DNA from: Schmidtea polychroa
Lineage: Eukaryota
Assembly (NCBI GenBank): GCA_044892525.1
Contig: CM097887.1
Location: 128,194,397 to 128,258,396, forward strand
Direction of reading: 5' to 3'
Length of the DNA: 64,000 nt
Shown here: piece by piece, positions 1 through 64,000 of the stretch
Layout of the letters: every line of letters begins with the position of its first letter
How positions within the stretch are numbered: position 1 is the first letter of the stretch
Notes under the pieces: model-generated
What the model saw: only the letters and a program-made list of their open reading frames with translations
What the model was told of the DNA's origin: nothing
The model's database searches: none
Made by a program: the position numbers and the translations under genes

Positions 1-879
1 AGATGTAGCGAGATTAAATAAATAAAATTTTACGCAACTACTGCTTATTATCAAAATATTGTAAATGTGAAACCATATTACACTTGCTATGGTAGAAAGA
101 TCAAAAACCCCTGTATAGTACAATGAATCGAACACAGTTCCAGGGACATTTGAACAAAACCCATAAATAGCTATGATGAGTATCATCTTGAGCATTGATA
201 TGCTTTTTTTTTCATTAGCCGTTTCGTTTAAATTGCTTTTCCTTTGTATTTTAAGATGTTTCTGGTGGTTTATGAGAGATTTTAGCATCGTAATAATTGA
301 AACAAATATGATTAAAAATGGGAAATAAACTTTTCCAAAGCCATTCAATAAATTTAACTCCAAAGTAACATAAACAGTATTGACACAGTATTTAAATTCA
401 TTTTCTTCGGCAAACAATCTGGGCCAATTCGTGGCTGCTGAAATCATGATGATGACACCTGAAATTATAAAACTATGCGATTTGTGTAAGTTTCGTAAGA
501 AAGTACTCATCGGTTTTATTACCAGCAAACCTCTTTCAATATTTAACACCATCAACGTGTAAATACTGGCTTGAGACACAATATCAGAAAAATATAAATG
601 AAACTTACAAAATGGGATAGTTACAGTTCGATAATCGTACTCTATAGCCAATAAAAGAAAATACTGAGTTCCTGACGTAAGTATGACCATCAGATCCCAA
701 ACTGCATCAAATAGTAACATGAATTTGGAGAATTTTCGAATAGTTTGATTTTCAGAAAATGATATAATTGAAAGAATATTTCCTATTATACCGAAAACAA
801 TCAGAAACCCCAAAATTACGTAAAAGAAGGTTTGTAATGTTTTACTTATCGACACTAAGTAAGTTTCAGAAATGTTCAT
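1..879 (-). CDS. Intronless rhodopsin-class (class A) GPCR, 3' end beyond window edge
   Basis: Manual translation from ATG at 879 is open to base 1 (293 codons; no stop, so absent from the ORF track). MNISET..., TM1 GIIGNILSII, TM3 FCKFHLY...LMVLNIERGLLVIKP (DRY-like ERG), ECL2 Cys, TM6 MILIIAIYGFCSNVPG, TM7 ISSSCVKFYLFN. Confidence 0.9.
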   Translation of the reverse strand, partial: MNISETYLVSISKTLQTFFYVILGFLIVFGIIGNILSIISFSENQTIRKFSKFMLLFDAVWDLMVILTSGTQYFLLLAIEYDYRTVTIPFCKFHLYFSDIVSQASIYTLMVLNIERGLLVIKPMSTFLRNLHKSHSFIISGVIIMISAATNWPRLFAEENEFKYCVNTVYVTLELNLLNGFGKVYFPFLIIFVSIITMLKSLINHQKHLKIQRKSNLNETANEKKSISMLKMILIIAIYGFCSNVPGTVFDSLYYTGVFDLSTIASVIWFHIYNILIISSSCVKFYLFNLATS

Positions 880-2406
880 ATTTATTTTTCAGTAAATGTC
901 AGTTTTGTATTTAAAGAAATCTTTGATTGAAAGTAATTGGTTTATAAAAAAAATGAAAAAATTGTATCATTCAATAGAAATTGATAAATTTAATTTATGC
1001 AAATATTTGTTTATTTATAAAAAAATTTGAGAATAACCTTTTATTGAAATTGTAAATAATTACATTGCAAGATCAAGCAGTCACAATTTTGGAAATAGTT
1101 CAATTTCATTTAGAAGAATGTTTTTTGGGGAAAATCCCAAATCAACTAAAAAACCTTTAGAAAAAGTCAAACGTATCTGAAAAAGATTTTTGTTTTACTG
1201 AAACAGAAACTACATTTATTTTTCTAAGTTCTGTTAGCATTTTAAATGCATGAGGAAACATCTATAAATAAACATATTTTCGTTTGTTTTAAATATTAGT
1301 AATTTTCTTGTTTTGTAGGAAAACTTGCAAAATCTGCATTCCGTTTTTCATGAGAAAGGTATCTAAAGAATTTGCTATGTACTTGAAGATATTGTAGTCT
1401 TTTCAGCAAGTAGAAAGTCCATGGGTATAAATTTTTCGAAAATTTGTTATTGAACTTTACGATAAATTGGTATGGGAAACATAATTATAAATAAAATACA
1501 TGCTGAATTTGATCGTAAGAAAAAGAAATCTACTTTGTAATTGATATTGAGACTCAAGTTATGACAAATTGTTGAATTAATTAATTTGTTTTAATTTGAT
1601 ATTGAGATTGATTAAAATGAAATAGTTGTCAAATATCAATTTTCTTTATCCTTCAGTAAAATATTAATTTTTTTATTCACCTATGATCGTTTGCTTTCAC
1701 TATTTAATTTATCTTCTTTATGAAACTTGGTCAGAAATATATTTTCACATGTAACACAAAGAGAGTGTCGAAAAATTAATTTATATAGGAAAGTTAAATT
1801 TTCATCTAAAATGACAAAAAATGAAATTTTTTATCTTTATTTTACATTCTGTGAATTCTGTGAAAGATAAAAGAAATTCATAATTATAATAGTTATGATA
1901 TTTAATTATGATGGGTAATAATTTGGCTTGATGCTTTTAAAAAAAGAAAAATTGTAATAAATAAACAAATGATGGAAACCAAGCGTTTTAAAAATGATCT
2001 GAGTTTAACAATAATAATAGATTAATGGTGAAAAAGAGTTACCTAACATACACCTCATTTCAGTCGATAATATATTTTAAATGTGCCGTGAGAATGTAAC
2101 TATATTAATTAAGTGATTAATTAAATTAACTATTAATATTAGGCAATTTAATAAATAACAAATCAATTAATGAGTTATGTGACTGCATGTAGTTGTTCGA
2201 TGAAGTTGGTTGAATTCCTTATTTTTGTATTACTACATTGAAAAATATTCCTCATAAGATTTCGTTTCGATAATATTATTATTTGAATGATTATTATTTA
2301 TTTATGATTTGATTTTTAACTATGGATACAATAAATACAAAAAGCTAATTAGTGCAAAATCTATATTTATAATTTTATGAGTTATATACAACAGTCATGG
2401 ACATAC

Positions 2407-3375
2407 TGTTGGGTTTTCAGTAAATTTAAGTCGGTAACCTCTGACTCCTTGTGTCCATTAAATCAAAACAATAAACGACCCAACGTATATTGAAATCAAA
2501 AATATATTTTCTCTCAATAATACACAATCAATAATAAATAGTCCAACAGTTCTAGTTTGACCGATTCTCCGCTCGGTGTTGATGCTTTGATAAAGATAAT
2601 ATTCACCTTTTTTTTCCTTAGGTTCTCTTGTCCAACGTTTTCTTTTTTCTCTTTGATTTGATCCTTTTTCACCCTTTCTATTCTTATTTTATCTCTTCTT
2701 TTTCCCTAATCTCCTAATTTCGTTTTTACCTTTTCCTAAGCTCGATCTCTTCTAACTCTAGCTGAGGCAAAATGCCTATTTGCTCTGATTTTCCCATTCC
2801 TTATATACTCTCCGAAATCAGGATGACAAATGATTATTGCCGAGTCAATCTCTCACTTGACATTCGCTTCCACATAATTGCTTTCTACACGCACTATCTT
2901 TTCCTTGCTCAAAATTGATCATTGTGTCAAGCTAATGGGCCCAAATCTTCCGTCTGTTTACTTTTCTTCTTGTTTACCCAGTTCGGGTTTCCTTCATATC
3001 TCGGGTTCTCCATTGGCTCGGGTTTACCATTAGCTCGGGTTTTCTATTAGCCAATTAATTAATTAATTAATATTTTCTGTTTTTACACATTTGAATGCTT
3101 TTCGACCCTTTCTAACCATTTTCTGATAAATCCCTAATCATCATCTTGTTGACCATTAGCTACTCTATTCCCCATTCGATTTCGATGATTCTTCAATTTA
3201 TTGATTTTTCTCGGATTTCCGGATTCTTGCCTTTCGTAACTGCTTTTTGCCATTTCCTAATACTGTTTCCATCGTACTTTCCTTTACTATCAATTCTGTG
3301 CATGATCACGCTTTTATTTGTCTTTTTTCTTCACTTTTTATTTAAATTACCAACCTAAATTTACGGACCTCAACA
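2407..3375 (-). mobile_element. Solo LTR (Ty3/gypsy-type family 1)
   Basis: TGTTGGG...CCTCAACA ends, ATAC duplicated on both flanks (2403-2406, 3376-3379), colinear similarity to 30168-31557. Confidence 0.9.
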
Positions 3376-4027
3376 ATACTTAGTTTTTAAAATATTTACT
3401 TAAAATTGAGTATCTTTTTGCCACAAGCGCATTTTAACACTTGTTTGCATGTTTGTTTTATTTTAGGAATTAAGTATGTGTCTGTATGCTTCATTATTTT
3501 TTTCTACCCTATTTTGAAATCTATAGTAAATTGCTTGATGTAACTGCTTATCACTTTTCAACATATAAGTAACTTTGTATTTTTTTATAATATTGTGAAT
3601 TAATTATTTTATTCTATTATATGCCGTTTTATACACTGCAACGTGGTATATTTACTTCCAATTTACTTCAGTTCTTTTTGCTTGTGTTTAATTAAAATTA
3701 AAATTAAAAAAAGAAATTATTTTTAATGTCCTGAATAGGTCAAATACTATTTTAATTAACTTTATATTTTGAAACATTGCCGGTAACTGTAAACATTTTT
3801 AAATATTAAATAATTTAATTAAATGTATTAATAAAATCTGTTTGAACTTAATTTAATTATGTTAAATTTGTAAATAAAGTTTGACTTTTTATTAATGCAT
3901 TTCCGCTAAATAGTTTAAATGATTTTCACTAAAATTTTATTCTCTCCGATTTTATTTAATTCTAGTAATCATAATTATTTGATTAAGTAATAATTATAGG
4001 AAACTTAATTAATTGGGTTTTCATTAT

Positions 4028-4127
4028 TATATTCCCATGTTTTCATTTTAATATTCCCATGTTTTCATAGTTATATTTCCATATTTTCATAGTTATATTC
4101 CCATGTTTTCATTCTTATATTCCCATG
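4028..4127. repeat. Minisatellite, about 5 copies of a ~22-bp unit (ATATTCCCATGTTTTCAT core)
   Basis: Direct inspection. Confidence 0.85.
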
Positions 4128-4149
4128 AAATTGATATGAATATAAAACT

Positions 4150-4365
4150 GGTGCATATAACTCAGAAAGTTTTATAAACTATATTACTGAGAAGCTATCG
4201 CCATATTTTAGAAGGTATCCTCATAAAATTTTGGTCATGGACAATGCGAGAATTCACAAATCTTCTACCGTATTGCGAACTTTTTCGGATTTGCAAATAC
4301 CAATAAAATATCTTGTGCCTTATTCACCAGAACTTAACCCAATAGAAGAATTTTTTTCTATGATT
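4150..4365 (+). pseudogene. IS630/Tc1 DD34E transposase fragment
   Basis: Translates to ...ILVMDNARIHK...YLVPYSPELNPIEEFFS with 34 residues between D and E. Confidence 0.85.
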
Positions 4366-4467
4366 TTTTCTATAAATTTTTATTTATTTCTTCAACTTAT
4401 TCAATATTGAGAGCTCAATATCAACCATTATTCTTCATTAATATTTTATCATTTTCATAATAAAAAT

Positions 4468-5220
4468 TGTAAAACTCAGTCGTATATCATCCCATGGACA
4501 AAATAGGCAATTATCTGGGCCCAAACCAACAAATGTCTCTAAAACAATTTTCTAGTCATTAAAATATTGTATCCAGCAGGCCACAGCTTAAGGGACACTA
4601 GTTGTTCCTCTTGCGAGTAGGTCAGCTGGCTTTTCAGATTCACGCGGCTTGATCGGGCCATAATATGGGGGCTTCTCCACTGGTCTGTCGCCGTAAGTAT
4701 TTCTATTGGAGTATTAGAATAAGTATTAAAATTAGAAATTAGAATTAGAAATACAGGCAGATCCATGCTCAAATTTTTTGAAAAATAATTTAAATATTAT
4801 GGGAAGTGTGGATTAACTTGGAAATAAGGGCCGATCCCTCCTCAAATTTTTTGGAAGATAGGTTAAATATTCATAAATATCAAGGAAAATACCTAGCAAT
4901 ATTTATTAATAGAAAAATAAGGGCGCATTCCTGCGCAAAATATTAAAAGAGAATAATTGGAATACACATAATTGAGGACGACAAATAATCTAAAAACAGC
5001 ATACATAGTGAATAATGACGTAAGACCTTCTATCGGCTGTCTAGAACCCGAAGAGAAAAGAACCTGATCATTGTTTTTTCGCCCATGTGTACAGTACCAA
5101 CATGGTCGTCGCCATGGGCACACAAATGGTTTAAAGTACAATAGTTATGGAGGTGCTTAGGAAAGAGTCGATTGAATACCTATGATTACCCCTAACGTAT
5201 TTAAACTTTAAAATGACACA
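4468..5220. repeat. Fragment of the ORF-X-associated repeat family (non-coding motifs only)
   Basis: 4577-4692 matches 20538-20649; 5017-5105 matches 19898-20012 and the reverse complement of 7130-7245. Confidence 0.6.
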
Positions 5221-5311
5221 TCCCTAAGTAACCAACAGAGTTAACAAAAGACGAAAATTTAATAAGAAAAATTCATTTGACAAGAAATAAAGTTTACCAT
5301 CGTTGGGGATG

Positions 5312-6991
5312 CAGGGCCGGTGCTAGACTTTTTGCTGCCACAGGCAAGATTTGTTTTGCCGCCCTACGGTCTAGTGAAAAAAAGTAAAAAACAGTTTTCT
5401 TATGAACTATAAAACATAAATACTACGAGTAGAAGAACTAAGTACAATAACAAAAACACAGATTTAATTGTTAATTATTCATTTGCAAATACACAACAAA
5501 AAAGCAAATTTTTAATAAATAAAATTACCTTAAACTTTAAATTTTGTTGTTTTATTTCAAATCGATGACCTTTAAACAAATAAAAAAAACTTTTACTTTC
5601 TTTAGCCACTATTAACTAACTTATACAAAATAAATAGTGGTATAGAAAAAATTGGACACCTTAATTTACTAGTCGTTTAATAAAGTTTAAAATTTTCTTC
5701 TTGCTTTTATATTTGCAAAATCTCGTAGTATATCTTTTTTATCTATTGCTCTCGAAATATCATTTTCAATGGACAAAATAGTTAGCCCAGAGAGTCGGTT
5801 TTGTGACATGGATGACCTCAAATAGTTTTTTATTAATTTTAGACGAGAAAAACTCCTTCCGCTAGCAACACTAACTGGCATTGTTAATAATTTTTTTAGT
5901 GCAATATACAAATTTGGATAGATTGGCTCATTCTGCAAAATATATTTCAAAACATCGTTTGGATCATCTGATGGTTTCAGCAAACTTGAAATAAATATTA
6001 ATTCTTCCGACAGTTGAATACCGTCAATGTCTTTTTTATTACCATCGCTCAGTATAATTTCTAAATCCTTCCAATACTTTAAAATATCTTCTTTCTTCCA
6101 TGTAGTTAATTTTGAAATGGAATGTAAGAATCCAAATGTATTTTTATAATGACAGCTGTTGGAAAAGTTACTCCATTGAGTCTAAAAAATAAAAATAAAC
6201 AAGTTTAAATTTTTGTGTTGAATCTTCCATTGGTTCATCAGTGGCTTCGTATTCAAAATTCCGTTTTCGTTTTTTAATTCGAATTTCCTCAAATCTGGGT
6301 TCCAAATCAATCATTTCTGCTAATTCACTAGCAGTAATAAAAAGGTTTTGAAACTCTTCGTCGGTTCTGAACTTTTCAAATTATTAAAAACGGACTCAAT
6401 TGTTTCCACTGCGGCACAAATAGAAAATGTTGGATTCTGCATTAGAAGATTCACTCTATTAACTTCTAATAACACATTGTACCAAAGCACTGCAGTACAA
6501 ATAAATAGATAACTTTTCAATTTTTGGGCCATAATGACAGAGAAAAATTCTGCGTTTTTTACCATTTCAATAATCTTGTTTTTCGACTTTTGAGCTAATA
6601 ATTCTACAAATTCATTTTGAATATCTTTGCTCAGGTAATGTACGTTAGCTTTTTTAGAAGTTATTCGACGTAGGTGTTCTTTTATAACAGGATCGCATAG
6701 ACCAAAGCATTCGACAAACTTTAAGAAAACCCCATTATTATTTTCCTATATCGCATCAGATGACCAACGAAATGATAAATTAAGTTCAGCCATTGTCAAA
6801 ATAATTTGCGTCACTCTTTCAAAAAACGTCACGCCAATGTTGTTTTTCATTCTTCAAAAGCCGTTCATATTCTGCATTGATAGTTTTATTTAATCGTTAA
6901 GCTCGGAACAATCATTAAATGATCTTAAGTGGAAGAATTTTTTATCATGATTATTAATGGCATGGATCAAAATTTTCCAATCATTATAGCC
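5312..6991 (-). mobile_element. Degenerate hAT transposon (ZMYM1-like transposase, internally deleted)
   Basis: CAGGGCCGG terminus at 5312; dimerisation domain LLTMPVSVASG-RSFSRLKLIKNYLRSSMSQNRL; N-terminal part GYNDWK...HYLSKDIQNEF with the catalytic core missing. Confidence 0.85.
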
Positions 6992-7496
6992 TGTGCTGGG
7001 GTGCTACTCGGTTGACTCCGATAAAACCTTTCGATTCACGTCTAGAGGATGGTGGTCTCTTACATTAACATATTTCGCATTTCTGCCAACCTCTCTCTCA
7101 CGACATAATACCCATGAATTGCTCCATGTTGGTACTGTATTATGTCGGCGAGACCTGAGAAAACAGGTGAGCCCCTGATTTAGGACTACTCTTTCCTGAA
7201 GACTCGACTTTTCCTTCTCGGACGGCCGATAGAAGGTCTTACGTCTTCACTACTCCCCCTTTGATCTCGACTCGCTACCCTTCTCTGAGTTCGTTGCCCG
7301 GAATTATCAGATTCAGAGATTATAGTAATTAAGACAATTTCTTCACGATAGGAGAAAAGAAAACACTGAACGAAAACGTTTATTGATCGACTTACACACT
7401 TAACCGTCGACACAACAAAAGAAAAACATTTGACTACATAATGTTGATCACAAAATTCATGACTATTCAGAGGTTATCCTACTCAAGGGTATCGTT

Positions 7497-8253
7497 TCAT
7501 TTCTCACGGTCGGCTTCCGCAAATAAGGCCTCTAAATTGAAAGATTCGGAATCGTTCTCTTTCCAAGTTGTACCAGCAGCTGAGATGATCCGACACTGCA
7601 TCCCAGTGTTCACAGTTGACATGGGAGCAACGCTACTATTCGCCTGCTCAATGGGTGCGACGCGTTTCTGTTCCTTTTCGATAGCTCGCTCCTTCTGCTT
7701 TTTCTTACGCTCTGCTCGAGATAGCTGTCGTCGCTTGGGCTTTGATGATGGATTGGTAGTATAGGATATGCTGGGTGTTGGGACAATTTTGGGCTTCACT
7801 CTACTGGTGCCCGTGAAAACGACTTCATTGGAATTAGGCGAGAGTTCCGCCTCTACACAACCCTTGACAAGACTTCTCCGAGGTTCGAGGTCTATTCGGG
7901 GTTTGGTCATGATGGGTAGGGAACACATTATCTTCCTCGGTTATTGGTATAGTCACGATCTTTCGAGTAATCGACGCCTGTAGGTACACTTTGTGTAGAG
8001 CTTCTGACTGCTCCTTGATGAGAAGCCGCTGCGATCTACTTTCGGCGATTAGACTATCGCGGCAATGTTCGCTCCGGAATAACTTCTTCCAGACCTCTTT
8101 CATTTGAGCAGGGTTGAACCAAATACTCTCTAGTTCCTCAATTTCCCGTTTGAGCGTTTCAACTTGGACTTGAAGACCCTTAATGGCTGTGTTCTTCTCG
8201 GCACATGAGAAGCAAGGCTTGATCAAATTATGAGCATTGGAATTCATGGTCAC
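7497..8253 (-). pseudogene. ORF-X copy A (CxxC + coiled coil + basic NLS protein), one frameshift
   Basis: ORFs 7834..8253 and 7497..7928 join into a homologue of 18847..19611 (KPCFSCAEKN, EHCRDSL, QSEALHKVY, DNVFP). Confidence 0.8.
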
Positions 8254-8902
8254 GAGTTATAAAGGATAGAAGACATATAATGAACGATCATCTGTGATCT
8301 ACCTAATCCGTAGGTAAACCGAGCATAACAATAAATCATCTAATTGTCTTAAGTCTTACTCAATACGTTTTTGGTCGTTAGAGTTCAACCGATAAAATGG
8401 CGTCATCGGACCAGCAAAAGAAATTCACCCTCAGACGATCTACTAGACTTCGTTATTGATATCCTGACCTAAACGCAATACTGTATCTAAAGTAAGGGTC
8501 GCCCAAAAAAATGATGACACTGTTAGAAAGCTTTACCTCTGTGCCTTGTAGAAAAAATGGAATATACACAAATGTAACAATGAAATTCATTTTTGTTACT
8601 GCTTGATGATTAATAGATACTTGTAATTGTTGTAATAAGTCAAAATAAGTATGAATAGAAGTTAAGAAATCGACTGTTGATTTGAATTTATTTCTTTTTA
8701 TAACTTGTAGCCTGTTTCATTATTTACAAACTCTATTATTATTTAACTAAAAGAAAAATTACAAACATTAATAGTGTAGTAAGTGTAGTTGTTTGATCAA
8801 TGTGAAAATCTCCAGGAAGAAGCGGATATAGTCGTATTTGTGAACTAAGCCGAAAGTGAATAAGAAATTAATCTAAGCGTTGGGCTACAAAGCATTTCTT
8901 TA

Positions 8903-9270
8903 CCGGTGCTGGAGTGCTGGAGTCTAATTTTTTTCCATTATTAGTAATTAGCAGTCAATGGGAGACCGCCATTGACTCCGATATTCGCGACGTGGATATT
9001 TTGCACAAAATAAACATTCAGTCCGTGCAAGTCAATGCGGCGCAGCTGCCCACAAAGAGACCACCGCGCCGACGACTCAGCATCGCGTGGAATCAAATGC
9101 AATGCTCTCCCTTCTAAATAATTCCCAGAACACTTTTTCCCGCGCGATATCTGAGTCGTTGGTAGTCCCTTTGTGGGTAGCTGCGCCGCGTTGTCTTGCT
9201 CGCCGAGAATATCGGAGTCGTTGGCGGTCCCCTAATCGAAATCGATAATCAAATTAGACTCCAGCACCGG
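8903..9270. mobile_element. Fold-back MITE-like element
   Basis: TIR (CCGG)TGCTGGAGTCTAATTT / AAATTAGACTCCAGCACCGG plus two further internal inverted blocks; TSD not clear. Confidence 0.75.
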
Positions 9271-9271
9271 A

Positions 9272-10160
9272 GTAGAACAAACTACATTTATTTTACGATA
9301 CGTCTCTGTAAATAATCATTCAGATGAATACGAAATTAAGGAACGATTTCTTGCATTTGTAAACTGCAATAAGAAGACTGGAGAAGATATTGCAAATTTA
9401 ATTCTCGAAACGCTTGAAAAATATTATATTCCTATAAGCGAATGTCGTGCACAAGGGTACGATAATGGATCCAATATGAGTGGCTCATATAAAGGTGCTC
9501 AAGCTCATATTTTGCAAATCAATCAACTGGCAATATTTTCCACTTGTGCATGTCATAGTTTAAATTTGTGTGGTGTTCATGCAGCAGAATCTTGTCATGA
9601 GGTTGTAACGTTTTTTGGTACGGTACAAAAATTATACATTATTTTTAGCAGTAGCCCTCAAAGATGGGAAATATTAAAAAATAATACTGGACGTTCAATA
9701 CACTCTATGTCAAATACACGTTGGTCTGCTAGAATTGAATGTATTAAACCAATTGCTGAAAATATTCCTGCAATAAAAAGTGCCATAGATTCTGTTCTAG
9801 AATTAAACTTAACATGGGAAATTCGTTCATATCTGAACGGAATAAAAAATATATGGAATCGTTTGAATTCTTAGTAATGGCTAAAATTTGATACAAAGTC
9901 CTTCAAGCTATAAATTATAGAAATATTGTTTTACAAGCTCGTGATGCGACAATTGATGTAAAAGTAGCGAATTTGTCAAGTCTTCTTGATGAATTACAAA
10001 CAATAAGAGATAGTTGGGAAACTCTCTTCAATGAATGTAAATTGTTTGGTTCAACTTTAGAGATAAATACAGATTTTGAAACAAAACGTAGTAAAAGGAA
10101 AAAATGGGGGAACGAATTAGAAATGACACCAAGTGACGAATTCAAAACAAATGTATCATT
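9272..10160 (+). pseudogene. hAT transposase catalytic-core remnant
   Basis: EQTTFILRYV...KERFLAF...RAQGYDNGSNMSG...CACHSLNL...TRWSAR; later frameshifted. Confidence 0.9.
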
Positions 10161-11499
10161 GATAGGCATTGGTCGCATGAGTGTAAAACCCGGATTTAGC
10201 ATTTATCCGGATTGAGGATCGATTTGTTGTGACACCTGGTAATTAACTGGTGATAGATTCACTGTCGTAACCGCTAGAGCCAGTGGTAACGAAAATTCAT
10301 GTAACTTATCTAAATTGTATTTTCCAGATGGTTTTTCACGAATTTATCTATGTGCCTTAACGATTACTCAAGCTGTCACTAGACAACGAGAGCGGGTTTT
10401 ATCTAACCAGTGAATGCCTATTTATGTGTATTATGTCATCTGGTTGTAAGCTTACTACTTGCTCGCAATCATGCTGGTAATATTCTGCTATCGTATTTTA
10501 CGTATATCTCGATATTTCAATTCATCTCTATTATCGGGCGTTTCGCAGGTCATTTACCGTGAATTTTTTATCGGTGCAGTTAATTATCATACTATCGTGG
10601 GATTCAGTGCCTGCTATGTGTATGTGACCTATTCGCTTACATGTAGGTTGATCAGTGTACTTTCGCATCAATGCTGTCTCTCGTGAGCGTATCGCACCTA
10701 ATTGGAATTACTATCGGATAATATCCCAAATTCACAAAAACCCACTCAGGATCTATGACGACCGCTCTATCTTACGGTGTTTCATATATTGTTGAAAAGG
10801 CAGAAAATATATCATCCCCGTGGGTAAATTCGATTAAGATCGTTGTTAATTAAATAAAAAATTTTTCATAAAGTATTTTGGAGTTATTTTTCTCGTCCTT
10901 TTCTCGAATGTTTGTATTATAATAATTATAAAATCGAGTCAATTTAATTTAAATAATAATGTGGAAATACAAATGGTAAAAAAGAAATACAGATTTTTAG
11001 TGAATTTTAAATGTTGATGTGGATTCAACTTGGCATGGTTTGCGCTGGTTTACTAGCTGAATGTAGATGTGTTTCGCAATGTCGTTATAATTTTTGAGAG
11101 TATTCCCTTATCGAATGCTGCACTGGCAGCAATCCAAGTTTTGAATTATCGAGTAGTTCTAGATGTAATTACTCATGATCGAATTTTGTTTCCAAAACGT
11201 ATGGTAAGAGGAATAGGTTAAAGCAACGAAATCGCGCAAGAAAATTTCGAGTTGAAAAACTAGTCAAAATCCGTTAGGGGACTTTTCACCAAGATCGTAC
11301 GTGGGAGCCTCAATCACTGTGCAGACCTACCCGTGGCACCTCATGCCGCCCCCTCATTCCGATGAAAATTTTGCTTTCAAACATCTCTTACTAGTTATAG
11401 TCCTCATTTCAAAAACAACATCTACCACACTTTTATTCATACCATCAGTGACAGACCCGTGGAGAAGCCTCCACATTTCGGCCCGAAATCAACTGCGTG

Positions 11500-12156
11500 A
11501 CTGAAGATGACCCCATACCCACCGGCTGAGCACCCGAAGGCCCCTCACACCATGGTAACGTGGAAAACAATGAAACACAAGAAAAGCATTATGACAGAAA
11601 ACTGGTAAAAAATGAAAGTGAGATTGAACCGAATATCAGGAGTAAGGTAAACTAGTACTGTAACAAATACCAACAAGGACACAATGACCACGATCAGTTT
11701 TTCGATGGGACGTATGAGAATCGTCAGAGAAATGAGCACAGAAAAAGGAAATATAGCCTCATAAAGGGGTGTTACAAATGTAAAAGAACGGAACACTTGA
11801 TTAATAACTGTCCAAATGTGACAAATGTGACAAACAATCAGTCGGATATTAGAAAATATCAACCTCCAATGTTAATAAAACAACAGTCGACAAATGTACA
11901 AAGACGGACAAATGATGTGAAAGAACATGTAAAACCTAACGTATTGGAAGAATTGAGAAAACAATGTATAGAACAGGATGAGATAATAAGAAAATTGGCT
12001 ATGAAAGAAACGAGACAAGATAAACTGATAATGATATGGAGAAAAGTGGCAGAAAACCAAGCAAGAGAAAACGAAGTAATTAAGACGACGATACTCAGAC
12101 TAAATGAAGAAGCAAGGTCAGCAGAATTAAGAATCAACGAAATAACGGAAAATTGA
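11500..12156 (+). pseudogene. Degenerate gag-like frame with CCHC zinc knuckle followed by coiled coil
   Basis: CYKCKRTEHLINNC (CX2CX4HX4C) at 11770-11811, in frame with ORF 11797..12156; upstream stops. Confidence 0.6.
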
Positions 12157-13050
12157 GAGAAATGTAAAGAATCGACAGTAGAGTCAAAAACGATTATGAA
12201 CAAGGGAAATGGAAATTAAAGAGGAAGTATAGAGAAAGTGTACATATGTAAAAATTTATGTATAAATAGCAAACGAAATGTATTAGACGTATATGTAGCA
12301 AAGGATTGATGTATATGTAATTAGAATGGAAAATGGATTAAGTAATCTGTAATGAAAATACTAAATGTGAACCCTTATAATCACAACCGAGAACAAAAGC
12401 CCGATTAATAAGAGAAAATATAAATTAAGAAGCGTGATATGAATTACAAACACAGAAGGATAATGAGTCAAACGAATCAGTCGAATTTGGAACACAAACG
12501 AAAATGATAAGTAGAGAAAAATTCCGAACCAAGAAGCAATGTCGTTAATCAAGTCACCAAGAAAAACAAAGAAATTCAGTGTATCAAATCATCCAGTTAA
12601 ACAGAGGTTCCGAAGACCCTTGAGCAAGGTCTGTCCAATCCCATCAGATGACAAACCAACCAGAATCACAGCCTCAGAAATTCCAAAAGAAAAAGAATCA
12701 AAGAAAATAGTCAAACTCTAATAAACAACCAAGTCGAAAGATTGAAAATCGAACTCAGAAACGAGTAGAAGACAACGAAAGAAACGACAAACTGCTGAAA
12801 TGATCCATAAATAAAACTTTTGGGTGTGACTTGTAATTAAATCTAAACACTATCAGTAGTTATGCGTATTATAACCAGTCAATGTATGTGGCAACTGCTT
12901 GAATTTTAGCTTAGACCTTTCTCTGATAATTGAATTCTAACATGTCTTAGACTACTATAATATGTCTGTAGGTTAATGGAAATGTAATAGGCAATGACTC
13001 GAAAAAGTCATATGTCTAACAGAATTGCGTTAGTTAACATCATGAAAATT

Positions 13051-13720
13051 GTAAAGAAGCGAGTAAATCTTCTGGAAGGCACATAGTTTGCCACGCCTTA
13101 AATGAAAGAGGCGACCAAAAAGATATTGTGGTTGGAGCACTGCCGAGACAGTCTTTGGAAGAAAACCGAAACTTAAAACCCACAATCAAGCCACTATCGG
13201 AGGCTCTACACCGTTTATAATCCCAAACGGAACTGAGGAAACGAGTGTCGGAATGAACTATTTACGACCGAGACAATGTTTTCCTTACGAATCATTTTCG
13301 CGACGATCGACAATCATCAATCAAGACTTCGTGTCTGAATCACAAGACGGAATCTCCTCTCCCTTCTGTATGTACGAGTGTAGTTCCACACAAAGTAGCA
13401 ATTTCAATGGTCGCCCCGCCGGTAGTTGAAAATCAATCAGTCACCGTTAGTACCAGTTTTCGTCCAAAGAGAAAACGGCTCACTCGCGCCGAACGCTCAA
13501 ACGCAAGCGGGACGAGATAGCCGCCGTGTTCTCATCTCTTCTATTAGCCCAGTCGGGGACAGCGGCGTTTCCAGAGATCACACAGCCGTGTTCCTTTAGA
13601 ATGGTGCCAGTAGCGGCAACTCCATTGGTTTATGACGCACAAATGGAAGCCGACCTCAACCTCATATTACAGGAAGTCGGTGACAGTGCGTTCTGGATTA
13701 CAGACAACTCTGCATCCTGA
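13051..13720 (+). pseudogene. ORF-X copy D (stops and frameshifts)
   Basis: KKRVNLLEGT*FATP*MKE...LEHCRDSL...SEALHR...DNVF...PKRKRLTRAER aligns with the other copies. Confidence 0.75.
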
Positions 13721-14395
13721 GAGTTGGAAATCTGTGCTGAGGTTTTGCAAACGATTTCTCCATCGATATTGACTGAACAAAACATTTCGAATGTGTAATT
13801 ATATCCGTCTGTTATGATATTCTGATATATTGATTGAAGAATGTGAAATGTGTTGTGGCGTTAATATGTATTTTATCGGTAATCTTGTTTTTGTTTGGTC
13901 TATTCTCGGAAGTGTTGTGATGAGGATAATCAGTAATATGAATGTGTAGGTTAGGGGTAAGGGTTAGGGTGTGAAGTTACGACATTTTTAATTCACTCTA
14001 CGAAATCGATAGCACTTATTCAGTTGCATGATTAGTTCATGGTCTAATCCTACTTAAATTATCCCTAGTACCTCTCAGATCTTTAGCACTACAGACAATT
14101 ATTGGAGGTGAATTTTCGCCATAGTAATTAACATAGTTTTTTAATACATTCTATGAATATTATAGCTTATTTCGGCATTAACTTGTGCATAAGGGCATAG
14201 CTGAATGATATTCATTGTAGATTGTTTATGTATTTTTTTTGGTTTATTCGGCCGACGCTTCATTGAGTTATCGATTTTAATTTTAAATCACTATTAAATT
14301 ATTGTGGGTTTATTTCACGCAAGGTTTTCTATTAAGGTGCTAGTTAGCAAAAATTTGCTTTTAATGAAAAATTAATGATGATATTGATTTTAAAA

Positions 14396-15157
14396 TTTTG
14401 GGGGTAAGTACTAAAACCTAAGAAATATATAAAAGAAAAGTATAACAAATATTGTTAAAGTCAATAAAAACCTCCTAACCAAAGTTCAAAATTAATTAAA
14501 ATTTACTAAAAATCGAAAATCAATACTGACTGGGAGAAACAGTTCTGGTTAAACGCCAAATTGAAAGAAAAATTCAGAATTTATAATAAAAATTTAATAA
14601 AGGGTTCACAGAAAAAGTTATAACTAAAAAACAAACAAATTAATTAATCCTTAATGGGAAACCCGAGCGTGAAGGAAAACCAAAGCGCATTGAGACACGA
14701 CTGAGTAGATAGGAAAGCGAACTCACCCGAGTGCCAATCCGGGGCAAACAAATTAGAATGATTCCACAGACTCAAAATATTTATCCGAAAGCTAATTGTT
14801 TATTATAATCCTAATTCTGATAATTGCCCTCACAGAAAAAGTATAAAAATAGTTCAAAAACAGACAAACTGCCAGTTGGTCGAAGGAACAAGAAAGAAAT
14901 CGAGTGAATAAGTCAATCAGTGATCATAAGACAAAATCTAGTAATTGAAAGCAATTTTAACTCTCTTACCAGAATAGGTGATAACTCCTTGGGTTTTTTA
15001 CCTTCGCGAACAATATTTATTGGTGAGAAAGGTGCAAATCTAGTGGCGAATTGTAATTTTGATTGAAGTCTAATAAAGTTATTTTGTGTTTCGATTATTT
15101 ATTTAATAAGAACACGATAAATCAGAGAAAATCGACTTGCAAAATAATAACCCAACA
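14396..15157 (+). mobile_element. Diverged LTR related to family 1
   Basis: Ends CCCAACA; 14600-14700 resembles the reverse complement of the GGTTTCCTTCA..CTCGGGTT..TTAATTAATT core of 2407-3375; left end degenerate. Confidence 0.5.
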
Positions 15158-18100
15158 AAATAATATTTTGTTGGGCTGAAATAAAAAATGAGATAACATA
15201 AGAAAAATCAAAGAAAAACACTAAGAAACAATACAAATATTGTAAATAAATCGGAAAAATAGATTAAAAATCAGAAAAATAAATTAAGAAACACAGTAAA
15301 TAGGTAATAATAAATTAAACATAGAGAATTAAAACAAAAAAGTCAAAATAAAAAAACCAAGATAGGAAAAACGAGAAAATAACATAAAAATCAAATAGTT
15401 AATAGGAAATTTAAGAAAATAAATAAAAATATAGGGGAAAAAATAAAGAAAAAGTAGGAAAATTAACGAAAATCAGAGAAATTAAATTAAAATAAATAAT
15501 TAAACGGCGCCTCAATTCTGATTGGCCCTCACATATTCATAATTAAGTATACAAGGGAACACTGAAATAAAATTTTCAGTGCTAACCCAACGCATTTACA
15601 GGTACGACTAGTGTTGGGCCAAGCTTCGAGAGTATTGCAAAACAGGATGAATAAAGGAGATAAAATAAATTTCACGAAAAGCACGAAAAATAAAAGAACA
15701 AATAAAATTAGATAAATATAACAGAAATAAAGGGAACAAAAATAACTAATGAAAATAATAAAAGACGAAAAATAAGATGAAAAAAAGAAAATAACACACC
15801 ACACATAATAGCAGAAGGAAATAAAATAATAAATTTAAGGAAAATAAACCAGAAATTGGGAAATAAAATAGAAATAAATCATTATCAAATAAATATATAA
15901 ACTAATTAAAACAAAAAATTATACTATAACCAAAAAACAATAAAGTCACAGGAAAAACAGGAGGGAAATAATAAAAAATAGAAAAATAAATAAAATAATA
16001 ATAAAAAATAAGAAAAAGTCATTAAGATATACCTTATTACATTAAAAACATAAAAATAATAATAAATAATAATATTACACGCAAGGCGCGTCCTGATTGG
16101 ACGGAAAATAATATAAAAGGAATGCGAAAAATCTGTAGAGTACCACTTTAACAAATACTCTACAGGTAAAAAATTTTCATTTTTTGATAAAGACCACTTT
16201 AACAAATACTCTACAGGACTAGATAGCAGCCTACCAAACCATTTAACCAAACTGCTCTACAAATTAGGATCTACGAGTCACACAGGAACTACTTAGCAAA
16301 CTTCATCAAACAGATTTACAGGGACTATACTTACGGAAAATTATTCATACAGCGATCGAGATTTCTGCGGAATATTAACACATTTACCTTGGAAAAGAAA
16401 ATCTAGACCTAAATTTTCAATACTCTCGAAGGAAACTTATCGTAAGTAGAATGAATATTTTGATTTATGATTTATAAAAACAAAAAATTGATTGAATGAA
16501 ATATTTTAATTTTTAATAAAAATTTATGATTACAATGATGTTCTCTCTCTCTATGCGGCTGGCGACGATGTCGTCTGGAAATCGGACATGATGCGGAGAC
16601 GTGAATAGATTTGCTAGGAGATACCCGAAGGCGAGCGATGAAAATAAAGACATTGAATTGAGAATTTGAATGAATGTGATCTCACTGGGAATGGAGAATG
16701 AAAGGCACGATAAAAATCCCGACGTTATATCATGTTCGAAGTTCAGACGGCGTGGTCGCCGGGTAAATAATTATTTTATATAATCATAATGTTCCAATAG
16801 GATTGAGTTGTCTGATGAATTATACTATTTATTTTTGATAATTATCTTTGATGGTGATGATGGAAATTAGATGAGATAGAATCGTCCTTCCTGGCGGTCC
16901 GAGAATGGCGGCAGCGATGCATGCTATTCTTGGGTGGGCCAGGAGGGGTGAGGATATCTGGGAATGGCGGAATGTGAGTGTAGGAACCGATCTTTTCATC
17001 GAGTGCGATCCACTTTTGAAATCATCGAAAATATTTCCAGTACTACGAGTTACGGCATTAAAGCTGAGGTGGGGGAATAATCCATAAGGAAATGCGTAAA
17101 ATTGGCAGATTCATAAAATGTAGACTTTATATCAAACTTTCCTCTTTCCGTCTCTTGATTAAAAATGATCCATGATTTAAATTTGTCCACGAATAGTGTC
17201 GAACTATCCAACCGACAGAGATCTATATTCGCGCGATGTCATCGACAAGATTTCATGAAAAATTGGTAAAGCTATAGTCTCATAAGGTGTGAATCCCTAG
17301 GATATTGGCGATGAAACCCATCTAAGATGTACTTTTAGACGGAATTATCAACTCTCGCACTGCTGATAAGCTTTAATTTTCTAGAAATAAAGTAAACAAC
17401 TTCCGAGGAATTATCAGAGTACTTACGGCCGATATGAAGGACACTGCTGTCAGGGTTATCAACTCAATGTTGAACGAAGTCCAGTCAGTTTCTGAGTAAT
17501 CGAATGAGACGACCAGCAAAAATCCACTACGAGAGATAAGGTGAAAATTTCTGAATTGATTTGTTAGTGGGCGTAACGACAGGAGTGCCCGAGCCCGCAA
17601 CACGATAACAGACGAATCGGCAATCCTAACTGATTAGTAATCTCCTACATCTATCATTTTCCATCTACGACAATCACCGCAGACACTATAGTAGGGAAAT
17701 TCTGAGTGACTCTGTTGTGAACACGCATGTAATTGTACACGCCACGATGAGATTTCTTCCAGTAGGGTGACGTCAAATTCGAACGGAGATGTATGTGATA
17801 TCATCATGATTGCGTAAGAATAGAAAATGTCACCGGAGATGTCGGACTGTGGGTAAGAGTAAAATAATGAACCGCGTCATCGTAGGGCAGTACGACATTG
17901 ATTCTGCTAGATTCGGATAAGTGAATAGTTACTCATAACAATCACAGATTTAGACACACAAACTCACCTGGTAGGGATGCATAATGATACGATAATACAC
18001 ACAGACAGGCGTCGTTATGACGACGATTTCCCGTGCATATTTTAAAATCATTTTATTTAAATTTGGATTACACTTTTCTATAATATATTTTCGAATATTC

Positions 18101-18846
18101 GCGTTGAATGAGAAATAATATCGCCCAATTAATAGGCACGAAACCGAAGGTAGCAGTGGGCTTAATTAAACTGATGAGTTAATGCCAGGTTTAAGAAGTT
18201 AAAGCTATAAATGAATTGCTAATGGAATATGATAAAAGCGACGAGATGAGATAAATATCGATAAGAATTTAGAATTAGAAATCCGAGATGTTAGGATTCA
18301 TCGTTGTAATTAAATCGGCTACAAACCCTTTTTCGTTTCCGATAATTTGATTTAGTGCAACGCCGGAAAACTTAGGTCACCTCCGATTATTAACTAACCT
18401 AAACCTCGAAAAATCGAACAAGAGGTGTAGCATGATATGATGGATTGTGAAAGGGAAAAAATCTTTTTTGTATATAATGTAGTTCAGTTTCATATATACA
18501 AAACGGATAGCTAGAATATTTTCAATGGCATAATAATACGAATTAGTGATGACATGATTAAAGGAAAGATTGCTCCCCCCGAGGATAAATTTAACATTTT
18601 TACTTGCGAATATGATAATGAAAAATGTTCCGTTTTCTTTTCCCCGAAAAACTGCTGTATGAATGAACTAGTTCGAATGTTTGGGGTTGAATGGATCGCG
18701 TCACGATCACTGGTACGTATGCGTGAGATTGGCTTTTATGTTTTTTGACTTTAATACGAGATTGATGGAATAAACTTCATGTCGTAAGAGTGTCACTGTC
18801 CCTATCATAATACCTGAGGTGCGAATATAAATGTCTTAATTTTTAG

Positions 18847-19611
18847 ATGACCACTCCAACTAAGCTCGGAAGTACTCTTCGACCTTGTTTTTCCTGTGCC
18901 GATAAAAATGCCGATATCGCACAGCTGCACTTATACATCGGGGAATTAAAGAAGAGAATTGACCTATACGAAGGGACGTGGTTCTCCCCACCACAAATGA
19001 AGGAAGAGAAGAGTAAAATTCTACGTTTGGAGCACTGCCGTGACAGTCTCCTGGAGGAGAGCAGATGCCAGAGGCTAACCATAAAAGCCCAATCAGAGGC
19101 ACTGCACAAAGTATATTCGGAATCCGAGATAGCGAAGCGAGTTCGCGAATACCCAATACAAGATGGGACTAACGTGTTCCCGGAACACCATCAATCCGCT
19201 GAAACCTCATCAACCACCAGTTGCAAGGGGCACGGCCTACAATTGCCACCAATTCCCGCCCCAGTTCTTTCTGGCTATCGGCCTATGGCTGGCGGTCCAT
19301 CGGACCCTATCTTGACTCCAGTCCTCGCGTCGCCACTCACTCAGCCTCCAGCAGGAGCCACTCTTCCACCTCGAAAGCGTAAGAGACCGACGCGCTCAGA
19401 GAAAAATCAGAAGCGCAGAAACGCCATGGCCGTGCTCGAAGCATCGTTATCTGCAGCCAAATCGACGATCAAGGAAATTACAATCAACCATTCTATCCCT
19501 ACGAAAGAAGTGATTCGGGTAGTTCCGGCCGACAGCATCAAATTCCTCGAAGATCGCCGGTTGCCCGTCGACATTGACGAAATGATCGCAGAAGGAGAAG
19601 TGTTTTCGTAA
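18847..19611 (+). CDS. ORF-X copy B, intact 254-aa protein of unknown function
   Basis: ATG-to-stop ORF: RPCFSC, heptad region, Pro/Ser/Thr linker, PPRKRKRPTRSEKNQKRR, acidic C-terminal helix. Confidence 0.75.
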   Translation: MTTPTKLGSTLRPCFSCADKNADIAQLHLYIGELKKRIDLYEGTWFSPPQMKEEKSKILRLEHCRDSLLEESRCQRLTIKAQSEALHKVYSESEIAKRVREYPIQDGTNVFPEHHQSAETSSTTSCKGHGLQLPPIPAPVLSGYRPMAGGPSDPILTPVLASPLTQPPAGATLPPRKRKRPTRSEKNQKRRNAMAVLEASLSAAKSTIKEITINHSIPTKEVIRVVPADSIKFLEDRRLPVDIDEMIAEGEVFS

Positions 19612-21421
19612 TGAATTTTTTTTTTTTATTTGCCTCAATCTTTGGGCGGTATGAAGGAACTCGGAGAAGTTGACGTTATCCTGTACATGACCTTTGATGT
19701 TTTGTTCTTATTTAATTAATGGTGAATGTATCTTTATGTTTCACTTTAATACAACTGTTCGAAGTCTTTGATTTTTTCCATGGTATGTGTGATTTGCTGT
19801 GGTTGATTTGAGTAAAAGGTACTCCTGGAGACATAGTACGAGCGCAAATGTCGTCCCTTTGGACCAGGGTCGGACTGAATTAAGAGCGAAGAAACGGGTA
19901 AGACCTTCTATGGCACCATGGAACCCGAACCGAGAAAGGGTTAGGAGTAGTCCTAAGGCAGGGGCTCACCTGCTAACCTTTTCCAACCCGTGTGAGCAGC
20001 ACCAACGTGGAACACCACCACGGGCTCATACGTGGGAATATGTATTTGATCATTTTGGAGTATGTATGGGAAGTATCGGAGCGGAAGAGAGTACTTGGGA
20101 TGTATGATAATCAGGTGTGCATATTTTTCTCTTTCCCCACATACGCCAACACTAGCAAATATTCAAGGACAAACTCGATAGCAGCCGATAATTCAAGAAA
20201 TCACTCGGGAATATCAAGAATTCATACTTTTCAGCAGCTATTTTATTTCAACAACTAACGGAAAAGTAAATTTTTGCATTGGTTTATGTCTGTATTGCTA
20301 TGAATAATTTGCATTAAATTAAATTTAATAACGGATTCGTGTTCTTTTGATCACAATAATATAATTTTCAAGTTAATCTTATTTTTATTTAATCGAATAA
20401 ATTATGAGTAAATAAACGGATAAAGTAGGATTAGAATTTTATTTTTTATGAATATGACGAAGGAATGCTATTGAAATAATGATGCATATTTTGAATGATT
20501 TTGATATGTGTTCCACGACACTGAGGTTCAGCTGGCCACAGCTCGAGCGACACTAGTTGTTCCTCTTGCCAGTAGGTCGGATGATTCTTCAGCATCGTAG
20601 TGGCTGGGATCGGGTCATTTGTGGGGGTTTCTCCACTGATCTGTCGCCACAGGAGATGAATGATAAATACTCTAAAGGAGAGAAAGAAGCCACTGTAAAT
20701 GATTTTTGGCAATCACTAATATTATCGTTTATGTTAATGAACACTCGCAATGACTGAGGGAGCCTGAAAATTCATGATTTTCTCAATAACCAACTCTCGT
20801 TTTCGTTTACCTAAGGACTTTATTGCAAGAGGTGTCAATTTTCATCACAACAGATCTTGAGAGAATTACGCTTAGTATCGATTTACCTAACTCCAAGTTC
20901 GTGGTAGGATCCGTCACAAACCTTGTTCATAAGGCCTTAACGTCGACCTAGAGATTCCATGCGAAGATGCAGCAATTTTTCTCTGAAAACCTGATTTTCA
21001 TGATCCAACTTTAAGGAGGTAAATAATTAGTCAAGTCATGTCGTTTTGAGCCCATCATAGGCGGTGCTATATAATTTCTCAGACAGATTTAATGATAGAT
21101 GGTATCTCTAGACAATGATATCTAATAAAGTCAAGTTTCACCTTTTGCGTAACCACTCAGACAACTACAACACGGATGAACGATTTTTTTCTCCTCTTCG
21201 CGACGACTAGACGATAATGGTAGTTGAATTAAACCGACGAAGGGGGTCGACGACAGATTAGCCTCTTAAATTTTCATTCTACCACGGAGTTCTCTAAAAA
21301 TATCAGATGGCGTAAGTAATAGACTTCGGGTGATCCAAATATAATGGTGTGTAGAGACATGTTGTATTGACGATTCAGAGGAATAAGGAAACGCCATAAG
21401 TATCAATTTATAGTATGAAGC

Positions 21422-22096
21422 ATGACTTTAATACATACGTTGGATTTATTTAAGAATGTCAAAACCCCAGCAACCACAACCATCGTACGGCCATGCTTCT
21501 CATGTGCCGATAAGAATGTCTTAATCAAAACGCTCCAGACGCAGATCGGTCTCTTGAAGAAAAAATCTGATTATCTGGAAGGTATCTATTTTTCCCCAGC
21601 ATAAATGAAGGAGGAACGGCTGAAACTAACACGCGTAGAACGATGTCGAAATGACCTGATTGAAGAGAGCCGCGCGTTGCGAGCTCTGATTAAAGAACAG
21701 TAAGAGGCGTTGCACAAAGTCTACGTGCAGGCGTCTATCACGAAGAAGATCGTCAACATCCCCATCACAGAGGAGGATAATGTATTCCCGCATCTTCACT
21801 GTCAATCAATTTGCTTGGAAAATCAACAAATTAGACAGGTATTGGTAGCACCGACGCCCCCCTGCCATCTACCTCATCCGACGTCGTTTTCACCAGCATC
21901 AGTCAAGCGGCTCCAAAAGCAATCAGTGTATCAGCATCGGTCACTCTCCCAGTGGCGCCAAAGACTACTAAGCGCCGGCAACCGACTCGGGCCAAGCGAA
22001 CAAAGAAACGAAAGGCTCTCCAAGCCGAAAATAAGGCGAAGCTGGTTGCCGAAGTCACGCAGAAGCTCCCGGCATCGCAGGCAGAGGTGATATCTC
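21422..22096 (+). pseudogene. ORF-X copy C (two stops, frameshift, 3' truncated against an LTR fragment)
   Basis: RPCFSCADKN...EALHKVYVQASITKKIVNIPITEEDNVFP...KRRQPTRAKR. Confidence 0.8.
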
Positions 22097-22253
22097 GCTT
22101 TTGGCATTTCCCAATACTGCTTCCATCACACTTTTCTTTGCTATCAATTCTGTGCATGATCACGCTTTTATTTATCTTTTTCTTCACTTACTTTTTATTT
22201 AAATTATTAACCTAAATTTCATTTAAATTTATTTTAATTTACGGACCTCGACA
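22097..22253 (-). repeat. Truncated 3' LTR (first ~157 bp)
   Basis: Begins TGTCGAGGTCC on minus, preceded by purine-rich AAATGGGTAGATA (possible PPT); near-identical to the 5' LTR. Confidence 0.75.
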
Positions 22254-23003
22254 TATCTACCCATTTAAAAAAATATTTCGTCCTTGAAATACATGTTTTT
22301 AGACCTCTTCGAAAATTTACAATATTTTATTTAAGATTTTATTTATTTTAACATCATTTTCCTGATAAAATTTCCGACCGAATCAATTCTTTTTAATTTG
22401 GCTCTAATTATTTCGACCATTTTAATTTGGCTAGTAAATAATAATAATAAATATAAACAATATCAACAAAAATCATAAGCATATGGAAAACAAATGGTTT
22501 GCATTATATTTTATGCAACGTCATAATGAGAAGAAATTTGTTAGAAAAAGAATTCTATATATAAACATTATTTCATGAAAAGTACATCTGCACGAGATCA
22601 GTATCAAATATCAAACGTAATTGATCCGTTCGAAATTTTAGTAAAATATAAATCAGGGTAGTGTTAAATAAAATTTCTAACATTTTCACGAAACATCATA
22701 ATATTAATAATAACTTATTTATCTGTGAATGGACTCGTCGAAAGAAATTGGAAATCTTCAAACCGAATTTAATAAATAATGAATGGCGAATATTAGCTTA
22801 TTGATTCTTTTATTTGCAATAACTGACTTTATATTTATGCCGATAAATATTATGACCAATTAATCTATTTGATGTAACGGGATATTGATTATTATCATAT
22901 TATTATAATATTTATTTTAATAATGATAATTAAAAATTATTACCAATAAGTAAATGAAAATTGAAATTTAAAAAACATTTAAAACTAAATGAATTTGGTT
23001 TAA

Positions 23004-25392
23004 CACTAGGACGGCCGGAAATATTTTATACCTTGGAAGGCCAAACCGGTCAATTTGACCGGTGCACATATGCTCCTTATTTTCATGCTGAGATTTCTAT
23101 GATGCAACTCATTTAGCAATACTTTCTTTGTGCTACTAACACGCTTTCAAAATTTAACTATTTTTATTCTAACAGTAGTTAATTTATTAAACTACTTACA
23201 ACAATGAAATAAAAATATTTGTTTAGCTGACACAAAGCTACACTATTTTAAACATTGTCTTCGCGTTTATTCAGACTGGTATGTATGTATACTTCATTTC
23301 TTGTTTATAAATATTCTCTTGCTTTTATTCAAAGATAGTGCTTATTAAAAGTGTAATTAAGCAAGCATTAAGAGTTCTAAGTTTTGAAATTTGGTAAATT
23401 AAAAGAATCAAACGAAAAACTTAACGAAATGTCATAAGACAATATCTAATAATTGTTATAGAAAATCTTTGAACTTCTTGGGATAACAAACATTATATAA
23501 CCGTGTTTTCATTAGAATTCAATAATAAATTTGACGTTTCTTATTTTACTGACGGAGTTTTTATCATTATTTGATGATGAGCCCGAAAGAAATGATTCTG
23601 ACGAAGAGTTACATGAATGGAACTCTGATGATAATGGAAGTTCGTTAGAAAGTGACAATGAGTCATTCAATAGCTCAATTTCTTCATTAGAAAATCAGCT
23701 TTTATCTAGCAGGGATGGCACTCTTTGGAATCGAGTAGAAAACAATCACGCTATTAGTGTTGGCAGATTCCCTGCGCACAATATTTTTAGTGGAACACCT
23801 GGTTTGAAAGCTTTTGCAAAGCGCTTGATAGTCTCTGAGGGAATGCTGAAGTTAATTCAAAAATACACAATTATGAAAGGAAAAGAAGCTTCGTCAGACT
23901 GGTGTATCAGTCTACAAGAATTAGATGCTTTTCTTGGATTGCTGTATCTCCGTGGTGTGTTAGGCTTTCGCCGACATTCTATCAATTCAATCTGGTCATC
24001 TCAATTTGGATCTCCTTACTTCAGAGAAGTCATGTCTCGGAACCGTTTCCGTGAGATACTGCGCTTTCTTCGTTTTGATGAACAATGTTCTCGACGTCAA
24101 AGAGTAGAACAAGATAAATATGCCCATTTTCGTGAAATATTTGACTTGTTTGTTTCAAACTGTCTTCAAGTTTATACTCCTAATCCCTTCCTTACTGTCG
24201 ATGAGCAACTTTTGCCGCTAAAAAATAGGTGTTGCTTCATCCAATTTATGCCAAATAAGCCTGATAAATTCGGTATCAAATACTGGATTCTCAGTGATGT
24301 CAAAACCAAATTTGTCATCAATCAAATGCCATATTTAGGGGCTCACGATAGAAACGAACGCTGTGGATTACGGCTGGGTGATTTTGTAGTCAGGAAACTA
24401 ATGGAGCCATTTTTCAATAAAGGATACAATGTCTGCACTGACAATTTCTTTACAAGTCTCTCACTAGCTGAACATCTCCTTGTAAATCGAACAACATTGG
24501 TTGGTACTGTAAGATTAAATTCACGCTTTTTATCATCAGCTCACTTGGAGAAAAAGCCTCTTTTTGAATCGACTCATTTATCGTGTCAAAACACTGTCAC
24601 TGTTTCCTATCAAGGCAAATCGGACAAGAAAGTCATTGTCATGTCAACATTCTATTCTACTGCTAGTGTGAGATCTGACGAAAAGAGAAAGCCTGAAATG
24701 ATACACTTTTATAACAAAAATAAGACAGCTGTAGATACCATGGATAGCATGTTGCGTTTATACAGCAGTAAGGCCGCAACAGCAAGATGGCCAGTCGCTA
24801 CTTTCTATGATTTGCTTGATAAAGCAGCTCTCAACGCTCATGTTATTTTCAAAGATGCTACGGGATCAACTATAAAAAGAAGGGATTTTATTTTTGAATT
24901 AGCTACATCTCTCTGTGAGGAGTTCAAAAGCCGTCGAACAGCAAGTCCCATCTCTGGTGAACTCTGTTCTGAACAACCAAAATTAAACAAGCGAAAAACT
25001 TGTTCTGCTCCTCATTGTGATAACAAATCCGGAGCTATATGCCATGTATGTAGTAAAGTTTACTGTGGAAAACATTCCCAAATGACTGTTAAATGCTTCG
25101 GTTGTGTGTAAATTATATTTGGTTTTATATTTTCTAGTATGTAAGATGATTATGTGTGACTTTCTTGTGTGTTTCAAGATACCGGTCAAATTGATCGGTT
25201 CGGCCTTCCATGGGGATGGCCTCATTATCTCAGTCGTGACAAATGCTATAATTGAAGCTTTGATATGCACAACAAGTTCACTAAAAATGAATAATTGTCA
25301 CAAAATATGAGACGTTAATTCCTTTTCGTTTTCTCACAAAATAAAAATGAAATTGCTTAACGGTCAAAATGACCGCTCTGGCCGTCCTAGTG
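23004..25392 (+). mobile_element. Full-length piggyBac transposon
   Basis: 13-bp TIR CACTAGGACGGCC/GGCCGTCCTAGTG, TTAA on both sides (23000-23003, 25393-25396), subterminal CGGTCAA(T/A)TGA(C/T)CG palindromes. Confidence 0.97.
23531..25111 (+). CDS. piggyBac transposase
   Basis: LTVDEQL, CTDNFFTS, VDTMDSM (DDD triad) and C-terminal Cys-rich domain. True start uncertain (TTG; possible splice acceptor at 23514-23515). Confidence 0.95.
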   Translation: MTFLILLTEFLSLFDDEPERNDSDEELHEWNSDDNGSSLESDNESFNSSISSLENQLLSSRDGTLWNRVENNHAISVGRFPAHNIFSGTPGLKAFAKRLIVSEGMLKLIQKYTIMKGKEASSDWCISLQELDAFLGLLYLRGVLGFRRHSINSIWSSQFGSPYFREVMSRNRFREILRFLRFDEQCSRRQRVEQDKYAHFREIFDLFVSNCLQVYTPNPFLTVDEQLLPLKNRCCFIQFMPNKPDKFGIKYWILSDVKTKFVINQMPYLGAHDRNERCGLRLGDFVVRKLMEPFFNKGYNVCTDNFFTSLSLAEHLLVNRTTLVGTVRLNSRFLSSAHLEKKPLFESTHLSCQNTVTVSYQGKSDKKVIVMSTFYSTASVRSDEKRKPEMIHFYNKNKTAVDTMDSMLRLYSSKAATARWPVATFYDLLDKAALNAHVIFKDATGSTIKRRDFIFELATSLCEEFKSRRTASPISGELCSEQPKLNKRKTCSAPHCDNKSGAICHVCSKVYCGKHSQMTVKCFGCV

Positions 25393-26842
25393 TTAATGAT
25401 AAAATTATACTCTTAGAATTTCATGACATTTGGTCTGATTATAAACCCATTCATTGTCGGTGATATATGATTTCGGGAGATATCAAATTAATTTAATGCA
25501 CTTATCGCAGAAAACTGATTTTCAAAGTTGGATAGTCAACTCTTGCTGTTCAATTGGAGCATTTTAGACTGACCAGACACTCTATTCTTGTCCGGATTAT
25601 AATCGTAAGTCAGGCGCAATTGAAAAGCCTATTACTTTATGAAAACGATTCGAATTGGATAAATAAAGTGGTCAATATTTCAACATCAAAACGAAAACCA
25701 ATTATTCTCAAACAAGGTCGAAGTTCCTGGCCGGTAACGAGCAATGGGAAAAATCATAAAAATATGTATGTTATTATTATTAGTTATTAATAGATATTAA
25801 TAGTTAACTTTTAAGTCGAGAAACGTGTCGTGGATTAGCCGGTATTGTGAAAAGGTCAGCCGATCAAAAATTTACTAGTCATGGGGAATTTGTTTCTCGT
25901 CACAGTTCATTCCTTTATCGATCCGATTCGATGATAAGTTGTTCATTAATATTGTAAAAAATTTTTTGATATAACAATCTGTTTCCTCGTGGTTATTATT
26001 TTATTTTTTTTTACATGGATAATAAAATTTTAATTAATACCCAATGATAAAGTATTTAATGCACCGAATGAAGTCTGAAAACTGAATGAGATTTGTATTC
26101 CTATGCTGACAATAGTTTACCGAATTTTGTTACTACAGACCTTATGTCAATCAAATTTTATTTTATAATTATTGAATTAATTTTTTTTAAACTGTTCTGT
26201 AATAGTAGAAAGATTGTCTTCAAATATTTATTCCCTGGCATGCATTTTGTCCATAAATCATGCTTAAATCTTAAAACTACAATATTTTAATTATTAATCT
26301 TCCCATAATTTTTATTATTGATGGAAATATATAATTTTAATTCAATATAACATTTCATTATGATGGGAGGCTATTGGATTTCAATATTTGTTGCTCTATG
26401 ATATTTATCGACGTTTATTGTAGATAACATGTAAGTAAGGCAGCTTGCCCAATAATGATTAAATATTGTAAGAATTTTGAATTAATTGCACATGATTTTT
26501 CTGATTTAGATGGGATATTGGTTTTATATTATTAATTATGTGGTGCTAAAAATATATATGATTTCTAGGGGTATTTATTTTCAATTTTTGATTTTGTATA
26601 CCTTTTTTTTACAATAAAAGCAAATCTTTTATTTCACCTACCCTATATCTGTTAATGATTGCGCTTGCATTTTTCCTAAAATTTTTAGCCGTATTTACAC
26701 TTAGGTATTTTCAACTAATTGAACTTGTTTTCATTTAGTATTTATTATGTAATTCTTAAAGATCTACTTTCTGTTTGTTCACACTATCATATACTATTTC
26801 TCTGCAACTAACTATATATCGAGGGCGCCATGGTACGGACTT

Positions 26843-27178
26843 TTACATAGTCTTTTGTATCAAATTTTCCCATCCGCCATTGTTTGCAATTAACTTCATC
26901 AAATATTTATTCGTCATTTCAGTGGCTTTCTTTATTAATGATTTTGAATTGTCAGTTTCCAAACAAACATAAATACCAATCTCCACTATTATATAGGCTA
27001 GCGCTGTCAATATTTCATCTCAATCCAACGCGGTTCGTGTTAGGTCCTCAATTATTGCTTCCTCACAAAATTCCTTTTCTTCATAATTTCTTTTAATTAT
27101 CCACGGTAATGTCCTCTTTAATTCCGTTGCCAATCTCTTTACAACTCTTTTCTCCTCCTCCGAAGTATCATCTCTTTT
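26843..27178 (-). pseudogene. Bcl-2-family-like domain with one internal TGA
   Basis: Manual translation: ...VVKRLATELKR...EDLTRTALD*DEILTALAYIIVEIG...KYLMKLIANNGGWENLIQKTM*. BH2-like NGGW; TGA (27020-27022) falls where BH1 has the Trp of NWGR. Confidence 0.7.
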
Positions 27179-27197
27179 TTCCAGTTTCGTCTAACAA

Positions 27198-27904
27198 TTA
27201 CAATTCCGTAACTAAACTTTGTAATATTCGCTCAGTTTTGCTTGATTCGTCTAAACTCAAAGATTCAGTTTCCGCATCATTTTGTCGTTTCCGACATATC
27301 GCAATGTCATTTTCCGTTTCAACGAAGTTCTCTTCACTTTTTGTTTTATTTACACTCGGTAATACCCTGTTATCGGTGCTCATTTCCTCGATATCCCTTT
27401 TAGCTTCATTTTCCGATCCCATTTCCTCATTTTCCATTGTTTCTAATCTCTGCAATTCATTAATTTCTTGATCAATTTCTCCTGGGTCATCTACAACTTC
27501 AGTTTTAATCTCTACATTATCATTATACGTTTCCTCATACGGAGGCCAAACGGTATTATTACTGCATCTCTTTCCATTTCATCACTTTGCTTTGTTGCGT
27601 ATACATTATTAATACAATTTGGGTTACATCAGTAATTCAATAAATATTCGTCATCATCTAATTCTCGTGCTTTGAACGTCAACACGATAATTCCTTCATT
27701 GCGTAATATCTCATCTGCTTTTTGTCGTATTTTCTTTGCTTTTACACTCCAATGTTCCTGATAATATTCAATCCTTTGATCCGCAATATTCAACGCTATT
27801 ATCAACGACTTCGCACTATTGTCTAACACCCCATAATCATGTCCTAGTTTTCGGATTACCTTTTTGAGCTTCGCCTGATAGCTTGTCGGTTTATTAGTAT
27901 ACAA
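27198..27904 (-). pseudogene. Helical and acidic linker segments between the UBL and Bcl-2-like domains
   Basis: ORFs 27629..27904 and 27198..27455 on the same strand, separated by stops and frameshifts. Confidence 0.45.
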
Positions 27905-28361
27905 TCAAACAATTCAAACAATCTTCTTTCATTTCTCGATCCATTTCAATGCTCATAATGAAATCGATACTCGCATTAATTTTATCTTTATTCCCTGCAT
28001 ATAGAGTGTCTTGTAAATCTGCTAGAATTTTTTCCCAATTCTGTCTACCTGAATTCAAAGTATTAACTGCATTAACGACATTTACTTTATTTTTCCAGCC
28101 TGGTATCAGACCGCAATCTACCAAGTACTCCTCGTCTTCCAGACATCGATTCTCAAATTTTAATTGCACTTGCCATCCACTGTATTGACGCAGTATTCGC
28201 TCCTTTAGCTCTCTGATTTGTCCGTAGGCATTTGCACGGAATTGGCACATCACATTATCAAGTCCCGTCGTTTCCACTACGATATCAGCTAAATTTCTTG
28301 TTGGCCGTAAAGCCTTGCCAAACTTCTGCATTTGCTTAAGTATCTCATCGTAGCTTTGCAC
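27894..28361 (-). CDS. ORF containing an integral ubiquitin-like domain (nt 28071-28286)
   Basis: IVVETTG...IRELKERI...QVQLKFENRCLEDEEYLVDCGL...VNVV parallels ubiquitin IFVKTLTG...IENVKAKI...[21 protein letters not shown]...LHLV; no terminal GG. Confidence 0.75.
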   Translation of the reverse strand: MQSYDEILKQMQKFGKALRPTRNLADIVVETTGLDNVMCQFRANAYGQIRELKERILRQYSGWQVQLKFENRCLEDEEYLVDCGLIPGWKNKVNVVNAVNTLNSGRQNWEKILADLQDTLYAGNKDKINASIDFIMSIEMDREMKEDCLNCLIVY

Positions 28362-28464
28362 ATAAATTTATTGCTCTCTTTAGTTCACTTTGGGTTAGTG
28401 ACATCAAACTGAGTTCTGCGATCCATCGTTTCAAATGGGAGTTGTTAGTTTCCATTCTCGCAAG

Positions 28465-29851
28465 TCATCTTTCAACTCGGGCTAACAATGCCGTCGGATT
28501 CTCATCTGATGCGATTTTTCTCACTTTCATGGCGGGTTTTTCCTCACCTTCTGACACGGTTCCGATTATCATATGAGATTCAGTTTCCTCGTCTAATTCG
28601 AATTTAGCCAATAATTTGTTCAACTTCTGTCGCATTTCTCGAAATTCCTTTTCCATTTTGTCTTGAAATTCCTCTCTCTGCGCATATGTCATATTACTGG
28701 TATTTGGCATATCTTCTTGGAACCTAATCGATTTCTTTAATATAGGTCTGCTAAATCTTTCTGAGTTACTTGGGCACGATCGAGCCATATGACCGTATCC
28801 CTTGCACGAATGGCATTGTATTTGTCCATTGGTATTCACTTTGTCCCTTTGTGGTGAAGGTGACGTTGACGATGATCTTGATCTGGTGAAACAGTTTCTG
28901 CTAATATGCCTTTTCTTTCCGCATCGATAGCATTCAACATCACTGCTGATCCTTTTGTTATCTTTGAAACTCTTGTTAGGGCTGAGATTTTTCCCATATT
29001 TGAACCAACACTGATTTCAGTAGTGTCCGGACTTTTTGCAATATTCGCACTGAGGGCTATTTACCTGTCCATTTGATTGTACGTTCATGGCTGATCAACT
29101 GGCTTGAAATCTATTATTTGGTCTCAAAATTGGACTACTGATTTGGTTTATTTTCTTTTCATCCCATGGTGCTCTCACAGGAGTAATTGACCGCTCACGT
29201 CTCTCCACATTAACTCCAAAAGCATCTGATCTTTTCGCACTTTTTAAATTCAGCTCTATCTTCATGGCTTTCTTCACAAGCTCATCGAAATTAGAAAAAT
29301 CCACATAACATAGGGCATTTTTGATTTCGGAGTGGACTCCGGTTATAAACTGATCTTCTAACAGCTCTTTAACCTGCTTGGCCATATCTGCTTGATCTGG
29401 TTTGACTTCAAAGGCTTTATCTGCTAAAGTGGTCAGATGATAAGCAAACTCACTGACCGATTCATCTGGACCTTGAACTCGATTATAGAATTTCTGTCGC
29501 ATAATTCTTTTGATATCTCCACAACCAGTTTCAGTGCCATTGCATCCTTCAATTTGATCCAATCATTGCCAACGTTCCGTTTATCGACTTGCTGCCAGGC
29601 TTCTCTTGCCGCACCCTTCAAATAGAGTGGGAATCTCTGAACCTTAATGGCTTGTGTCCATCCGCATGCTGAGGATTATACATATAATAATCTCCCATGA
29701 AATCTGCGAATTCAACAGGGTCTCCTCCATATTGATTGACGGGTATTTTTTGGCAACTTGCGAAATCAATCATCTCTCTATTGATAGGCATAACAGCATT
29801 ATCATTTGCCATTTGGACTTGTTTTTGACTTCTGAGGTTGTATCGATTCAC
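28465..29851 (-). pseudogene. gag: Retrotransposon Gag with three CCHC zinc knuckles, frameshifted
   Basis: GWTQAIKVQRFPLYLKGAAREAW, QGPDESVSEFAYHL, DQFITGV; knuckles CEYCKKSGHY*NQC, CYRCGKKRHISRNC, CHSCKGYGHMARSC. Confidence 0.9.
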
Positions 29852-30142
29852 TTTAAGCTAAACTTCAAACGTTCAACAATAATTCAAAATTACTTTTCAG
29901 CTTCTTTTAAATCTTCCAATAATAGCCTTTAATATCTATCTCGTCAGCACTATTTTCCAAAAATTTTCCACTACGTTCAATAATTCTCAACCGACTTCAC
30001 GTCTATACTCTTTTTCCAAATATTTTTGCAATAACTTTCAATAATTCTCTGCCGACTTTCAATCACGTCGGTATTATTTTCCAAATACTTTTTTTTAATA
30101 ATTTTTTCCCACTAACTTTCAATAATTCTCCGCCGACTTCCT

Positions 30143-30160
30143 ATCACGTCGGGCTCACCA
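30143..30160 (-). promoter_or_regulatory. Primer binding site complementary to the tRNA-Trp 3' end
   Basis: TGGTGAGCCCGACGTGAT, 7 nt after the LTR end. The plus strand ATCACGTCGGGCTCACCA matches the metazoan tRNA-Trp 3' end (ATCACGTCGGGGTCACCA, recalled) at 17/18. Confidence 0.85.
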
Positions 30161-30167
30161 GAATATA

Positions 30168-31557
30168 TGTTGGGTTTTTGGTTAATTTAAGTCGGTTACC
30201 TCTGACTCCTCGTGTCCTTTAAATCAAAACAAACACTACCCAACGTATATTGAAATAACAAAATTCATAATCTTTTCTCACCACTTTACAATCAATAATC
30301 AAAGTTACGTTTGACAGATTCTCCGCTCGGCGTTGATGCTTTGTAAATAGATAATATTCACCTTTTATTTCTTTAGATTCTCTTGACCCACGTTTTCCTC
30401 TTTTTCTGTTTGATTTGATTCTTTTTCACCTTTTCGTATTCCTATTTTCTATATCTTCTTTTCCCTAATCTCCTTAATCCGTTTTTACCTATTCCTAACT
30501 CGGTTTCTTCTAACCCTATGCTCTGATTTTCCCTTTCCTTATATACTCCTCGAAATCGGGATGACAAATGGTTATTGCCGAGTCAATCTTTCACTTGACA
30601 TTTGCTTCCACGTATCGGCTTCGGCTGTCACCCATAATGGCCCAACGAACCAAGATAATAAATGGCCCTTCCGGCCTTTCTACACGCTCTTTTCCAATTA
30701 ATCATTGTGTCAAGCTAATGGGCCCAAATCTTCCTTCTGTTTACTCTTCTTCTTGTTTACCCAGCTCGGGTTTCCTTCATCTCTCTTCATAAAAATGAAA
30801 TGAATAATGAACTAAATAAATTTTTGGACAATAATACTCCAATATTCATTCAATAAGATCCCATTAATAATTACCTAACCCTTCCTAACTCGGTTTCTTC
30901 TAACCCTAGCTGAGGCAAAATGCCGATTTGCTCTGATTTTCCCCTTCCTTATATACTCTTCGAAATCGGGATGACAAATGGTTATTGCCGAGCCAATCTT
31001 TCACTTGACATTTGCTTCCACGTATCTACTTCGGCTGTCACCCATAATGGTCCAACGAACCAAGATAATTAATGGCCCTTCCGGCCTTTCTACACGCACT
31101 ATCTTTTCCTTGCTCTTTTCCAATTAATCATTGTGTCAAGCTAATGGGCCCAAATCTTCCTTCTGTTTACTTTTCTTCTTGTTTACCCAGTTCGGGTTTC
31201 CTTCATCTCTCGGGTTCTCCATTGGCTCGGGTTTACCATTAGCTCTGGTTTTCTATTAGCCAATTAATTAATTAATTAACGTTTTGATTGCTTTGAATGC
31301 TTTTGACCCTTCCTAACCATTTTCTGATAAATCCCTAACCATCATCTTGTTGACCATTAGATAATCTATACCTGTCCCGTTTTCCCAATTCGATTTCGAT
31401 GATTTTACAATTTATTGATTTTTCTCGGATTTCCGGATTCTTGCCTTTCGCAATTGCTTTTGGCATTTTCCAATACTGCTTCCATCACACTTTTCTTTGC
31501 TATCAATTCTGTGTATGATCACGCTTTTATTTATCTTTTTCTTCACTTACTTTTTAT
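30168..31557 (-). repeat. 5' LTR (runs into N gap) with internal ~300-bp duplication
   Basis: Homologous to solo LTR 2407-3375; 30480-30790 is repeated at 30880-31210. Confidence 0.9.
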
Positions 31558-31724
31558 NNNNNNNNNNNNNNNNNNNNNNNNNNNNNNNNNNNNNNNNNNN
31601 NNNNNNNNNNNNNNNNNNNNNNNNNNNNNNNNNNNNNNNNNNNNNNNNNNNNNNNNNNNNNNNNNNNNNNNNNNNNNNNNNNNNNNNNNNNNNNNNNNNN
31701 NNNNNNNNNNNNNNNNNNNNNNNN
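31558..31724. other. Assembly gap
   Basis: N run. Confidence 1.
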
Positions 31725-33466
31725 GGCTTGAATTTGACACGGTATAAACTGATATTATTCACAACAACATTGATTCCTTATCGGATGTTTAGGGTTATTA
31801 TGCACAAAACTCCAAAATTCTATCCTTACTGAGGTACCTTATAGCTTGATTTATAAGACAGTAATTTTAATATAAAAGTATTGCTAAAAATAATAATTAT
31901 GAAAGTGAACAGGGTAGAGAAGAGGAACGACAAAAATATTTTCACTACTTATTTTAAATCTAGGGTTTTCTACAAAGAATCATATACATTAGCGGTATAC
32001 CCTTGCTTTGGTACGGTTATATTTTTTAATAAATTACTAAGTTTCATTTTTCAGATTATTTATAATTAGAATAATAATTAATAGTTTCAATATAAAATAT
32101 AAAAAGAGTTTGCAGTTTTTGATGTTTAATATTGTGTAGCAAAAAACAAAGCACCCTATTTGAAATAAAGTCTGGAGTAATTTAAGTTAAGGGTTTACTA
32201 AAACTCAAATGGGTAGCGAATCGTATTCTTCCCATAGACTTCAATGATTCATATGTTATCATTCGTCAGATACTAACCTCATTAATAATGAATTGTTCAT
32301 AATTATTGCCATGTCATTTATTTTCTTCTTTTTATTTAACAATGAAGTTCTTAAATTCCGGGTCAATTCAAAATATTGAAATATCTAACTTCCTAACATA
32401 GCTCGTCCGTAAAATTAATTCTTCCCTCTTCAACTTATCCATGTCCATCCTTAATATAACTAAATGATTCAGAAAACTGCTTTAATAAATTCATTCATAA
32501 CATTTATCCAGGTCTATTTCGTTTTTGTTTATAGTAAAATCGCCTTGAAAATCTACAAATTTTATGGGGTATAAACTTCTGCAATTAGTAGTAAAAATAT
32601 AATTAGATTTACTTGCGGCGTTAAAACCATAAGCGAAGGTATATAACAAAAATGAAAAGAAACGAAATCTCACAGCTATCTTAATTTGTAGGATTTTATA
32701 CGTTGATGACATTGAATTAAATGATTTCGAAACAGTCGTTCATGAAAATAATTGACAATAGGCAGGCAAAAGAAAACTATGTGGTAATTGTAACGTGAAA
32801 TTTGCACCATTTACGAAAAAAATCTCTTTTTAGTTTGCAGCTTTGGCATCAGACGTCCCTGTAAATTTTCAACTATTTAGCTGCAACGGTTTAGGCTATG
32901 TGAACAGCGAAAGATGGCAAACCAACCCACAAAGAAATATATTTAGAGTTTTATATAAGATATATAAGTGAAATTAAGTAAAATCCAAGTATGAGCAACA
33001 AAGTTCTCTCAAAGCTAAATTTTCATTACAAAATAAAAGGCATTAACCATAATATTAATTTACCTTATTCTTGTTTATCGATTAATATAATCACACCCGG
33101 CCAAAGGTATCAGCAATATTCTTTGATTTACCTGCTTTGGATTTAAAATTCAAGAGCGTTTAAATTAGGAAACGTTAGAACAAACTAGATCTAAACGATC
33201 GCGCAAATTTCAGGAACTCCCTACAATTCTTGAAACTATTCATCAAAGATCAGCGCTGAGATAGCCAAGTAAACCCAGTGTGTGACAGCTTCAATTTCCG
33301 AGGAGAGTTTGAATAACCGATTTCTATCTTAGATAAAACGGCATTTTTTCCGTACACATATTTTGTAAAAATTTGTTGTATAGTTAAATATATTTATTCA
33401 TCAAAAAGTCTTATTTATTTAAAATATATTTACGTGTTTTTATAATTAAATAATTATACTTACATG

Positions 33467-34099
33467 CAGGGCCGGCTGTGGGTTTTGCGGGGCATCGGGA
33501 AAATATTAAATGCGGGGCCCCTTCTCAAAAATGATACATGAACATAATTTTATCGATTTTTTAATGAAATATTTATTTCTTCAATACATTCAATAATATA
33601 ATTTTACTAAATTTACTAATTACATAATTTTTATTTTGTACAAACTTTTTTTACTGCTAATTCCTCGATAACTTCATCAAAAGTTATCTGTTCTGTTACC
33701 TCCTGCTCTATTACCTCTCTAACCCATCTTGTTACATGGCTAATCTTAGATAATTTTTAATTAACTTTGATTTGAAAAGACTGTGTTCAGTGGGAAGCTA
33801 CTGAAACAGGCGTTGTTAGCATAATTCTCAAAGCCTTTCCGTGTGCTGCATTTGGCTGAGGAGAGCGGAGTGGTATATATGCGTAACGCGAACATTGCTC
33901 TTTCACTTTACGCAGCAGATAAGGAGATAGCAGATAACATGACACGTACAGACATGTAAAGAAACCTTAACATCTGAATTGTAAAAAAAAGTTGCATTTG
34001 GTGTCAAAAACCTGCCATAACTACTAATAATTGTTAGAAATATGAAAGCGCGGGGCCCCAGGAAAAATCCCCGAAGTCCCGCCCTCTGAGTCGACTCTG
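33467..34099 (-). mobile_element. Non-autonomous hAT deletion derivative
   Basis: Imperfect TIR CAGGGCCGGCT/AGTCGACTCTG, 8-bp TSD CTTACATG/CATACATG, residual ALRIMLTTPVSVAS. Confidence 0.85.
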
Positions 34100-34824
34100 C
34101 ATACATGCCAGAAAATTTTATTTTTGGCGTCAAATAAACTCTATATTAGAATCGAAAATCAACACCATTTGTAGAATGTATTCGGTTTTGTTTGAAATAA
34201 AGTTATTTTGTTGGGATTCAAGTTTTATTTGCTTAATTATTGAACACAAGGATCCAGATCGAGAGCTAACAAATTATTGAAATCCCAACAACCGTCACAT
34301 ATGCCGAAATTGTCAAATTTTAGATGAGAATTGAAATTCAAACATGTTTGCATATAATGTAACAAAAAACAAAATTAAAAGTTTACCTAGCAAATAATCA
34401 AAAACTCATAATCAATAAAAAACTGAATATGCCTGAATTATTGACCTTTTTAAGAGTAAATTATAACAACTTAGATATATCTTAATTGTGATTGATTAAA
34501 GAACAGAATGGGCTGAAGGTGCTGCACTAAAATTTAACTCGGTGATAATTGTGATTATTCCCATTGATAGCCATCGGCTGGCTTAGAATCATTTTCAGTG
34601 CAATGGGGAAATGTTTGGTGGTCACGTGGATTTAGTTTTGAAACACGAGTCTAACTGTAAACTTATCCTTGGGACCTTAACCCCCGAACTTCGAAATCAA
34701 TAAAAAACAAAAAGAGTGTGATTGCAATTGATTTGTGAACGATTATTACTAATTGCAAACAGATTTCAAAATCTCAAATCAATTGAAATCATACAATAAA
34801 AAAATTAAAATAAATAGTGTAAAT

Positions 34825-35301
34825 TTTTTTTTACGGTTGTCTAACATTAAAATAATATAAACATTACAAGCTTTGTGATACCCAGTGCAAATCCCAATAG
34901 TAGACTAGTTTCGAGCTTTTAGCTCTCATCAGTACCATGCAGGAGAAGCGAAGATTTCTCTTCGCGCCAGGTGAGTATACAATATTGCTGATTCAACTCT
35001 ATTGCTTACTTTCCCCGGTACACTGGAAATCACATCACTTGCAAATTAGCTAAATCACAGAAACAAATATCTGCAAACTTGTAAACATGGCGTATGGGAA
35101 ATCATATTCGCCTCTGGAGACATCGTCATACACAGAAACTGTTTACAAGTGTATCCGTAAGCCTTTAGCATTTCTAACTTGTAATGGATTAAAATATTTT
35201 TTTACGGATGTCTAACAATTCCAGTGTGTGTACCAGGGAAACTAGGGAAGTTTACTATTGGGATTTGCACTGGGTATCACAAAGCTTGTAATGTTTATAT
35301 T
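34825..35301 (-). mobile_element. Penelope-like/retrozyme remnant with an inverted terminal copy
   Basis: Hammerhead core, perfect 49-bp inverted repeat (34854-34902 / 35253-35301), short direct repeat TTTTTTACGG(T/A)TGTCTAACA at ~34827 and ~35200. Confidence 0.7.
34897..34938 (-). ncRNA. Minimal type I hammerhead ribozyme
   Basis: AUGGUA-CUGAUGA-GAGCU(AAA)AGCUC-GAAA-C(UA)G-UC-UACUAU: 6-bp stem I, 5-bp stem II, minimal palindromic stem III, GUC cleavage triplet. Confidence 0.9.
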
Positions 35302-35762
35302 AAAAATAAATAGTAAAAATTATAATTTATATTAATTATAATAATAGATATTAATAAAAAATTGATAAAAAAATTATAATCAATATTATTTAATTTCTTA
35401 TTATTACTAATTATTATAATAATATTGTTATCATTATTTTACTTATAGAATTATCTACAGTTCAAGCTTACGGGCGCATATCCTAGCATCAGATGGCTAT
35501 TCCTATGATAATGCAGAAACTAGCTAAGGAAATATCCCAAACAAACAAAACTCATATTTGTTGTGATATCGAAGGCCAGAATCGAGTGAATATAATCAAA
35601 AACGAAAATTTGCCTGAGGAAAATTGCAAACGGGTTAAATTTATATGTAATTGAAGAAAGGTTTGAACAGCAATCATACAATTATAGTTTCTGATTACGT
35701 TTGTTTTAACAAAAAAAGCGCTGAATTGTTTATTGTTTGTATAATAACCACAATTCAAATAA

Positions 35763-36498
35763 TTATAATTTATTTTTTAAATTGTTAAAATAAATTAAAA
35801 ATTTCAAATGTTTGAATGCTTCATCGTACCTCAAGTTTAAAATGCTTTCTGATACATTTTTTAAAATATCATTAAATTTTTGATCAATTTCATTTGATAG
35901 AATTTCTTTATTTTTATCGTTTTTGACTTCAACAATCCGTTCGTTATAGTCAATCATTTCATCGAAAAACGCAGGATCAATTGTAATATCTCCTTCATCC
36001 AATTTATAACCTTTTAAAGTAAGTATATAAATAGCTCTTAATAATGGATATTTCAAAGTATTATATGCTTCATTTACGACGGCAGATGATTCTTCAGATA
36101 AATTTTTTTCAAACTAAAACGACAATGTAAAGGGTTAATATTATTAAATCGCAAAAAATTACGTCACTAAATTTAGAATATTTATCAGGATGTAGATCTC
36201 GTTGAAATTGCTTCCATCGTTTATTAATAAAATTTAAATCGATGTCAAATTCGTTTTCAGGAATTCCAAACATGTCAAAATATGTACATTGATGACTCGG
36301 TTTTTGGATTTTGCCACATTTACAAAAAAACATACATTTACATAAACTTTCATTACAATTCCAACATTTTCGTGTTAAATTTTGACAATCATGAATGTAA
36401 GCTTGCAGATGTAACCTATTCAGTAGAGCATTTTTATAAGACGAATTGCTTAGAAAATCATACAAGTGTTTATTTAACGATGAAAAGACTTTTCGCAT
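35763..36498 (-). CDS. HSCB: Fe-S cluster co-chaperone HscB/HSC20, 2 exons (36498-36163, 36113-35763), ~228 aa
   Basis: CWNC...FFCKCGKIQ, J-domain LHPDKY; a 49-nt GT-AG intron (36114-36162) restores the frame into SAVVNEAYNTLKYPLLRAIY. Confidence 0.93.
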
Positions 36499-36882
36499 TT
36501 AAAATTAAATTTAATAACATAAATTCTTTTCAAAATCGTAAAAGAATATGCATTATTAAAACAAGAGATTTGAACATTTTAAAAATTAATTAATTATTAT
36601 AAATTTAGTTTAGAATTTAATTTTAATATTAATTTCTAATTATAGGTAAACATAATATTTTTAAAATACGATTTATAAGAGAAAGTAAGATTATCAATTG
36701 CATATTTTAAATCCTTCTAGATCGATAATTTTAATCGGCCTAAGGAATGGCTACTGTAAAATTTTATTTAGATAGAACACACAGAGTTTCTGTTAGAAAA
36801 AATAATGGCTGTCTTTGATTGGATAACGTATATTTATACATTGTGATCAAAATATTTTCAGAATTATAATCAGATTTTTATA

Positions 36883-38109
36883 ATGAAACGAGTAAAAAGC
36901 TGCTCGACTTTGAGACTAAAAGTTCATCAGCTATTGAATGAAGAAGAGAGAGAAATTGTTAAATACGCCATAAGAATTTATCGAAAAAATCAGTCTATCG
37001 ATGCTCTATGTGATATATTATCAAAAATTATTACAGATGCTAATCGGAGTTGTTTGGTCACTTTAATAGCAGATATGCTTAAGGATGAACAAAGGTCTCA
37101 ATTTCTTAACAGGTGTTACATGAAAATGCCGGGCTATAGTGTTTCTCAGCAGCAATTATCAAGACCGGAATTATCACATTCGAATAGTGAATATAAATCA
37201 AATACATTTTCATTGCGAGTAGCAACTTTTGTGTCTAAAAATAAATCTAATCAATCAAAAAGTAACTTAAATCTTGTGAAACAAAATTCAAAATATGATG
37301 ATAATGATTCCACATTAAAAAGTGCAATGAACCGTGACAAAAAATATTCCAATGAATCGAATAATAATGATACATTCAAACGTTCTGATTCTGAAGAACT
37401 TTTAAAGACAATTGAAAAGTGCACAATAAAAGAACGCCCAAGACTTTCAAATTTGCAGGATAAAGGATTTTGGAAAATTAACAGTGACAGTCAAACTGAT
37501 AATGATTCCATTCACAGTTCATCGTCTTCGAATGATAAATCACAACCGAAAGAACTATTGAATGGTGAAAAACCATCAATATCAATTCCACAGAATAAAG
37601 AAACGCCTCGGTTTTGTTCAAATAAAAAATATTCCAATGTTGGGTTTCCAAACGGTAAAGAGGTTAAAAAGAATCATTTCAATAAGAATACTAGACAGCA
37701 TTCAAATCCAAATCCAAAGGTTATGGTTTGTAAACTTCATTTTAGTTCGGTTAATGATGTTGAAGATACTGAAGAAAGCGTCAATGAAATTCCTATGCAT
37801 TTGCGTTCATTGGCAACAGTTTTCTATAATGTAAATTCCTCCGACAATTTTTTTGTTCAATATCAACCAGAAATACCCAACTACATGTATCCTAGCAATT
37901 ATAAGGCTATTGAACAATTTAGGTGCAAATCTATAGATGAGAACATAAATATCTTAACGTCTAATAATACTCTCCGTCAAAGTGATTCCAATCCAGTTTT
38001 AACCAGCTTGCATTCTGAAGAAATTTCTCACAGAGTTTCCACAGATGAGGGATGTCAAACAAATCCTATTAAAACATGTGATACCGGTACACAAACATTT
38101 CTGGCTTAA
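36883..38109 (+). CDS. 408-aa protein with an N-terminal harmonin-N-like domain and a low-complexity tail
   Basis: KVHQLLNEEEREIVKYAIRIYRKNQSIDALCDILSKII...LVTLIADML resembles the harmonin/whirlin/delphilin N domain. Confidence 0.7.
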   Translation: MKRVKSCSTLRLKVHQLLNEEEREIVKYAIRIYRKNQSIDALCDILSKIITDANRSCLVTLIADMLKDEQRSQFLNRCYMKMPGYSVSQQQLSRPELSHSNSEYKSNTFSLRVATFVSKNKSNQSKSNLNLVKQNSKYDDNDSTLKSAMNRDKKYSNESNNNDTFKRSDSEELLKTIEKCTIKERPRLSNLQDKGFWKINSDSQTDNDSIHSSSSSNDKSQPKELLNGEKPSISIPQNKETPRFCSNKKYSNVGFPNGKEVKKNHFNKNTRQHSNPNPKVMVCKLHFSSVNDVEDTEESVNEIPMHLRSLATVFYNVNSSDNFFVQYQPEIPNYMYPSNYKAIEQFRCKSIDENINILTSNNTLRQSDSNPVLTSLHSEEISHRVSTDEGCQTNPIKTCDTGTQTFLA

Positions 38110-40378
38110 TTTAAAGTTGAAGAATTTTATGCATTTTACGTTACGCTAAATTATACATTTTTTAATATAAAATTTTAACATTATTTTATTTAAATTTTGT
38201 TAAAATAATAAAAAGTTGACAGAATTTTTGAGAACTTTCTGCTATTTATTTTGAATTAAAACAAAAAAATATTTTTAATTTTTAGTTTCATTTATTATTT
38301 AACAGAATATCACAAATCACTAAAGAATTTGAATTTCTTATTTTGGAATTTTGAATGAAAACTGTAATAAAAAATTCGCAATTGTTTTTTAATTAGAAAT
38401 GGTGCTTTTTATTGTTTCTAATTTTAATACTTTAATTATTAACTCCAGTTCTTGTTCGGTTTTTTAAATATAGAAAAGTAAAAAAAAATCAAACTGAAAA
38501 TTTTCAAGTTATTTTTAGAAAAAGGACATTTTTATTAAAAATATATTTCAGTGCACTGATTCAACTTTGTAATGTTTATTTGAATATTGTTATTTTCTCG
38601 AATACGAAAGTTTTTTTATTTTATATTTTTCTGAAACAATCCTAACACATTTCAATTATTTCTATAATATAGTTGAATAATTCAATGCTAGTAAAACCCG
38701 ACAAAAATTTATCATTTTCTTTACAGAACTGTCCACAAAGGATTTTCCCCTTTCTCTTATATCACAATTTCGCACATAATATTTACACTCTTTCCATGCA
38801 ACACTTCACATGTTTACTATTTCATTACTTATAAATATTACAGTCAGTTTTCCAAATATTTATTTAAAATTAAAGTTTTATTATCTAATTGTTTCAAAAT
38901 TCACTTTCATGGTGTTTTAAAATATTTTTCTACTGAATGAATTGACATTTTCGTTTCTTTGGGTTCAATCTTATACAATCTCTTTTGTATTTAAATCTGT
39001 TTCTTTAATTCATTCTCCAAACTTCCCAAGCATTCATAAAGGCTTGATTTTAGCTTTTGTAGTATGTTTAGAAATTTATTTTATAAGCACCTAAATTTTA
39101 ACATTATTTTTGCTTTAGGATAAACGGCCATTCAATTTATTTCAATCAAGAAATTTTGATTTTTTGATGTGAAAATATTATTATGTTGAAAAAATGCTGT
39201 TTTGTTTAAACGTTTTAATAATATTAAGAAATACAGAATAAAAATTATTAGGAAATCTTTTGTAGCCAATACTCCTCTTTTAATGGTCACAAAGTGTCAT
39301 CTTTTCATAGCTACTTTCTATCCTGACATCGTGGCATCTTTTAACGACAGACTCTACAATGACATAAAGTAACATCAAAATTCGTACCAAGTCATGATTT
39401 TAAACAGTTGCTAAAACATTTTAATTTAATGTAAATATTTCAATCATTTTATTACTGTTTTATTCATAACTCTTATGAAAAGAATTTGTGACAAAATCTT
39501 TTCGAATCGGAAAATTTCAAAAATAAAACACTTTCTAGTGAAATCTTTATCCAAATTTTGGCTCGTTTGTTTAGTTGGACTGCTTTATAGTATTTTGTGA
39601 CAGTAAAATGTTTTTGGTATAAATTTCAGTGAAGCCAGAAATAAAAACACTAATAATAGAACTTGGGAATCTTTGAAAAAGTTCCTCTATAGTAAATTTT
39701 AGAGAATGCAAAACATATGCAATTCAAGGGGCAACTTGTGCATGGTAAAGTTTCATAAAATTCATGCACAAAATGGACAGTGAAATACGTCGGGATCATT
39801 ATATATTCATTCATAGGGGAAATGCGTTAAGTTAAAATAAAAACTCCATTGGCTTACATTCTTGGAAAATCAGAAATGAAACAACATATTCATGAATATT
39901 TCGATTCTTTTTGATTTTACATTCTTTTGTTTTAGTTTTTCTATAAGGACGTAAATAACGTAAAATATTTGCATAAACTGACCAAGCTTAGAATCTCACT
40001 TTAATAACTATTTTTGTTATTTATATTTATTTGTTTTAATAATCCATAAATTTTCTTAACTAATTCAATCATGATTTTAATCTTTTTACATCAAAAAATT
40101 CATTTAACATGAAAATAATTCTCATAAATTGTGATTCATTGCGATTTCCAGTTAATCGCTTTATAAACTTGTAAATGGCATTTTCTAAAATAAATTTTAC
40201 CAGTGAACTGATCTAGACGGGCAATAATTGAAATTCAATAATTAACAGATTTGTGCCTGTTTCTGAAAATTTGAAGAAATAGAATAAATCACATTTTTTT
40301 CTAAATTGAAATGAATTTTTCATCTTTATTATATTTGTTCGAATTGGTAATATTTGTATGTGTAATACTTGTTAATTT

Positions 40379-41188
40379 TGTTGGGGTTCGTATATAATAA
40401 GCTAAAAATAAGTTGGAATGTGCAAAACATTAAACCAATAAAATGCGAAAACCTATCAAAATATAATATTTATTTAAAAATTTGAAATAAAATCAAAATG
40501 AGGTATCCCGGAGGAAATTGGTAAGTACGGATAGCAAACGTTGAGGCGAACACAGATATACTAATATGAAACCGATGGCGAGGAAATATATTCAATAAAT
40601 ACAAATTAATTAAAAATAAATGAATAATTTTTTAGGTATATGGGAAGCCCTAGCTATGTAGAAAACCCGACACATGTGGGAAACTCGAGCCTTAAAAAAG
40701 TGGATAATATAATTAGGCTTCCTTTCAAAACTATAAGGTTTAAATTACCAAAACGAGATCTGTAAACAAAAATGAGAGGGCGCATATTTAATTATTCATT
40801 TTTTCGGAATTTTGATCGATGCTAATTTAATTATGCGAATAATCCGGATGAGTAGCAATATAAAAGTAAACGACAATGTTTTTAGAAAATGCCAATAGGT
40901 CAAAGAGAAAGAAGTACTATATCATGATTAAAGAGTAAAAAGCTTAGACAATTCAAATCCTAAGAAGATAAAAATTATTTCTAAATCTGATTAAGTCGAT
41001 CTCCTTTTAGTTGACCTGCTTTCGATTTTTATTAAAGTGTACATAACTTAAAGAGTGTAATTGAGAACTTTGTATCAAAATTTGCTGATATTTAATAAAG
41101 TGTTCTGTGTTGGATTTTGTGTTGATGACTGAGACAAAGAGCACGAGGAGTCAGAATCAATACCGACTTTAACAGTAATAACACAACA
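40379..41188 (+). mobile_element. Solo LTR, diverged relative of family 1
   Basis: TGTTGGGG...CACAACA, ATTT on both flanks, CACGAGGAGTCAG..ACCGACTT motif shared with family 1. Confidence 0.85.
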
Positions 41189-43645
41189 ATTTTATCTCTC
41201 ATTCTTGGTTCTTATTTCTTCTTTATCATTAATTTATTTTTTCTCAGATTTTACAAATATATTATTTGTACGTGTTTCTTTTTTGGGTTTTATTTATAAA
41301 TCTGGTCGGATTTCATTTATGCCGAATCCACGCGTCCCTCTAATCTACTAATTCGAACCGATGCGCGACAATTCAAACTTCAGTCCTAACCAAGGAACAA
41401 AATTTATGCCCGTTAAAATAAGAATGTGTACATTGAGAAACCAATAAGTTTTCTATAATGAAATAATAAATTCATGATTTTGTAACAATAGTTTTATTAA
41501 ATACAGTTATTATAAATTAATTTTCTTTATTAAAAATTATAATAAATTATAGGAAAATATATTATGAATTGTCAAAATTTGAAAATTCCAGAAATATTTA
41601 TTAAAATAATTATCATTTTTTCTGCACACAGGAGCACTTTCGACAAGTCCTCGTACCGGACCTGAATTCAAACCCAACAAATAACAATATTTATTTCGCT
41701 TAAACGCAATCACACAACCAATTAATACTGATAATTATTGTATAAAGGTAAGTTTAGCTAAAGTTAGCTTCCCGGCGATGCTTTGCAAAAGTAACAACTA
41801 ATTTCTGTATTGATTCTCAATTTCTTTAATCTTCAATTAGTTGTTCCTGAATTTCAATAAAATCCTATTATCCTTAATTTAACGGTCGCTACTGTGTTAA
41901 TCAGTTTGATAATTAATTCTTACTTTTGTAAAATCTGTACCCGAGTACTCCTTATCAAATTTCCATTATTATATTCATCCTTAACTTTTCATTTGCTACC
42001 CGTTTATATCTTTTCCCTTCCAGAAATATTGATTTTCAATTTTCTTTAATTTTTAATTAGTTTCTTAATTTAAATATTAAAGTTTTGCGTGTTTTTTATT
42101 TGAATTTAATTTTTAGACAACACCAACAAAAGCATGCTACATCATTGATGTATTGTCAAAAATTAAATGAAGATAAATGAAATTGTGAATAAAATAGATG
42201 AAGATAAATGATATTACTATTAATATTTAAAGTTAATATTTTTAACATTTATTTTTAACAAATTATTTATTATAAATAACTTTTACTAATAAATGCAGCA
42301 TAGTCTATTTGCTTGTAACACTCTTATTAAGAGGAGCTGATCTATAAACCTTGTAGGACTTACCAAAGGCTGTGTCATAAATCACAAATCCTCTTGGATG
42401 TTTGACGTTTGGTTATCAAGTCACATTTTATGAATAAATAGGAATAATTAATAGTATTTTTCATTAAAATAAATATAGTATATGGGATTTACTGAAACTA
42501 TTTAAAATACTGAAAACATTTCAAGTGAGTTCTAAAATATGTTCGGAACTAGAATTTATCTAACAATTATCTACATGTAATTTCATTGTATTACTCTTTT
42601 GCATGGTTTACTTGATTTATAATATCGGATCATATTTCTGATCTATATTAAATTTCGGTAAGACATTCATTGTATAAATAAATATAAATTCATAAAGTCA
42701 CACATAAATGTTTTTGTTATAAATATTGACTTTAAATAAATAAATATTTTATAAATATTTGTTTTAAATATTGACATAACTATTATAAATATTTGTTTAT
42801 ATCCGTTAAGTTTCATAAATTAAATTATCGTGAATTTAGTATATAAATGCATATTTATTCATTTTAAAGATAAATTTTATTTACTAAATTGAGGTACCAA
42901 ATATCATAATACATAGCGCAGTACGACTAACTATATTTTTTAGACTACCGCAATAAATATCTTGAATTGAAATAATCACTGTTATTTTTTAAATAAGTTC
43001 TAATATTAAATGCGATATTTTACTATTAAATGAATCACCACTTCATCAGAAATAAGATGTTTTTGCATATTATTTTTTGTGTATATTCTGTTGATTTTGT
43101 CTATAAATTTAGGAAAATACAGACGACTGAATGGACCAGTCCACTTTAATACCGAATTTCTTGATTTTGTTTTGATAGTTCCTTCAGTCAGTTTACACTT
43201 AGCATTGTACAAATTAATCTTCCTTGCTATTTTTAAACAAAAGTAAAAGTTTATTTTCGTAATAGTTAAATACTGTCTTAATTAATATATTATTTGCAAT
43301 TTTTATTAAAACTTTGATATTGATATTATCTTTAATTTGTTTTATTAAAAAGATATGTTTTTATAGGAAGATTCCTCAATAAGAGCGTGCATAAAAAGTT
43401 GCGTCACAAAAGGTGTCAGATAATAAAAGCGCAATTTATAAGAATGGCGATATATAAGAGCGTTCGTTAAAAAGGGCGTTAATTAAAGTGCAAAGCTGAA
43501 TTTGAAGTAAATAACAATATCAACATATAAATATAAATTTGACTTTGAAGGATTGAATAAAATTAATACGACAATAAAAAATACAGGTACACTGAAATGT
43601 ATATAAGTTATCTAATAATTATAAATTCTTATTATTATCAAAACG

Positions 43646-44230
43646 ATGGCTCTTGAATTTGTTAAAAGTGAAAAAGGAAAAGATTTTCTTGTAGTGGAGG
43701 GCTCTACATTTCGTAGTAAGAGAATTTCAAAAGGAAAAACATTTTGAAAATGCACAGAATATCGGAAATAGAAGTGCATGGCTCAATGTTATGCATAAGA
43801 TGGTCAAATTATAAGAAAACTTGGGACACACAACCATGTTCCTGACACTGCCAAAGTCGAAGCACGGATAACTCTTGAGAAAATAAATATTCGCGTTGTT
43901 GGTACACTGGAAGCAACTCATCAAAGTGTGGCAAATTCATCTGCAAATGTGAATGGCACAGTTGCTGGTCAATTACGACCAGTCAGGAACATCAAGAACA
44001 CGATTAGAAGATTTCGTCATCTAGCTCAAGCTCCTCTATCAATACCGACAAATCTTTTGGATCTTCCTATCGATGGTGGGTTCTTGATGACCTTATGTGG
44101 GGAGAACTTCTTATTACACGACACTGGTCCCTGCGAACATCGAACTATAATATTTTCTACACTCCATGCTGTTAAATATCATTATCTAATCTCAACGGTA
44201 TTTGTGCTGATGAGCGAACGATGGTTTTTA
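43646..44230 (+). pseudogene. FLYWCH/MULE transposase remnant
   Basis: SEKGKDFLVVEG...F*KC...KC...HNH followed by GENFLLHDTG..RTIIFST; several stops. Confidence 0.8.
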
Positions 44231-44727
44231 TTTTTTTGCACGTTAAATTTCCCTGTATATCCGAATTTCTTTAGCTCCACTCTAGACCAACCCCAACACA
44301 GTTAAGAGGCATTTTTTATTTTGGATGTAATATTCTCTTTTGAAATTATCAAAATTATTGAAAAGTTATTAATTTATTACATGAAGTTAAATTAATCAAA
44401 TTATTTTGAGCCACTAAATTACTTTACAAAATCAGTGAATAAAGATTAATAATTATCAAGCAAATTTGGAATATATGTCGAAGTTGAATTTCAACAATGA
44501 ACCAGATGTTATAAGAAATTCTGGAATGAATGTTGCTCGTTTGAATTTGTGATATGGAACTTTTGAATATCATAAAGAAGCAATAGATTTATTGAGAGAA
44601 CCGTATTTTAGGCCAATTACTATAGCCTTTGACCCAAAAGACCCAGAAATTATATTTGGTCTTTTAAATGGTAGTGCAACTGGCGAAGTTCTTTGTGCAA
44701 ATGATCTACAATTAAAATAGTAGTAGG

Positions 44728-45457
44728 TGTTGTGTTTTTAATTAGATAAGTGGGAACGTCGGTGTTTCTGAGTCCACGTGTTCTGTAAAAACAATTAGCT
44801 AAACAACACAAGGTATATTTGTTATCAAATTCTTATAAACTATAATTTAAAAAACTCCGAATATCGCAATAAAATGCCTATTCTGACTTCGATAAGTTTC
44901 ACTGTAACTGCTCTGCTTCTGCACGTTCTGCAACAATAATCGGCTTTTATATTTTTATGACTTAACTTGATTCTTTAATTTCCCTTTCCACTAATTCTAT
45001 CTTTTATCTTTAATTTTTTCTTTTTTAACTCTACCGTGGATTTCTTCTTCCCTACCTAATGCAAAATGCCTATTGTTTCTGAATTAGAGCTCCATTATAT
45101 AATTGAAATAATCGCCTTGATTAATGGTATTTCAACTAGATCGTCTACTTTCGACAAGCTTTGCCTCGCGACCTTTTTCATATTTTCTCCTTCGAAAGAA
45201 ATAATTAATTGTCCCACCGTCTTTCTTGATTAGTTAATTAATTAATTAACTATTTTCTGTTTTTGTACGTTTTCTTGCATTTCGACCTTTTCTGAATATA
45301 TTTTGATGAATCTGTTATCGTCATGATATTTACAATCATCTTATTTGCAATTGACCCGTTTTTCAAATTTTATTTCGATAATTTGATGATCTCTTGATTT
45401 TGAATTTTCCAATATTCCATTTTTAATTAGATCATTTTATATTTAACAACCCCAACA
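44728..45457 (-). mobile_element. Diverged LTR related to family 1
   Basis: TGTTGTG...CCCCAACA; shares GCAAAATGCCTAT and the TTAATTAATTAA-TATTTTCTGTTTT core; no TSD. Confidence 0.6.
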
Positions 45458-46080
45458 AAGATAATAAATATTCAGAACGACGCATTAGTAGTCAATTATA
45501 AGTAGATTTTTATAATGAAATTAACATAACCACAAGTTCTCCAATATATGTCGCAACTATATAGCTTATTTTAAACAAGAAACAAGATGTGACTTATATA
45601 CAGTGTCTAAGAACTTTAAAAAAATGATTTTTGTAATAATAATGTAATCTTTTAAAATGTATGTATGAATAAACTATTTATAATTAAAAAGGCAAATTTT
45701 TTCTTGACATTTTGTCACTAGTTAATAGATAAACACCTTAAATTTGATACATATTGAAAACTAATGGTTCTTTCTGCTAATTGAAATCGTAAAGAATTAA
45801 TTACCATATTTTTTCTGTAAGCACATGCACTTTCATTCTTTAGAATGATATCTATTCTAATTACCTAGGTATGTACCTAAATACCTTTGTACCTAATCAT
45901 CACTTTAGCTACAAAATTATTTTATTCGCAAAAGCAAACTGGGGGCGATATATACACGGTTAGGAGTTATACTCGAGAATTTACAGTATTAAAAGGAATT
46001 TTCTCTATATATAATCATTATTGAAAAAATCTGAAAATATTATTTTTAATTACATTTTTATGAAGCGATATTAATTAAAA

Positions 46081-46153
<73 letters not shown>
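46081..46153. repeat. (ATT)n microsatellite
   Basis: Direct inspection. Confidence 0.98.
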
Positions 46154-47557
46154 TAAAACAATAAAATGATAATTTAAGCCTTTTGCTGCAAATAATGTAT
46201 TTAATGAAAGAATTTTCGACTATACGATAGTCCTTGTCAATCTCCTGGAATTTAGCAATGTTCTTCCCCAAAATACCTTTCAATCTTTCTTTGATTTCCT
46301 TTCTCTTAATTCTCATTGGTTGTAAATATAATGAATTGTTTTACTAAAAACTTTTAAAATTTTTTACATTTAAAATTTCAAAATGACACAAACTAAAAAT
46401 TTTTAAATTTTTAAAATTTATATATTGAATAAAATGAAATTATTTTCGATTATAAAACCAATTCTTATCAATTCTTTAGAATTTAGCTGATTCAATTTTC
46501 ATATGCTTTTTGAACTTCTTTATTTTTATTTTCTCTTTTATCATTGGTTAAAATAAATAAAATAAAATAAATAAAAATAAAATTTTTTTAAAGAATTTAA
46601 ATTCTAAATTAAATTTACTGTAAAACCCAAAATAAAAGAATAAAAAATTTTATTATTAAAAAATATTGCTACTAATATTATTATTGTCAAATTAACAATT
46701 TAAAATTCACTTTAATATATACTTTATTTCTTACTTTTAGCAAAATGAAAAACTATTATAAAATGTTAACAATAGTTTTCTCAAAAAACTGTTTTTTTTA
46801 ATAATTCATTGGTTATACAGCTAATGATATTGTTTACATAATTTTTGTTAGAAATTGTTGATACCATCAATAGTAACATCTTTAAATCATTCATTACATA
46901 CACCGGAATGACATTTGAAGATCACCAAATATTTATCCAAATCATTTATTTATCATCAATAATGGCTGATTAGAGGAAAAAAGAAAATGAATAAATTATA
47001 TTAATATCCATTTATAAACAGAGAGAAAATTTAGGCTGTCATAGACTCAATATTTCTCTCTTTCTCTCTGTCTCCATATTTTCCCATTTCTTTTTAAAGA
47101 AAATATGTGATTTAGTTTTCGGTAATATATAGATATGAAACTTATGAATGATAAATTAGAGTTTGTTAATTAATATTTAATAAAATTTACTGAGATGTAC
47201 ATTATTTACTGCCAAAACTGATTATATTCAAATCAAATAGAGTTTCGGTGTCGAAAAAATGCATATTTTGATAAGATCCAATGACGTTTCCAACATCTTA
47301 GTCACTGAAGAATCATAAGTAAAATTGCAAAATTTCAGTTTATAACGTTGTTGGTGTCATCCAAACGTAAATTTAAGATTTATTAAAACACCAGTAAATA
47401 ATAATCAACAAATTATAAAATATTTATAAAGGATCATTTAAATACAATTTACTATATATTTTTGTAATTCCTTTATTTTTTCAGTCATGAAGGACACCTT
47501 AGTTGCATATGTATTCAAATCAACGAAAATTGACGGCACTTTGATAAAAATTAATAT

Positions 47558-47914
47558 TGTTGGGGTTATACACGTAAACAAACAAAATTTTATCTTAGAG
47601 TCAATTTAGAAATTGGAAAATGTAAATTAGTATTTTTCAAAGGAGCAAATTGATACAGGTTATTAAAACTGAGTTCGACTAAATGAAATATGTCAGATTA
47701 GATCAAGAAAGAAATTCGTAAGGAGGTGCAAGAGCTGAGAATTTTCAAGAATTTAGATTTTGTGAAATATGTTATAAATCATCTACTTCAACGATTAACA
47801 GTGGTCTACCATCATTTATTGCATTCCTTTATTGTCAAAATTGAATTATTAACGAAATAACTTATAGAATCAAATTAGAATGGAAATCCTTCCGAAATCT
47901 TTATAAACCCAACA
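47558..47914. mobile_element. Short solo LTR
   Basis: TGTTGGGG...ACCCAACA with ATAT on both flanks. Confidence 0.8.
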
Positions 47915-48436
47915 ATATTTACTATAGTAATTGTGCTGTTTAAATTACTATTATATAATCAAATATTTGAAATTTTGTCGCGCATTTATGAATTTAAGCT
48001 AAGCAAATTTGAGAGCTTTCAAATAAACAAGCGGAATGAAAAGCATTTTGAGAGGTAATTGTGAAAAATTGATAAAATCCATTAAGAGTTGATAAATTAC
48101 ATAATATCGAATTAAAAGATTTATTTATTTATTTTTTATTGTTCATATTTTTGTAATTATTTGTAAGACAAAATTTACTAACTCAGCCAATAAATACTTC
48201 AATATTATCAAAAGAAAGTGAAATTTTATTATTAAAATTACTGCAAAAAATTCATTTATTAAAATTTAGACGAGAACATTTGTTCCTAATTAATGTGTCC
48301 GCAACTGGATTTGTATAAATGAAAAATAGTTATAAAAAAGCCATGTCAAATTAAAACAAAATCAACATTATCTATTTTTGTAACTTAACAAATGAAAAAC
48401 AATTCCAAAATGAGTAAAATAAATTATATATTGAAA

Positions 48437-48812
48437 TCAATCAAGATAATGAGGTCCAAATGGATTTAAATTATCTAAATATTTCTCCTCTGAGGATATG
48501 AAATCACCAAAAGGATTTGAACCATTGCCATTACTTTCAGTGGTTTCCAGATATTCTTCAAACGGATTTTTATTTCTGTAGGAATCACTTTTATTCGATC
48601 CTGTTTCAATCGATAAATCCTTTGCAATCGGAACAGAAAGTTTGGTTGTTTCTTTGGGAGTTTCAGAAACAAAAATTTGAGATGAAATCTTCTTAATTCC
48701 GGGAAAAGGCTTTTCAGGAGATGAAGTCGGAAATTTATCGGTTGCACTAACTCTTGGTATCATATTCAATTGGGATTCATAGTTTTTGGTAATCGAAGTC
48801 GCGACTGAATTT
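48437..48812 (-). CDS. Terminal exon of a protein with three NPF (EH-domain-binding) motifs
   Basis: TTTCAG acceptor at ~48813; NPFEE, NPFGD, NLNPFG before the stop. Upstream exons not identified (gap at 48945). Confidence 0.6.
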
Positions 48813-48944
48813 CTGAAAGAACAAAGAATAAAATGCGAATTTTAAATATTCAAAATCTAAAATTTTCAGTATTATTCAGAAATAATATGTGACTAAGAAA
48901 AATATAGCATACAAAATTTAAAAAAGCAAATTAACTAAAAAGTT

Positions 48945-49127
48945 NNNNNNNNNNNNNNNNNNNNNNNNNNNNNNNNNNNNNNNNNNNNNNNNNNNNNNNN
49001 NNNNNNNNNNNNNNNNNNNNNNNNNNNNNNNNNNNNNNNNNNNNNNNNNNNNNNNNNNNNNNNNNNNNNNNNNNNNNNNNNNNNNNNNNNNNNNNNNNNN
49101 NNNNNNNNNNNNNNNNNNNNNNNNNNN
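48945..49127. other. Assembly gap
   Basis: N run. Confidence 1.
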
Positions 49128-49204
49128 AAAAATATATAAACACAAATTTTGTTTTATTATAAAACACATACAGAATAAGAAATATGAACTGCTACTGACT
49201 AAAT

Positions 49205-50424
49205 CAGTGGTTCTCAACTCGTGTTCCGCGATTACGCTTCCAGTGTTCCCCAATTACGCTTCCAGTGTTCCGCGGAAAAAATGACATTTTATCTTTAAAT
49301 TTGCATTTAAGATACATATTGTAATGTACAGTCATACATTTTATTTATTTTTAAACAAGGTTTCGCGACACGTTGTTATTTTATTGAGGGTAGGCCGTAA
49401 TGGCAAAGGAATAAAAAATACTATATAGCGATAATTTACTATGGTAAATTATCGCTATACAAAAATTGACAATTCGAACAAAAATCAATAACAAAAGAAT
49501 ACAAAGTTAAAATTTTAAGCTAACGAAAAGGAATACAATCCGATAAGACAATTAGACCAAAGTTTATAATTACAAAAGAATAAAAAGATATACAATCCGA
49601 AGAAGCATTTAGATTAAAACTTCCAATTTGAAAACAATCAAAAAGGAATACAACTCGAAAAAAAGCTATAGAAAAAGAAACATAAAGAAATAAAATTGGC
49701 CAAATCAATTCTCTTAGAAGATTAGTCGCAGAACTTTCTAATCTCAGGATCCTTTATAGAATCATATAGCAAATTTTCCCTGGCGATCGTCTTACTAGTA
49801 TCAGTAGCTTACCTATTATAAATAACATTCCTAATCAACGTACTCTGTCGATTTACGAAAATCTCTTCGTATTAAGCTACACATAAGTGCGTATTATTTT
49901 ATTTATTTTATTAATAAAATTTGTTATTGATTGGTAACAGTTATTGTTGATTTATTATTCATTTTTATTTAGGTTTCGTAAGCACGCAGATACACACGCA
50001 CCCCGATTGTCCCGCCACAATTTTTAACGGAGACTCTGTTGGGTTCATCAAATTTCTTACAGCATTCACACACTCATCAATACAAATATAATACACAAAA
50101 ATAAATATAACACAAATATAATACACAAATATATTACATAATAACGCATCCTACTATAATACATATCATCAAAAACCTCAATTAATTTTTTTATAAGATC
50201 ATTCAACAAGAAAACCGTTACACAGATATATAAACATACAAATATAAAAGTGTTTTTATTGCTTTGTATTTTTGCTCGTGGTATTTTCTCTGTTTACGTT
50301 TACGACAGATTTATAGTGATTTGTGATTGGTCACTCATTTTGGGCAAGTATTTTTTGTCAGTGTTCCGCGTAAAAAAATCATGTGAATGGTGTTCCGCGT
50401 TTTTATATTAATTGAGAACCACTG
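49205..50424. mobile_element. Non-autonomous hAT (Charlie/Buster-type)
   Basis: TIR CAGTGGTTCTCAA/TTGAGAACCACTG, 8-bp TSD GACTAAAT/GCCTAAAT with central TA. Confidence 0.9.
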
Positions 50425-51105
50425 GCCTAAATACATAGATGAATATTAGAATAAGTCAAAAATCCGGTCTTCGACTGTTGGTCAATATTTTTTCGTACGT
50501 AAATATACGGTTCTCGGCGTGAAAGATTAAAAGATAATCAAGAATGAGTAAAGTAAATTCGAAGCAATCTTATTTAAAATAGTTGCAATAAATTTAAATT
50601 AAAAATGTGTTATATAGTATCAAATATCTATTTAAATAATATATAGAAATTAAATAAATGTTTTGTAAATATCAAACATTGCAAAAACTTTGCGAACAAG
50701 GTTATACCAAACTATTATTGAAAATAGTGATCGATTAATTCAAGAAGCAAAATGTCGTGAAAATATTTTATTGAAAAACGCCATCACTGACAAAATCTTA
50801 TCCTCAATCTGCCATTTTAATTGAGACGCCAGAAAATATAAATATAATTCATCAATTTAGAACTTTTACTATTCTAATGGAGAGGGAAATATGATATGGT
50901 TCAACAAAATTTGCAATTAAAAATTAAATAATGAAAACTGATTTTAAATCAATAAAATTTTCAATGCAAGAATTTCATAACTAAATTTGTTCCAACAGTT
51001 ATCATTAATTTTATTAATTAAAATAGATTATTACAAATATTGGAGTCAACATTGTCAAACTAAATTGATAAATTTTAATAACTTTCTAAACAGAAATAAT
51101 ATATG

Positions 51106-51261
51106 NNNNNNNNNNNNNNNNNNNNNNNNNNNNNNNNNNNNNNNNNNNNNNNNNNNNNNNNNNNNNNNNNNNNNNNNNNNNNNNNNNNNNNNNNNNNNNN
51201 NNNNNNNNNNNNNNNNNNNNNNNNNNNNNNNNNNNNNNNNNNNNNNNNNNNNNNNNNNNNN
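51106..51261. other. Assembly gap
   Basis: N run. Confidence 1.
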
Positions 51262-51291
51262 ATACCCAGTGCAAATCCCAATAGTAGACTA
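51262..51291 (-). repeat. Third fragment of the hammerhead-bearing repeat
   Basis: Identical to 34878-34907; next to a gap. Confidence 0.85.
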
Positions 51292-51441
51292 AGAACTGAC
51301 CATAAAGCGAAAACCTTAATGATTAAAACATAAAAAACCATTATTGATCATTATTAAGTAATCTAAAGCAATGGAAATTGTCACTACTAAAAGAACAAAA
51401 TTAAAATTTCAAATGATATTGAACTAATTGAATTTGTTTTT

Positions 51442-51540
51442 GTAGATTTTTATGAACCCCTTGGAAATGGTATATAGAACAAAAAATACATATACTGACA
51501 ATAATTGATCATCATAGCAAATATATATTTCTTAATGTTG
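51442..51540 (+). pseudogene. Retroelement integrase core remnant
   Basis: VDFYEPL...NKKYI(fs)LTIIDHHSKY resembles the xDFxGPL...YILxxIDxFSK motif. Confidence 0.5.
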
Positions 51541-51958
51541 GTAATTCTCAAGATGAAAAACTTATAACATCAATAGATATTAAACCCGAGCCTGCTTTAA
51601 TGGATACAGAACAGAAAATAACAACCACTGGCGAGGAAATGTATAAGAATTGTCAAAGAACTCCCCTTTCTATTTTGAAAAAAAATAAAATTACAAATTT
51701 GATTAAATATGCACTTTTCCCAACAGATGTCAAAGCTAAACAGTGATAAGTCAAACTTTGAAAATCTAAATTCGATAAAATTTTAGTCTTTCAAATTTTA
51801 ATCAAAATCAGAACATTAATTAGGAAATTCAATTATTATCATCTTTGTCAAAGGCAGAACTGATAAAAAAGGAAATTGAAATGAATTATTTATTGATAAC
51901 CGGATTGAAATTCAATGATGCGGGGAATTTATCCCTAATTATTATAAAACTGATAATG

Positions 51959-52013
<55 letters not shown>
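51959..52013. repeat. (AAT)n microsatellite
   Basis: Direct inspection. Confidence 0.98.
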
Positions 52014-52014
<1 letters not shown>

Positions 52015-53356
52015 TGTTTTTTGAATTTATGTAATTGAAAATCGCTCAATTCTTAGTTAAGCACAAATATAACGACTTCAGATTTGAATAAAATAAAAAT
52101 TAGGCTTATAACGAACCTCTTTCATTAGTTAGGGTTCCAATAATCGGGCTTCAAGTGTTAGATTTTAGATTTTAGAAGAAAGGAAGTATAAAAAAATTAC
52201 TAATAAATTTTTATTAGAACAATCATTATTAAAACAAGAAATATTTAAACTTTAAACTTTTATATATGAAACAAACATGATTTATAAAAAAGAAACCGAA
52301 TAAAAAAATATATAATAAAAACAGTTAATGCAACACTTGTCTCTGTCTCCTTTCTTAATGAGACTTTTGTGGTGGTTTGTCCTTAGCCAAATTATCTATA
52401 TCGGCTTTTAAACCTGATGTGCAAATTCAAATGCAGATGTTCATTTGTCAGTTGAGAAGAAAATTTATTCTTTCTAAAACTCATGGCAGAAAATGCTTGT
52501 TCACAAATATATTTGCTTCTTTGCGAAACTGATTAATCCCTCCTATTGTTTTTGTAAACATCGATAAAATTGTTGGATAATTTCCAATAAAAATACACTC
52601 TTTATTCTTTCATTATGTTGCAATTGCAAAATTTCATTTGAATTTCGTTTGGTACGTCATTGAAAGGGTTCAAAAATATTCGTATTTCGATGCTTTATGA
52701 AAATCCATAAATTTTGTTGAAAAGTCAGTTTGTGAATCTTCAATAACACTAATGAAAGTGCCTTTTTGCGTTTGCCATTCATCTGCAGAAATATTTAGAT
52801 CTACTTCAATTATTTTCTTCAATAATATGTTTATGTCAGTAAACAGGTCTGTAGGTTTAAATTGAGTTCATTAAGGTATGCTGTAATATCCTAAATAAAT
52901 AAAAGAGACATTGTCCATTTTTGATCCGATAGTTGTAAGATAGTATTTTCTTGTTCCGTCATGAAAATATCCATTTCTTCACGTAAATTAAAAAAAAACT
53001 TCTTAGAACAGCACCTCCACTTAGCCATCTAACACAGACGAGTAGTAAATAAGTAAAATTTGATGTCTTATAAATTTATTTCATGAAATTGAAAAGGACT
53101 ATCTTAAAGTCGAAAAAGGTTTCATTTGTATAAAATATATTACTCACAACAAAAGCTTAAATTATCATTTAATTGTTATAAATTGTCACAGTTAGAAACA
53201 CGAAATATCACGATGAAAGTAATCCAATGCATGTAAATTTTACCATTATCATATTTTTCTATTCTCAAATAATTTTTTATTTTTAAATAAAGCATTCTAC
53301 TGTATTATCAAAACTCTGCTGCTCTTTTTGAAATTCTTATGCAGCAAAATGTGCGT

Positions 53357-54035
53357 GAGTAGTGAGAAGTGAGGAGTATAAACCAAGCAAAATATACAGT
53401 ATTACGTAATATTTGTATGGGTACCCTAGGGGGGTGGTATGATGTTACATAATTTTGTAAAATTACGTAATCACATATAAAATACGGAATTATATTTTTT
53501 ATTACATAATAATTGGTTTTTTAAATTTACGTCATAATTGACCCCCTTATGTAATAATTGACATTTGACCTCTTATGTAATAATTATACTTCATTAGAGT
53601 AGTGAGGAGTATAAACCAAGCCAAACATACAGTATTACGTAATATTTGTATGGGTACCCTAGGGGGTGGTATGGCGTTACATAATTTTGTAAAATTACGT
53701 AATCACATATAAGATGGCGTAATTATATTTTTGATTACATAATAACTGGTTTTTAAATTTACATCATAATTGACCCCCTTTATGTAATAATTGACATTTG
53801 ACCTCTTACATCATATTTAACCTTTGACCCCTTACATAATAATTGACCTCTTATGTAATAATTATACTTCATTAGAGTAGTGAGGAGTATAAACCAAGCC
53901 AAATATCCCTGGAAAAAATTCAATACATTTTGATAGAGTAGTGAGAAGTATAAACCAAGTCAAATATACAGTATTACGTAATATTTGTATGGGTACCCAG
54001 TGGGTGGTGGTATGGTGTTACATAATTCTGTATAA
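53357..54035 (+). repeat. Four head-to-tail units starting GAGTAGTGAG (Polinton-terminus-like)
   Basis: Units start at 53357, 53597, 53875 and 53936; they resemble the AGTAGTGTGG..TATA.ACC.A.CCAAA.CA sequence at 58232. Confidence 0.75.
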
Positions 54036-54164
54036 TTTTATTATAGATATATATTTATTGAATTATAAACATATATAAGAAAAAGTCATACATACATTTT
54101 TGAACCCGAGTACTATAATGATGACAATGAATGTGATAAACACTCGGTTATAATTCACACACAG

Positions 54165-54210
<46 letters not shown>
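54165..54210. repeat. (AAT)n microsatellite
   Basis: Direct inspection. Confidence 0.98.
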
Positions 54211-54212
<2 letters not shown>

Positions 54213-55869
54213 CCTTTTAATAACTAAAAAATTCGCAACAATAAAAACTTTGACTATTTCACAATAAAATAGTCTAAAGAATACTTTACAATAACAACGT
54301 AAAATAAATGATACAAATAAGAACTAAAACAATAATTATATTAAATAAAATTTTATTTCAATACAAAATTTATTCAAATTTATCCACAATATTTTGGGTG
54401 AGTGGAATTTCAATTTCCATTGAATCATAAACATACCATAAATCAGTTGAAAACAACGTTGAAAAATGGATACCTGTACCATACTTAAAATGAATCTTAA
54501 TTTCGAGAAAAATTACAAATGTGAAAGAATGGCACCTACATGATTTCCTACGGTGACAAACGACAATTCACTGTCAAAGACTGATTTAATTTGGTGATAT
54601 GAAAGCCAATGCAAACAAATGACCTATTATTTATCTGAATATTTTTATTATTATTGCTCCTGGCTTCCAAATCCATATACTTAAATTTTTCACTACCAAC
54701 ATTGTCCTAGATGAAAAAATAAGTCTTATTATAGACACCTGGAAATTCAGATTTTGAAAGGTGTTTGCTGTTGATAATTTCGATATTTATAAAAGGTTTT
54801 TATTTTAAATTATTTTCTTCAGAAAAAACAATAAAACTTGGAAATAGAAGCTTATTAACTTTTCAATCTTACTAGTCTTTATCGTATAAGGCATTAAATA
54901 TACCAGCCATAATCTAGAATGATACCACTGAACACCGCTTTTGTTATAAACAAATTAATTTTTACGTCTCCATTTGTGGAATATATTATGCAAAGGAATA
55001 AATTTGCATAAATTTTATGTCATTTTAACCTTTCACGCTATTGGTTTCATTAAAATTTTTCATTTAACAATTCAATTTAAAGTAATTCTTGTTGAGATTA
55101 TGATTCAGACATATTTCGTAGCAAGGAATCTTACTAATTCAATTAATAGATACCTGGTTAAAATAATACCAAAAGTAAATATCATTTTATTTTCTTATTT
55201 TTTCAATGGAAGCTGGGAAAAAATTCACATGAAAAAAACTCAATGTCATAAATAAGAAAAAGTGCATTATGATAATGCCGCATATAATTAAAAAGAACTT
55301 TATAAATATTTATCTCTTTTTAATCTGAAATAGACAAAGAAAATGAAAATAATTGATCATAGGTGAAAAGAAAAAAATATTTTATTGATTTAAATCATAA
55401 TAATTCAGTATTAAAGGAAATTCAAAATAGAATAATAAAAGAACAAAGAATATATAGTGCCAATGAATGCGAAAAACAATGCGCCATTACTGGCGGGAAT
55501 AGGCTACTTAGAAAAAACAGTGTTAGGCGATATTCCATTATGATGAGAATATATATAATTACGAATCATGACCAATAATATAATTTTCATTATATATTAT
55601 ATAGTATTAAATATTATAATAAGCTCTTTATTTTCTCCTCTGATTTCATTTTTAATTGACATTATATTTATTAAAAAAATTAACTATGAATCAGTAAAGA
55701 TATATCGATGTTTTTTGATATTCACGAATTGTCGGCACAGCTTTTGTCAAGTGATTTTATAACACTCACAACACGCCTAAATTTAATTTATGTTCATTAG
55801 CCATTTTATTTAAGTATTTTTAATTTTATTTATAAATAAGTTTTATGTAATCATTTAAATTTAATTTAA

Positions 55870-56066
55870 CCCTCTAGCGCCCAGTTTTTTTTCTTAGTCA
55901 AAACACAATCTAAAAATAGCGTCCAATTTGAGTACAATATGACGTCAATGACAATCAAAAGTTTCAATTGTTCCTTATTTAGTAACTTATAGGCAGGCAG
56001 AGACATTACAGCCAAATATACTCATACTTTTTATTTAAAAAATGAAGACGGTATTAGGAACTAGAG
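55870..56066. mobile_element. Possible piggyBac-type MITE
   Basis: TTAA-CCCTCTAG ... CTAGAG-TTAA, imperfect. Confidence 0.35.
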
Positions 56067-57779
56067 TTAATATTTATTTTTGCCAAAATATTTTCTAATT
56101 ATTAGACTTTCATTTTAGATATTGAATTTTATAAAAACATGAATGAAGTTAGTAGATAAAAAAATCTTTGATTAAAAATTAACTTCAATATTCGTTATTT
56201 TAAAAATATGTTTCAATAAAAAAACTTGGATGCTATCGAACACTTTGGGTTTTTTGAACGCTAATTTGGTAGGATTTTATTATATGAATTTAGTGGTAAG
56301 AGAAAATTTATTTCTCTGACAAAATTAGAATCCTATAAAGATGTTATAAAGAAGATTTTCAACACCTAGATAAGTTAGTGTGTTACTTGTATAATAAAAT
56401 TTCTTGATTTTTTTATAGAAAATGTTATAAAGTGGAACCTGGTGCATATATACATTTTCATGTATGCCAGCGTTTAAATGTGTTTCAAACATGAAATTGT
56501 ACAAACTCACTTTCTCAAAGTTTTTTCATTTTCTCATCAATAATGATTTTATGATGGGCTAAAAACTGAAATTGTGAATTAAATGATTTTAAGCTTGAAA
56601 TTATTTTAGGTATGTTTGAAACATGTGTCACTGAAAAGTGTCTTGACTGCACAACATTCAACATATCCACCCTTTCCACGATTTATCTATTTTTCCATAA
56701 AATCTTTTATTGTATAATGGATTATATAATAAAATCTTGTTCCCTTAGTAAAATTTTAGAAATTTCAAATTTTAAAATAACGGAAAAATTAAATTTGTCT
56801 CTTTCATAAATTTGAAATTTCATTTTCGAAACTATCTTAGAAAACATGTTGAACTTCTAATTTTAATATGATACATATGTTTGCACTTTTCTGGATTATG
56901 AAGCATGAGATTTCTGTTTACAGACAAAGACAACTATGTTTTGGTATATTCTAGAAAAAAATGTGTGGAAATCAGACATTATATACAGAAAATGCAAAAG
57001 TTCATATTATTCATCTGATTCTATCTGGAATTGATTTAAGAAAATATTTTAGAAAATTATTTATTTTGTATCATATTTGATGTCGTAATTATAATATTAT
57101 AGTAAAAGTTTTATATAAAAATTTACGATTATTATTTAAATTTATAAATAACAATTATTATACTAAAAACTCATAATATTAAAAAAAATTATTTAATTAT
57201 ATTTATCTTTTTGTATTAGGATAAACGTTTTCTATATAACATAAATTTTTGTCAATATCTTATTCAAGTGTTATTTTATTTATTTAATTATTATCATATT
57301 GGAATCATATTATTAGTAAAAGAATTTATCTCTTTCACCATTGATCTATTTTCACTTTAAATTTTCTTTATCTTCACTCATTTCTGACAATAATTCAATA
57401 TTTGGGTAAAATATATTAAGCAAATACTGATTTCAAAAGAAATGAAGAAAAAGAAAATTGAAAACAAATCTTATTTATAAAGGAACATGTATGTGAGGCG
57501 TTGGTAATTAAAATAATAACCCTCTATAATAAATATTTAATCAGCAAAAATGTAACGAAAATCATAATATAAATAGGCAAGAAACGTAAGTTTGTCTGTC
57601 ATCGAAGTCATTATTTTAAATCAATTAAATTAGTCCTTCATTTTCATTTTTCTAATTTCATTTTTGTTTATAATATACATTTGGTGTTGTCAGATTTTAT
57701 TTTTAAACCTTTTAATGATCCTTTCGACAAAATAATCAAAAATGGAGAGAAATAACCAAATTGAAAAACAACCTGAAAG

Positions 57780-58231
57780 AAGGCAAGCTGTAAATAGAGA
57801 AAATGCAAGGAATCGTCATGCAGCTGAAACTCCAGAACAACGTGTGCGAATGCTTTGAAAGAGAGCTGAAAGAGAGCATACACGAAATCAACGATCTGAA
57901 GGAACTCCAGAACAGTGTAAGTAATGACTCGCTGCTTACCTACATCATTAAAATCGACGATCTTCAAAATTGCAAATGATTAAAAATCGACAACGTCGAC
58001 GCGAAAGTACTGTTCAATAGTACATTGCTCAGCATGGTCAAAATTTCCAAGTCACTTCTGAAGATAGATATTATCGTTCTTTAGAATATCGTCAAGATGA
58101 AATTCGTAGAGCTGAAATGACTATTCCTCAACATTATTGCGGTAAAATGGATAGTGAATGCCTTTATTATTATGCCATTTCCGATCTGAAGTATCGAAAG
58201 AATTTGTTTTAGTTCCGTGAATATTTGTATT
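57780..58231 (+). pseudogene. Helitron Rep N-terminal remnant
   Basis: ETPEQR/GTPEQ repeats followed by HYCGKMDSEC-like motif; stops. Confidence 0.55.
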
Positions 58232-58522
58232 AGTAGTGTGGTTATATACCCAACCAAAACAGCCCCCCAACAAAAACATACCTCCAAATCACTTAAGCTA
58301 TTAGAAAAACAACCTAAAACTGATACTTTTATAGTATTTTAACCCTATATTTTGAAAACAACCACCCTTAATGACTCTAACTGTTTTAATCTTTAAAGCC
58401 TCAAACTCAAAAGCTTCAAACTAAAAAGAGAATAGAAAAGAAAATGGAGTTAGAGGGCTATTTGATCTTTATCAGATTATTGATTTTAAATTATATAAAT
58501 TAAAAAATAAATGAAAAATAGT

Positions 58523-58578
58523 AAAACTGCTCTGAGAGGACAGTGGTATTTTTTTTTTCACTGTCCTCTCAACAGTTT
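58523..58578. other. Inverted repeat/hairpin upstream of pPolB
   Basis: AAAACTG..TGAGAGGACAGTG / CACTGTCCTCTCA.CAGTTTT, 13-bp perfect core around a T-rich loop. Confidence 0.85.
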
Positions 58579-58767
58579 TTTTGATCCGGATCATTTTTTT
58601 TTTATTTCAACTTCTTTCGTTTATCAAATCTCTTCCAATATACAAGCTGGCCAGACTCATACATCAGAATCAATCCGATAATAGCAGCACGCCTTATTAT
58701 TCGCTTCTCGCTCACGAAGTCGATTTCAACGGCGTTTTAGTATCCAATAAAAAATTTTTTTCTAAAA

Positions 58768-61700
58768 ATGAATTGTAATATTTGCAATAAAGTTTTTAAA
58801 AATAAAACTGGATTAATTTCTCACTTAAAATCGAAAGCTCATTTATTAAAAGAAAATAATCTTAATGATACAAATTCAAAACTTTGTCTTAAATGTAAAG
58901 GAAGATTTCTACATTCTGGATATAATAAACATTTTGAAAATTGTATCGGGAAAAATAGAGAAATATTTACATGTCCTCATTGTAACTTTTCAACAAAACT
59001 AAATTTCTATTATTTAGAACATATAAAAGAATGTAAAAATAAAAAACAAAATTCTGACGATGAGGAATGTCATTCAGAAGGAGAGCCTGATCATGTTGAA
59101 AGAGAAAAATATAACTGGGATAATTTTAATCATATAGATGAATTTCAATTAAAAATTAATGGGCCTGCAACTCCTGGAGAATATATAAATAAAAATAAAA
59201 AAAATATTAAAAATTCTTTCACTGAAGCTTTAAAAAATTATAAACCGACAAGGTATAATGTTATAAAATATAAAATTATAATCAAAGCAAAATACTGGCG
59301 AGGAGCAGAAGAAAAGACAACACCCTTAGATGTTGAAATTGGAATACCTTTTAAATATTTATTTTCAATTAAAGGATTTGATAAAACCATCAAAGAAATA
59401 ATTAAAGCAGCAGAAGCAAAACAAGAGGAAGTAGAAAATGAATTAGGAGATTCAAACTTAGTATTCAACTCTTTCCAAACTTTAGTGATTGATTATTGGA
59501 GAGGATTACCACCCAATCCTAAATCTTATATTCCTACACCCTTTAAATCTAAAAATGTTATAAATGTACAGAATAATGATAACAAATGTTTCATCTGGTC
59601 AATACTTGCACATTTACATCCTCAAGCAACAAATCCCCAAAGAGTTTCAAAATACAAACAATATGAAAATGAATTAATATTTCCCAAAGGATTCAAACAC
59701 CCAATGAAACTAGAAGACATTCCAGAATTTGAAAAATTAAATAATCTTAAACTTAATATTTATGAACATGTTATAGGGAAAGAAATTATTCCAATTTATA
59801 TTTCAGATAGTGGAACCAAGGATAACGGAGCACAGGACAACGAGATATATCTTTTAATCTTGGAACAAGAAAATAATCAACATTATGTTTTAATAAAAAA
59901 CTTTCAAGCTTTTACATCTCCAGAGAATCCAACTAGTGGAGGAGGAACATGTAAAAGATGTCTTCATTATTCAACAACTAAAAACTCTATGATTAAACAT
60001 ACAAGATTTTGTGAAAAAGATGATCCAGCTTTAATTAAAATGCCTAATAATCCCAAGATGTATTTTAAAAACTTTTCAAATTTACTACAAACAGTTGGAG
60101 TTCTTTATGGTGACTTTGAATCTATAAACCATAAACAAGATTTGGTTTATCAATATTTAAAAATAATAGAAAAAAATAAACTCATGGATTTATGGAACTC
60201 CTCAGGAGAGAAGATGAAACCAGAGAGGATGAAAGCCTTTCTAAGAAAAAGAAATAAACCTAATAGTGTTAAAAAAACTAAACAATTACCATCTGCTTAT
60301 AAATTATTATTTAAAAGTAATTATCCTGAACTCATAGAATCTAGAGAATATTCAATTCTAGGAGGTACCCCTGAAGAAGTCTTGAATCACTTTACTAAAA
60401 GTATAAATGATTTAGAACATGAAATATATAAAATATTAAAAACAAAGTATCCTCAAAATATTTCTAATCAACAACAACAAGAATATGAAAATACTTCCAA
60501 CTGTTGGATGTGTAAACAGAATATTCTTCCTGATGAAAAAGTTATAGATCATGATCATTTAAAAAAGGAAAATAATTATCGAGGAGCAGCTCATAAAAAT
60601 TGCAATCTTAATTGCCATACTCCTAAATTTATACCTGTTATATTTCATAATCTTTTTGGATATGACATACATCTATTTATTAAACACCTCGCAGCAAATG
60701 CTAAAAACTCTTTCAAAGTTATCGGCTTAACAAAGGAAAAATATAAATCAATTGAATATGGAAAATTAAAATTTATAGACTCGTTAAACTTTCTCCAAAT
60801 GTCTTTAGATGCAGTAGCAAAAACAATGAAACCAGAAGATTTTAAAATCACTCGAGAATTCTTGGAAAAAAATAATATTCCTCTAGAAGAATATCCTACA
60901 TGTTTAGCAAAAGGAATATATCCTTATGACTATGTTGACTCGTTTGAAAGATATAATGAAACAAGTCTTCCTAACAAAGAAGATTTCTTTTCAAACTTAC
61001 TACAATCAGGGATTACAGATCAAGAATATTCTCGAGCATTAAAAATGTGGGAATTATTCAAGTGTAAAACTTTAGGAAAATATACCAACATGTATTTATC
61101 CTTAGATGTTTATATTCTAGCAGATTGCTTTGAAGAATTTACAAACTCTTTTGTTCTTAAACCTTATAATTATATAACTGCACCCTCTTTAGCTTGGGAT
61201 ACTATGTTATATACCATTTGGACTTCAAATATAGAAGATGCTGATAAAATTATAGATCTTTTAACTAACCTCGATATGTTTAACCAAATTAAAACAAACA
61301 TTAGAGGAGGAGTCTCTTCAGTAATGGGGAATAGAGAAATAAAAGCTAGAAATGCAATAACTACTAGCCGAAGACTATCTAAACACCCTGATGATCCATA
61401 TATGAAAATTAACAATGAGGAATTAAAAGAATTATTAGAAACAATGAAAAATCCTATATTTATACTTTATATAGATGCAACAGCTTTATATTCAGGAATT
61501 ATGACTCAATTTTTACCAATGGGTGATTTCACTGAAATAGAGAACCCAACAGATGACCTTATGAAAGAAATACTTTTAACACCTAAAGATTCTCCAATAG
61601 GTTACTTTATAGAATGTGATCTCGATTATCCAGATGATATAAAATCAAAAACAAGATATTATCCTTTAGCCCCTATAAGAAGAAAGATTAATGTTAACGA

Positions 61701-63045
61701 ACTTTCTAATTGGCAAAGGAAACAAGATAAACCTCCAACAATGAAACTTCTTTGTGATCAAACAGATCGAAGGTTTTATCTTTGTCATTATCGCTTACTA
61801 CAGTTTTACCTCACACATGGAATGATATTAAAAAAAGTTCACAGTATAAAAAGATTTCGACAAGCACCATTTATGAAACCCTTCATCGAAGAGAATATTA
61901 GGTGTAGAAATATCGCAAAAAGAGCAGGTAATGCATTCCTTGATTATATATATAAACTTTTAAACAATGCAGTCTTTGGAAAGACAATGGAGAATATAGA
62001 TAAATATACTAATATTAAACTTTTAACTAATTCTCCTAAAGATATTAAACGTTATAATCGTATGCTAGGAAAGCCCACATTTAAAAATGCACAAAAGTTT
62101 TCTGAAAGTCTTATTGCAGTAGAACTAAAGAATTTTGAGAAAACATATAATAAACCAATATTTATTGGTTTCTCAATTTTAGAACTTTCAAAATTACAAA
62201 TGTATGAAACATACTACAATGTCTTACAACCTATATATGGTTCTAATATAGCAATGCATGCAATGGATACAGATTCAATGTTTTTAACAATAAGAACTGA
62301 AGACCTTGAAAGAGATATGGAAAATCCTATACTTTCAAATTTAATAAATTCATCTGGAGAATTATTTTCGTTTAAAGATGAAAAACCTTTTACTCCTATA
62401 GATAGTGCAGTATTTATTCGTGCTAAACAATATTCATACGAAACATTTAAAAAACCAATATTTGAAGATCAAGAAATTATATTTAAATCCCCCAAAAAAG
62501 AGAAAATTATTTCATTTAAATATCCTATATTCCTGGAGGATGAGAAACCTGTAAAGGATAACAGATGTAAAGGAATACAGAGAGTGGTTGCAAAGAATCT
62601 TTCTCATCAAGATTATATAGATACATTAAACCCAAATCATAAAGATAAAATTGATGAAATACATCAACTTAAAAGTGAAAACCATGATATTCACTTGATA
62701 GAATCTCAAAAAGTATCATTATCAAATTATGATGATAAGAGATTCATACTAAGTGATTTAAAGACAACTCTACCTATTGGAAATAATTTAATCCCTATAA
62801 TAAAAAATCTAGAAAAGTTGAATAAGTTATATGATACAAAGATTACTGATCTTGATATTTATAATGTTGAAATTATTTATCCCGAGAGAGAAATCGAGAA
62901 ACCTTTATATTCTCAAGTTTTTAATCCTATATGTTTAGAACTTAAATATTTTAATACTGATCCTGAATATATAAAAGGTCTAAGTGATAAAGAATTTAAA
63001 GATCATAAATTAATGATTCATAGGTTGGCTTTCAACCATAACTGA
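58768..63045 (+). CDS. polB: Protein-primed family B DNA polymerase (1425 aa) with N-terminal Zn fingers, OTU-like Cys/His region and endonuclease-VII-like insert
   Basis: Exo YGDFES, FHNLFGYD, FIDSLNFL, KGIYPYDY, LDVYILADCF; pol YIDATALYS, KLLNNAVFGK, MDTDSMF; CWMC..DHDH..RGAAHKNCNL. Confidence 0.97.
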   Translation: MNCNICNKVFKNKTGLISHLKSKAHLLKENNLNDTNSKLCLKCKGRFLHSGYNKHFENCIGKNREIFTCPHCNFSTKLNFYYLEHIKECKNKKQNSDDEECHSEGEPDHVEREKYNWDNFNHIDEFQLKINGPATPGEYINKNKKNIKNSFTEALKNYKPTRYNVIKYKIIIKAKYWRGAEEKTTPLDVEIGIPFKYLFSIKGFDKTIKEIIKAAEAKQEEVENELGDSNLVFNSFQTLVIDYWRGLPPNPKSYIPTPFKSKNVINVQNNDNKCFIWSILAHLHPQATNPQRVSKYKQYENELIFPKGFKHPMKLEDIPEFEKLNNLKLNIYEHVIGKEIIPIYISDSGTKDNGAQDNEIYLLILEQENNQHYVLIKNFQAFTSPENPTSGGGTCKRCLHYSTTKNSMIKHTRFCEKDDPALIKMPNNPKMYFKNFSNLLQTVGVLYGDFESINHKQDLVYQYLKIIEKNKLMDLWNSSGEKMKPERMKAFLRKRNKPNSVKKTKQLPSAYKLLFKSNYPELIESREYSILGGTPEEVLNHFTKSINDLEHEIYKILKTKYPQNISNQQQQEYENTSNCWMCKQNILPDEKVIDHDHLKKENNYRGAAHKNCNLNCHTPKFIPVIFHNLFGYDIHLFIKHLAANAKNSFKVIGLTKEKYKSIEYGKLKFIDSLNFLQMSLDAVAKTMKPEDFKITREFLEKNNIPLEEYPTCLAKGIYPYDYVDSFERYNETSLPNKEDFFSNLLQSGITDQEYSRALKMWELFKCKTLGKYTNMYLSLDVYILADCFEEFTNSFVLKPYNYITAPSLAWDTMLYTIWTSNIEDADKIIDLLTNLDMFNQIKTNIRGGVSSVMGNREIKARNAITTSRRLSKHPDDPYMKINNEELKELLETMKNPIFILYIDATALYSGIMTQFLPMGDFTEIENPTDDLMKEILLTPKDSPIGYFIECDLDYPDDIKSKTRYYPLAPIRRKINVNELSNWQRKQDKPPTMKLLCDQTDRRFYLCHYRLLQFYLTHGMILKKVHSIKRFRQAPFMKPFIEENIRCRNIAKRAGNAFLDYIYKLLNNAVFGKTMENIDKYTNIKLLTNSPKDIKRYNRMLGKPTFKNAQKFSESLIAVELKNFEKTYNKPIFIGFSILELSKLQMYETYYNVLQPIYGSNIAMHAMDTDSMFLTIRTEDLERDMENPILSNLINSSGELFSFKDEKPFTPIDSAVFIRAKQYSYETFKKPIFEDQEIIFKSPKKEKIISFKYPIFLEDEKPVKDNRCKGIQRVVAKNLSHQDYIDTLNPNHKDKIDEIHQLKSENHDIHLIESQKVSLSNYDDKRFILSDLKTTLPIGNNLIPIIKNLEKLNKLYDTKITDLDIYNVEIIYPEREIEKPLYSQVFNPICLELKYFNTDPEYIKGLSDKEFKDHKLMIHRLAFNHN

Positions 63046-63139
63046 AACCAACGATATTTAATTTTTTAATAATAAAATGTCGACAATTAATTTAAGCAAC
63101 TATAGCAACCTGATCTACTTTTTTAAAAATACACCCATT

Positions 63140-63736
63140 TTATAAGTAAGAATTCTTTAACCATTTTTCTCGAGATGTTTTTTTATTACTTATAACATTA
63201 GCCACCATGCCCTCCCTTTTTAATCTTATAACCTCATTCTTTATATCTTGTATTATTTGATTTGATTTCATTATTTCTTCGTCTGTCAGGATTCCATCTT
63301 CCAAAGCTTTTAATTGAAATAAAAATAATTTAGAGATTCCTAATTCTATTGATAAACAAACTTCTCTATATAAACTTTTCTTTTTAGAAGTATAAGATAA
63401 TGAAACTATTTCAGTTAAGAAACCATCAACCACAGAAATACTTCCAAGTATTACAGGTGCAAGAGTAACAACTGGTAAAGTTATGGGTAAAATAACTGTT
63501 AATATTGCAGATGCAAATCCTAAAGAATAACCTATAACTTTTAAAACTGTATTCCCTTTATTCCATCTATTTTTAATTTTTTTATAATGCTTTAATAAAT
63601 CTTGTAAATGTAAGGTTTCTGATTTAAATTCTTTTACTCTCATAATTTCAAGTTCTGTGGGAGCCGAGGCCTTGGAAGAATAATATCCTGATGATCTCAA
63701 TTCTGGGTAAATTTTTTCTTCTCTTACTTCTTCCAT
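63140..63736 (-). CDS. Polinton accessory protein with a hydrophobic hairpin
   Basis: 198-aa ORF convergent on polB; VIGYSLGFASAILTVILPITLPVVTLAPVILGSISVV; C-terminal ALEDGILTDEE. Confidence 0.8.
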   Translation of the reverse strand: MEEVREEKIYPELRSSGYYSSKASAPTELEIMRVKEFKSETLHLQDLLKHYKKIKNRWNKGNTVLKVIGYSLGFASAILTVILPITLPVVTLAPVILGSISVVDGFLTEIVSLSYTSKKKSLYREVCLSIELGISKLFLFQLKALEDGILTDEEIMKSNQIIQDIKNEVIRLKREGMVANVISNKKTSREKWLKNSYL

Positions 63737-63744
63737 TTTAATAA

Positions 63745-63999
63745 TTAAAAAAATAAGACTTTATTCTTCTGAGCACCATCTGGCACCAATACTCGGATAT
63801 CAAAAGAAACTCTTGTTGAGAGGATATCTTTATACAATTCTCTCAATGCTTTACGAACTTCATCAACATCAACCTTTTTTTCATAAAATATTAAATCTAT
63901 ATATTGTACAAGTGAACTAGAAAAATGAATATTCTTACTTTTAACTTTATGTAGTCCATGTGAATGAGTATTAACATACCAATCTCCGTGTGGTAAATC
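63745..63999 (-). CDS. 3' part of a further Polinton ORF, unknown product
   Basis: Frame open from the window edge (DLPHGDWYVNTHSHG...KNKVLFF*), stopping 8 nt before the next ATG. Confidence 0.6.
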   Translation of the reverse strand, partial: DLPHGDWYVNTHSHGLHKVKSKNIHFSSSLVQYIDLIFYEKKVDVDEVRKALRELYKDILSTRVSFDIRVLVPDGAQKNKVLFF

Positions 64000-64000
64000 A

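Follow-up and report, generated by a model that had tools for sequence, protein, structure and literature searches.

A characteristic trait of complex retroviruses is that they encode dedicated regulatory proteins, which act on RNA or DNA targets. The Tas protein of foamy viruses, for instance, acts in a positive feedback loop (excerpts of PMC3185757). In planarians, the giant gypsy-like LTR elements are known as Burro or GYPSM1 (Jurka 2007; Grohme et al. 2018; reviewed in PMC6431247, used here in extract). These elements are abundant and PIWI-controlled and have been reported to support planarian stem cells. According to the extract, they are, like the carrier of the gene studied here, about 30 kb long, with long LTRs, a Gag with CCHC knuckles, an in-frame Env between Gag and PR followed by PR-RT-RH-IN, ankyrin and MATH/TRAF cargo, and thousands of candidate matches (PMC6431247). 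We analyzed a 64-kb stretch of DNA from Schmidtea polychroa (the window), in which an initial annotation had noticed four diverged copies of a coding sequence, ORF-X, and ascribed them to an undescribed mobile element. A literature search at the level of titles and listings, with the primary Burro papers outside its scope, found no report of a dedicated regulatory protein in a Ty3/Gypsy element, and the newness of ORF-X as an LTR gene of Burro is regarded as provisional.

Carrier of ORF-X and its remnants in the window

ORF-X is almost certainly a gene carried in the LTRs of giant Ty3/Gypsy elements of the Burro type. Among the best 150 genome matches, 24 same-strand pairs of ORF-X, counted by hand, lie 26.0 to 26.7 kb apart (48 of the 150 rows). 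Twin LTRs of 3.7 to 4.5 kb enclose gag-env-pol and are 98.7 to 100% identical in all three elements of the first set and in three of seven further candidate pairs; ORF-X is present in both LTRs of these 6 full elements. The other four candidate pairs, from the older subfamilies nearest to copies 1, 2 and 4, were not shown to be twin LTRs. One element, C1, is 30.6 kb long, with an LTR of about 4.17 kb and a 4-bp target site duplication, and two further subfamilies also show long direct LTRs. Within the LTR, ORF-X lies on the sense strand, about 540 nt upstream of the 3' end.

The ORFs between the LTRs were annotated with Pfam in two divergent elements, whose ORF-X sequences are about 35% identical. 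They encode Gag, a fusion-glycoprotein Env, PR, RT, RNase H and IN, together with ankyrin, MATH/TRAF and RING cargo; BIR and BCL2-like motifs were not detected at E ≤ 0.01 in one element and E ≤ 0.001 in the other. The order Gag-Env-PR-RT-RH-IN, with Env within the polyprotein, agrees with the Burro description in the review extract, from which the elements differ in that MATH/TRAF is a separate downstream ORF (PMC6431247). The primer-binding site matches host tRNA-Pro, and self-priming was rejected for this reason. Long copies with PR, RT, RNase H and IN thus exist as twin-LTR elements, and the carrier, judged by its LTR, gene order and cargo, belongs to the known Burro/GYPSM1 group rather than to an undescribed element; this placement is based on features and the published description.

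With copy 3 as the tblastn query, the other three copies in the window were matched with E values of 3e-35, 1e-31 and 8e-18, and no other significant match that could represent a fifth copy was found there. At the sequence level, this copy-to-copy similarity is far above chance. The proposal of four related copies is therefore sound, but copies 1, 2 and 4 are broken and only copy 3 (18847..19611, forward strand) is an intact, open frame, of 254 aa. Copy 1 (7497..8247, reverse strand, with its start at 8247) is full length, but its frame shifts once near codon 128 and its acceptor is degraded. Copy 2 (13051-13720, forward strand) is 5'-truncated, lacking the first ~33 codons, and carries stops and frameshifts. 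Copy 4 (21456..22099, forward strand, with its start at 21456) is disrupted by frameshifts and two stops and lacks its 3' end, being interrupted at ~22099 by another repeat; the DNA identity of its relatives is 70 to 91%. Among the motifs listed in the initial annotation, (R/K)PCFSCA(D/E)KN was confirmed in three of the four copies and NVF was found in all four. EHCRDSL and SEALH(K/R) occur in three, with variants, one of them containing a stop, in copy 4, but RxxxTR(A/S)E is literal in only two, with close variants in copies 1 and 4.

All window copies are solo LTRs or LTR fragments. Copy 3 lies in a solo LTR of a Burro-type element (15612..20151, forward strand; 4540 bp, TG...CA), which is flanked by the 4-bp target duplication CTAG (15608-15611 and 20152-20155) and matches LTR segments of a full element (L036, L037, L040) at 95 to 97% identity. 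It is nested inside, and splits, the older LTR of another subfamily that holds copy 4 (15169..22099, forward strand, cut at ~22099 by the repeat). This older LTR matches L093, L094, L096 and L058 colinearly to the left and right of the insertion, and its 5' terminus motif is shared with other subfamilies. Copy 1 belongs to an LTR remnant of a third subfamily (6994..11558, reverse strand), with its 3' end at 6994 and its 5' end not located. A hAT fragment interrupts this remnant at about 8773-10209, and the donor-like motif and RNA element described below are retained at 7101-7250 (nhmmer E 5.6e-40). Copy 2 is accompanied by an LTR fragment of a fourth subfamily (13052..13951, forward strand), in whose surroundings no LTR ends or RNA element remain; its relative L151 has the donor and the hairpin anchor. 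A tblastn search with 7 internal ORFs found no Burro internal gene in the window at E ≤ 0.01, as is expected of solo LTRs, and the carrier has no RT, transposase or recombinase there.

The ORF-X protein

In copy 3, the protein consists of a CxxC motif, helices at residues 15-43 and 48-101, a variable linker, an Arg/Lys-rich helix at ~175-200 and an acidic-hydrophobic tail. The claimed heptad periodicity was upheld for the first helix, with a hydrophobic fraction of 0.57 to 0.86 at the a/d positions in the best register of three sequences. No zinc site is proposed, as CxxC is absent from the 6 distant homologues that were aligned. The basic helix and acidic tail are retained across all four subfamilies; an NRRRRERR-type patch occurs in 8 of 15 distant homologues, and the last 25 aa contain 6 to 9 acidic and 2 to 5 aromatic residues (nine sequences). 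By composition and conservation, these are a basic patch of the nuclear-import type and an acidic tail of the activation type. A CRM1-type leucine-rich NES was found in the C-terminal 45 aa of none of the 45 ORFs with six patterns, which leave atypical signals aside; NES-like matches are confined to the coiled coil, where heptads produce them anyway. The anatomy is thus compatible with the nuclear regulator that had been suggested, and a nuclear role is a probable reading of the basic helix and acidic tail.

For the analysis of selection, 22 of 67 distinct ORFs were removed as truncated or masked, leaving 45 intact ORFs, and 723 of their 990 pairs, saturated at synonymous sites, were excluded from binned dN/dS; a quick version of the tree serves only to show the subfamilies. 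Between subfamilies, dN/dS was 0.10 to 0.16 in five chosen unsaturated pairs, and in the core of the chosen pairs it was 0.02 to 0.07. The basic patch and tail are likewise constrained, and third-position changes predominate among the copies. Of the four window copies, however, three have decayed, and 4 non-synonymous and 0 synonymous changes separate the two LTR-borne copies within one element. The purifying selection that had been proposed therefore operated in replicating subfamilies and not on the four window copies in place.

No recognized family emerged, in line with the initial annotation. Pfam gave 0 families for copy 3 and, over 33 aligned members, only scattered weak coiled-coil matches (at most 5 of 33); PDB sequences gave 0 matches. 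Foldseek searches of PDB and viral libraries with a model of 18847..19611, a low-confidence helical model (pTM 0.36), returned nothing at E ≤ 0.001, and VIA-align found only generic helical hairpins (residues 9-106, best Z 10.5). In the ESM Atlas all scores were below 0.9, the best being an unnamed protein at 0.88, with bZIP at 0.78 to 0.82, in the chance range. Protein word searches, restricted to proteins of near length, found none at E ≤ 0.001 or E ≤ 0.01, and LINE ORF1, DIRS gag, env and host families such as bZIP gave no profile match above threshold. Tas, Tat, Tax and DNA-binding domains had no link by Pfam, PDB sequences or the three fold searches, although with a helical model of low confidence a kinship with Tas, Tat or Tax may escape detection. 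Among metagenome contigs, 321 pattern matches were obtained and none was confirmed.

A search of 1.84 billion proteins yielded 15 distant homologues. Twelve are fused to unrelated Pfam domains, different in each, and each of the 10 whose clusters were looked up is the sole member, which makes these proteins look like gene models drawn through solo LTRs and not like a host family. It thus seems that host gene models take in solo LTRs with a strong acceptor-like site, and caution is advisable in annotation. In one of the 15 homologues (P0006), Pfam REV matched below threshold (E 0.0013); 0 of the 33 aligned members match REV.

Candidate LTR signals and possible roles of ORF-X

A putative splice acceptor, consisting of a pyrimidine tract and TAG (18832..18846, forward strand), abuts the ATG of copy 3; 44 of the 45 intact ORFs have such a site in front of their ATG, compared with 69 of 1303 background ATGs. 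A splice-donor-like GTAAG (19898..19902, forward strand) lies about 250 nt upstream of the LTR 3' end and is present in all 42 copies, among 45 examined, in which the downstream anchor was found. At 135 to 195 nt upstream of this candidate donor is a presumed poly(A) signal (19748..19753, forward strand), present at that distance in 39 of 42 copies, whereas seven other windows of 60 nt contain it in 0 to 5 of 42. These counts overstate the support, because related copies do not provide independent evidence. Two conserved RNA hairpins with invariant asymmetric internal loops are predicted 30 to 140 nt downstream of the donor-like motif, on its intron side (19930..20040, forward strand). They are supported by covariation, with compensatory changes in 13 of 40 pairs (18 related copies), and by a z score of -4.25 in sense versus -0.80 in antisense orientation; Rfam searches of 4 loci gave no hairpin match, only AT-repeat artefacts. 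Of the 13 starts of internal accessory ORFs, 12 likewise have a YAG 0 to 6 nt upstream, compared with 114 of 2183 ATGs; the 13 starts represent five ORF types in three elements and were picked among up to three Mets each.

We tentatively suggest, at slightly less than an even chance, that ORF-X encodes, within the LTR and through a spliced mRNA, a nuclear protein that transactivates the promoter of its own element. Transcription would begin towards the end of the 5' LTR. A single donor, which in a full element lies 25 kb from the acceptor of ORF-X, would be joined to one of several acceptors, one preceding each accessory ORF and the last, in the U3 region of the 3' LTR, preceding ORF-X. The helical core would oligomerize, the Arg-rich helix would mediate both entry into the nucleus and binding to nucleic acid, and host co-activators would be attracted by the acidic-aromatic tail, resulting in a positive feedback loop as with foamy-virus Tas or lentiviral Tat. 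Several observations count against this role. If R is short, the hairpins, which begin past the donor, are far from a TAR-like position; the only hint of a named family is the sub-threshold one to Rev, which is not an activator; and neither a Tas, Tat, Tax or DNA-binding-domain link nor a confident fold was obtained. Tas itself depends on an internal promoter and U3 DNA motifs, whereas the subfamilies of Burro show little conservation of U3.

The main rival, which we consider unlikely, is a post-transcriptional role like that of Rev or Rex, in which ORF-X would bind the hairpins past the donor, present in unspliced RNA only, and export the ~27-kb genomic RNA or block splicing. The multi-acceptor layout would create the need for such a regulator, the covarying hairpins with their invariant loops lie past the donor-like motif, where the intron would be, and the Arg-rich helix and oligomer-type core correspond to two of the three Rev modules in the account extracted from PMC10746203. 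However, none of the 45 ORFs has a CRM1-type NES pattern in its last 45 aa, the weak REV match of P0006 recurs in no aligned member, and the hairpins may be no more than a Gag-bound packaging or dimerization signal.

It is still less probable that ORF-X is directed at host chromatin, PIWI silencing or cell survival instead of the Burro promoter. Other Burro cargo is host-modulating (RING, MATH/TRAF, ankyrin, BIR, BCL2-like), Burro is restrained by SMEDWI-2 (PMC8532177, in extract), and the IAP region of Burro1 is reported to protect stem cells (via excerpts of PMC13465017), but Pfam and protein searches found no host-derived domain in ORF-X, and its core evolves slowly, unlike an arms-race surface. 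A particle or pre-integration-complex protein, acting as scaffold or nuclear-import helper and not in expression, is very unlikely: the shape of the core, a helical hairpin, is common in scaffolds and the basic patch could contact genomic RNA or cDNA, yet ORF-X is a separate far-3' gene outside Gag with its own acceptor-like site, and its tail would suit activators better. An independent non-autonomous element, a host gene family or a captured host gene fragment is extremely improbable and largely refuted. The absence of carrier enzymes from the window and the four unproven candidate pairs would fit it; against it stand the ORF-X genes in both LTRs of full elements, the Burro LTR termini retained by copies 1 and 4 and the RNA element by copy 1, and the rarity and varied fusions of the distant homologues.

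A conserved regulator, a candidate RNA target and a splice model make the control of Burro directly testable by long-read and RNAi methods that already exist. If Burro indeed has the Tat- or Rev-like circuit considered below, thousands of solo LTRs would spread a regulator, an acceptor and an RNA target across the planarian genome, since the gene lies in the LTR, and these could affect host transcripts.

Comparison with retroviral regulatory proteins

It is possible, although doubtful, that Burro represents a complex-retrovirus control circuit outside Retroviridae, with one donor, many acceptors and an LTR-encoded Tat- or Rev-like protein that binds its own LTR RNA. The extract of the Burro review names no LTR gene, splice scheme or RNA element (PMC6431247). 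Foamy viruses belong to Retroviridae and Burro to Ty3/Gypsy, and ORF-X lies entirely within the LTR. The domain layout of Tas, with a basic patch and an acidic C-terminal part, resembles that of ORF-X. Tas/Bel1 is also a 3'-encoded accessory protein of a similar size class, with a donor inside the LTR, but it is expressed from a promoter within env and its targets are DNA motifs (PMC3185757, in extract), and no homology with ORF-X was found.

HIV Rev, HTLV Rex, HERV-K Rec and MMTV Rem, as treated in the extract of PMC10746203, share with ORF-X an Arg-rich helix and a likely oligomerization core, and they resemble Burro, with its predicted hairpins and putative acceptors, in having a structured RNA element in the genome and several acceptors. 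ORF-X differs from them in its tail, which has no NES pattern, and is about twice their size. MMTV sag, HIV nef and the 3' ORF of the snakehead retrovirus lie in or overlap U3, are duplicated with the LTR and are expressed by splicing from the 3' copy, an arrangement comparable to that proposed here for ORF-X; Sag and Nef are membrane-associated host modulators. The snakehead 3' ORF was earlier taken for Tat and found not to be, a case that counts against a transactivator reading of ORF-X (excerpts of PMC12193657). ORF-X is unrelated in sequence to sag, nef and the snakehead 3' ORF, and its predicted protein, unlike Sag and Nef, is nuclear-looking.

ORF-X copies and their neighbours in the window

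Copy 3 of ORF-X (18847-19611, plus strand) is intact and encodes 254 aa. With copy 3 as the tblastn query, copies 1 (7497-8253, minus), 2 (13051-13720, plus) and 4 (21422-22096, plus) were recovered at E 3e-35 to 8e-18, and no other significant match was found within the window. This confirmed the four copies described in the initial annotation, and its list of shared motifs held across the copies for the most part, not in full. The open frame is kept in copy 3 only; the other three are disrupted by frameshifts, stops or truncations. Copy 3 lies in a solo LTR (15612-20151) with CTAG on each side, whose insertion split the older LTR holding copy 4; this older LTR begins at 15169, continues from 20152 and is cut at ~22099 by another repeat. 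The LTR of copy 1 is on the minus strand, has its 3' limit at 6994 and is split by a hAT fragment, and copy 2 is held in an LTR fragment of a fourth subfamily. No Burro internal ORFs were found within the window, and the subfamilies nearest copies 1, 2, and 4 yielded no complete element. Homology of the protein, the LTR termini and a shared RNA element at the 3' end make it probable that these three copies belong to Burro-type LTRs.

Several other elements are present. There are hAT transposase fragments at 8773-10209 and 5687-6745, the former inserted into the copy-1 LTR and matching DUF4371 over 9236-9871. A fragment of another repeat family (11649-13029; CCHC knuckle ORF at 11656-12156) adjoins copy 2 and has no match to Burro internal ORFs. 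Another LTR-like family with minus-strand gag-like CCHC ORFs occupies 2407-3344, 22097-22256, and 27198-31557, and a piece of it truncates copy 4. The piggyBac-type element at 23031-25213 has inverted ends, and its transposase frame (531 aa) is open. Host gene pieces lie at 36109-38109, including a plus-strand exon of 420 aa that weakly matches the harmonin N-domain and a minus-strand exon that we take to be HscB-like. At 58741-63760, a 1434-aa ORF is accompanied by a convergent 206-aa ORF, and similar ORFs occur at other genomic loci; Pfam returned only an N-terminal zinc finger for the 1434-aa ORF, which resembles a Polinton/Maverick protein-primed polymerase.

The carrier element

A search of the window's own genome (G000) with the N-terminal 133 aa of ORF-X gave 6546 first-look candidates, which is not a copy number. 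Among the best 150 of these, 24 same-strand pairs spaced 26.0-26.7 kb apart made up 48 of the 150 scored rows by hand count. At the three paired loci examined, the twin repeats were 98.7-100% identical and both contained ORF-X. The C1 element, one full Burro-type element of this genome, has ~4.17-kb LTRs bounded by TG...CA, a target duplication of 4 bp, and a primer-binding site that matches host tRNA-Pro. Between the LTRs are Gag, a fusion-glycoprotein Env, protease, RT, RNase H, integrase, ankyrin repeats, and RING/MATH ORFs. In G000, tRNA-Pro(TGG) genes form a tandem array at C1:130899509-130903480 with a period of 475 bp, and the 3' end of the primer has 2164 genome matches. Seven further candidate pairs came from diverged subfamilies: three proved to be twin LTRs (3.7-3.9 kb) and four did not. 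One of these three elements encodes an ORF-X 35% identical to copy 3 and has the same internal domains.

The planarian Burro/GYPSM1 elements have been described with this same architecture (PMC6431247). The carrier of ORF-X is this known group, not the undescribed element that had been proposed. One report places Burro1 under PIWI control (PMC8532177), and another mentions, second-hand, that Burro1 aids regeneration (PMC13465017). Our literature search found no account of a gene within the Burro LTR, the available portion of PMC11410931 holds nothing further on LTR genes, and PMC13238120 and PMC13043702 have no bearing on the matter; Grohme 2018, Jurka 2007, and Lee 2026 may already draw the ORF.

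Selection and putative expression signals

We extracted 67 distinct ORFs and compared the 45 intact ones pairwise, excluding 723 of 990 pairs from the binned analysis as saturated. In the bins with dS of 0.1-2.0, dN/dS was 0.11-0.16 for the whole ORF and 0.04-0.08 for its core. Five chosen unsaturated pairs gave 0.10-0.16 (Fisher p ≤ 4e-22), which bears out the purifying selection claimed earlier; in these pairs the linker was the least constrained part (0.15-0.34), and the basic patch and the tail were constrained. Between the twin LTRs of one element, the ORF-X differences were 0 synonymous and 4 non-synonymous, small numbers that fit the neutral decay expected following insertion. Constraint between subfamilies together with neutral-type change between twin LTRs indicates that selection acts while the element replicates.

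A pyrimidine tract with YAG no more than 16 nt from the ATG precedes 44 of 45 ORFs, compared with 69 of 1303 background ATGs, and this acceptor-like site is kept across subfamilies despite barely alignable upstream DNA. Donor-like GTAAG lies 3' of the ORF-X stop in all 42 copies having the downstream anchor, and in 39 of 42 copies a poly(A)-like hexamer stands between the two, 135-195 nt ahead of the GTAAG, compared with 0-5 of 42 for other intervals. On the simplest reading, ORF-X would belong to U3 and the donor to U5, and a single donor would serve alternative splicing; trans-splicing, an LTR-internal intron or an extended R region are possible alternatives. The internal accessory ORFs (the RING after the PBS, RING-MATH, and three coiled-coil or membrane ORFs, including those of G000 C1:17514626-17536835) have YAG 0-6 nt ahead of the ATG in 12 of 13 starts, which are related to each other and involve some choice of Met, against 114 of 2183 ATGs. 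Spliced-leader trans-splicing occurs in flatworms, and these sites may reflect either this process or alternative cis-splicing.

RNA element, protein and possible function

Two hairpins lie shortly after the donor-like motif. The predicted fold of the copy-3 element has z of −4.25 in sense and −0.80 in antisense; copy 1 reaches only −1.72, with the folded window cutting the second hairpin. In 18 copies of the second group, 98.5% of cells pair, and compensatory changes at 13 of 40 pairs exceed all 500 shuffles (slid controls 2-6), although this alignment also supplied the structure itself; additional pair types were no more numerous than in shuffles (56/500). The first group has identical hairpin topology, and covariation across the two groups is seen at 10 of 18 pairs. 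Rfam has no match for this RNA element, which may be a packaging signal or an ORF-X target. An old repeat remnant at 4741-5237, lacking ORF-X, has a weak match to it at 5006-5117 (E 6e-07). An upstream LTR block of ~115 nt (11445-11558, 20529-20648, and 4574-4692) is 78-89% conserved between otherwise diverged subfamilies and may be an enhancer, an RNA element or a target of ORF-X.

In the ORF-X structure model, the helices at 15-43, 48-101, and 183-214 are confident and the linkers disordered (mean pLDDT 64, pTM 0.36), and searches against known families, solved structures and folds gave no assignment. Among 1.84 billion proteins, a profile search recovered 15 distant matches (P0002-P0016), which keep the helical core; CxxC is absent from the 6 aligned. 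Twelve are joined in gene models to unrelated Pfam domains that differ from match to match, and the 10 looked up are single-member clusters; the fusions may be real exonisation of solo LTRs or a prediction artefact. Eight of the 15 have an NRRRRERR-type patch, more Arg-rich than that of ORF-X. The ORF-X tail is acidic and aromatic, and may resemble viral activation domains.

A Rev/Rex-like role, modeled on the proteins outlined in PMC10746203, is the runner-up among the possible functions, though unlikely. One of the 15 distant homologues has a sub-threshold Pfam REV match, and an NES pattern is absent from the tail in 45 of 45 intact ORFs. A host-directed effector seems less probable again, and a particle protein the least probable of these roles. 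The snakehead retrovirus 3'ORF (PMC12193657) is an example of such functional guesses failing. We tentatively favor, at slightly under even odds, an LTR-encoded nuclear transactivator: the most-spliced mRNA would yield ORF-X, which would act in the manner of Tat or of foamy-virus Tas, as the latter is described in PMC3185757. The likeness proposed between ORF-X and Tas or Tat is one of working.

Follow-up and report, generated by a model that had tools for sequence, protein, structure and literature searches.

A decayed copy of a planarian Ty3/gypsy element that very probably lost env and pol in a single private deletion

The window analysed here is a stretch of 64,000 nucleotides from the planarian Schmidtea polychroa (GenBank assembly GCA_044892525.1, contig CM097887.1, positions 128,194,397 to 128,258,396). 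Between positions 22097 and 31557, it contains the remains of an LTR retroelement that reads on the minus strand. An earlier note, made from the sequence alone, had listed the parts of this element, and every part was found where the note had placed it. The visible portion of the 5' LTR (30168..31557, minus strand) terminates in ...CCCAACA, and its outer end lies under a run of N; position 31557 is the boundary of this run and not the true LTR end. This LTR carries a private internal duplication in which 31211-30871 is found again at 30785-30485. Of the 3' LTR, only the first 157 bp are retained (22097..22253, minus strand); the remainder is gone and another repeat adjoins at 22096. The two LTRs are direct and have ends of the TG...CA type (TGTCG at 22253 and CAACA at 30168). 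In other copies of the family, here called sisters, the LTRs are 1.02-1.06 kb long (TGTTG...CAACA) and show 84-95% identity. The overlapping parts of the window LTRs (22097-22198 and 31456-31557) differ at 2 of 102 positions (95% interval 0.2-6.9%), a closeness which, set against that of the sister LTRs, indicates that both derive from one insertion. The same comparison contradicts the possibility, raised in the earlier note as a way to be wrong, that 22097-22253 is an independent LTR fragment.

The primer-binding site (30143..30160, minus strand) lies 7 nt past the LTR end, and all 18 of its positions are complementary to the 3' end of a tRNA-Trp(CCA) gene of the same genome plus CCA. It is followed by gag (28774..29857, minus strand), which was recognized by Pfam as Retrotrans_gag (E 5e-4) and zf-CCHC (E 1.6e-7). 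The three knuckles at 29049-28774 are CX2CX4HX4C motifs, the first of them containing a stop, and gag as a whole is interrupted by stops and frame changes. The start of gag and the end of the last recognizable domain, which is predicted to be Bcl-2-like, are 3 kb apart in this copy, and the coding sequence of this 3 kb is broken by about 6 in-frame stops and as many frame changes.

Two kinds of module lie downstream of gag. The first is ubiquitin-like. Domain 1 (28070..28274, minus strand) scores under the Pfam cut-off (window E 0.14; a sister, 1.2e-4). A single-sequence PDB search with the window domain gave no match. A likely second domain (27600..27800, minus strand) also scores below the cut-off, the value for a sister being E 0.054. 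When seven distant relatives were combined in a profile, it led to ISG15 (E 0.047). Where the earlier note had described one ubiquitin-like domain followed by a helical linker, the domain stands, but the supposed linker likely contains the second; these scores suggest two ubiquitin-like domains rather than one. An acidic linker follows (27200..27578, minus strand).

The second kind of module is the predicted Bcl-2-like domain (26852..27195, minus strand), which includes a BH1/BH2-like part and a GGW end; it is interrupted by one internal stop, and the frame changes where it begins. The window stretch had no Pfam match, and its best result in a single-sequence PDB search was E 1.1. In a sister, the Bcl-2 family (PF00452) was matched with E 0.008 and 17.1 bits against a cut-off of 31.4. 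A 16-row profile (A1) found Bcl-xL with E 0.003 and all 60 matches listed were Bcl-2 family members, 11 of the 16 rows having themselves come from the PF00452 search. A structural model of the domain (pLDDT 63) had Bcl-xL as its top Foldseek match (E 0.16), and a wide structure search (VIA) with this model gave, among the 50 matches listed, no Bcl-2 entry but generic helical bundles (best Z 7.5). A single-sequence fold of the sister stretch from the ubiquitin-like to the Bcl-2-like part reached pLDDT 41, and its Foldseek matches were meaningless. Homology to Bcl-2 is likely but not proven. The positions that the earlier note assigned to the ubiquitin-like and Bcl-2-like domains hold, whereas the scores stay under the Pfam cut-offs and the sequence evidence for the Bcl-2 call is weak. 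No MATH, BIR or ankyrin domain was found in Pfam scans of the gag-to-env ORFs.

The DNA that follows had been described as about 2 kb of non-coding sequence. It is the 3' untranslated region of the retroelement family (22254..26848, minus strand), of which about 2.2 kb belong to the element, interrupted by two later insertions. One is a 187-bp insertion (26189..26375, strand unassigned) with 98-99% identity to two loci on contig C2; it is missing from the 3' region of a sister. The other is a nested piggyBac on the plus strand (23004..25392) with a duplicated TTAA, 13-bp TIRs and an open 531-aa transposase (23516-25111; DDE_Tnp_1_7, E 1e-68). This piggyBac entered the element at a later time; one sister (L067) has the corresponding site empty. 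A decayed polypurine tract (22254..22266, minus strand), which retains a run of 5-6 G in two sisters, borders the 3' LTR. An Rfam scan of 22000-32000 gave no match. The earlier note had found no protease, RT, RNase H or integrase motifs, and a tblastn search of the window with sister proteins as queries agrees; env is missing as well.

The sister copies show what the complete element looks like. A search of the 781-Mb genome with the Bcl-2-like stretch gave 288 first-look candidates, 40 of which were scored: the window and 39 others at 92-94% identity. Identity to the best sisters is 92-94% in the Bcl-2 stretch and 97-98% in gag, and from the LTR through Bcl-2 the DNA of the window copy shares 90-93% identity with env-matching sisters. 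At each of the 19 other loci obtained with the Bcl-2-like stretch, this stretch runs into the start of env, unlike in the window. Pfam was run on 22 natural sister ORFs, and the matches follow in the order Monjiviricetes_fusion (1e-62), protease (1.7e-7), RVT_1 (9e-20), RT_RNaseH (2e-39) and rve (2.5e-12). The fusion glycoprotein is mononegavirus-like (gB-type) and lies between gag and pol; the protease is aspartic. Downstream sequence was read over about 5-13 kb at 17 of the Bcl-2-search loci and in two further sisters found via the 3' region. Of these 19 sisters, 12 contain half or more of one pol domain, and no pol domain was found within this distance in the other 7. A spacer separates protease and RT in sisters, with no Pfam dUTPase match at E<0.1.

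These domains belong to one polyprotein. Single open frames join gag to the knuckles and the knuckles to the ubiquitin-like domain (both in L023), the ubiquitin-like to the Bcl-2-like domain (L028), the latter to env (L021 and L031) and env to the protease (L040 and L025). The matches to env, protease, RT and integrase all begin in one frame in a single sister. That Gag, UBL and Bcl-2 lie in one polyprotein, as the earlier note proposed, is borne out: for each adjacent pair from gag to protease, a natural sister exists in which both share an open frame. Also borne out is the view that the cargo is part of the element and not flanking host DNA. From the env-pol domains and these open frames, the family can be described as autonomous in design, with its cargo between gag and env. 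Probes of 401 bp gave 867 first-look candidates for RT and 803 for gag; these are not copy numbers but imply that pol is not scarce in the family. One sister with both LTRs measures 15.5 kb. The family has the direct LTRs, the tRNA primer-binding site and polypurine tract, and the order PR-RT-RNaseH-IN of Ty3/gypsy elements, of which the window copy lacks pol.

What sets the copy in the window apart is that its sequence, where the Bcl-2-like domain ends, jumps directly to the 3' untranslated region, so that env, PR, RT, RNase H, IN and a 3' accessory region are missing. The missing span is 6.7, 7.2 or about 8.2 kb depending on the sister compared, and sisters may carry gaps of their own. The motif AAAGAC(T) occurs at both breakpoints, and one copy of this 6-7 bp microhomology is kept in the window at the junction (26849..26855, minus strand); by a rough estimate, the chance that at least 7 bp are shared at the breakpoints is about 0.0014. 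The deletion places a stop two codons past the Bcl-2-like domain. The earlier note had read the locus as a pol replaced by cargo. Given that all 19 sisters continue into env, pol and env were instead deleted from behind the cargo. The junction is single-copy: among the 40 scored of 514 candidates, only the window matched a 121-bp junction probe over its full length, and a genome-wide search for a 25-nt junction pattern with at most 2 mismatches gave one match, the window.

Could the window copy represent a non-autonomous Gag-UBL-Bcl-2 subfamily that spreads in trans on the enzymes of an autonomous partner? It keeps an LTR, primer-binding site, gag and polypurine tract, which is all that a helper would need, and most of env and pol is likewise gone from three other sisters. 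The junction, however, occurs once in the genome, which argues against a pol-less family mobilised in trans and refutes such a subfamily for this junction within this assembly. The other pol-less sisters break at different points: L003, L020 and a copy at C1:144.64, three of the 7 sisters without a pol domain, exit env no more than 300 bp into the gene and through breakpoints that all differ, and C1:144.64 was for this reason rejected as a carrier of the same deletion. The sole duplicated pol-less copy that was checked, one of these three sisters with its pair at C1:206.89/206.99 Mb, was rejected as a case of trans-mobilised twins; it is a segmental duplication, with 99.6-100% identity through the flanks. 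A trans-mobilised subfamily is thus considered very unlikely, and the Gag-UBL-Bcl-2-only ancestor of the earlier note gives way to a family that carries env and pol. Non-autonomous LTR derivatives of the LARD/TRIM type keep their cis signals and lose their enzymes. The copy in the window resembles them in both respects but differs in having no amplification, its deletion existing once in the genome.

Another alternative for the junction is an assembly error that fused parts of different copies; hundreds of similar copies exist in the family. Among the contig pieces listed from four public runs, no piece bridges the junction, while both undeleted continuations were seen in these runs as loose ends there; no RNA run was among the public sequencing runs listed as holders. 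Contigs, on the other hand, collapse repeats and drop rare forms, private deletions are common among sisters, and the two LTR ends of the window copy are 98% identical, closer to each other than to any sister examined. An assembly artefact is accordingly given very little probability. Even less is given to retention of the copy by the host as a domesticated anti-apoptotic gene, comparable to the IAP module of Burro1. The stop that the deletion created just past the Bcl-2-like domain would suit such a gene, and the Burro1 IAP region has been reported to protect planarian stem cells (study as cited in PMC13465017). Against this stand the stops and frame changes throughout the 3-kb coding stretch, including those in the Bcl-2-like domain itself.

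Many sisters carry private deletions of their own, and three sisters that leave env early indicate that pol-less copies are not rare. In the Bcl-2-selected sample, cuts at or just past the Bcl-2-like domain recur (the window and 3 of 19 sisters). It is conceivable, if improbable, that they recur because Gag-UBL-UBL-Bcl-2 derivatives without env and pol arise in reverse transcription and are favoured, either as defective-interfering genomes or as an anti-apoptotic source for the host.

With high probability, the interval is what remains of one copy of a Ty3/gypsy element that the genome holds many times. The polyprotein of this element comprises gag, probably two ubiquitin-like domains, a domain predicted to be Bcl-2-like, env, PR, RT, RNase H and IN; the copy in the window very probably lost env and pol in one private deletion of 7-8 kb, likely through microhomology-mediated joining. 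The ubiquitin-like and predicted Bcl-2-like parts are regular components of the polyprotein and not substitutes for lost genes. The family would have replicated autonomously, primed by tRNA-Trp. The deletion may have arisen by template jumping of RT or by repair of a double-strand break after insertion, two routes that are not separable here. Neutral decay would then account for the stops and frameshifts, the duplication within the 5' LTR, both insertions and the disappearance of most of the 3' LTR. The modules would have functions in the family, though not in the window copy: the Bcl-2-like one would attach to BH3 proteins of the host and prevent death of the producing cell, and the ubiquitin-like units would contribute to processing or stability of the polyprotein.

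As one dead locus, the copy in the window is of little importance alone. The family is more interesting as a compact and abundant carrier of ubiquitin-like and putative Bcl-2-like modules, in a context where, as cited in PMC13465017, stem cells are reported to benefit from an anti-apoptotic module of another planarian retroelement.

Six GAG-ENV-POL errantiviruses have been listed for Schmidtea mediterranea (PMC13524379). One of them, Smed_errantivirus_2, is of the HSV/gB type, with 215 intact copies listed (PMC13524379). In two stretches of 70 residues each, compared by eye, the sister env agrees with that of Smed_errantivirus_2 at 68 positions in both and has clearly more differences from Smed_errantivirus_1. 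As in Smed_errantivirus_2, env lies between gag and pol in the sisters, and copy number is high; the window copy differs in lacking env and pol and in its many stops. On this residue agreement, the window copy is likely a deleted member of the Smed_errantivirus_2 family. The tRNA type of Smed_errantivirus_2 is tabulated as "none" (PMC13524379), whereas the window has a perfect tRNA-Trp primer-binding site, a small addition to the published table. In a word search, neither "Bcl" nor "ubiquitin" occurs in the main text of the eLife paper (PMC13524379), whereas the window family is predicted to encode both types of module; a second small addition is the cargo domains, which that main text leaves unmentioned for the Smed_errantivirus_2 family.

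The cargo itself has been described before. The earlier note knew of no LTR element with it, but planarian Burro elements carry a Gag with three CCHC knuckles and a Ubi2/SUMO-like motif upstream of a BCL2-like motif, with env in frame between BCL2 and the protease, followed by pol (PMC6431247). Burro and GYPSM1 are giant gypsy-like planarian elements of more than 30 kb with an ORF near 5,000 aa (PMC6431247, citing Grohme 2018 and Jurka 2007). The family described here shares with Burro the three CCHC knuckles of gag, the ubiquitin-like domain before a predicted Bcl-2-like one and the env between the latter and PR. It differs from the giant elements in size (15.5 kb in the sister with both LTRs) and in the MATH, BIR and ankyrin domains that Pfam scans did not find between gag and Bcl-2. 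Burro has a dUTPase-like domain between PR and RT; in the spacer that the sisters have there, Pfam gave no dUTPase match. Among the papers listed in literature searches, none concerned pol-less Gag-UBL-Bcl-2 planarian elements. The window copy is an unremarkable dead member of an element family already known, and the domain order of that family has been published for Burro (PMC6431247).

Bcl-2-like sequence is carried by other loci in the 781-Mb S. polychroa genome. A second family (L117-L132 and further loci listed) has a Bcl-2 match that lies within open frames, the longest of them 3,090 aa. Compared with the family of the window element, a decayed Ty3/gypsy copy, it shows only about 25% protein identity over the linker, the Bcl-2-like stretch and the start of env. 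Contig C4 also has a cluster at 89.9-90.8 Mb (L087-L093) of seven strong matches to Bcl-2 (E 6e-16) that are nearly identical to one another; it is probably an amplified host gene.

Further copies and parts of the element's own family were also found. The window holds a diverged solo LTR of this family at 2407-3362 (76-91% identical). Two sister copies of the element carry ORFs 3' of integrase (L022:3988-5453 and L032:5005-5601), which had no Pfam match and fall within the region deleted from the window copy. A segmental duplication of at least 15 kb was observed on contig C1, where ~206.88-206.90 Mb and 206.98-207.00 Mb are 99.6-100% identical.

The window contains several other repeats and ORFs. 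A repeated ORF family with 50-63% amino-acid identity is present in four window copies (21419-22090, 18847-19611, 13048-13295 and 7497-8256), none with a convincing Pfam match; one copy adjoins the cut 3' LTR of the element. An open 1,434-aa ORF with a C2H2 finger spans 58741-63045. From its motifs, we take this ORF to resemble a Polinton-type DNA polymerase B; Pfam gave no polymerase match for it, and another sister copy (L033) holds an insertion of the same sequence. Long ORFs at 36847-38109 and 48437-48841 resemble host exons and had no match in Pfam.

A tRNA-Trp T-arm pattern was matched 809 times in the genome. Among the matches listed, 99 of 100 belong to a 284-bp tandem array on contig C4 from ~55.02 Mb (L062), in which ARAGORN called six tRNA-Trp(CCA) genes. 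The element would use the tRNA-Trp(CCA) of this array as its primer. Its primer binding site is separated from the LTR end by 7 nt (window 30161-30167), and the same 7 nt separate the two at each of the 11 listed 5' LTRs of sister copies. The usual gap between LTR and primer binding site is a few bases, which 7 nt exceeds. This long gap may be the reason that the published table (PMC13524379) lists no tRNA for Smed_errantivirus_2, the likely family of the element.

What the first reader, a model, noticed from the sequence alone, without database searches (positions are those of the whole stretch)
28071..28286. Ubiquitin-like domain downstream of Gag
The beta-grasp pattern with LKF...LEDEEYLVDCGL is clear, with no C-terminal GG, so it is probably non-conjugatable. 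Ubiquitin captures are known in pestiviruses and baculoviruses. UBL plus apoptosis-regulator pairing recalls BAG1-type architecture (analogy only).
Basis: partly seen in the sequence, partly recalled or inferred. Interest (0 to 1): 0.7.

Follow-up and report, generated by a model that had tools for sequence, protein, structure and literature searches.

The report
Paired ubiquitin-like domains in planarian retroelement
The stretch encodes a real ubiquitin-like domain, the first of two, in a broken copy of an abundant retrovirus-like jumping gene of what is likely a planarian; it lacks the tail that ubiquitin needs to be attached to proteins, likely serves as a binding module, and domains of this kind were already reported for these elements.

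Summary

It lies in a dead, internally deleted copy of a Burro-type gypsy LTR element. Other copies read Gag, two [helical bundle + UBL] units, Bcl-2-like, Env and Pol as one 3334-aa frame (continuous from Gag to Env in 19 of 40 Env-selected copies). The domain is under purifying selection (piN/piS 0.15). No unit has a C-terminal GG (0 of 15), so conjugation and pestivirus-type cleavage are unlikely. No BAG domain was found.

A 2019 review already names a Ubi2/SUMO-like domain before BCL-2 in Burro. Not found in the papers I could read: the repeating unit is a four-helix bundle plus UBL, single in some families and doubled in others. The bundle weakly resembles the LEDGF integrase-binding (TND) domain (E 0.07; inconclusive). 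The scan had noted Burro, and a separate BEL/Pao ubiquitin capture, on other DNA of this genome.

The parts
30168..31557 (-). 5' LTR, with an internal repeat of about 410 nt; it runs up to a masked stretch at 31558
   Evidence: blastn to the LTRs of a long-frame copy, 79-90%; repeat families D2/D3
30143..30160 (-). primer-binding-site-like 18-mer just inside the LTR; the tRNA was not identified
   Evidence: position next to the LTR end; the function is inferred
28504..29857 (-). gag (capsid-like part and three CCHC knuckles), broken by frame changes and stops
   Evidence: Retrotrans_gag E 5e-4 and zf-CCHC E 1.7e-7; tblastn pieces at 89-97% to a long-frame copy
28295..28503 (-). helical bundle 1 (four helices, about 75 aa), broken near 28350; ends approximate
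28056..28298 (-). ubiquitin-like domain 1 (the finding), free of stops, no GG
27814..28052 (-). helical bundle 2, paralogous to bundle 1, frame change near 27900; ends approximate
   Evidence: hhalign bundle 1 vs 2 score 25.2, 0 of 60 column shuffles as high; alignment A4
27575..27817 (-). ubiquitin-like domain 2, one stop in this copy, no GG
   Evidence: PF00240 E 0.084 in copy L031
27183..27551 (-). acidic linker
26849..27181 (-). Bcl-2-like domain, broken; the match to the polyprotein ends here (no env or pol in this copy)
   Evidence: PF00452 E 0.006 in L031, 1.7e-4 in family B, 1.9e-5 in family E, all under the cut-off
26795..26855 (-). short piece of the element's 3' non-coding region, joined to the Bcl-2-like end (internal deletion, inferred)
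   Evidence: 85% over 61 nt
22097..22299 (-). remnant of the 3' end: about 100 nt before the 3' LTR plus its first 102 nt
   Evidence: 84% to the same junction of a long-frame copy; 100 of 102 nt identical to the 5' LTR start

Best explanation
This is a diverged ubiquitin-like domain with no GG tail, the first of two helix-bundle-plus-ubiquitin-like units between Gag and a Bcl-2-like domain in the single polyprotein of a Burro-type gypsy LTR element, where it likely acts as a non-conjugated protein-binding module; the copy in the window is dead. Shown: fold, position, one frame from Gag to Pol in other copies, duplication, purifying selection, and no GG. Inferred: the units stay on the cytosolic side with Gag and the Bcl-2-like domain, because the first long hydrophobic segment comes after Bcl-2 and would double as its anchor and as the Env signal. 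The element's own protease would free them. The bundle and UBL would then work as one rigid unit (pTM 0.84) that binds a host protein through the conserved acidic DDDE(Y/F)L..G face rather than the ubiquitin I44 patch. The partner is most likely in ubiquitin or cell-death control, like the neighbouring Bcl-2-like cargo and Burro1's IAP, TRAF and MATH cargo. Identity is about 0.95 sure; the binding-module role about 0.5; the partner is unknown.
For: Fold. One frame: (Gag, zf-CCHC, ubiquitin, Bcl-2, Monjiviricetes fusion E 6e-93, then PR, RT, RNase H, IN); 18 of 150 scored copies have open frames of 3000 aa or more; 19 of 40 Env-selected copies read knuckle-UBL-UBL-BH2-Env start without a stop, and 31 of 40 have knuckle and UBL in one frame. 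Selection: piN/piS 0.15 (95% CI 0.08-0.35) for UBL1 and 0.28 (0.13-0.65) for UBL2, against 0.14 for the knuckles and 0.17 for Env. Kept across families with 50-85% RT identity and in unnamed outside proteins. GG absent in 0 of 15 units; ubiquitin R42 kept in none; position 44 is K or R in all 4 unit-1 rows. Hydrophobic segments at residues 1030-1055 and 1594-1625. Published architecture: PMC6431247 section 7.
Against: No single copy reaches the PF00240 cut-off. No partner, cleavage or expression was shown. Helical bundle 1 alone has piN/piS 0.55 with a CI reaching 1.7. The 40 copies were chosen for good Env scores, which favours young copies. Links to Burro1's own UBL candidates are weak (E 0.04, 0.01, 0.0075; probability 1-5%). 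The single-sequence model was poor (pLDDT 40). The cell-death role is borrowed from neighbours and from Burro1's IAP, which I know only from a citing paper.
Confidence: 0.75

Rival explanations
1. The helical bundle is a captured TND/LEDGF-IBD-like domain. The unit would then bind the element's integrase or host transcription-elongation factors and help steer integration or expression, with the UBL as its partner domain.
For: A profile of 14 bundles returns the LEDGF/PSIP1 integrase-binding domain in its first 11 PDB rows, E 0.068-0.12. Against a host TND/IBD profile: score 17.4, 0 of 100 column shuffles as high, reversed control 12.5. Host TND L217 scores 21.4, 0 of 25 shuffles. The model has helix lengths of a similar kind.
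Against: None of these is significant: hhalign probability 4%, E 0.01. No TND or LEDGF family is among the 25 of 28 Pfam families shown for the 14 members. The host LEDGF-like sequence was matched by 2 of 25 shuffles, 3 other host TNDs by 1 to 6 of 25, and the best shuffle for L217 came within 0.5 of it. No TND locus was in the top ten of 1290 background frames. Own-genome searches with PF11467 and PF08711 returned 3 and 26 places, not hundreds of element copies.
Confidence: 0.15
2. The UBLs are folding or turnover tags. A single frame would give equal amounts of Gag, Env and Pol, and the UBLs would set the half-life of pieces of the polyprotein through the proteasome, or help it fold.
For: One continuous frame. 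Proteasome-linked UBLs (RAD23, Dsk2, ubiquilin, FAT10, midnolin) are among the fold matches.
Against: Those matches are tied with all other ubiquitin folds. The I44/R42 surface that proteasome receptors read (recalled) is not kept in unit 1. A conserved helical partner domain is not needed for a tag.
Confidence: 0.15
3. A pestivirus-type processing signal: host ubiquitin hydrolases cut the polyprotein after the UBL.
For: It is a ubiquitin-derived insert inside a virus-like polyprotein. A separate BEL/Pao-like family in this genome does keep LRGG in its captured ubiquitin.
Against: No GG in 15 of 15 units, nor within 45 residues after 6 of 6 cores. Identity to ubiquitin is 18%. The element has its own aspartic protease.
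Confidence: 0.04
4. A neutral passenger or spacer with no function beyond keeping the frame open.
For: The domain diverges fast between families (43-49% over the aligned core, against 82-85% for RT). A deletion variant lacking unit 1's UBL exists among copies (L143).
Against: piN/piS is 0.15 within the family. The fold and the DDDE(Y/F)L..G motif are kept across families at 50% RT identity.
Confidence: 0.05

Closest known systems
Burro / GYPSM1 giant gypsy-like LTR elements of planarians (Jurka 2007 and Grohme et al. 2018, as described in PMC6431247 section 7; originals not seen)
   Same: One polyprotein Gag-(accessory)-BCL2-Env-PR-RT-RH-IN with Env in frame between gag and pol; three CCHC knuckles; a ubiquitin/SUMO-like domain just before BCL-2. 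RT-RNase H is 50% and Env 33-39% identical to the BIR-bearing Burro1-like element fetched here.
   Different: This family is about 17.8 kb with a 3334-aa frame and has no MATH, ankyrin or BIR hit in its polyprotein. It has two bundle+UBL units in tandem; the review names one Ubi2/SUMO-like domain. Whether it is Burro2, 3 or 4 could not be tested.
Type II (integral, non-conjugated) ubiquitin-like domains such as those of ubiquilin, RAD23, BAG1 and BAG6
   Same: Beta-grasp fold at rmsd 1.5-2.5 A, no GG, part of a larger protein.
   Different: No UBA or BAG domain. Each UBL follows a four-helix bundle. The I44 patch is not kept in unit 1.
ISG15 / FAT10 / OASL di-ubiquitin-like proteins; NEDD8
   Same: Best profile hits (ISG15 C-terminal domain i-E 8e-5; NEDD8 E 4e-4); two UBLs in a row.
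   Different: The two UBLs are separated by an 80-aa helical bundle and have no GG. ISG15 is vertebrate (recalled), so the hit shows the fold and not the donor. NEDD8-like is the best of 8 host sequences tested (24.9 bits vs 13.4 for ubiquitin), yet pairwise identity is 13 of 74 to both.
Captured ubiquitin in pestivirus polyproteins and baculovirus v-ubi (recalled); BEL/Pao-like Ub-Ub-Gag family of this genome
   Same: Ubiquitin-derived coding sequence fused into a virus-like polyprotein.
   Different: Those are near-identical to ubiquitin and keep GG. This one is old, diverged and GG-less.

Membership tests
Ubiquitin-like (beta-grasp) superfamily | beta-beta-alpha-beta-beta-beta fold superposable on ubiquitin | tested here: met
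Ubiquitin-like (beta-grasp) superfamily | sequence profile similarity to ubiquitin-family proteins | tested here: met
   element-only profiles hit ISG15, NEDD8 and ubiquitin; hhalign E 1e-4 to host Ub-like alignment
Pfam PF00240 ubiquitin | score above the curated cut-off of 25.4 bits | tested here: not met
   12.6-20 bits
Conjugatable (type I) ubiquitin-like modifiers | C-terminal di-glycine after the fold | tested here: not met
   0 of 15 units; 0 of 6 within 45 residues
Burro-type gypsy LTR elements | Env in frame between Gag and Pol in one polyprotein | tested here: met
   3334-aa frame at this place; met by sister copies, not by the window copy
Burro-type gypsy LTR elements | BCL2-like domain before Env; retrotrans_gag plus CCHC knuckles | tested here: met
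   PF00452 E 0.006 to 2e-5, under the cut-off; Gag E 3e-9; three knuckles
Burro-type gypsy LTR elements | gypsy order PR-RT-RH-IN, LTRs, kinship with Burro1 | tested here: met
   LTR pair of 1058 nt, 99.7%; RT-RH 50% to the Burro1-like element vs 41% to another gypsy
Burro1 itself | MATH and ankyrin in a 4873-aa ORF1, BIR-RING accessory gene | tested here: not met
   no such hits in the 3334-aa polyprotein; they are present in a different family
Burro2, Burro3 or Burro4 | identity to the published reference sequences | not testable with these tools
   reference sequences and Grohme et al. 2018 not available
BAG1-type proteins | BAG domain joined to the UBL | tested here: not met
   no PF02179 hit in the polyprotein at E<=5; the genome search found one BAG place only
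TND / LEDGF integrase-binding domain (for the helical bundle) | sequence or fold similarity to TND domains | tested here: inconclusive
   top PDB rows but E 0.07; mixed shuffle tests; the fold searches were filled by the UBL half
TND / LEDGF integrase-binding domain (for the helical bundle) | binds integrase or TND-interacting motifs | not tested
   no complex prediction was obtained

The most novel reading that the evidence does not exclude
Burro-type elements carry their own copy of a LEDGF-like integrase-binding (TND) domain fused to a ubiquitin-like domain, single in some families and doubled in others. This would be a retroelement that encodes the kind of chromatin tether that lentiviruses borrow from the host, and uses it to steer integration or to decoy transcription-elongation factors.
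Probability: 0.15. Interest if true: 0.75.

Novelty: new member of a known kind. Interest (0 to 1): 0.33.

Why it matters
Burro elements are abundant, and one of their captured genes (B-IAP of Burro1) is reported to protect planarian stem cells (known here only through PMC13465017). Defining the linker between Gag and Bcl-2 as a conserved, selected, duplicated bundle+UBL unit turns a one-line annotation into a small, foldable protein that can be tested for host partners. The window copy itself is dead and matters only as a pointer. If the bundle proved to be LEDGF-like, it would bear on how these elements choose integration sites.

Tried and rejected
Pfam and PDB searches with the window frame alone: nothing. 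Word-seeded protein searches: no relatives, weak evidence by the tool's own statement. Single-sequence AlphaFold: pLDDT 40, not used. Atlas searches: a ubiquitin cluster at 0.90 for UBL1 and nothing for unit 2; leads only. First selection estimate: set aside because the copies were picked by likeness to UBL1; replaced by pairwise counts on Env-selected copies. HOIL-1L LTM+UBL resemblance: 5y3t_A aligns over 139 columns but at rmsd 15.7 A; not supported. Expression: no RNA holder listed; the contigs laid show presence only. Fold of the helical bundle: not tested, which the UBL half filled; the viral fold library was not searched, and no complex prediction of bundle with integrase was obtained. 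Host donor: only 8 host Ub-like sequences were scored, so no donor is assigned. Papers: searches found no description of a doubled helix+UBL unit. Lee et al. 2026, Grohme et al. 2018 and Jurka 2007 could not be read, nor Fig. 2A of the review; they or their supplements may already show it.

Full report
Observation. On its own it is barely recognisable. There is no Pfam or PDB hit for the whole frame, and PF00240 scores E 0.089 for 28071-28286. Upstream lie broken gag pieces with Retrotrans_gag and zf-CCHC hits.

The element. The window lies in a 781-Mb genome with four large contigs. The frame has at least 150 relatives there at 86-92% identity (150 scored of 1183 candidates), 18 of them in open frames of 3000 aa or more and 7 of exactly 3334 aa. 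One such copy, read in two separate stretches, gives Gag, three knuckles, ubiquitin (E 6e-4), Bcl-2 (E 0.018), a Monjiviricetes-type fusion protein (E 6e-93), then protease, RT, RNase H and integrase. Its LTRs are 1058 nt and 99.7% identical, about 17.8 kb apart end to end. This is the Burro architecture of planarians. Section 7 of PMC6431247 (read whole) describes Env in frame between gag and pol, BCL2-like motifs in Burro-2 to -4, and a 'Ubi2/SUMO-like (PF11976)' domain between MATH and BCL-2. A BIR search recovered the Burro1-like family with MATH, ankyrin and a 393-aa BIR-RING gene; its RT-RNase H is 50% identical to ours. The host is therefore inferred to be a planarian, likely Schmidtea mediterranea. 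Which Burro number this family bears could not be tested.

The window copy is dead. It aligns to the polyprotein in 7 pieces with 6 frame changes and 7 stops, and the match ends at 26849 after the Bcl-2-like domain. A 61-nt piece of the 3' region follows. A remnant of the 3' LTR start lies at 22097-22299, 100 of 102 nt identical to the 5' LTR start, with a piggyBac-like transposase frame in between. So env and pol are lost, by inference through an internal deletion. The UBL1 stretch itself has no stop but is out of frame with gag here.

A repeated unit. A second UBL follows, and the helical stretch before each UBL is also paralogous (score 25.2, 0 of 60 shuffles). Two sister families with 3419- and 3437-aa frames carry both units. 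Families picked by Bcl-2 alone carry one unit (E 1e-13 to 1e-7), and another fragment turned up in L071. A tree groups the first units of the three doubled families (98/97), so the duplication likely predates their split; the tool warns of long branches. Of 150 proteins listed from 1.84 billion representatives I read 14. Nine look like the same unit by eye, two with Gag features (weak Pfam hits); all nine are unnamed singletons. The nine other hits that I scanned are multi-ubiquitin proteins. The Burro1-like polyprotein has three candidate UBLs, matched only weakly.

Function. Among 40 copies taken from the 68 Env-bearing places scored, UBL1 is present in 37; 31 have knuckle and UBL in one frame and 19 run from knuckle to Env start. 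Pairwise piN/piS is 0.15 (0.08-0.35) for UBL1 and 0.28 for UBL2, against 0.14 for the knuckles, 0.17 for Env, 0.43 for Bcl-2 and 0.55 (not distinguishable from 1) for bundle 1. The sample favours young copies. The first long hydrophobic segment comes after the Bcl-2-like domain, so the units would stay cytosolic. My best reading is a non-conjugated binding module, likely freed by the element's protease and acting on a host partner in ubiquitin or cell-death control. Cleavage, expression and partner are all untested. Passages of PMC13465017 report, citing Lee et al. 2026 (not seen), that Burro1's IAP protects stem cells; that is context, not evidence for this domain. Passages of PMC8532177 show Burro1 transcripts under PIWI control.

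The open lead. A profile of 14 helical bundles put the LEDGF integrase-binding domain in its first 11 PDB rows, at E 0.07-0.12 only. Tests against host TND and LEDGF-like sequences were mixed. In favour: 0 of 100 column shuffles reached the profile score, and 0 of 25 reached the score of one host TND. Against: probability 4%, 1 to 6 of 25 shuffles reached the other four sequences, there was no TND family among the Pfam hits shown, and no TND locus in the background top ten. Passages of PMC13175633 confirm that LEDGF's domain is a TND that binds elongation factors. I leave this at about 0.15.

Verdict. A ubiquitin-like domain in Burro polyproteins is in print. The doubled bundle+UBL unit was not found in searches, but three primary sources and the review's figure could not be seen. 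Interest 0.33.

Noticed in passing
L057-L069, L072, L074, L076, L116, L121-L123 (G000, many places): A BEL/Pao-like family (DUF1759 Gag) carries one or two near-canonical ubiquitins in frame before Gag, preceded by varying host-gene fragments (Ras/Rab-like, proteasome subunit, TCP-1, EAP30, and by eye a dual-specificity phosphatase). It fills most of the 150 PF00240 rows. Earlier scan notes report the same family.
   Followed up: partly
L105:5707-5949, 6223-6510, 7687-7920: The Burro1-like polyprotein appears to hold three UBL-like stretches, two before and one after MATH; the review names one. Support is weak.
   Followed up: partly
window 23516-25111 (+): Uninterrupted 531-aa piggyBac-like transposase frame (PF13843 E 1e-68), lying inside the 3' part of the dead LTR element.
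   Followed up: no
window 2404-3362 and 45234-45401: Older LTR-like pieces of the same kind, 77% and 71% identical to the long-frame copy's LTR.
   Followed up: no
window 35763-36498 (-) and 36847-38109 (+): Likely host genes head to head: an HSCB co-chaperone (HSCB_C E 1e-6) and a frame with a weak harmonin N-terminal hit (E 0.09).
   Followed up: no
L032:3690-4827: After the integrase the polyprotein continues for about 380 aa between two hydrophobic segments, with no Pfam hit; possibly a second membrane or secreted protein.
   Followed up: no
G000:C4 89.9-90.8 Mb; G000:C2 164-172.5 Mb: Arrays of near-identical genes: 7 Bcl-2 matches on C4 and about a dozen TND-bearing frames on C2.
   Followed up: no
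L120:4180-5771: A run of five diverged ubiquitin-like repeats with stops between some of them, perhaps exons or a decayed polyubiquitin-like gene.
   Followed up: no

Follow-up and report, generated by a model that had tools for sequence, protein, structure and literature searches.

Introduction

The question raised by this locus is whether the end of an RNA cut by its own hammerhead ribozyme became the boundary of an inverted repeat in DNA. Both features lie within the window, the 64,000-nt stretch of Schmidtea polychroa DNA that was analysed. The point of value is what hammerheads do in Penelope-like elements (PLEs; PMC8557442, PMC11167929); PMC8557442 describes a layout of direct and inverted pLTRs as typical of PLEs and calls the function of the hammerhead unclear. 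Pen2a from Adineta combines direct pLTRs with an inverted pLTR of lesser length and has, on one side only, a tail of 31 bp, the whole lying within a 9-bp target-site duplication (TSD); self-priming has been proposed for palindromic junctions (PMC3846280). At AT-rich DNA the Poseidon_Ac protein cuts both strands and extends them; two internal initiation sites bound a 30-40 bp tail, and cleavage is dispensable in vitro (PMC11167929). Non-LTR retrozymes have been defined and linked to PLEs (PMC7229834; bioRxiv 10.64898/2026.07.22.740005), a palindromic short helix III with dimer activity is described for hammerheads (PMC4209133), and twin and dual priming have been defined for L1 (PMC2837659).

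The hammerhead ribozyme

A type I hammerhead is read on the minus strand at 34897-34938, with a 6-bp helix I, a 4-bp helix II, and a 2-bp helix III with a palindromic loop; the predicted cut falls at 34903/34902. By sequence reading its parts are stem Ia (34938-34933), CUGAUGA (34932-34926), stem II (34925-34922 and 34916-34913, enclosing a 5-nt loop), GAAA (34912-34909), the palindrome ACUAGU (34909-34904), C17 (34903), and stem Ib (34902-34897). The CUGANGA core, the GAAA, the NUH triplet, and helices I, II, and III in type I order are in place, with a monomer helix III of only 2 bp; every sequence element of a type I hammerhead is present, and the predicted cut is the one in the original prediction, which put it after GUC at 34903/34902. 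A descriptor scan returned this hammerhead as its sole match in the window and 0 matches in 100 Markov resamples of the window. Rfam Hammerhead_HH9 aligned at E=0.034 with 20.6 bits, below its gathering score of 52, and the Rfam scan of the window gave no match at any gathering score; the other seven Rfam matches in the window (E 0.2-9.8) are regarded as chance.

Helix III of the monomer would enclose a 2-nt loop, too short for a monomer to close. The folding energies are -17.0 kcal/mol for the double hammerhead, -21.9 kcal/mol for the best dimer fold, and -17.6 kcal/mol for two monomer folds, values that do not show ribozyme activity. By the standard inference from the 2-nt monomer loop and the modelled double hammerhead (PMC4209133), cleavage would need a double hammerhead formed by two tandem units; the proposal that the palindromic stem III implies dimeric cleavage is supported to this extent, and such cleavage is plausible.

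Helix I lies in a long predicted hairpin (z -2.46), and fold and sequence together place a 7-bp hairpin with a GAAA tetraloop upstream of the ribozyme at 34948-34965 on the minus strand. Within the family of related copies described below, a common allele at 34936 turns the helix I G-U pair of this copy into A-U, an allele at 34921 lies in loop II, and an allele at 34947, as read from the variant table, would lengthen the stem of the 34948-34965 hairpin. Among the 40 variants listed of 82, one one-sided change keeps the helix I pair, there is no two-sided change, and no variant falls in the catalytic core.

Inverted arms at the locus

Numbering follows the minus strand and starts at the predicted cut, with +1 at 34902 and -1 at 34903. 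Repeat search and direct comparison place a direct arm (+1 to +49) at 34854-34902 on the minus strand and an inverted arm covering the same positions at 35253-35301 on the plus strand; 35302 also equals +50, and the inverted arm carries no tail. The perfect inverted recurrence of 49 nt that first drew attention to the locus is borne out, the direct arm being identical to the reverse complement of 35253-35301 at 49/49 nt, with a BLAST E of about 3e-21 within the window. In the repeat search the pair lengthens to 54 nt at 98% (34853-34906 and 35249-35302), with one mismatch at the position of C17. The statement that identity ends exactly at the cut holds for perfect identity; however, beyond the cut, after one substitution and a 5-nt gap, 8 nt more match the upstream sequence 34905-34912. 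Neither the arms nor the hammerhead look like chance. The inverted copy folds with z -0.79; its reading as a second hammerhead with a longer helix III was ruled out in the descriptor scan, as it has no CUGANGA.

Anatomy of the insertion

The arms are parts of an insertion of about 480 bp between two identical, AT-rich 12-bp TSDs at 34807-34818 and 35303-35314; in run X5 one extra A is read after 34806, making the TSD match 15 bp. Between them lie one 371-nt non-coding unit, a one-sided tail of about 30 nt, a 35-nt filler, and the inverted arm. In the sense of the ribozyme, the insertion reads as the inverted arm (+50 back to +1), the filler, and a direct copy from +57 through the hammerhead to +82 of the next unit. 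The repeat unit (34847-35217, minus strand) has 37% GC and no open frame above 53 codons; its length is given by a 26-nt direct repeat spaced 371 nt apart and by contigs returning from 35217 to 34851 and 34854. The direct copy starts at 35192-35217 (minus strand) with a repeat of +57 to +82 that is 24/26 identical to 34821-34846, and the tail (34821-34852, minus strand), recognised from clusters of loose ends in the family, spans +51 to +82 past the cut on one side only. An AT-rich 23-nt inverted repeat (87%) lies just left of the insertion, in single-copy flank, at 34716-34794.

The junction filler (35218-35252, plus strand) consists of an inverted slipped copy of 35007-35030 and possibly an 8-nt piece from just upstream of the cut. 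Its local score against the unit is 33.0, a value reached by 0/288 random 371-nt window segments (maximum 25.5), and the filler is templated by element sequence. At the position of 35016 it carries an allele that differs from the adjacent direct copy, hinting that a different unit may have been the template; the copies of +57 to +82 differ at 2/26 nt and the arms at 0/49, a contrast that speaks weakly for a linear multimer composed of unlike units and against repeated copying around a single circle. No contig listed spans the junction, and the filler sequence is that of the window assembly. This, together with three N gaps in the window, one of them beside another family copy, would be in keeping with an assembly artefact in a high-copy repeat; nevertheless the TSD is exact, the arms are only 49 nt, and in run X1 the contigs 34650-34864 and 35282-35450 (depths 215 and 237) join both flanks to the element without differences, and such an artefact is considered very improbable.

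An inverted 5'-truncated copy, a one-sided tail in the 30-40 bp range, and a TSD in an AT-rich target form the insertion pattern of a PLE; the link to PLEs made in the original prediction is supported by the TSD, the inverted 5'-truncated copy, and the one-sided tail of about 30 nt when these are set against PMC3846280 and PMC8557442. The short non-coding unit, 371 nt long with open frames of at most 53 codons and a single type I hammerhead, is that of a non-LTR retrozyme. Tandem copies are present in the family, whose contigs run from 35217 back to 34851/34854 and from 35196 back to 34843; the locus itself has one hammerhead. The linked PLE ORF for a reverse transcriptase (RT) or GIY-YIG domain that was to be looked for did not appear: a Pfam scan of 118 window frames (22 + 96) gave 0 RT or GIY-YIG matches, and the insert holds no trace of the RT or GIY-YIG ORF of an autonomous PLE. 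The main reading, held with a probability of about 0.8, is a single insertion of a non-coding tandem hammerhead retroelement (a non-LTR retrozyme), most likely moved by a Penelope-like RT/endonuclease encoded elsewhere. On its sequence, the element is classed as a Penelope-type insertion with the non-LTR retrozyme characters that were tested, and not as an autonomous PLE.

Copies of the family in public runs

Contigs of four public runs were aligned to 34650-35450, giving 14297 records in X1 and 5900 in X5; X9, a run labelled as a second organism, gave 91 family records. The summed contig depth at the ribozyme peak against that of the flank is 3.9 million vs 215 in X1 and 1.07 million vs 42.7 in X5; this excess, roughly four orders of magnitude, does not give a copy number and is read only as "very high copy". 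The source animal holds a tandem family of very high copy number. Two clusters of loose ends, 30 nt apart, are found at 34851 (X1, 51 records; X5, 32) and at 34821 (X1, 22; X5, 14); the 3' ends of the family are at +52 and +82, several with TAA-repeat flanks.

A partial family copy at 51262-51291 (minus strand), 30/30 identical, runs 5 nt past the cut and ends at -5 in the helix III palindrome; its region (51106-51291) emerges from an N gap. A 73% match at 59888-59937 inside a long ORF (E=0.09) was treated as chance. Family-specific DNA patterns gave 0 matches in metagenome contigs, 0 in viral contigs, and 1 in a bacterial genome (L132), with about one 20-mer match expected by chance in 596 billion bases.

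Over the 315 nt that precede the cut, the copy in the window differs from the common family letter at 11 or more positions, and despite this the arms are 100% identical; identical arms have a probability of 0.018 at 4% ageing per arm. These values would suit an inversion at the DNA level after insertion (by fold-back or template switch in repair), or arms later equalised by gene conversion. Such an origin is nonetheless improbable: the TSD encloses both arms, the outer end of the inverted arm lies at the main 3' end of the family, the layout recurs in 7 other junctions, and the identity of the arms is explained equally well if the copy was inserted recently from a divergent subfamily.

Same-core loci in other organisms

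A same-core pattern gave 137 matches at 131 metagenome or viral loci, 72/137 with both helices I and II, and the same ribozyme core is, judged by this pattern, widespread; the metagenome loci belong to other organisms and share only the ribozyme core. An inverted copy covering the post-cut sequence is present in 0/72 of these matches, a figure not counted as evidence because the contigs are short and inversions assemble poorly, and unrelated upstream palindromes are present in 3/72. For a Pfam scan of neighbouring frames, 34 loci with long flanks were chosen, 32 of them with a frame of at least 100 codons; RVT_1 was matched by 7/32, 3 above the curated cut-off. Judged by their motifs, these RVT_1 enzymes are presumably of Penelope type. 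Metagenome contigs of 3-4 kb (L018/L019, L024/L025, and L055/L056) carry the same core at both ends with an RT frame between, and are apparently complete PLEs of other organisms; short metagenome contigs (L035, L044, L069, L072, L097, and L106) carry a pair of same-core hammerheads within direct repeats, spaced by about 490-730 nt, a retrozyme-like arrangement of tandem units or circles.

Ends of inverted arms relative to the cut

Among the 15 joints listed of 93 in the family, 8 are internal deletions and 7 are read as head-to-head inversions, a joint being called an inversion where it leads into an inverted arm or changes strand; 3/7 inversion joints occur in both X1 and X5. The short arms of these 7 inversions end at +5, +9, +13, +22, +24, +27, and +34, such that 0/7 junctions in this listed set lie within 2 nt of the cut, and the cut is therefore not the usual boundary. 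The tabulation of breakpoints suggested with the original prediction is accordingly divided for these 7 junctions: the ends are scattered from +5 to +34, but all lie 3' of the cut. When the window copy is added to this listed set, the shorter arm stops at the cut or 3' of it in 8/8 junctions; in so small a sample, the absence of any double crossing in 7 has a probability of 0.13-0.009 at an assumed crossing rate of 0.5-0.7 per arm. Ends may gather near the cut, and the cut may be a ceiling for the short arm rather than its usual end. Scrambled element-derived filler is also read at the junction 34935 -> 35274. In other copies, three deletion joints (34905, 34908, and 34920 -> 34954-34956) remove the ribozyme core wholly or partly and land in the GAAA tetraloop hairpin.

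At the locus itself the junction can be read in two ways, either as continuing to -1..-10 with a substitution and a 5-nt gap (score 30.0) or as an upstream segment (32.5); a discontinuity falls at the cut under either reading. At this locus the coincidence with the cut is genuine, and it is not a general feature of the copies seen. That a self-cleaved RNA end was the template boundary is thus upheld in one respect, in that perfect identity ends at the cut, and weakened by the two similarly good junction readings and by the 0/7 other ends within 2 nt; a causal coincidence is possible and is given somewhat less than an even chance.

Two explanations carry most of the weight for the stop at +1 in this copy, the rest falling to DNA-level events or assembly error. 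In the first, held tentatively, the short arm is run-off cDNA from the 5' end of ribozyme-cut RNA, the RNA having been cut at its first hammerhead, left uncut at its second, and twin-primed at +82 of the second unit and +50 of the first. Perfect identity that ends at +1 argues for this (were ends spread uniformly over 34-50 places, one would fall no more than 1 nt from the cut with a chance of about 6-9%); so do a lesion at the cut under either junction reading, the 8/8 shorter arms that stop at or 3' of it among the joints listed, and two deletion joints that leave at -3 and -6. The start of the direct copy at +57, just past the arm end at +50, fits twin priming on cut RNA, being the inversion with small deletion described for that process (PMC2837659). 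However, only 1/7 other long arms has its start (35219) no more than 10 nt from +57, none of the 7 other junctions ends within 2 nt of the cut, no cluster of loose ends is seen at the cut among the 24 rows listed of 908, and the 35016 allele of the filler, unlike the adjacent direct copy, hints at another unit. According to PMC11167929, moreover, Poseidon_Ac uses mainly uncut RNA in vitro and no RNA reads start or end at the cut; the coincidence was also picked after the fact.

The second explanation, for which the odds are put only just short of even, requires no cut: on an uncut template the short cDNA stalled at helix I, was truncated at random, or ran to -10 and then jumped through 4-nt microhomology to about -108, with the match to the cut incidental. 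By definition the first position of helix I is +1, and the helix is part of the predicted hairpin noted above, such that a structural stall would fall at the same place; the alignment of the junction to -1..-10 scores nearly as well as the upstream segment, other arms end from +5 to +34, the copy at 51262-51291 overruns the cut by 5 nt, and the joint 34908 -> 34956 also leaves at the GAAA motif. Alone, however, an uncut template leaves unexplained why none of the 8 short arms clearly extends beyond the cut, and the reading to -10 requires two lesions exactly at the cut. A broader form of the first explanation, in which the cut sets an absolute limit to the short arm throughout the family, arms are primed near +50 on ribozyme-cut RNA, and the window copy is a full-length run-off, is doubtful.

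Proposed mechanism

For the insertion as a whole, the main reading of a retrozyme moved by Penelope-like machinery can be set out in steps. Both strands of an AT-rich target would be nicked 12-15 bp apart, and each nicked end would prime reverse transcription at one of two internal RNA start sites (+82 and about +50). Synthesis begun near +82 would traverse one unit, including an uncut hammerhead, and reach +57. Synthesis begun near +50 would halt after about 50 nt and generate the filler through short jumps between templates, and head-to-head joining of both cDNAs would complete the insertion. On this scheme there would be nothing unusual about the short arm, a 5'-truncated copy in inverted orientation. 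From the long arm it follows that the site was uncut, or had been re-ligated, in at least one template.

Surroundings of the insertion

The GC content of the window is mostly 22-42%, and remnants of hAT, piggyBac-like, and gag sequences are present; together with the intron-split gene described next, these features have the look of an invertebrate animal genome. A two-exon gene for an HscB/Hsc20 co-chaperone lies at 35766-36498 on the minus strand (HSCB_C E=1.3e-6; J-domain HPD motif by eye); the insertion follows its stop codon at a distance of about 450 nt, and gene and ribozyme share a strand; a read-through transcript would include the insertion. An intact 531-codon piggyBac-like transposase frame is found at 23516-25111 on the plus strand (DDE_Tnp_1_7 E=1.4e-68). 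A repeated element of about 1 kb, at 2407-3362 and 30168-31556, has an internal tandem duplication of about 410 nt, 76-91% alike; it adjoins gag-like remnants at 27894-29675, and the copies are probably LTR pieces. An intact 1434-codon frame at 58741-63045 (plus strand) with an N-terminal C2H2 finger faces a convergent 206-codon frame at 63140-63760 (minus strand); the longer frame, by eye, is presumably a protein-primed B-family DNA polymerase of the Polinton/adintovirus type.

Significance

Thousands of records per run and frequent inversions make a purely computational test of arm ends against the cut available in this family. No paper tabulating inverted-arm ends against a hammerhead cut was found in the literature covered, mostly at the level of abstracts; Fig. 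S2 of PMC11167929 may bear on the point. If the cut does limit the short arm, genomic junctions would record self-cleavage in vivo, and cut RNA would serve as a template in Penelope-type insertion, against the dominance of uncut RNA in vitro. A positive outcome of the computational test would also link retrozymes with the Penelope machinery through the anatomy of their insertions (tail, inverted arm, and TSD), in addition to sequence likeness.

Comparison with known systems

Metazoan non-LTR retrozymes are alike in having a non-coding tandem unit of a few hundred nt, a GC content under 45%, one type I hammerhead per unit, and high copy number (PMC7229834), and they have been proposed to be moved by PLEs, as inferred here (PMC7229834; bioRxiv 10.64898/2026.07.22.740005). 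The locus differs in consisting of one unit with one hammerhead, which makes it a dispersed monomer and not an "active" array under the two-unit rule of the preprint (bioRxiv 10.64898/2026.07.22.740005), and in its inverted arms and tail, neither of which is reported in the available text of PMC7229834 or bioRxiv 10.64898/2026.07.22.740005.

The endonuclease-positive PLEs Pen2a and Poseidon_Ac share with it an inverted 5'-truncated copy at the 5' end, a one-sided 30-40 bp tail, a TSD, an AT-rich target, a hammerhead near the 3' end, and two 3' ends 30 nt apart; unlike them, the element here has no ORF. The inverted pLTR of Pen2a is 181 bp (PMC3846280), whereas the arm here is 49 nt and lacks the ribozyme core; this copy has scrambled filler in place of a palindrome at its junction.

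The ribozyme resembles canonical metazoan type I hammerheads, which have a helix I of 6 bp, a helix II of 4 bp, and a helix III of 1-2 bp with a palindromic loop of 2-4 nt, and are predicted to act as dimers (PMC4209133); in the terms of that paper it is the canonical form with a short helix III, and not the "minimal" form without helix III. No bulged nucleotide is needed before helix II in the hammerhead here.

Twin and dual priming of L1 likewise leave TSDs around two inverted fragments, a small internal deletion, and filler DNA (PMC2837659), and the two are indistinguishable at this insertion; unlike L1, there is no poly(A) and both primings are at fixed internal sites of a tandem unit. The layout is already known for PLEs and non-LTR retrozymes, and the element is ordinary in kind.
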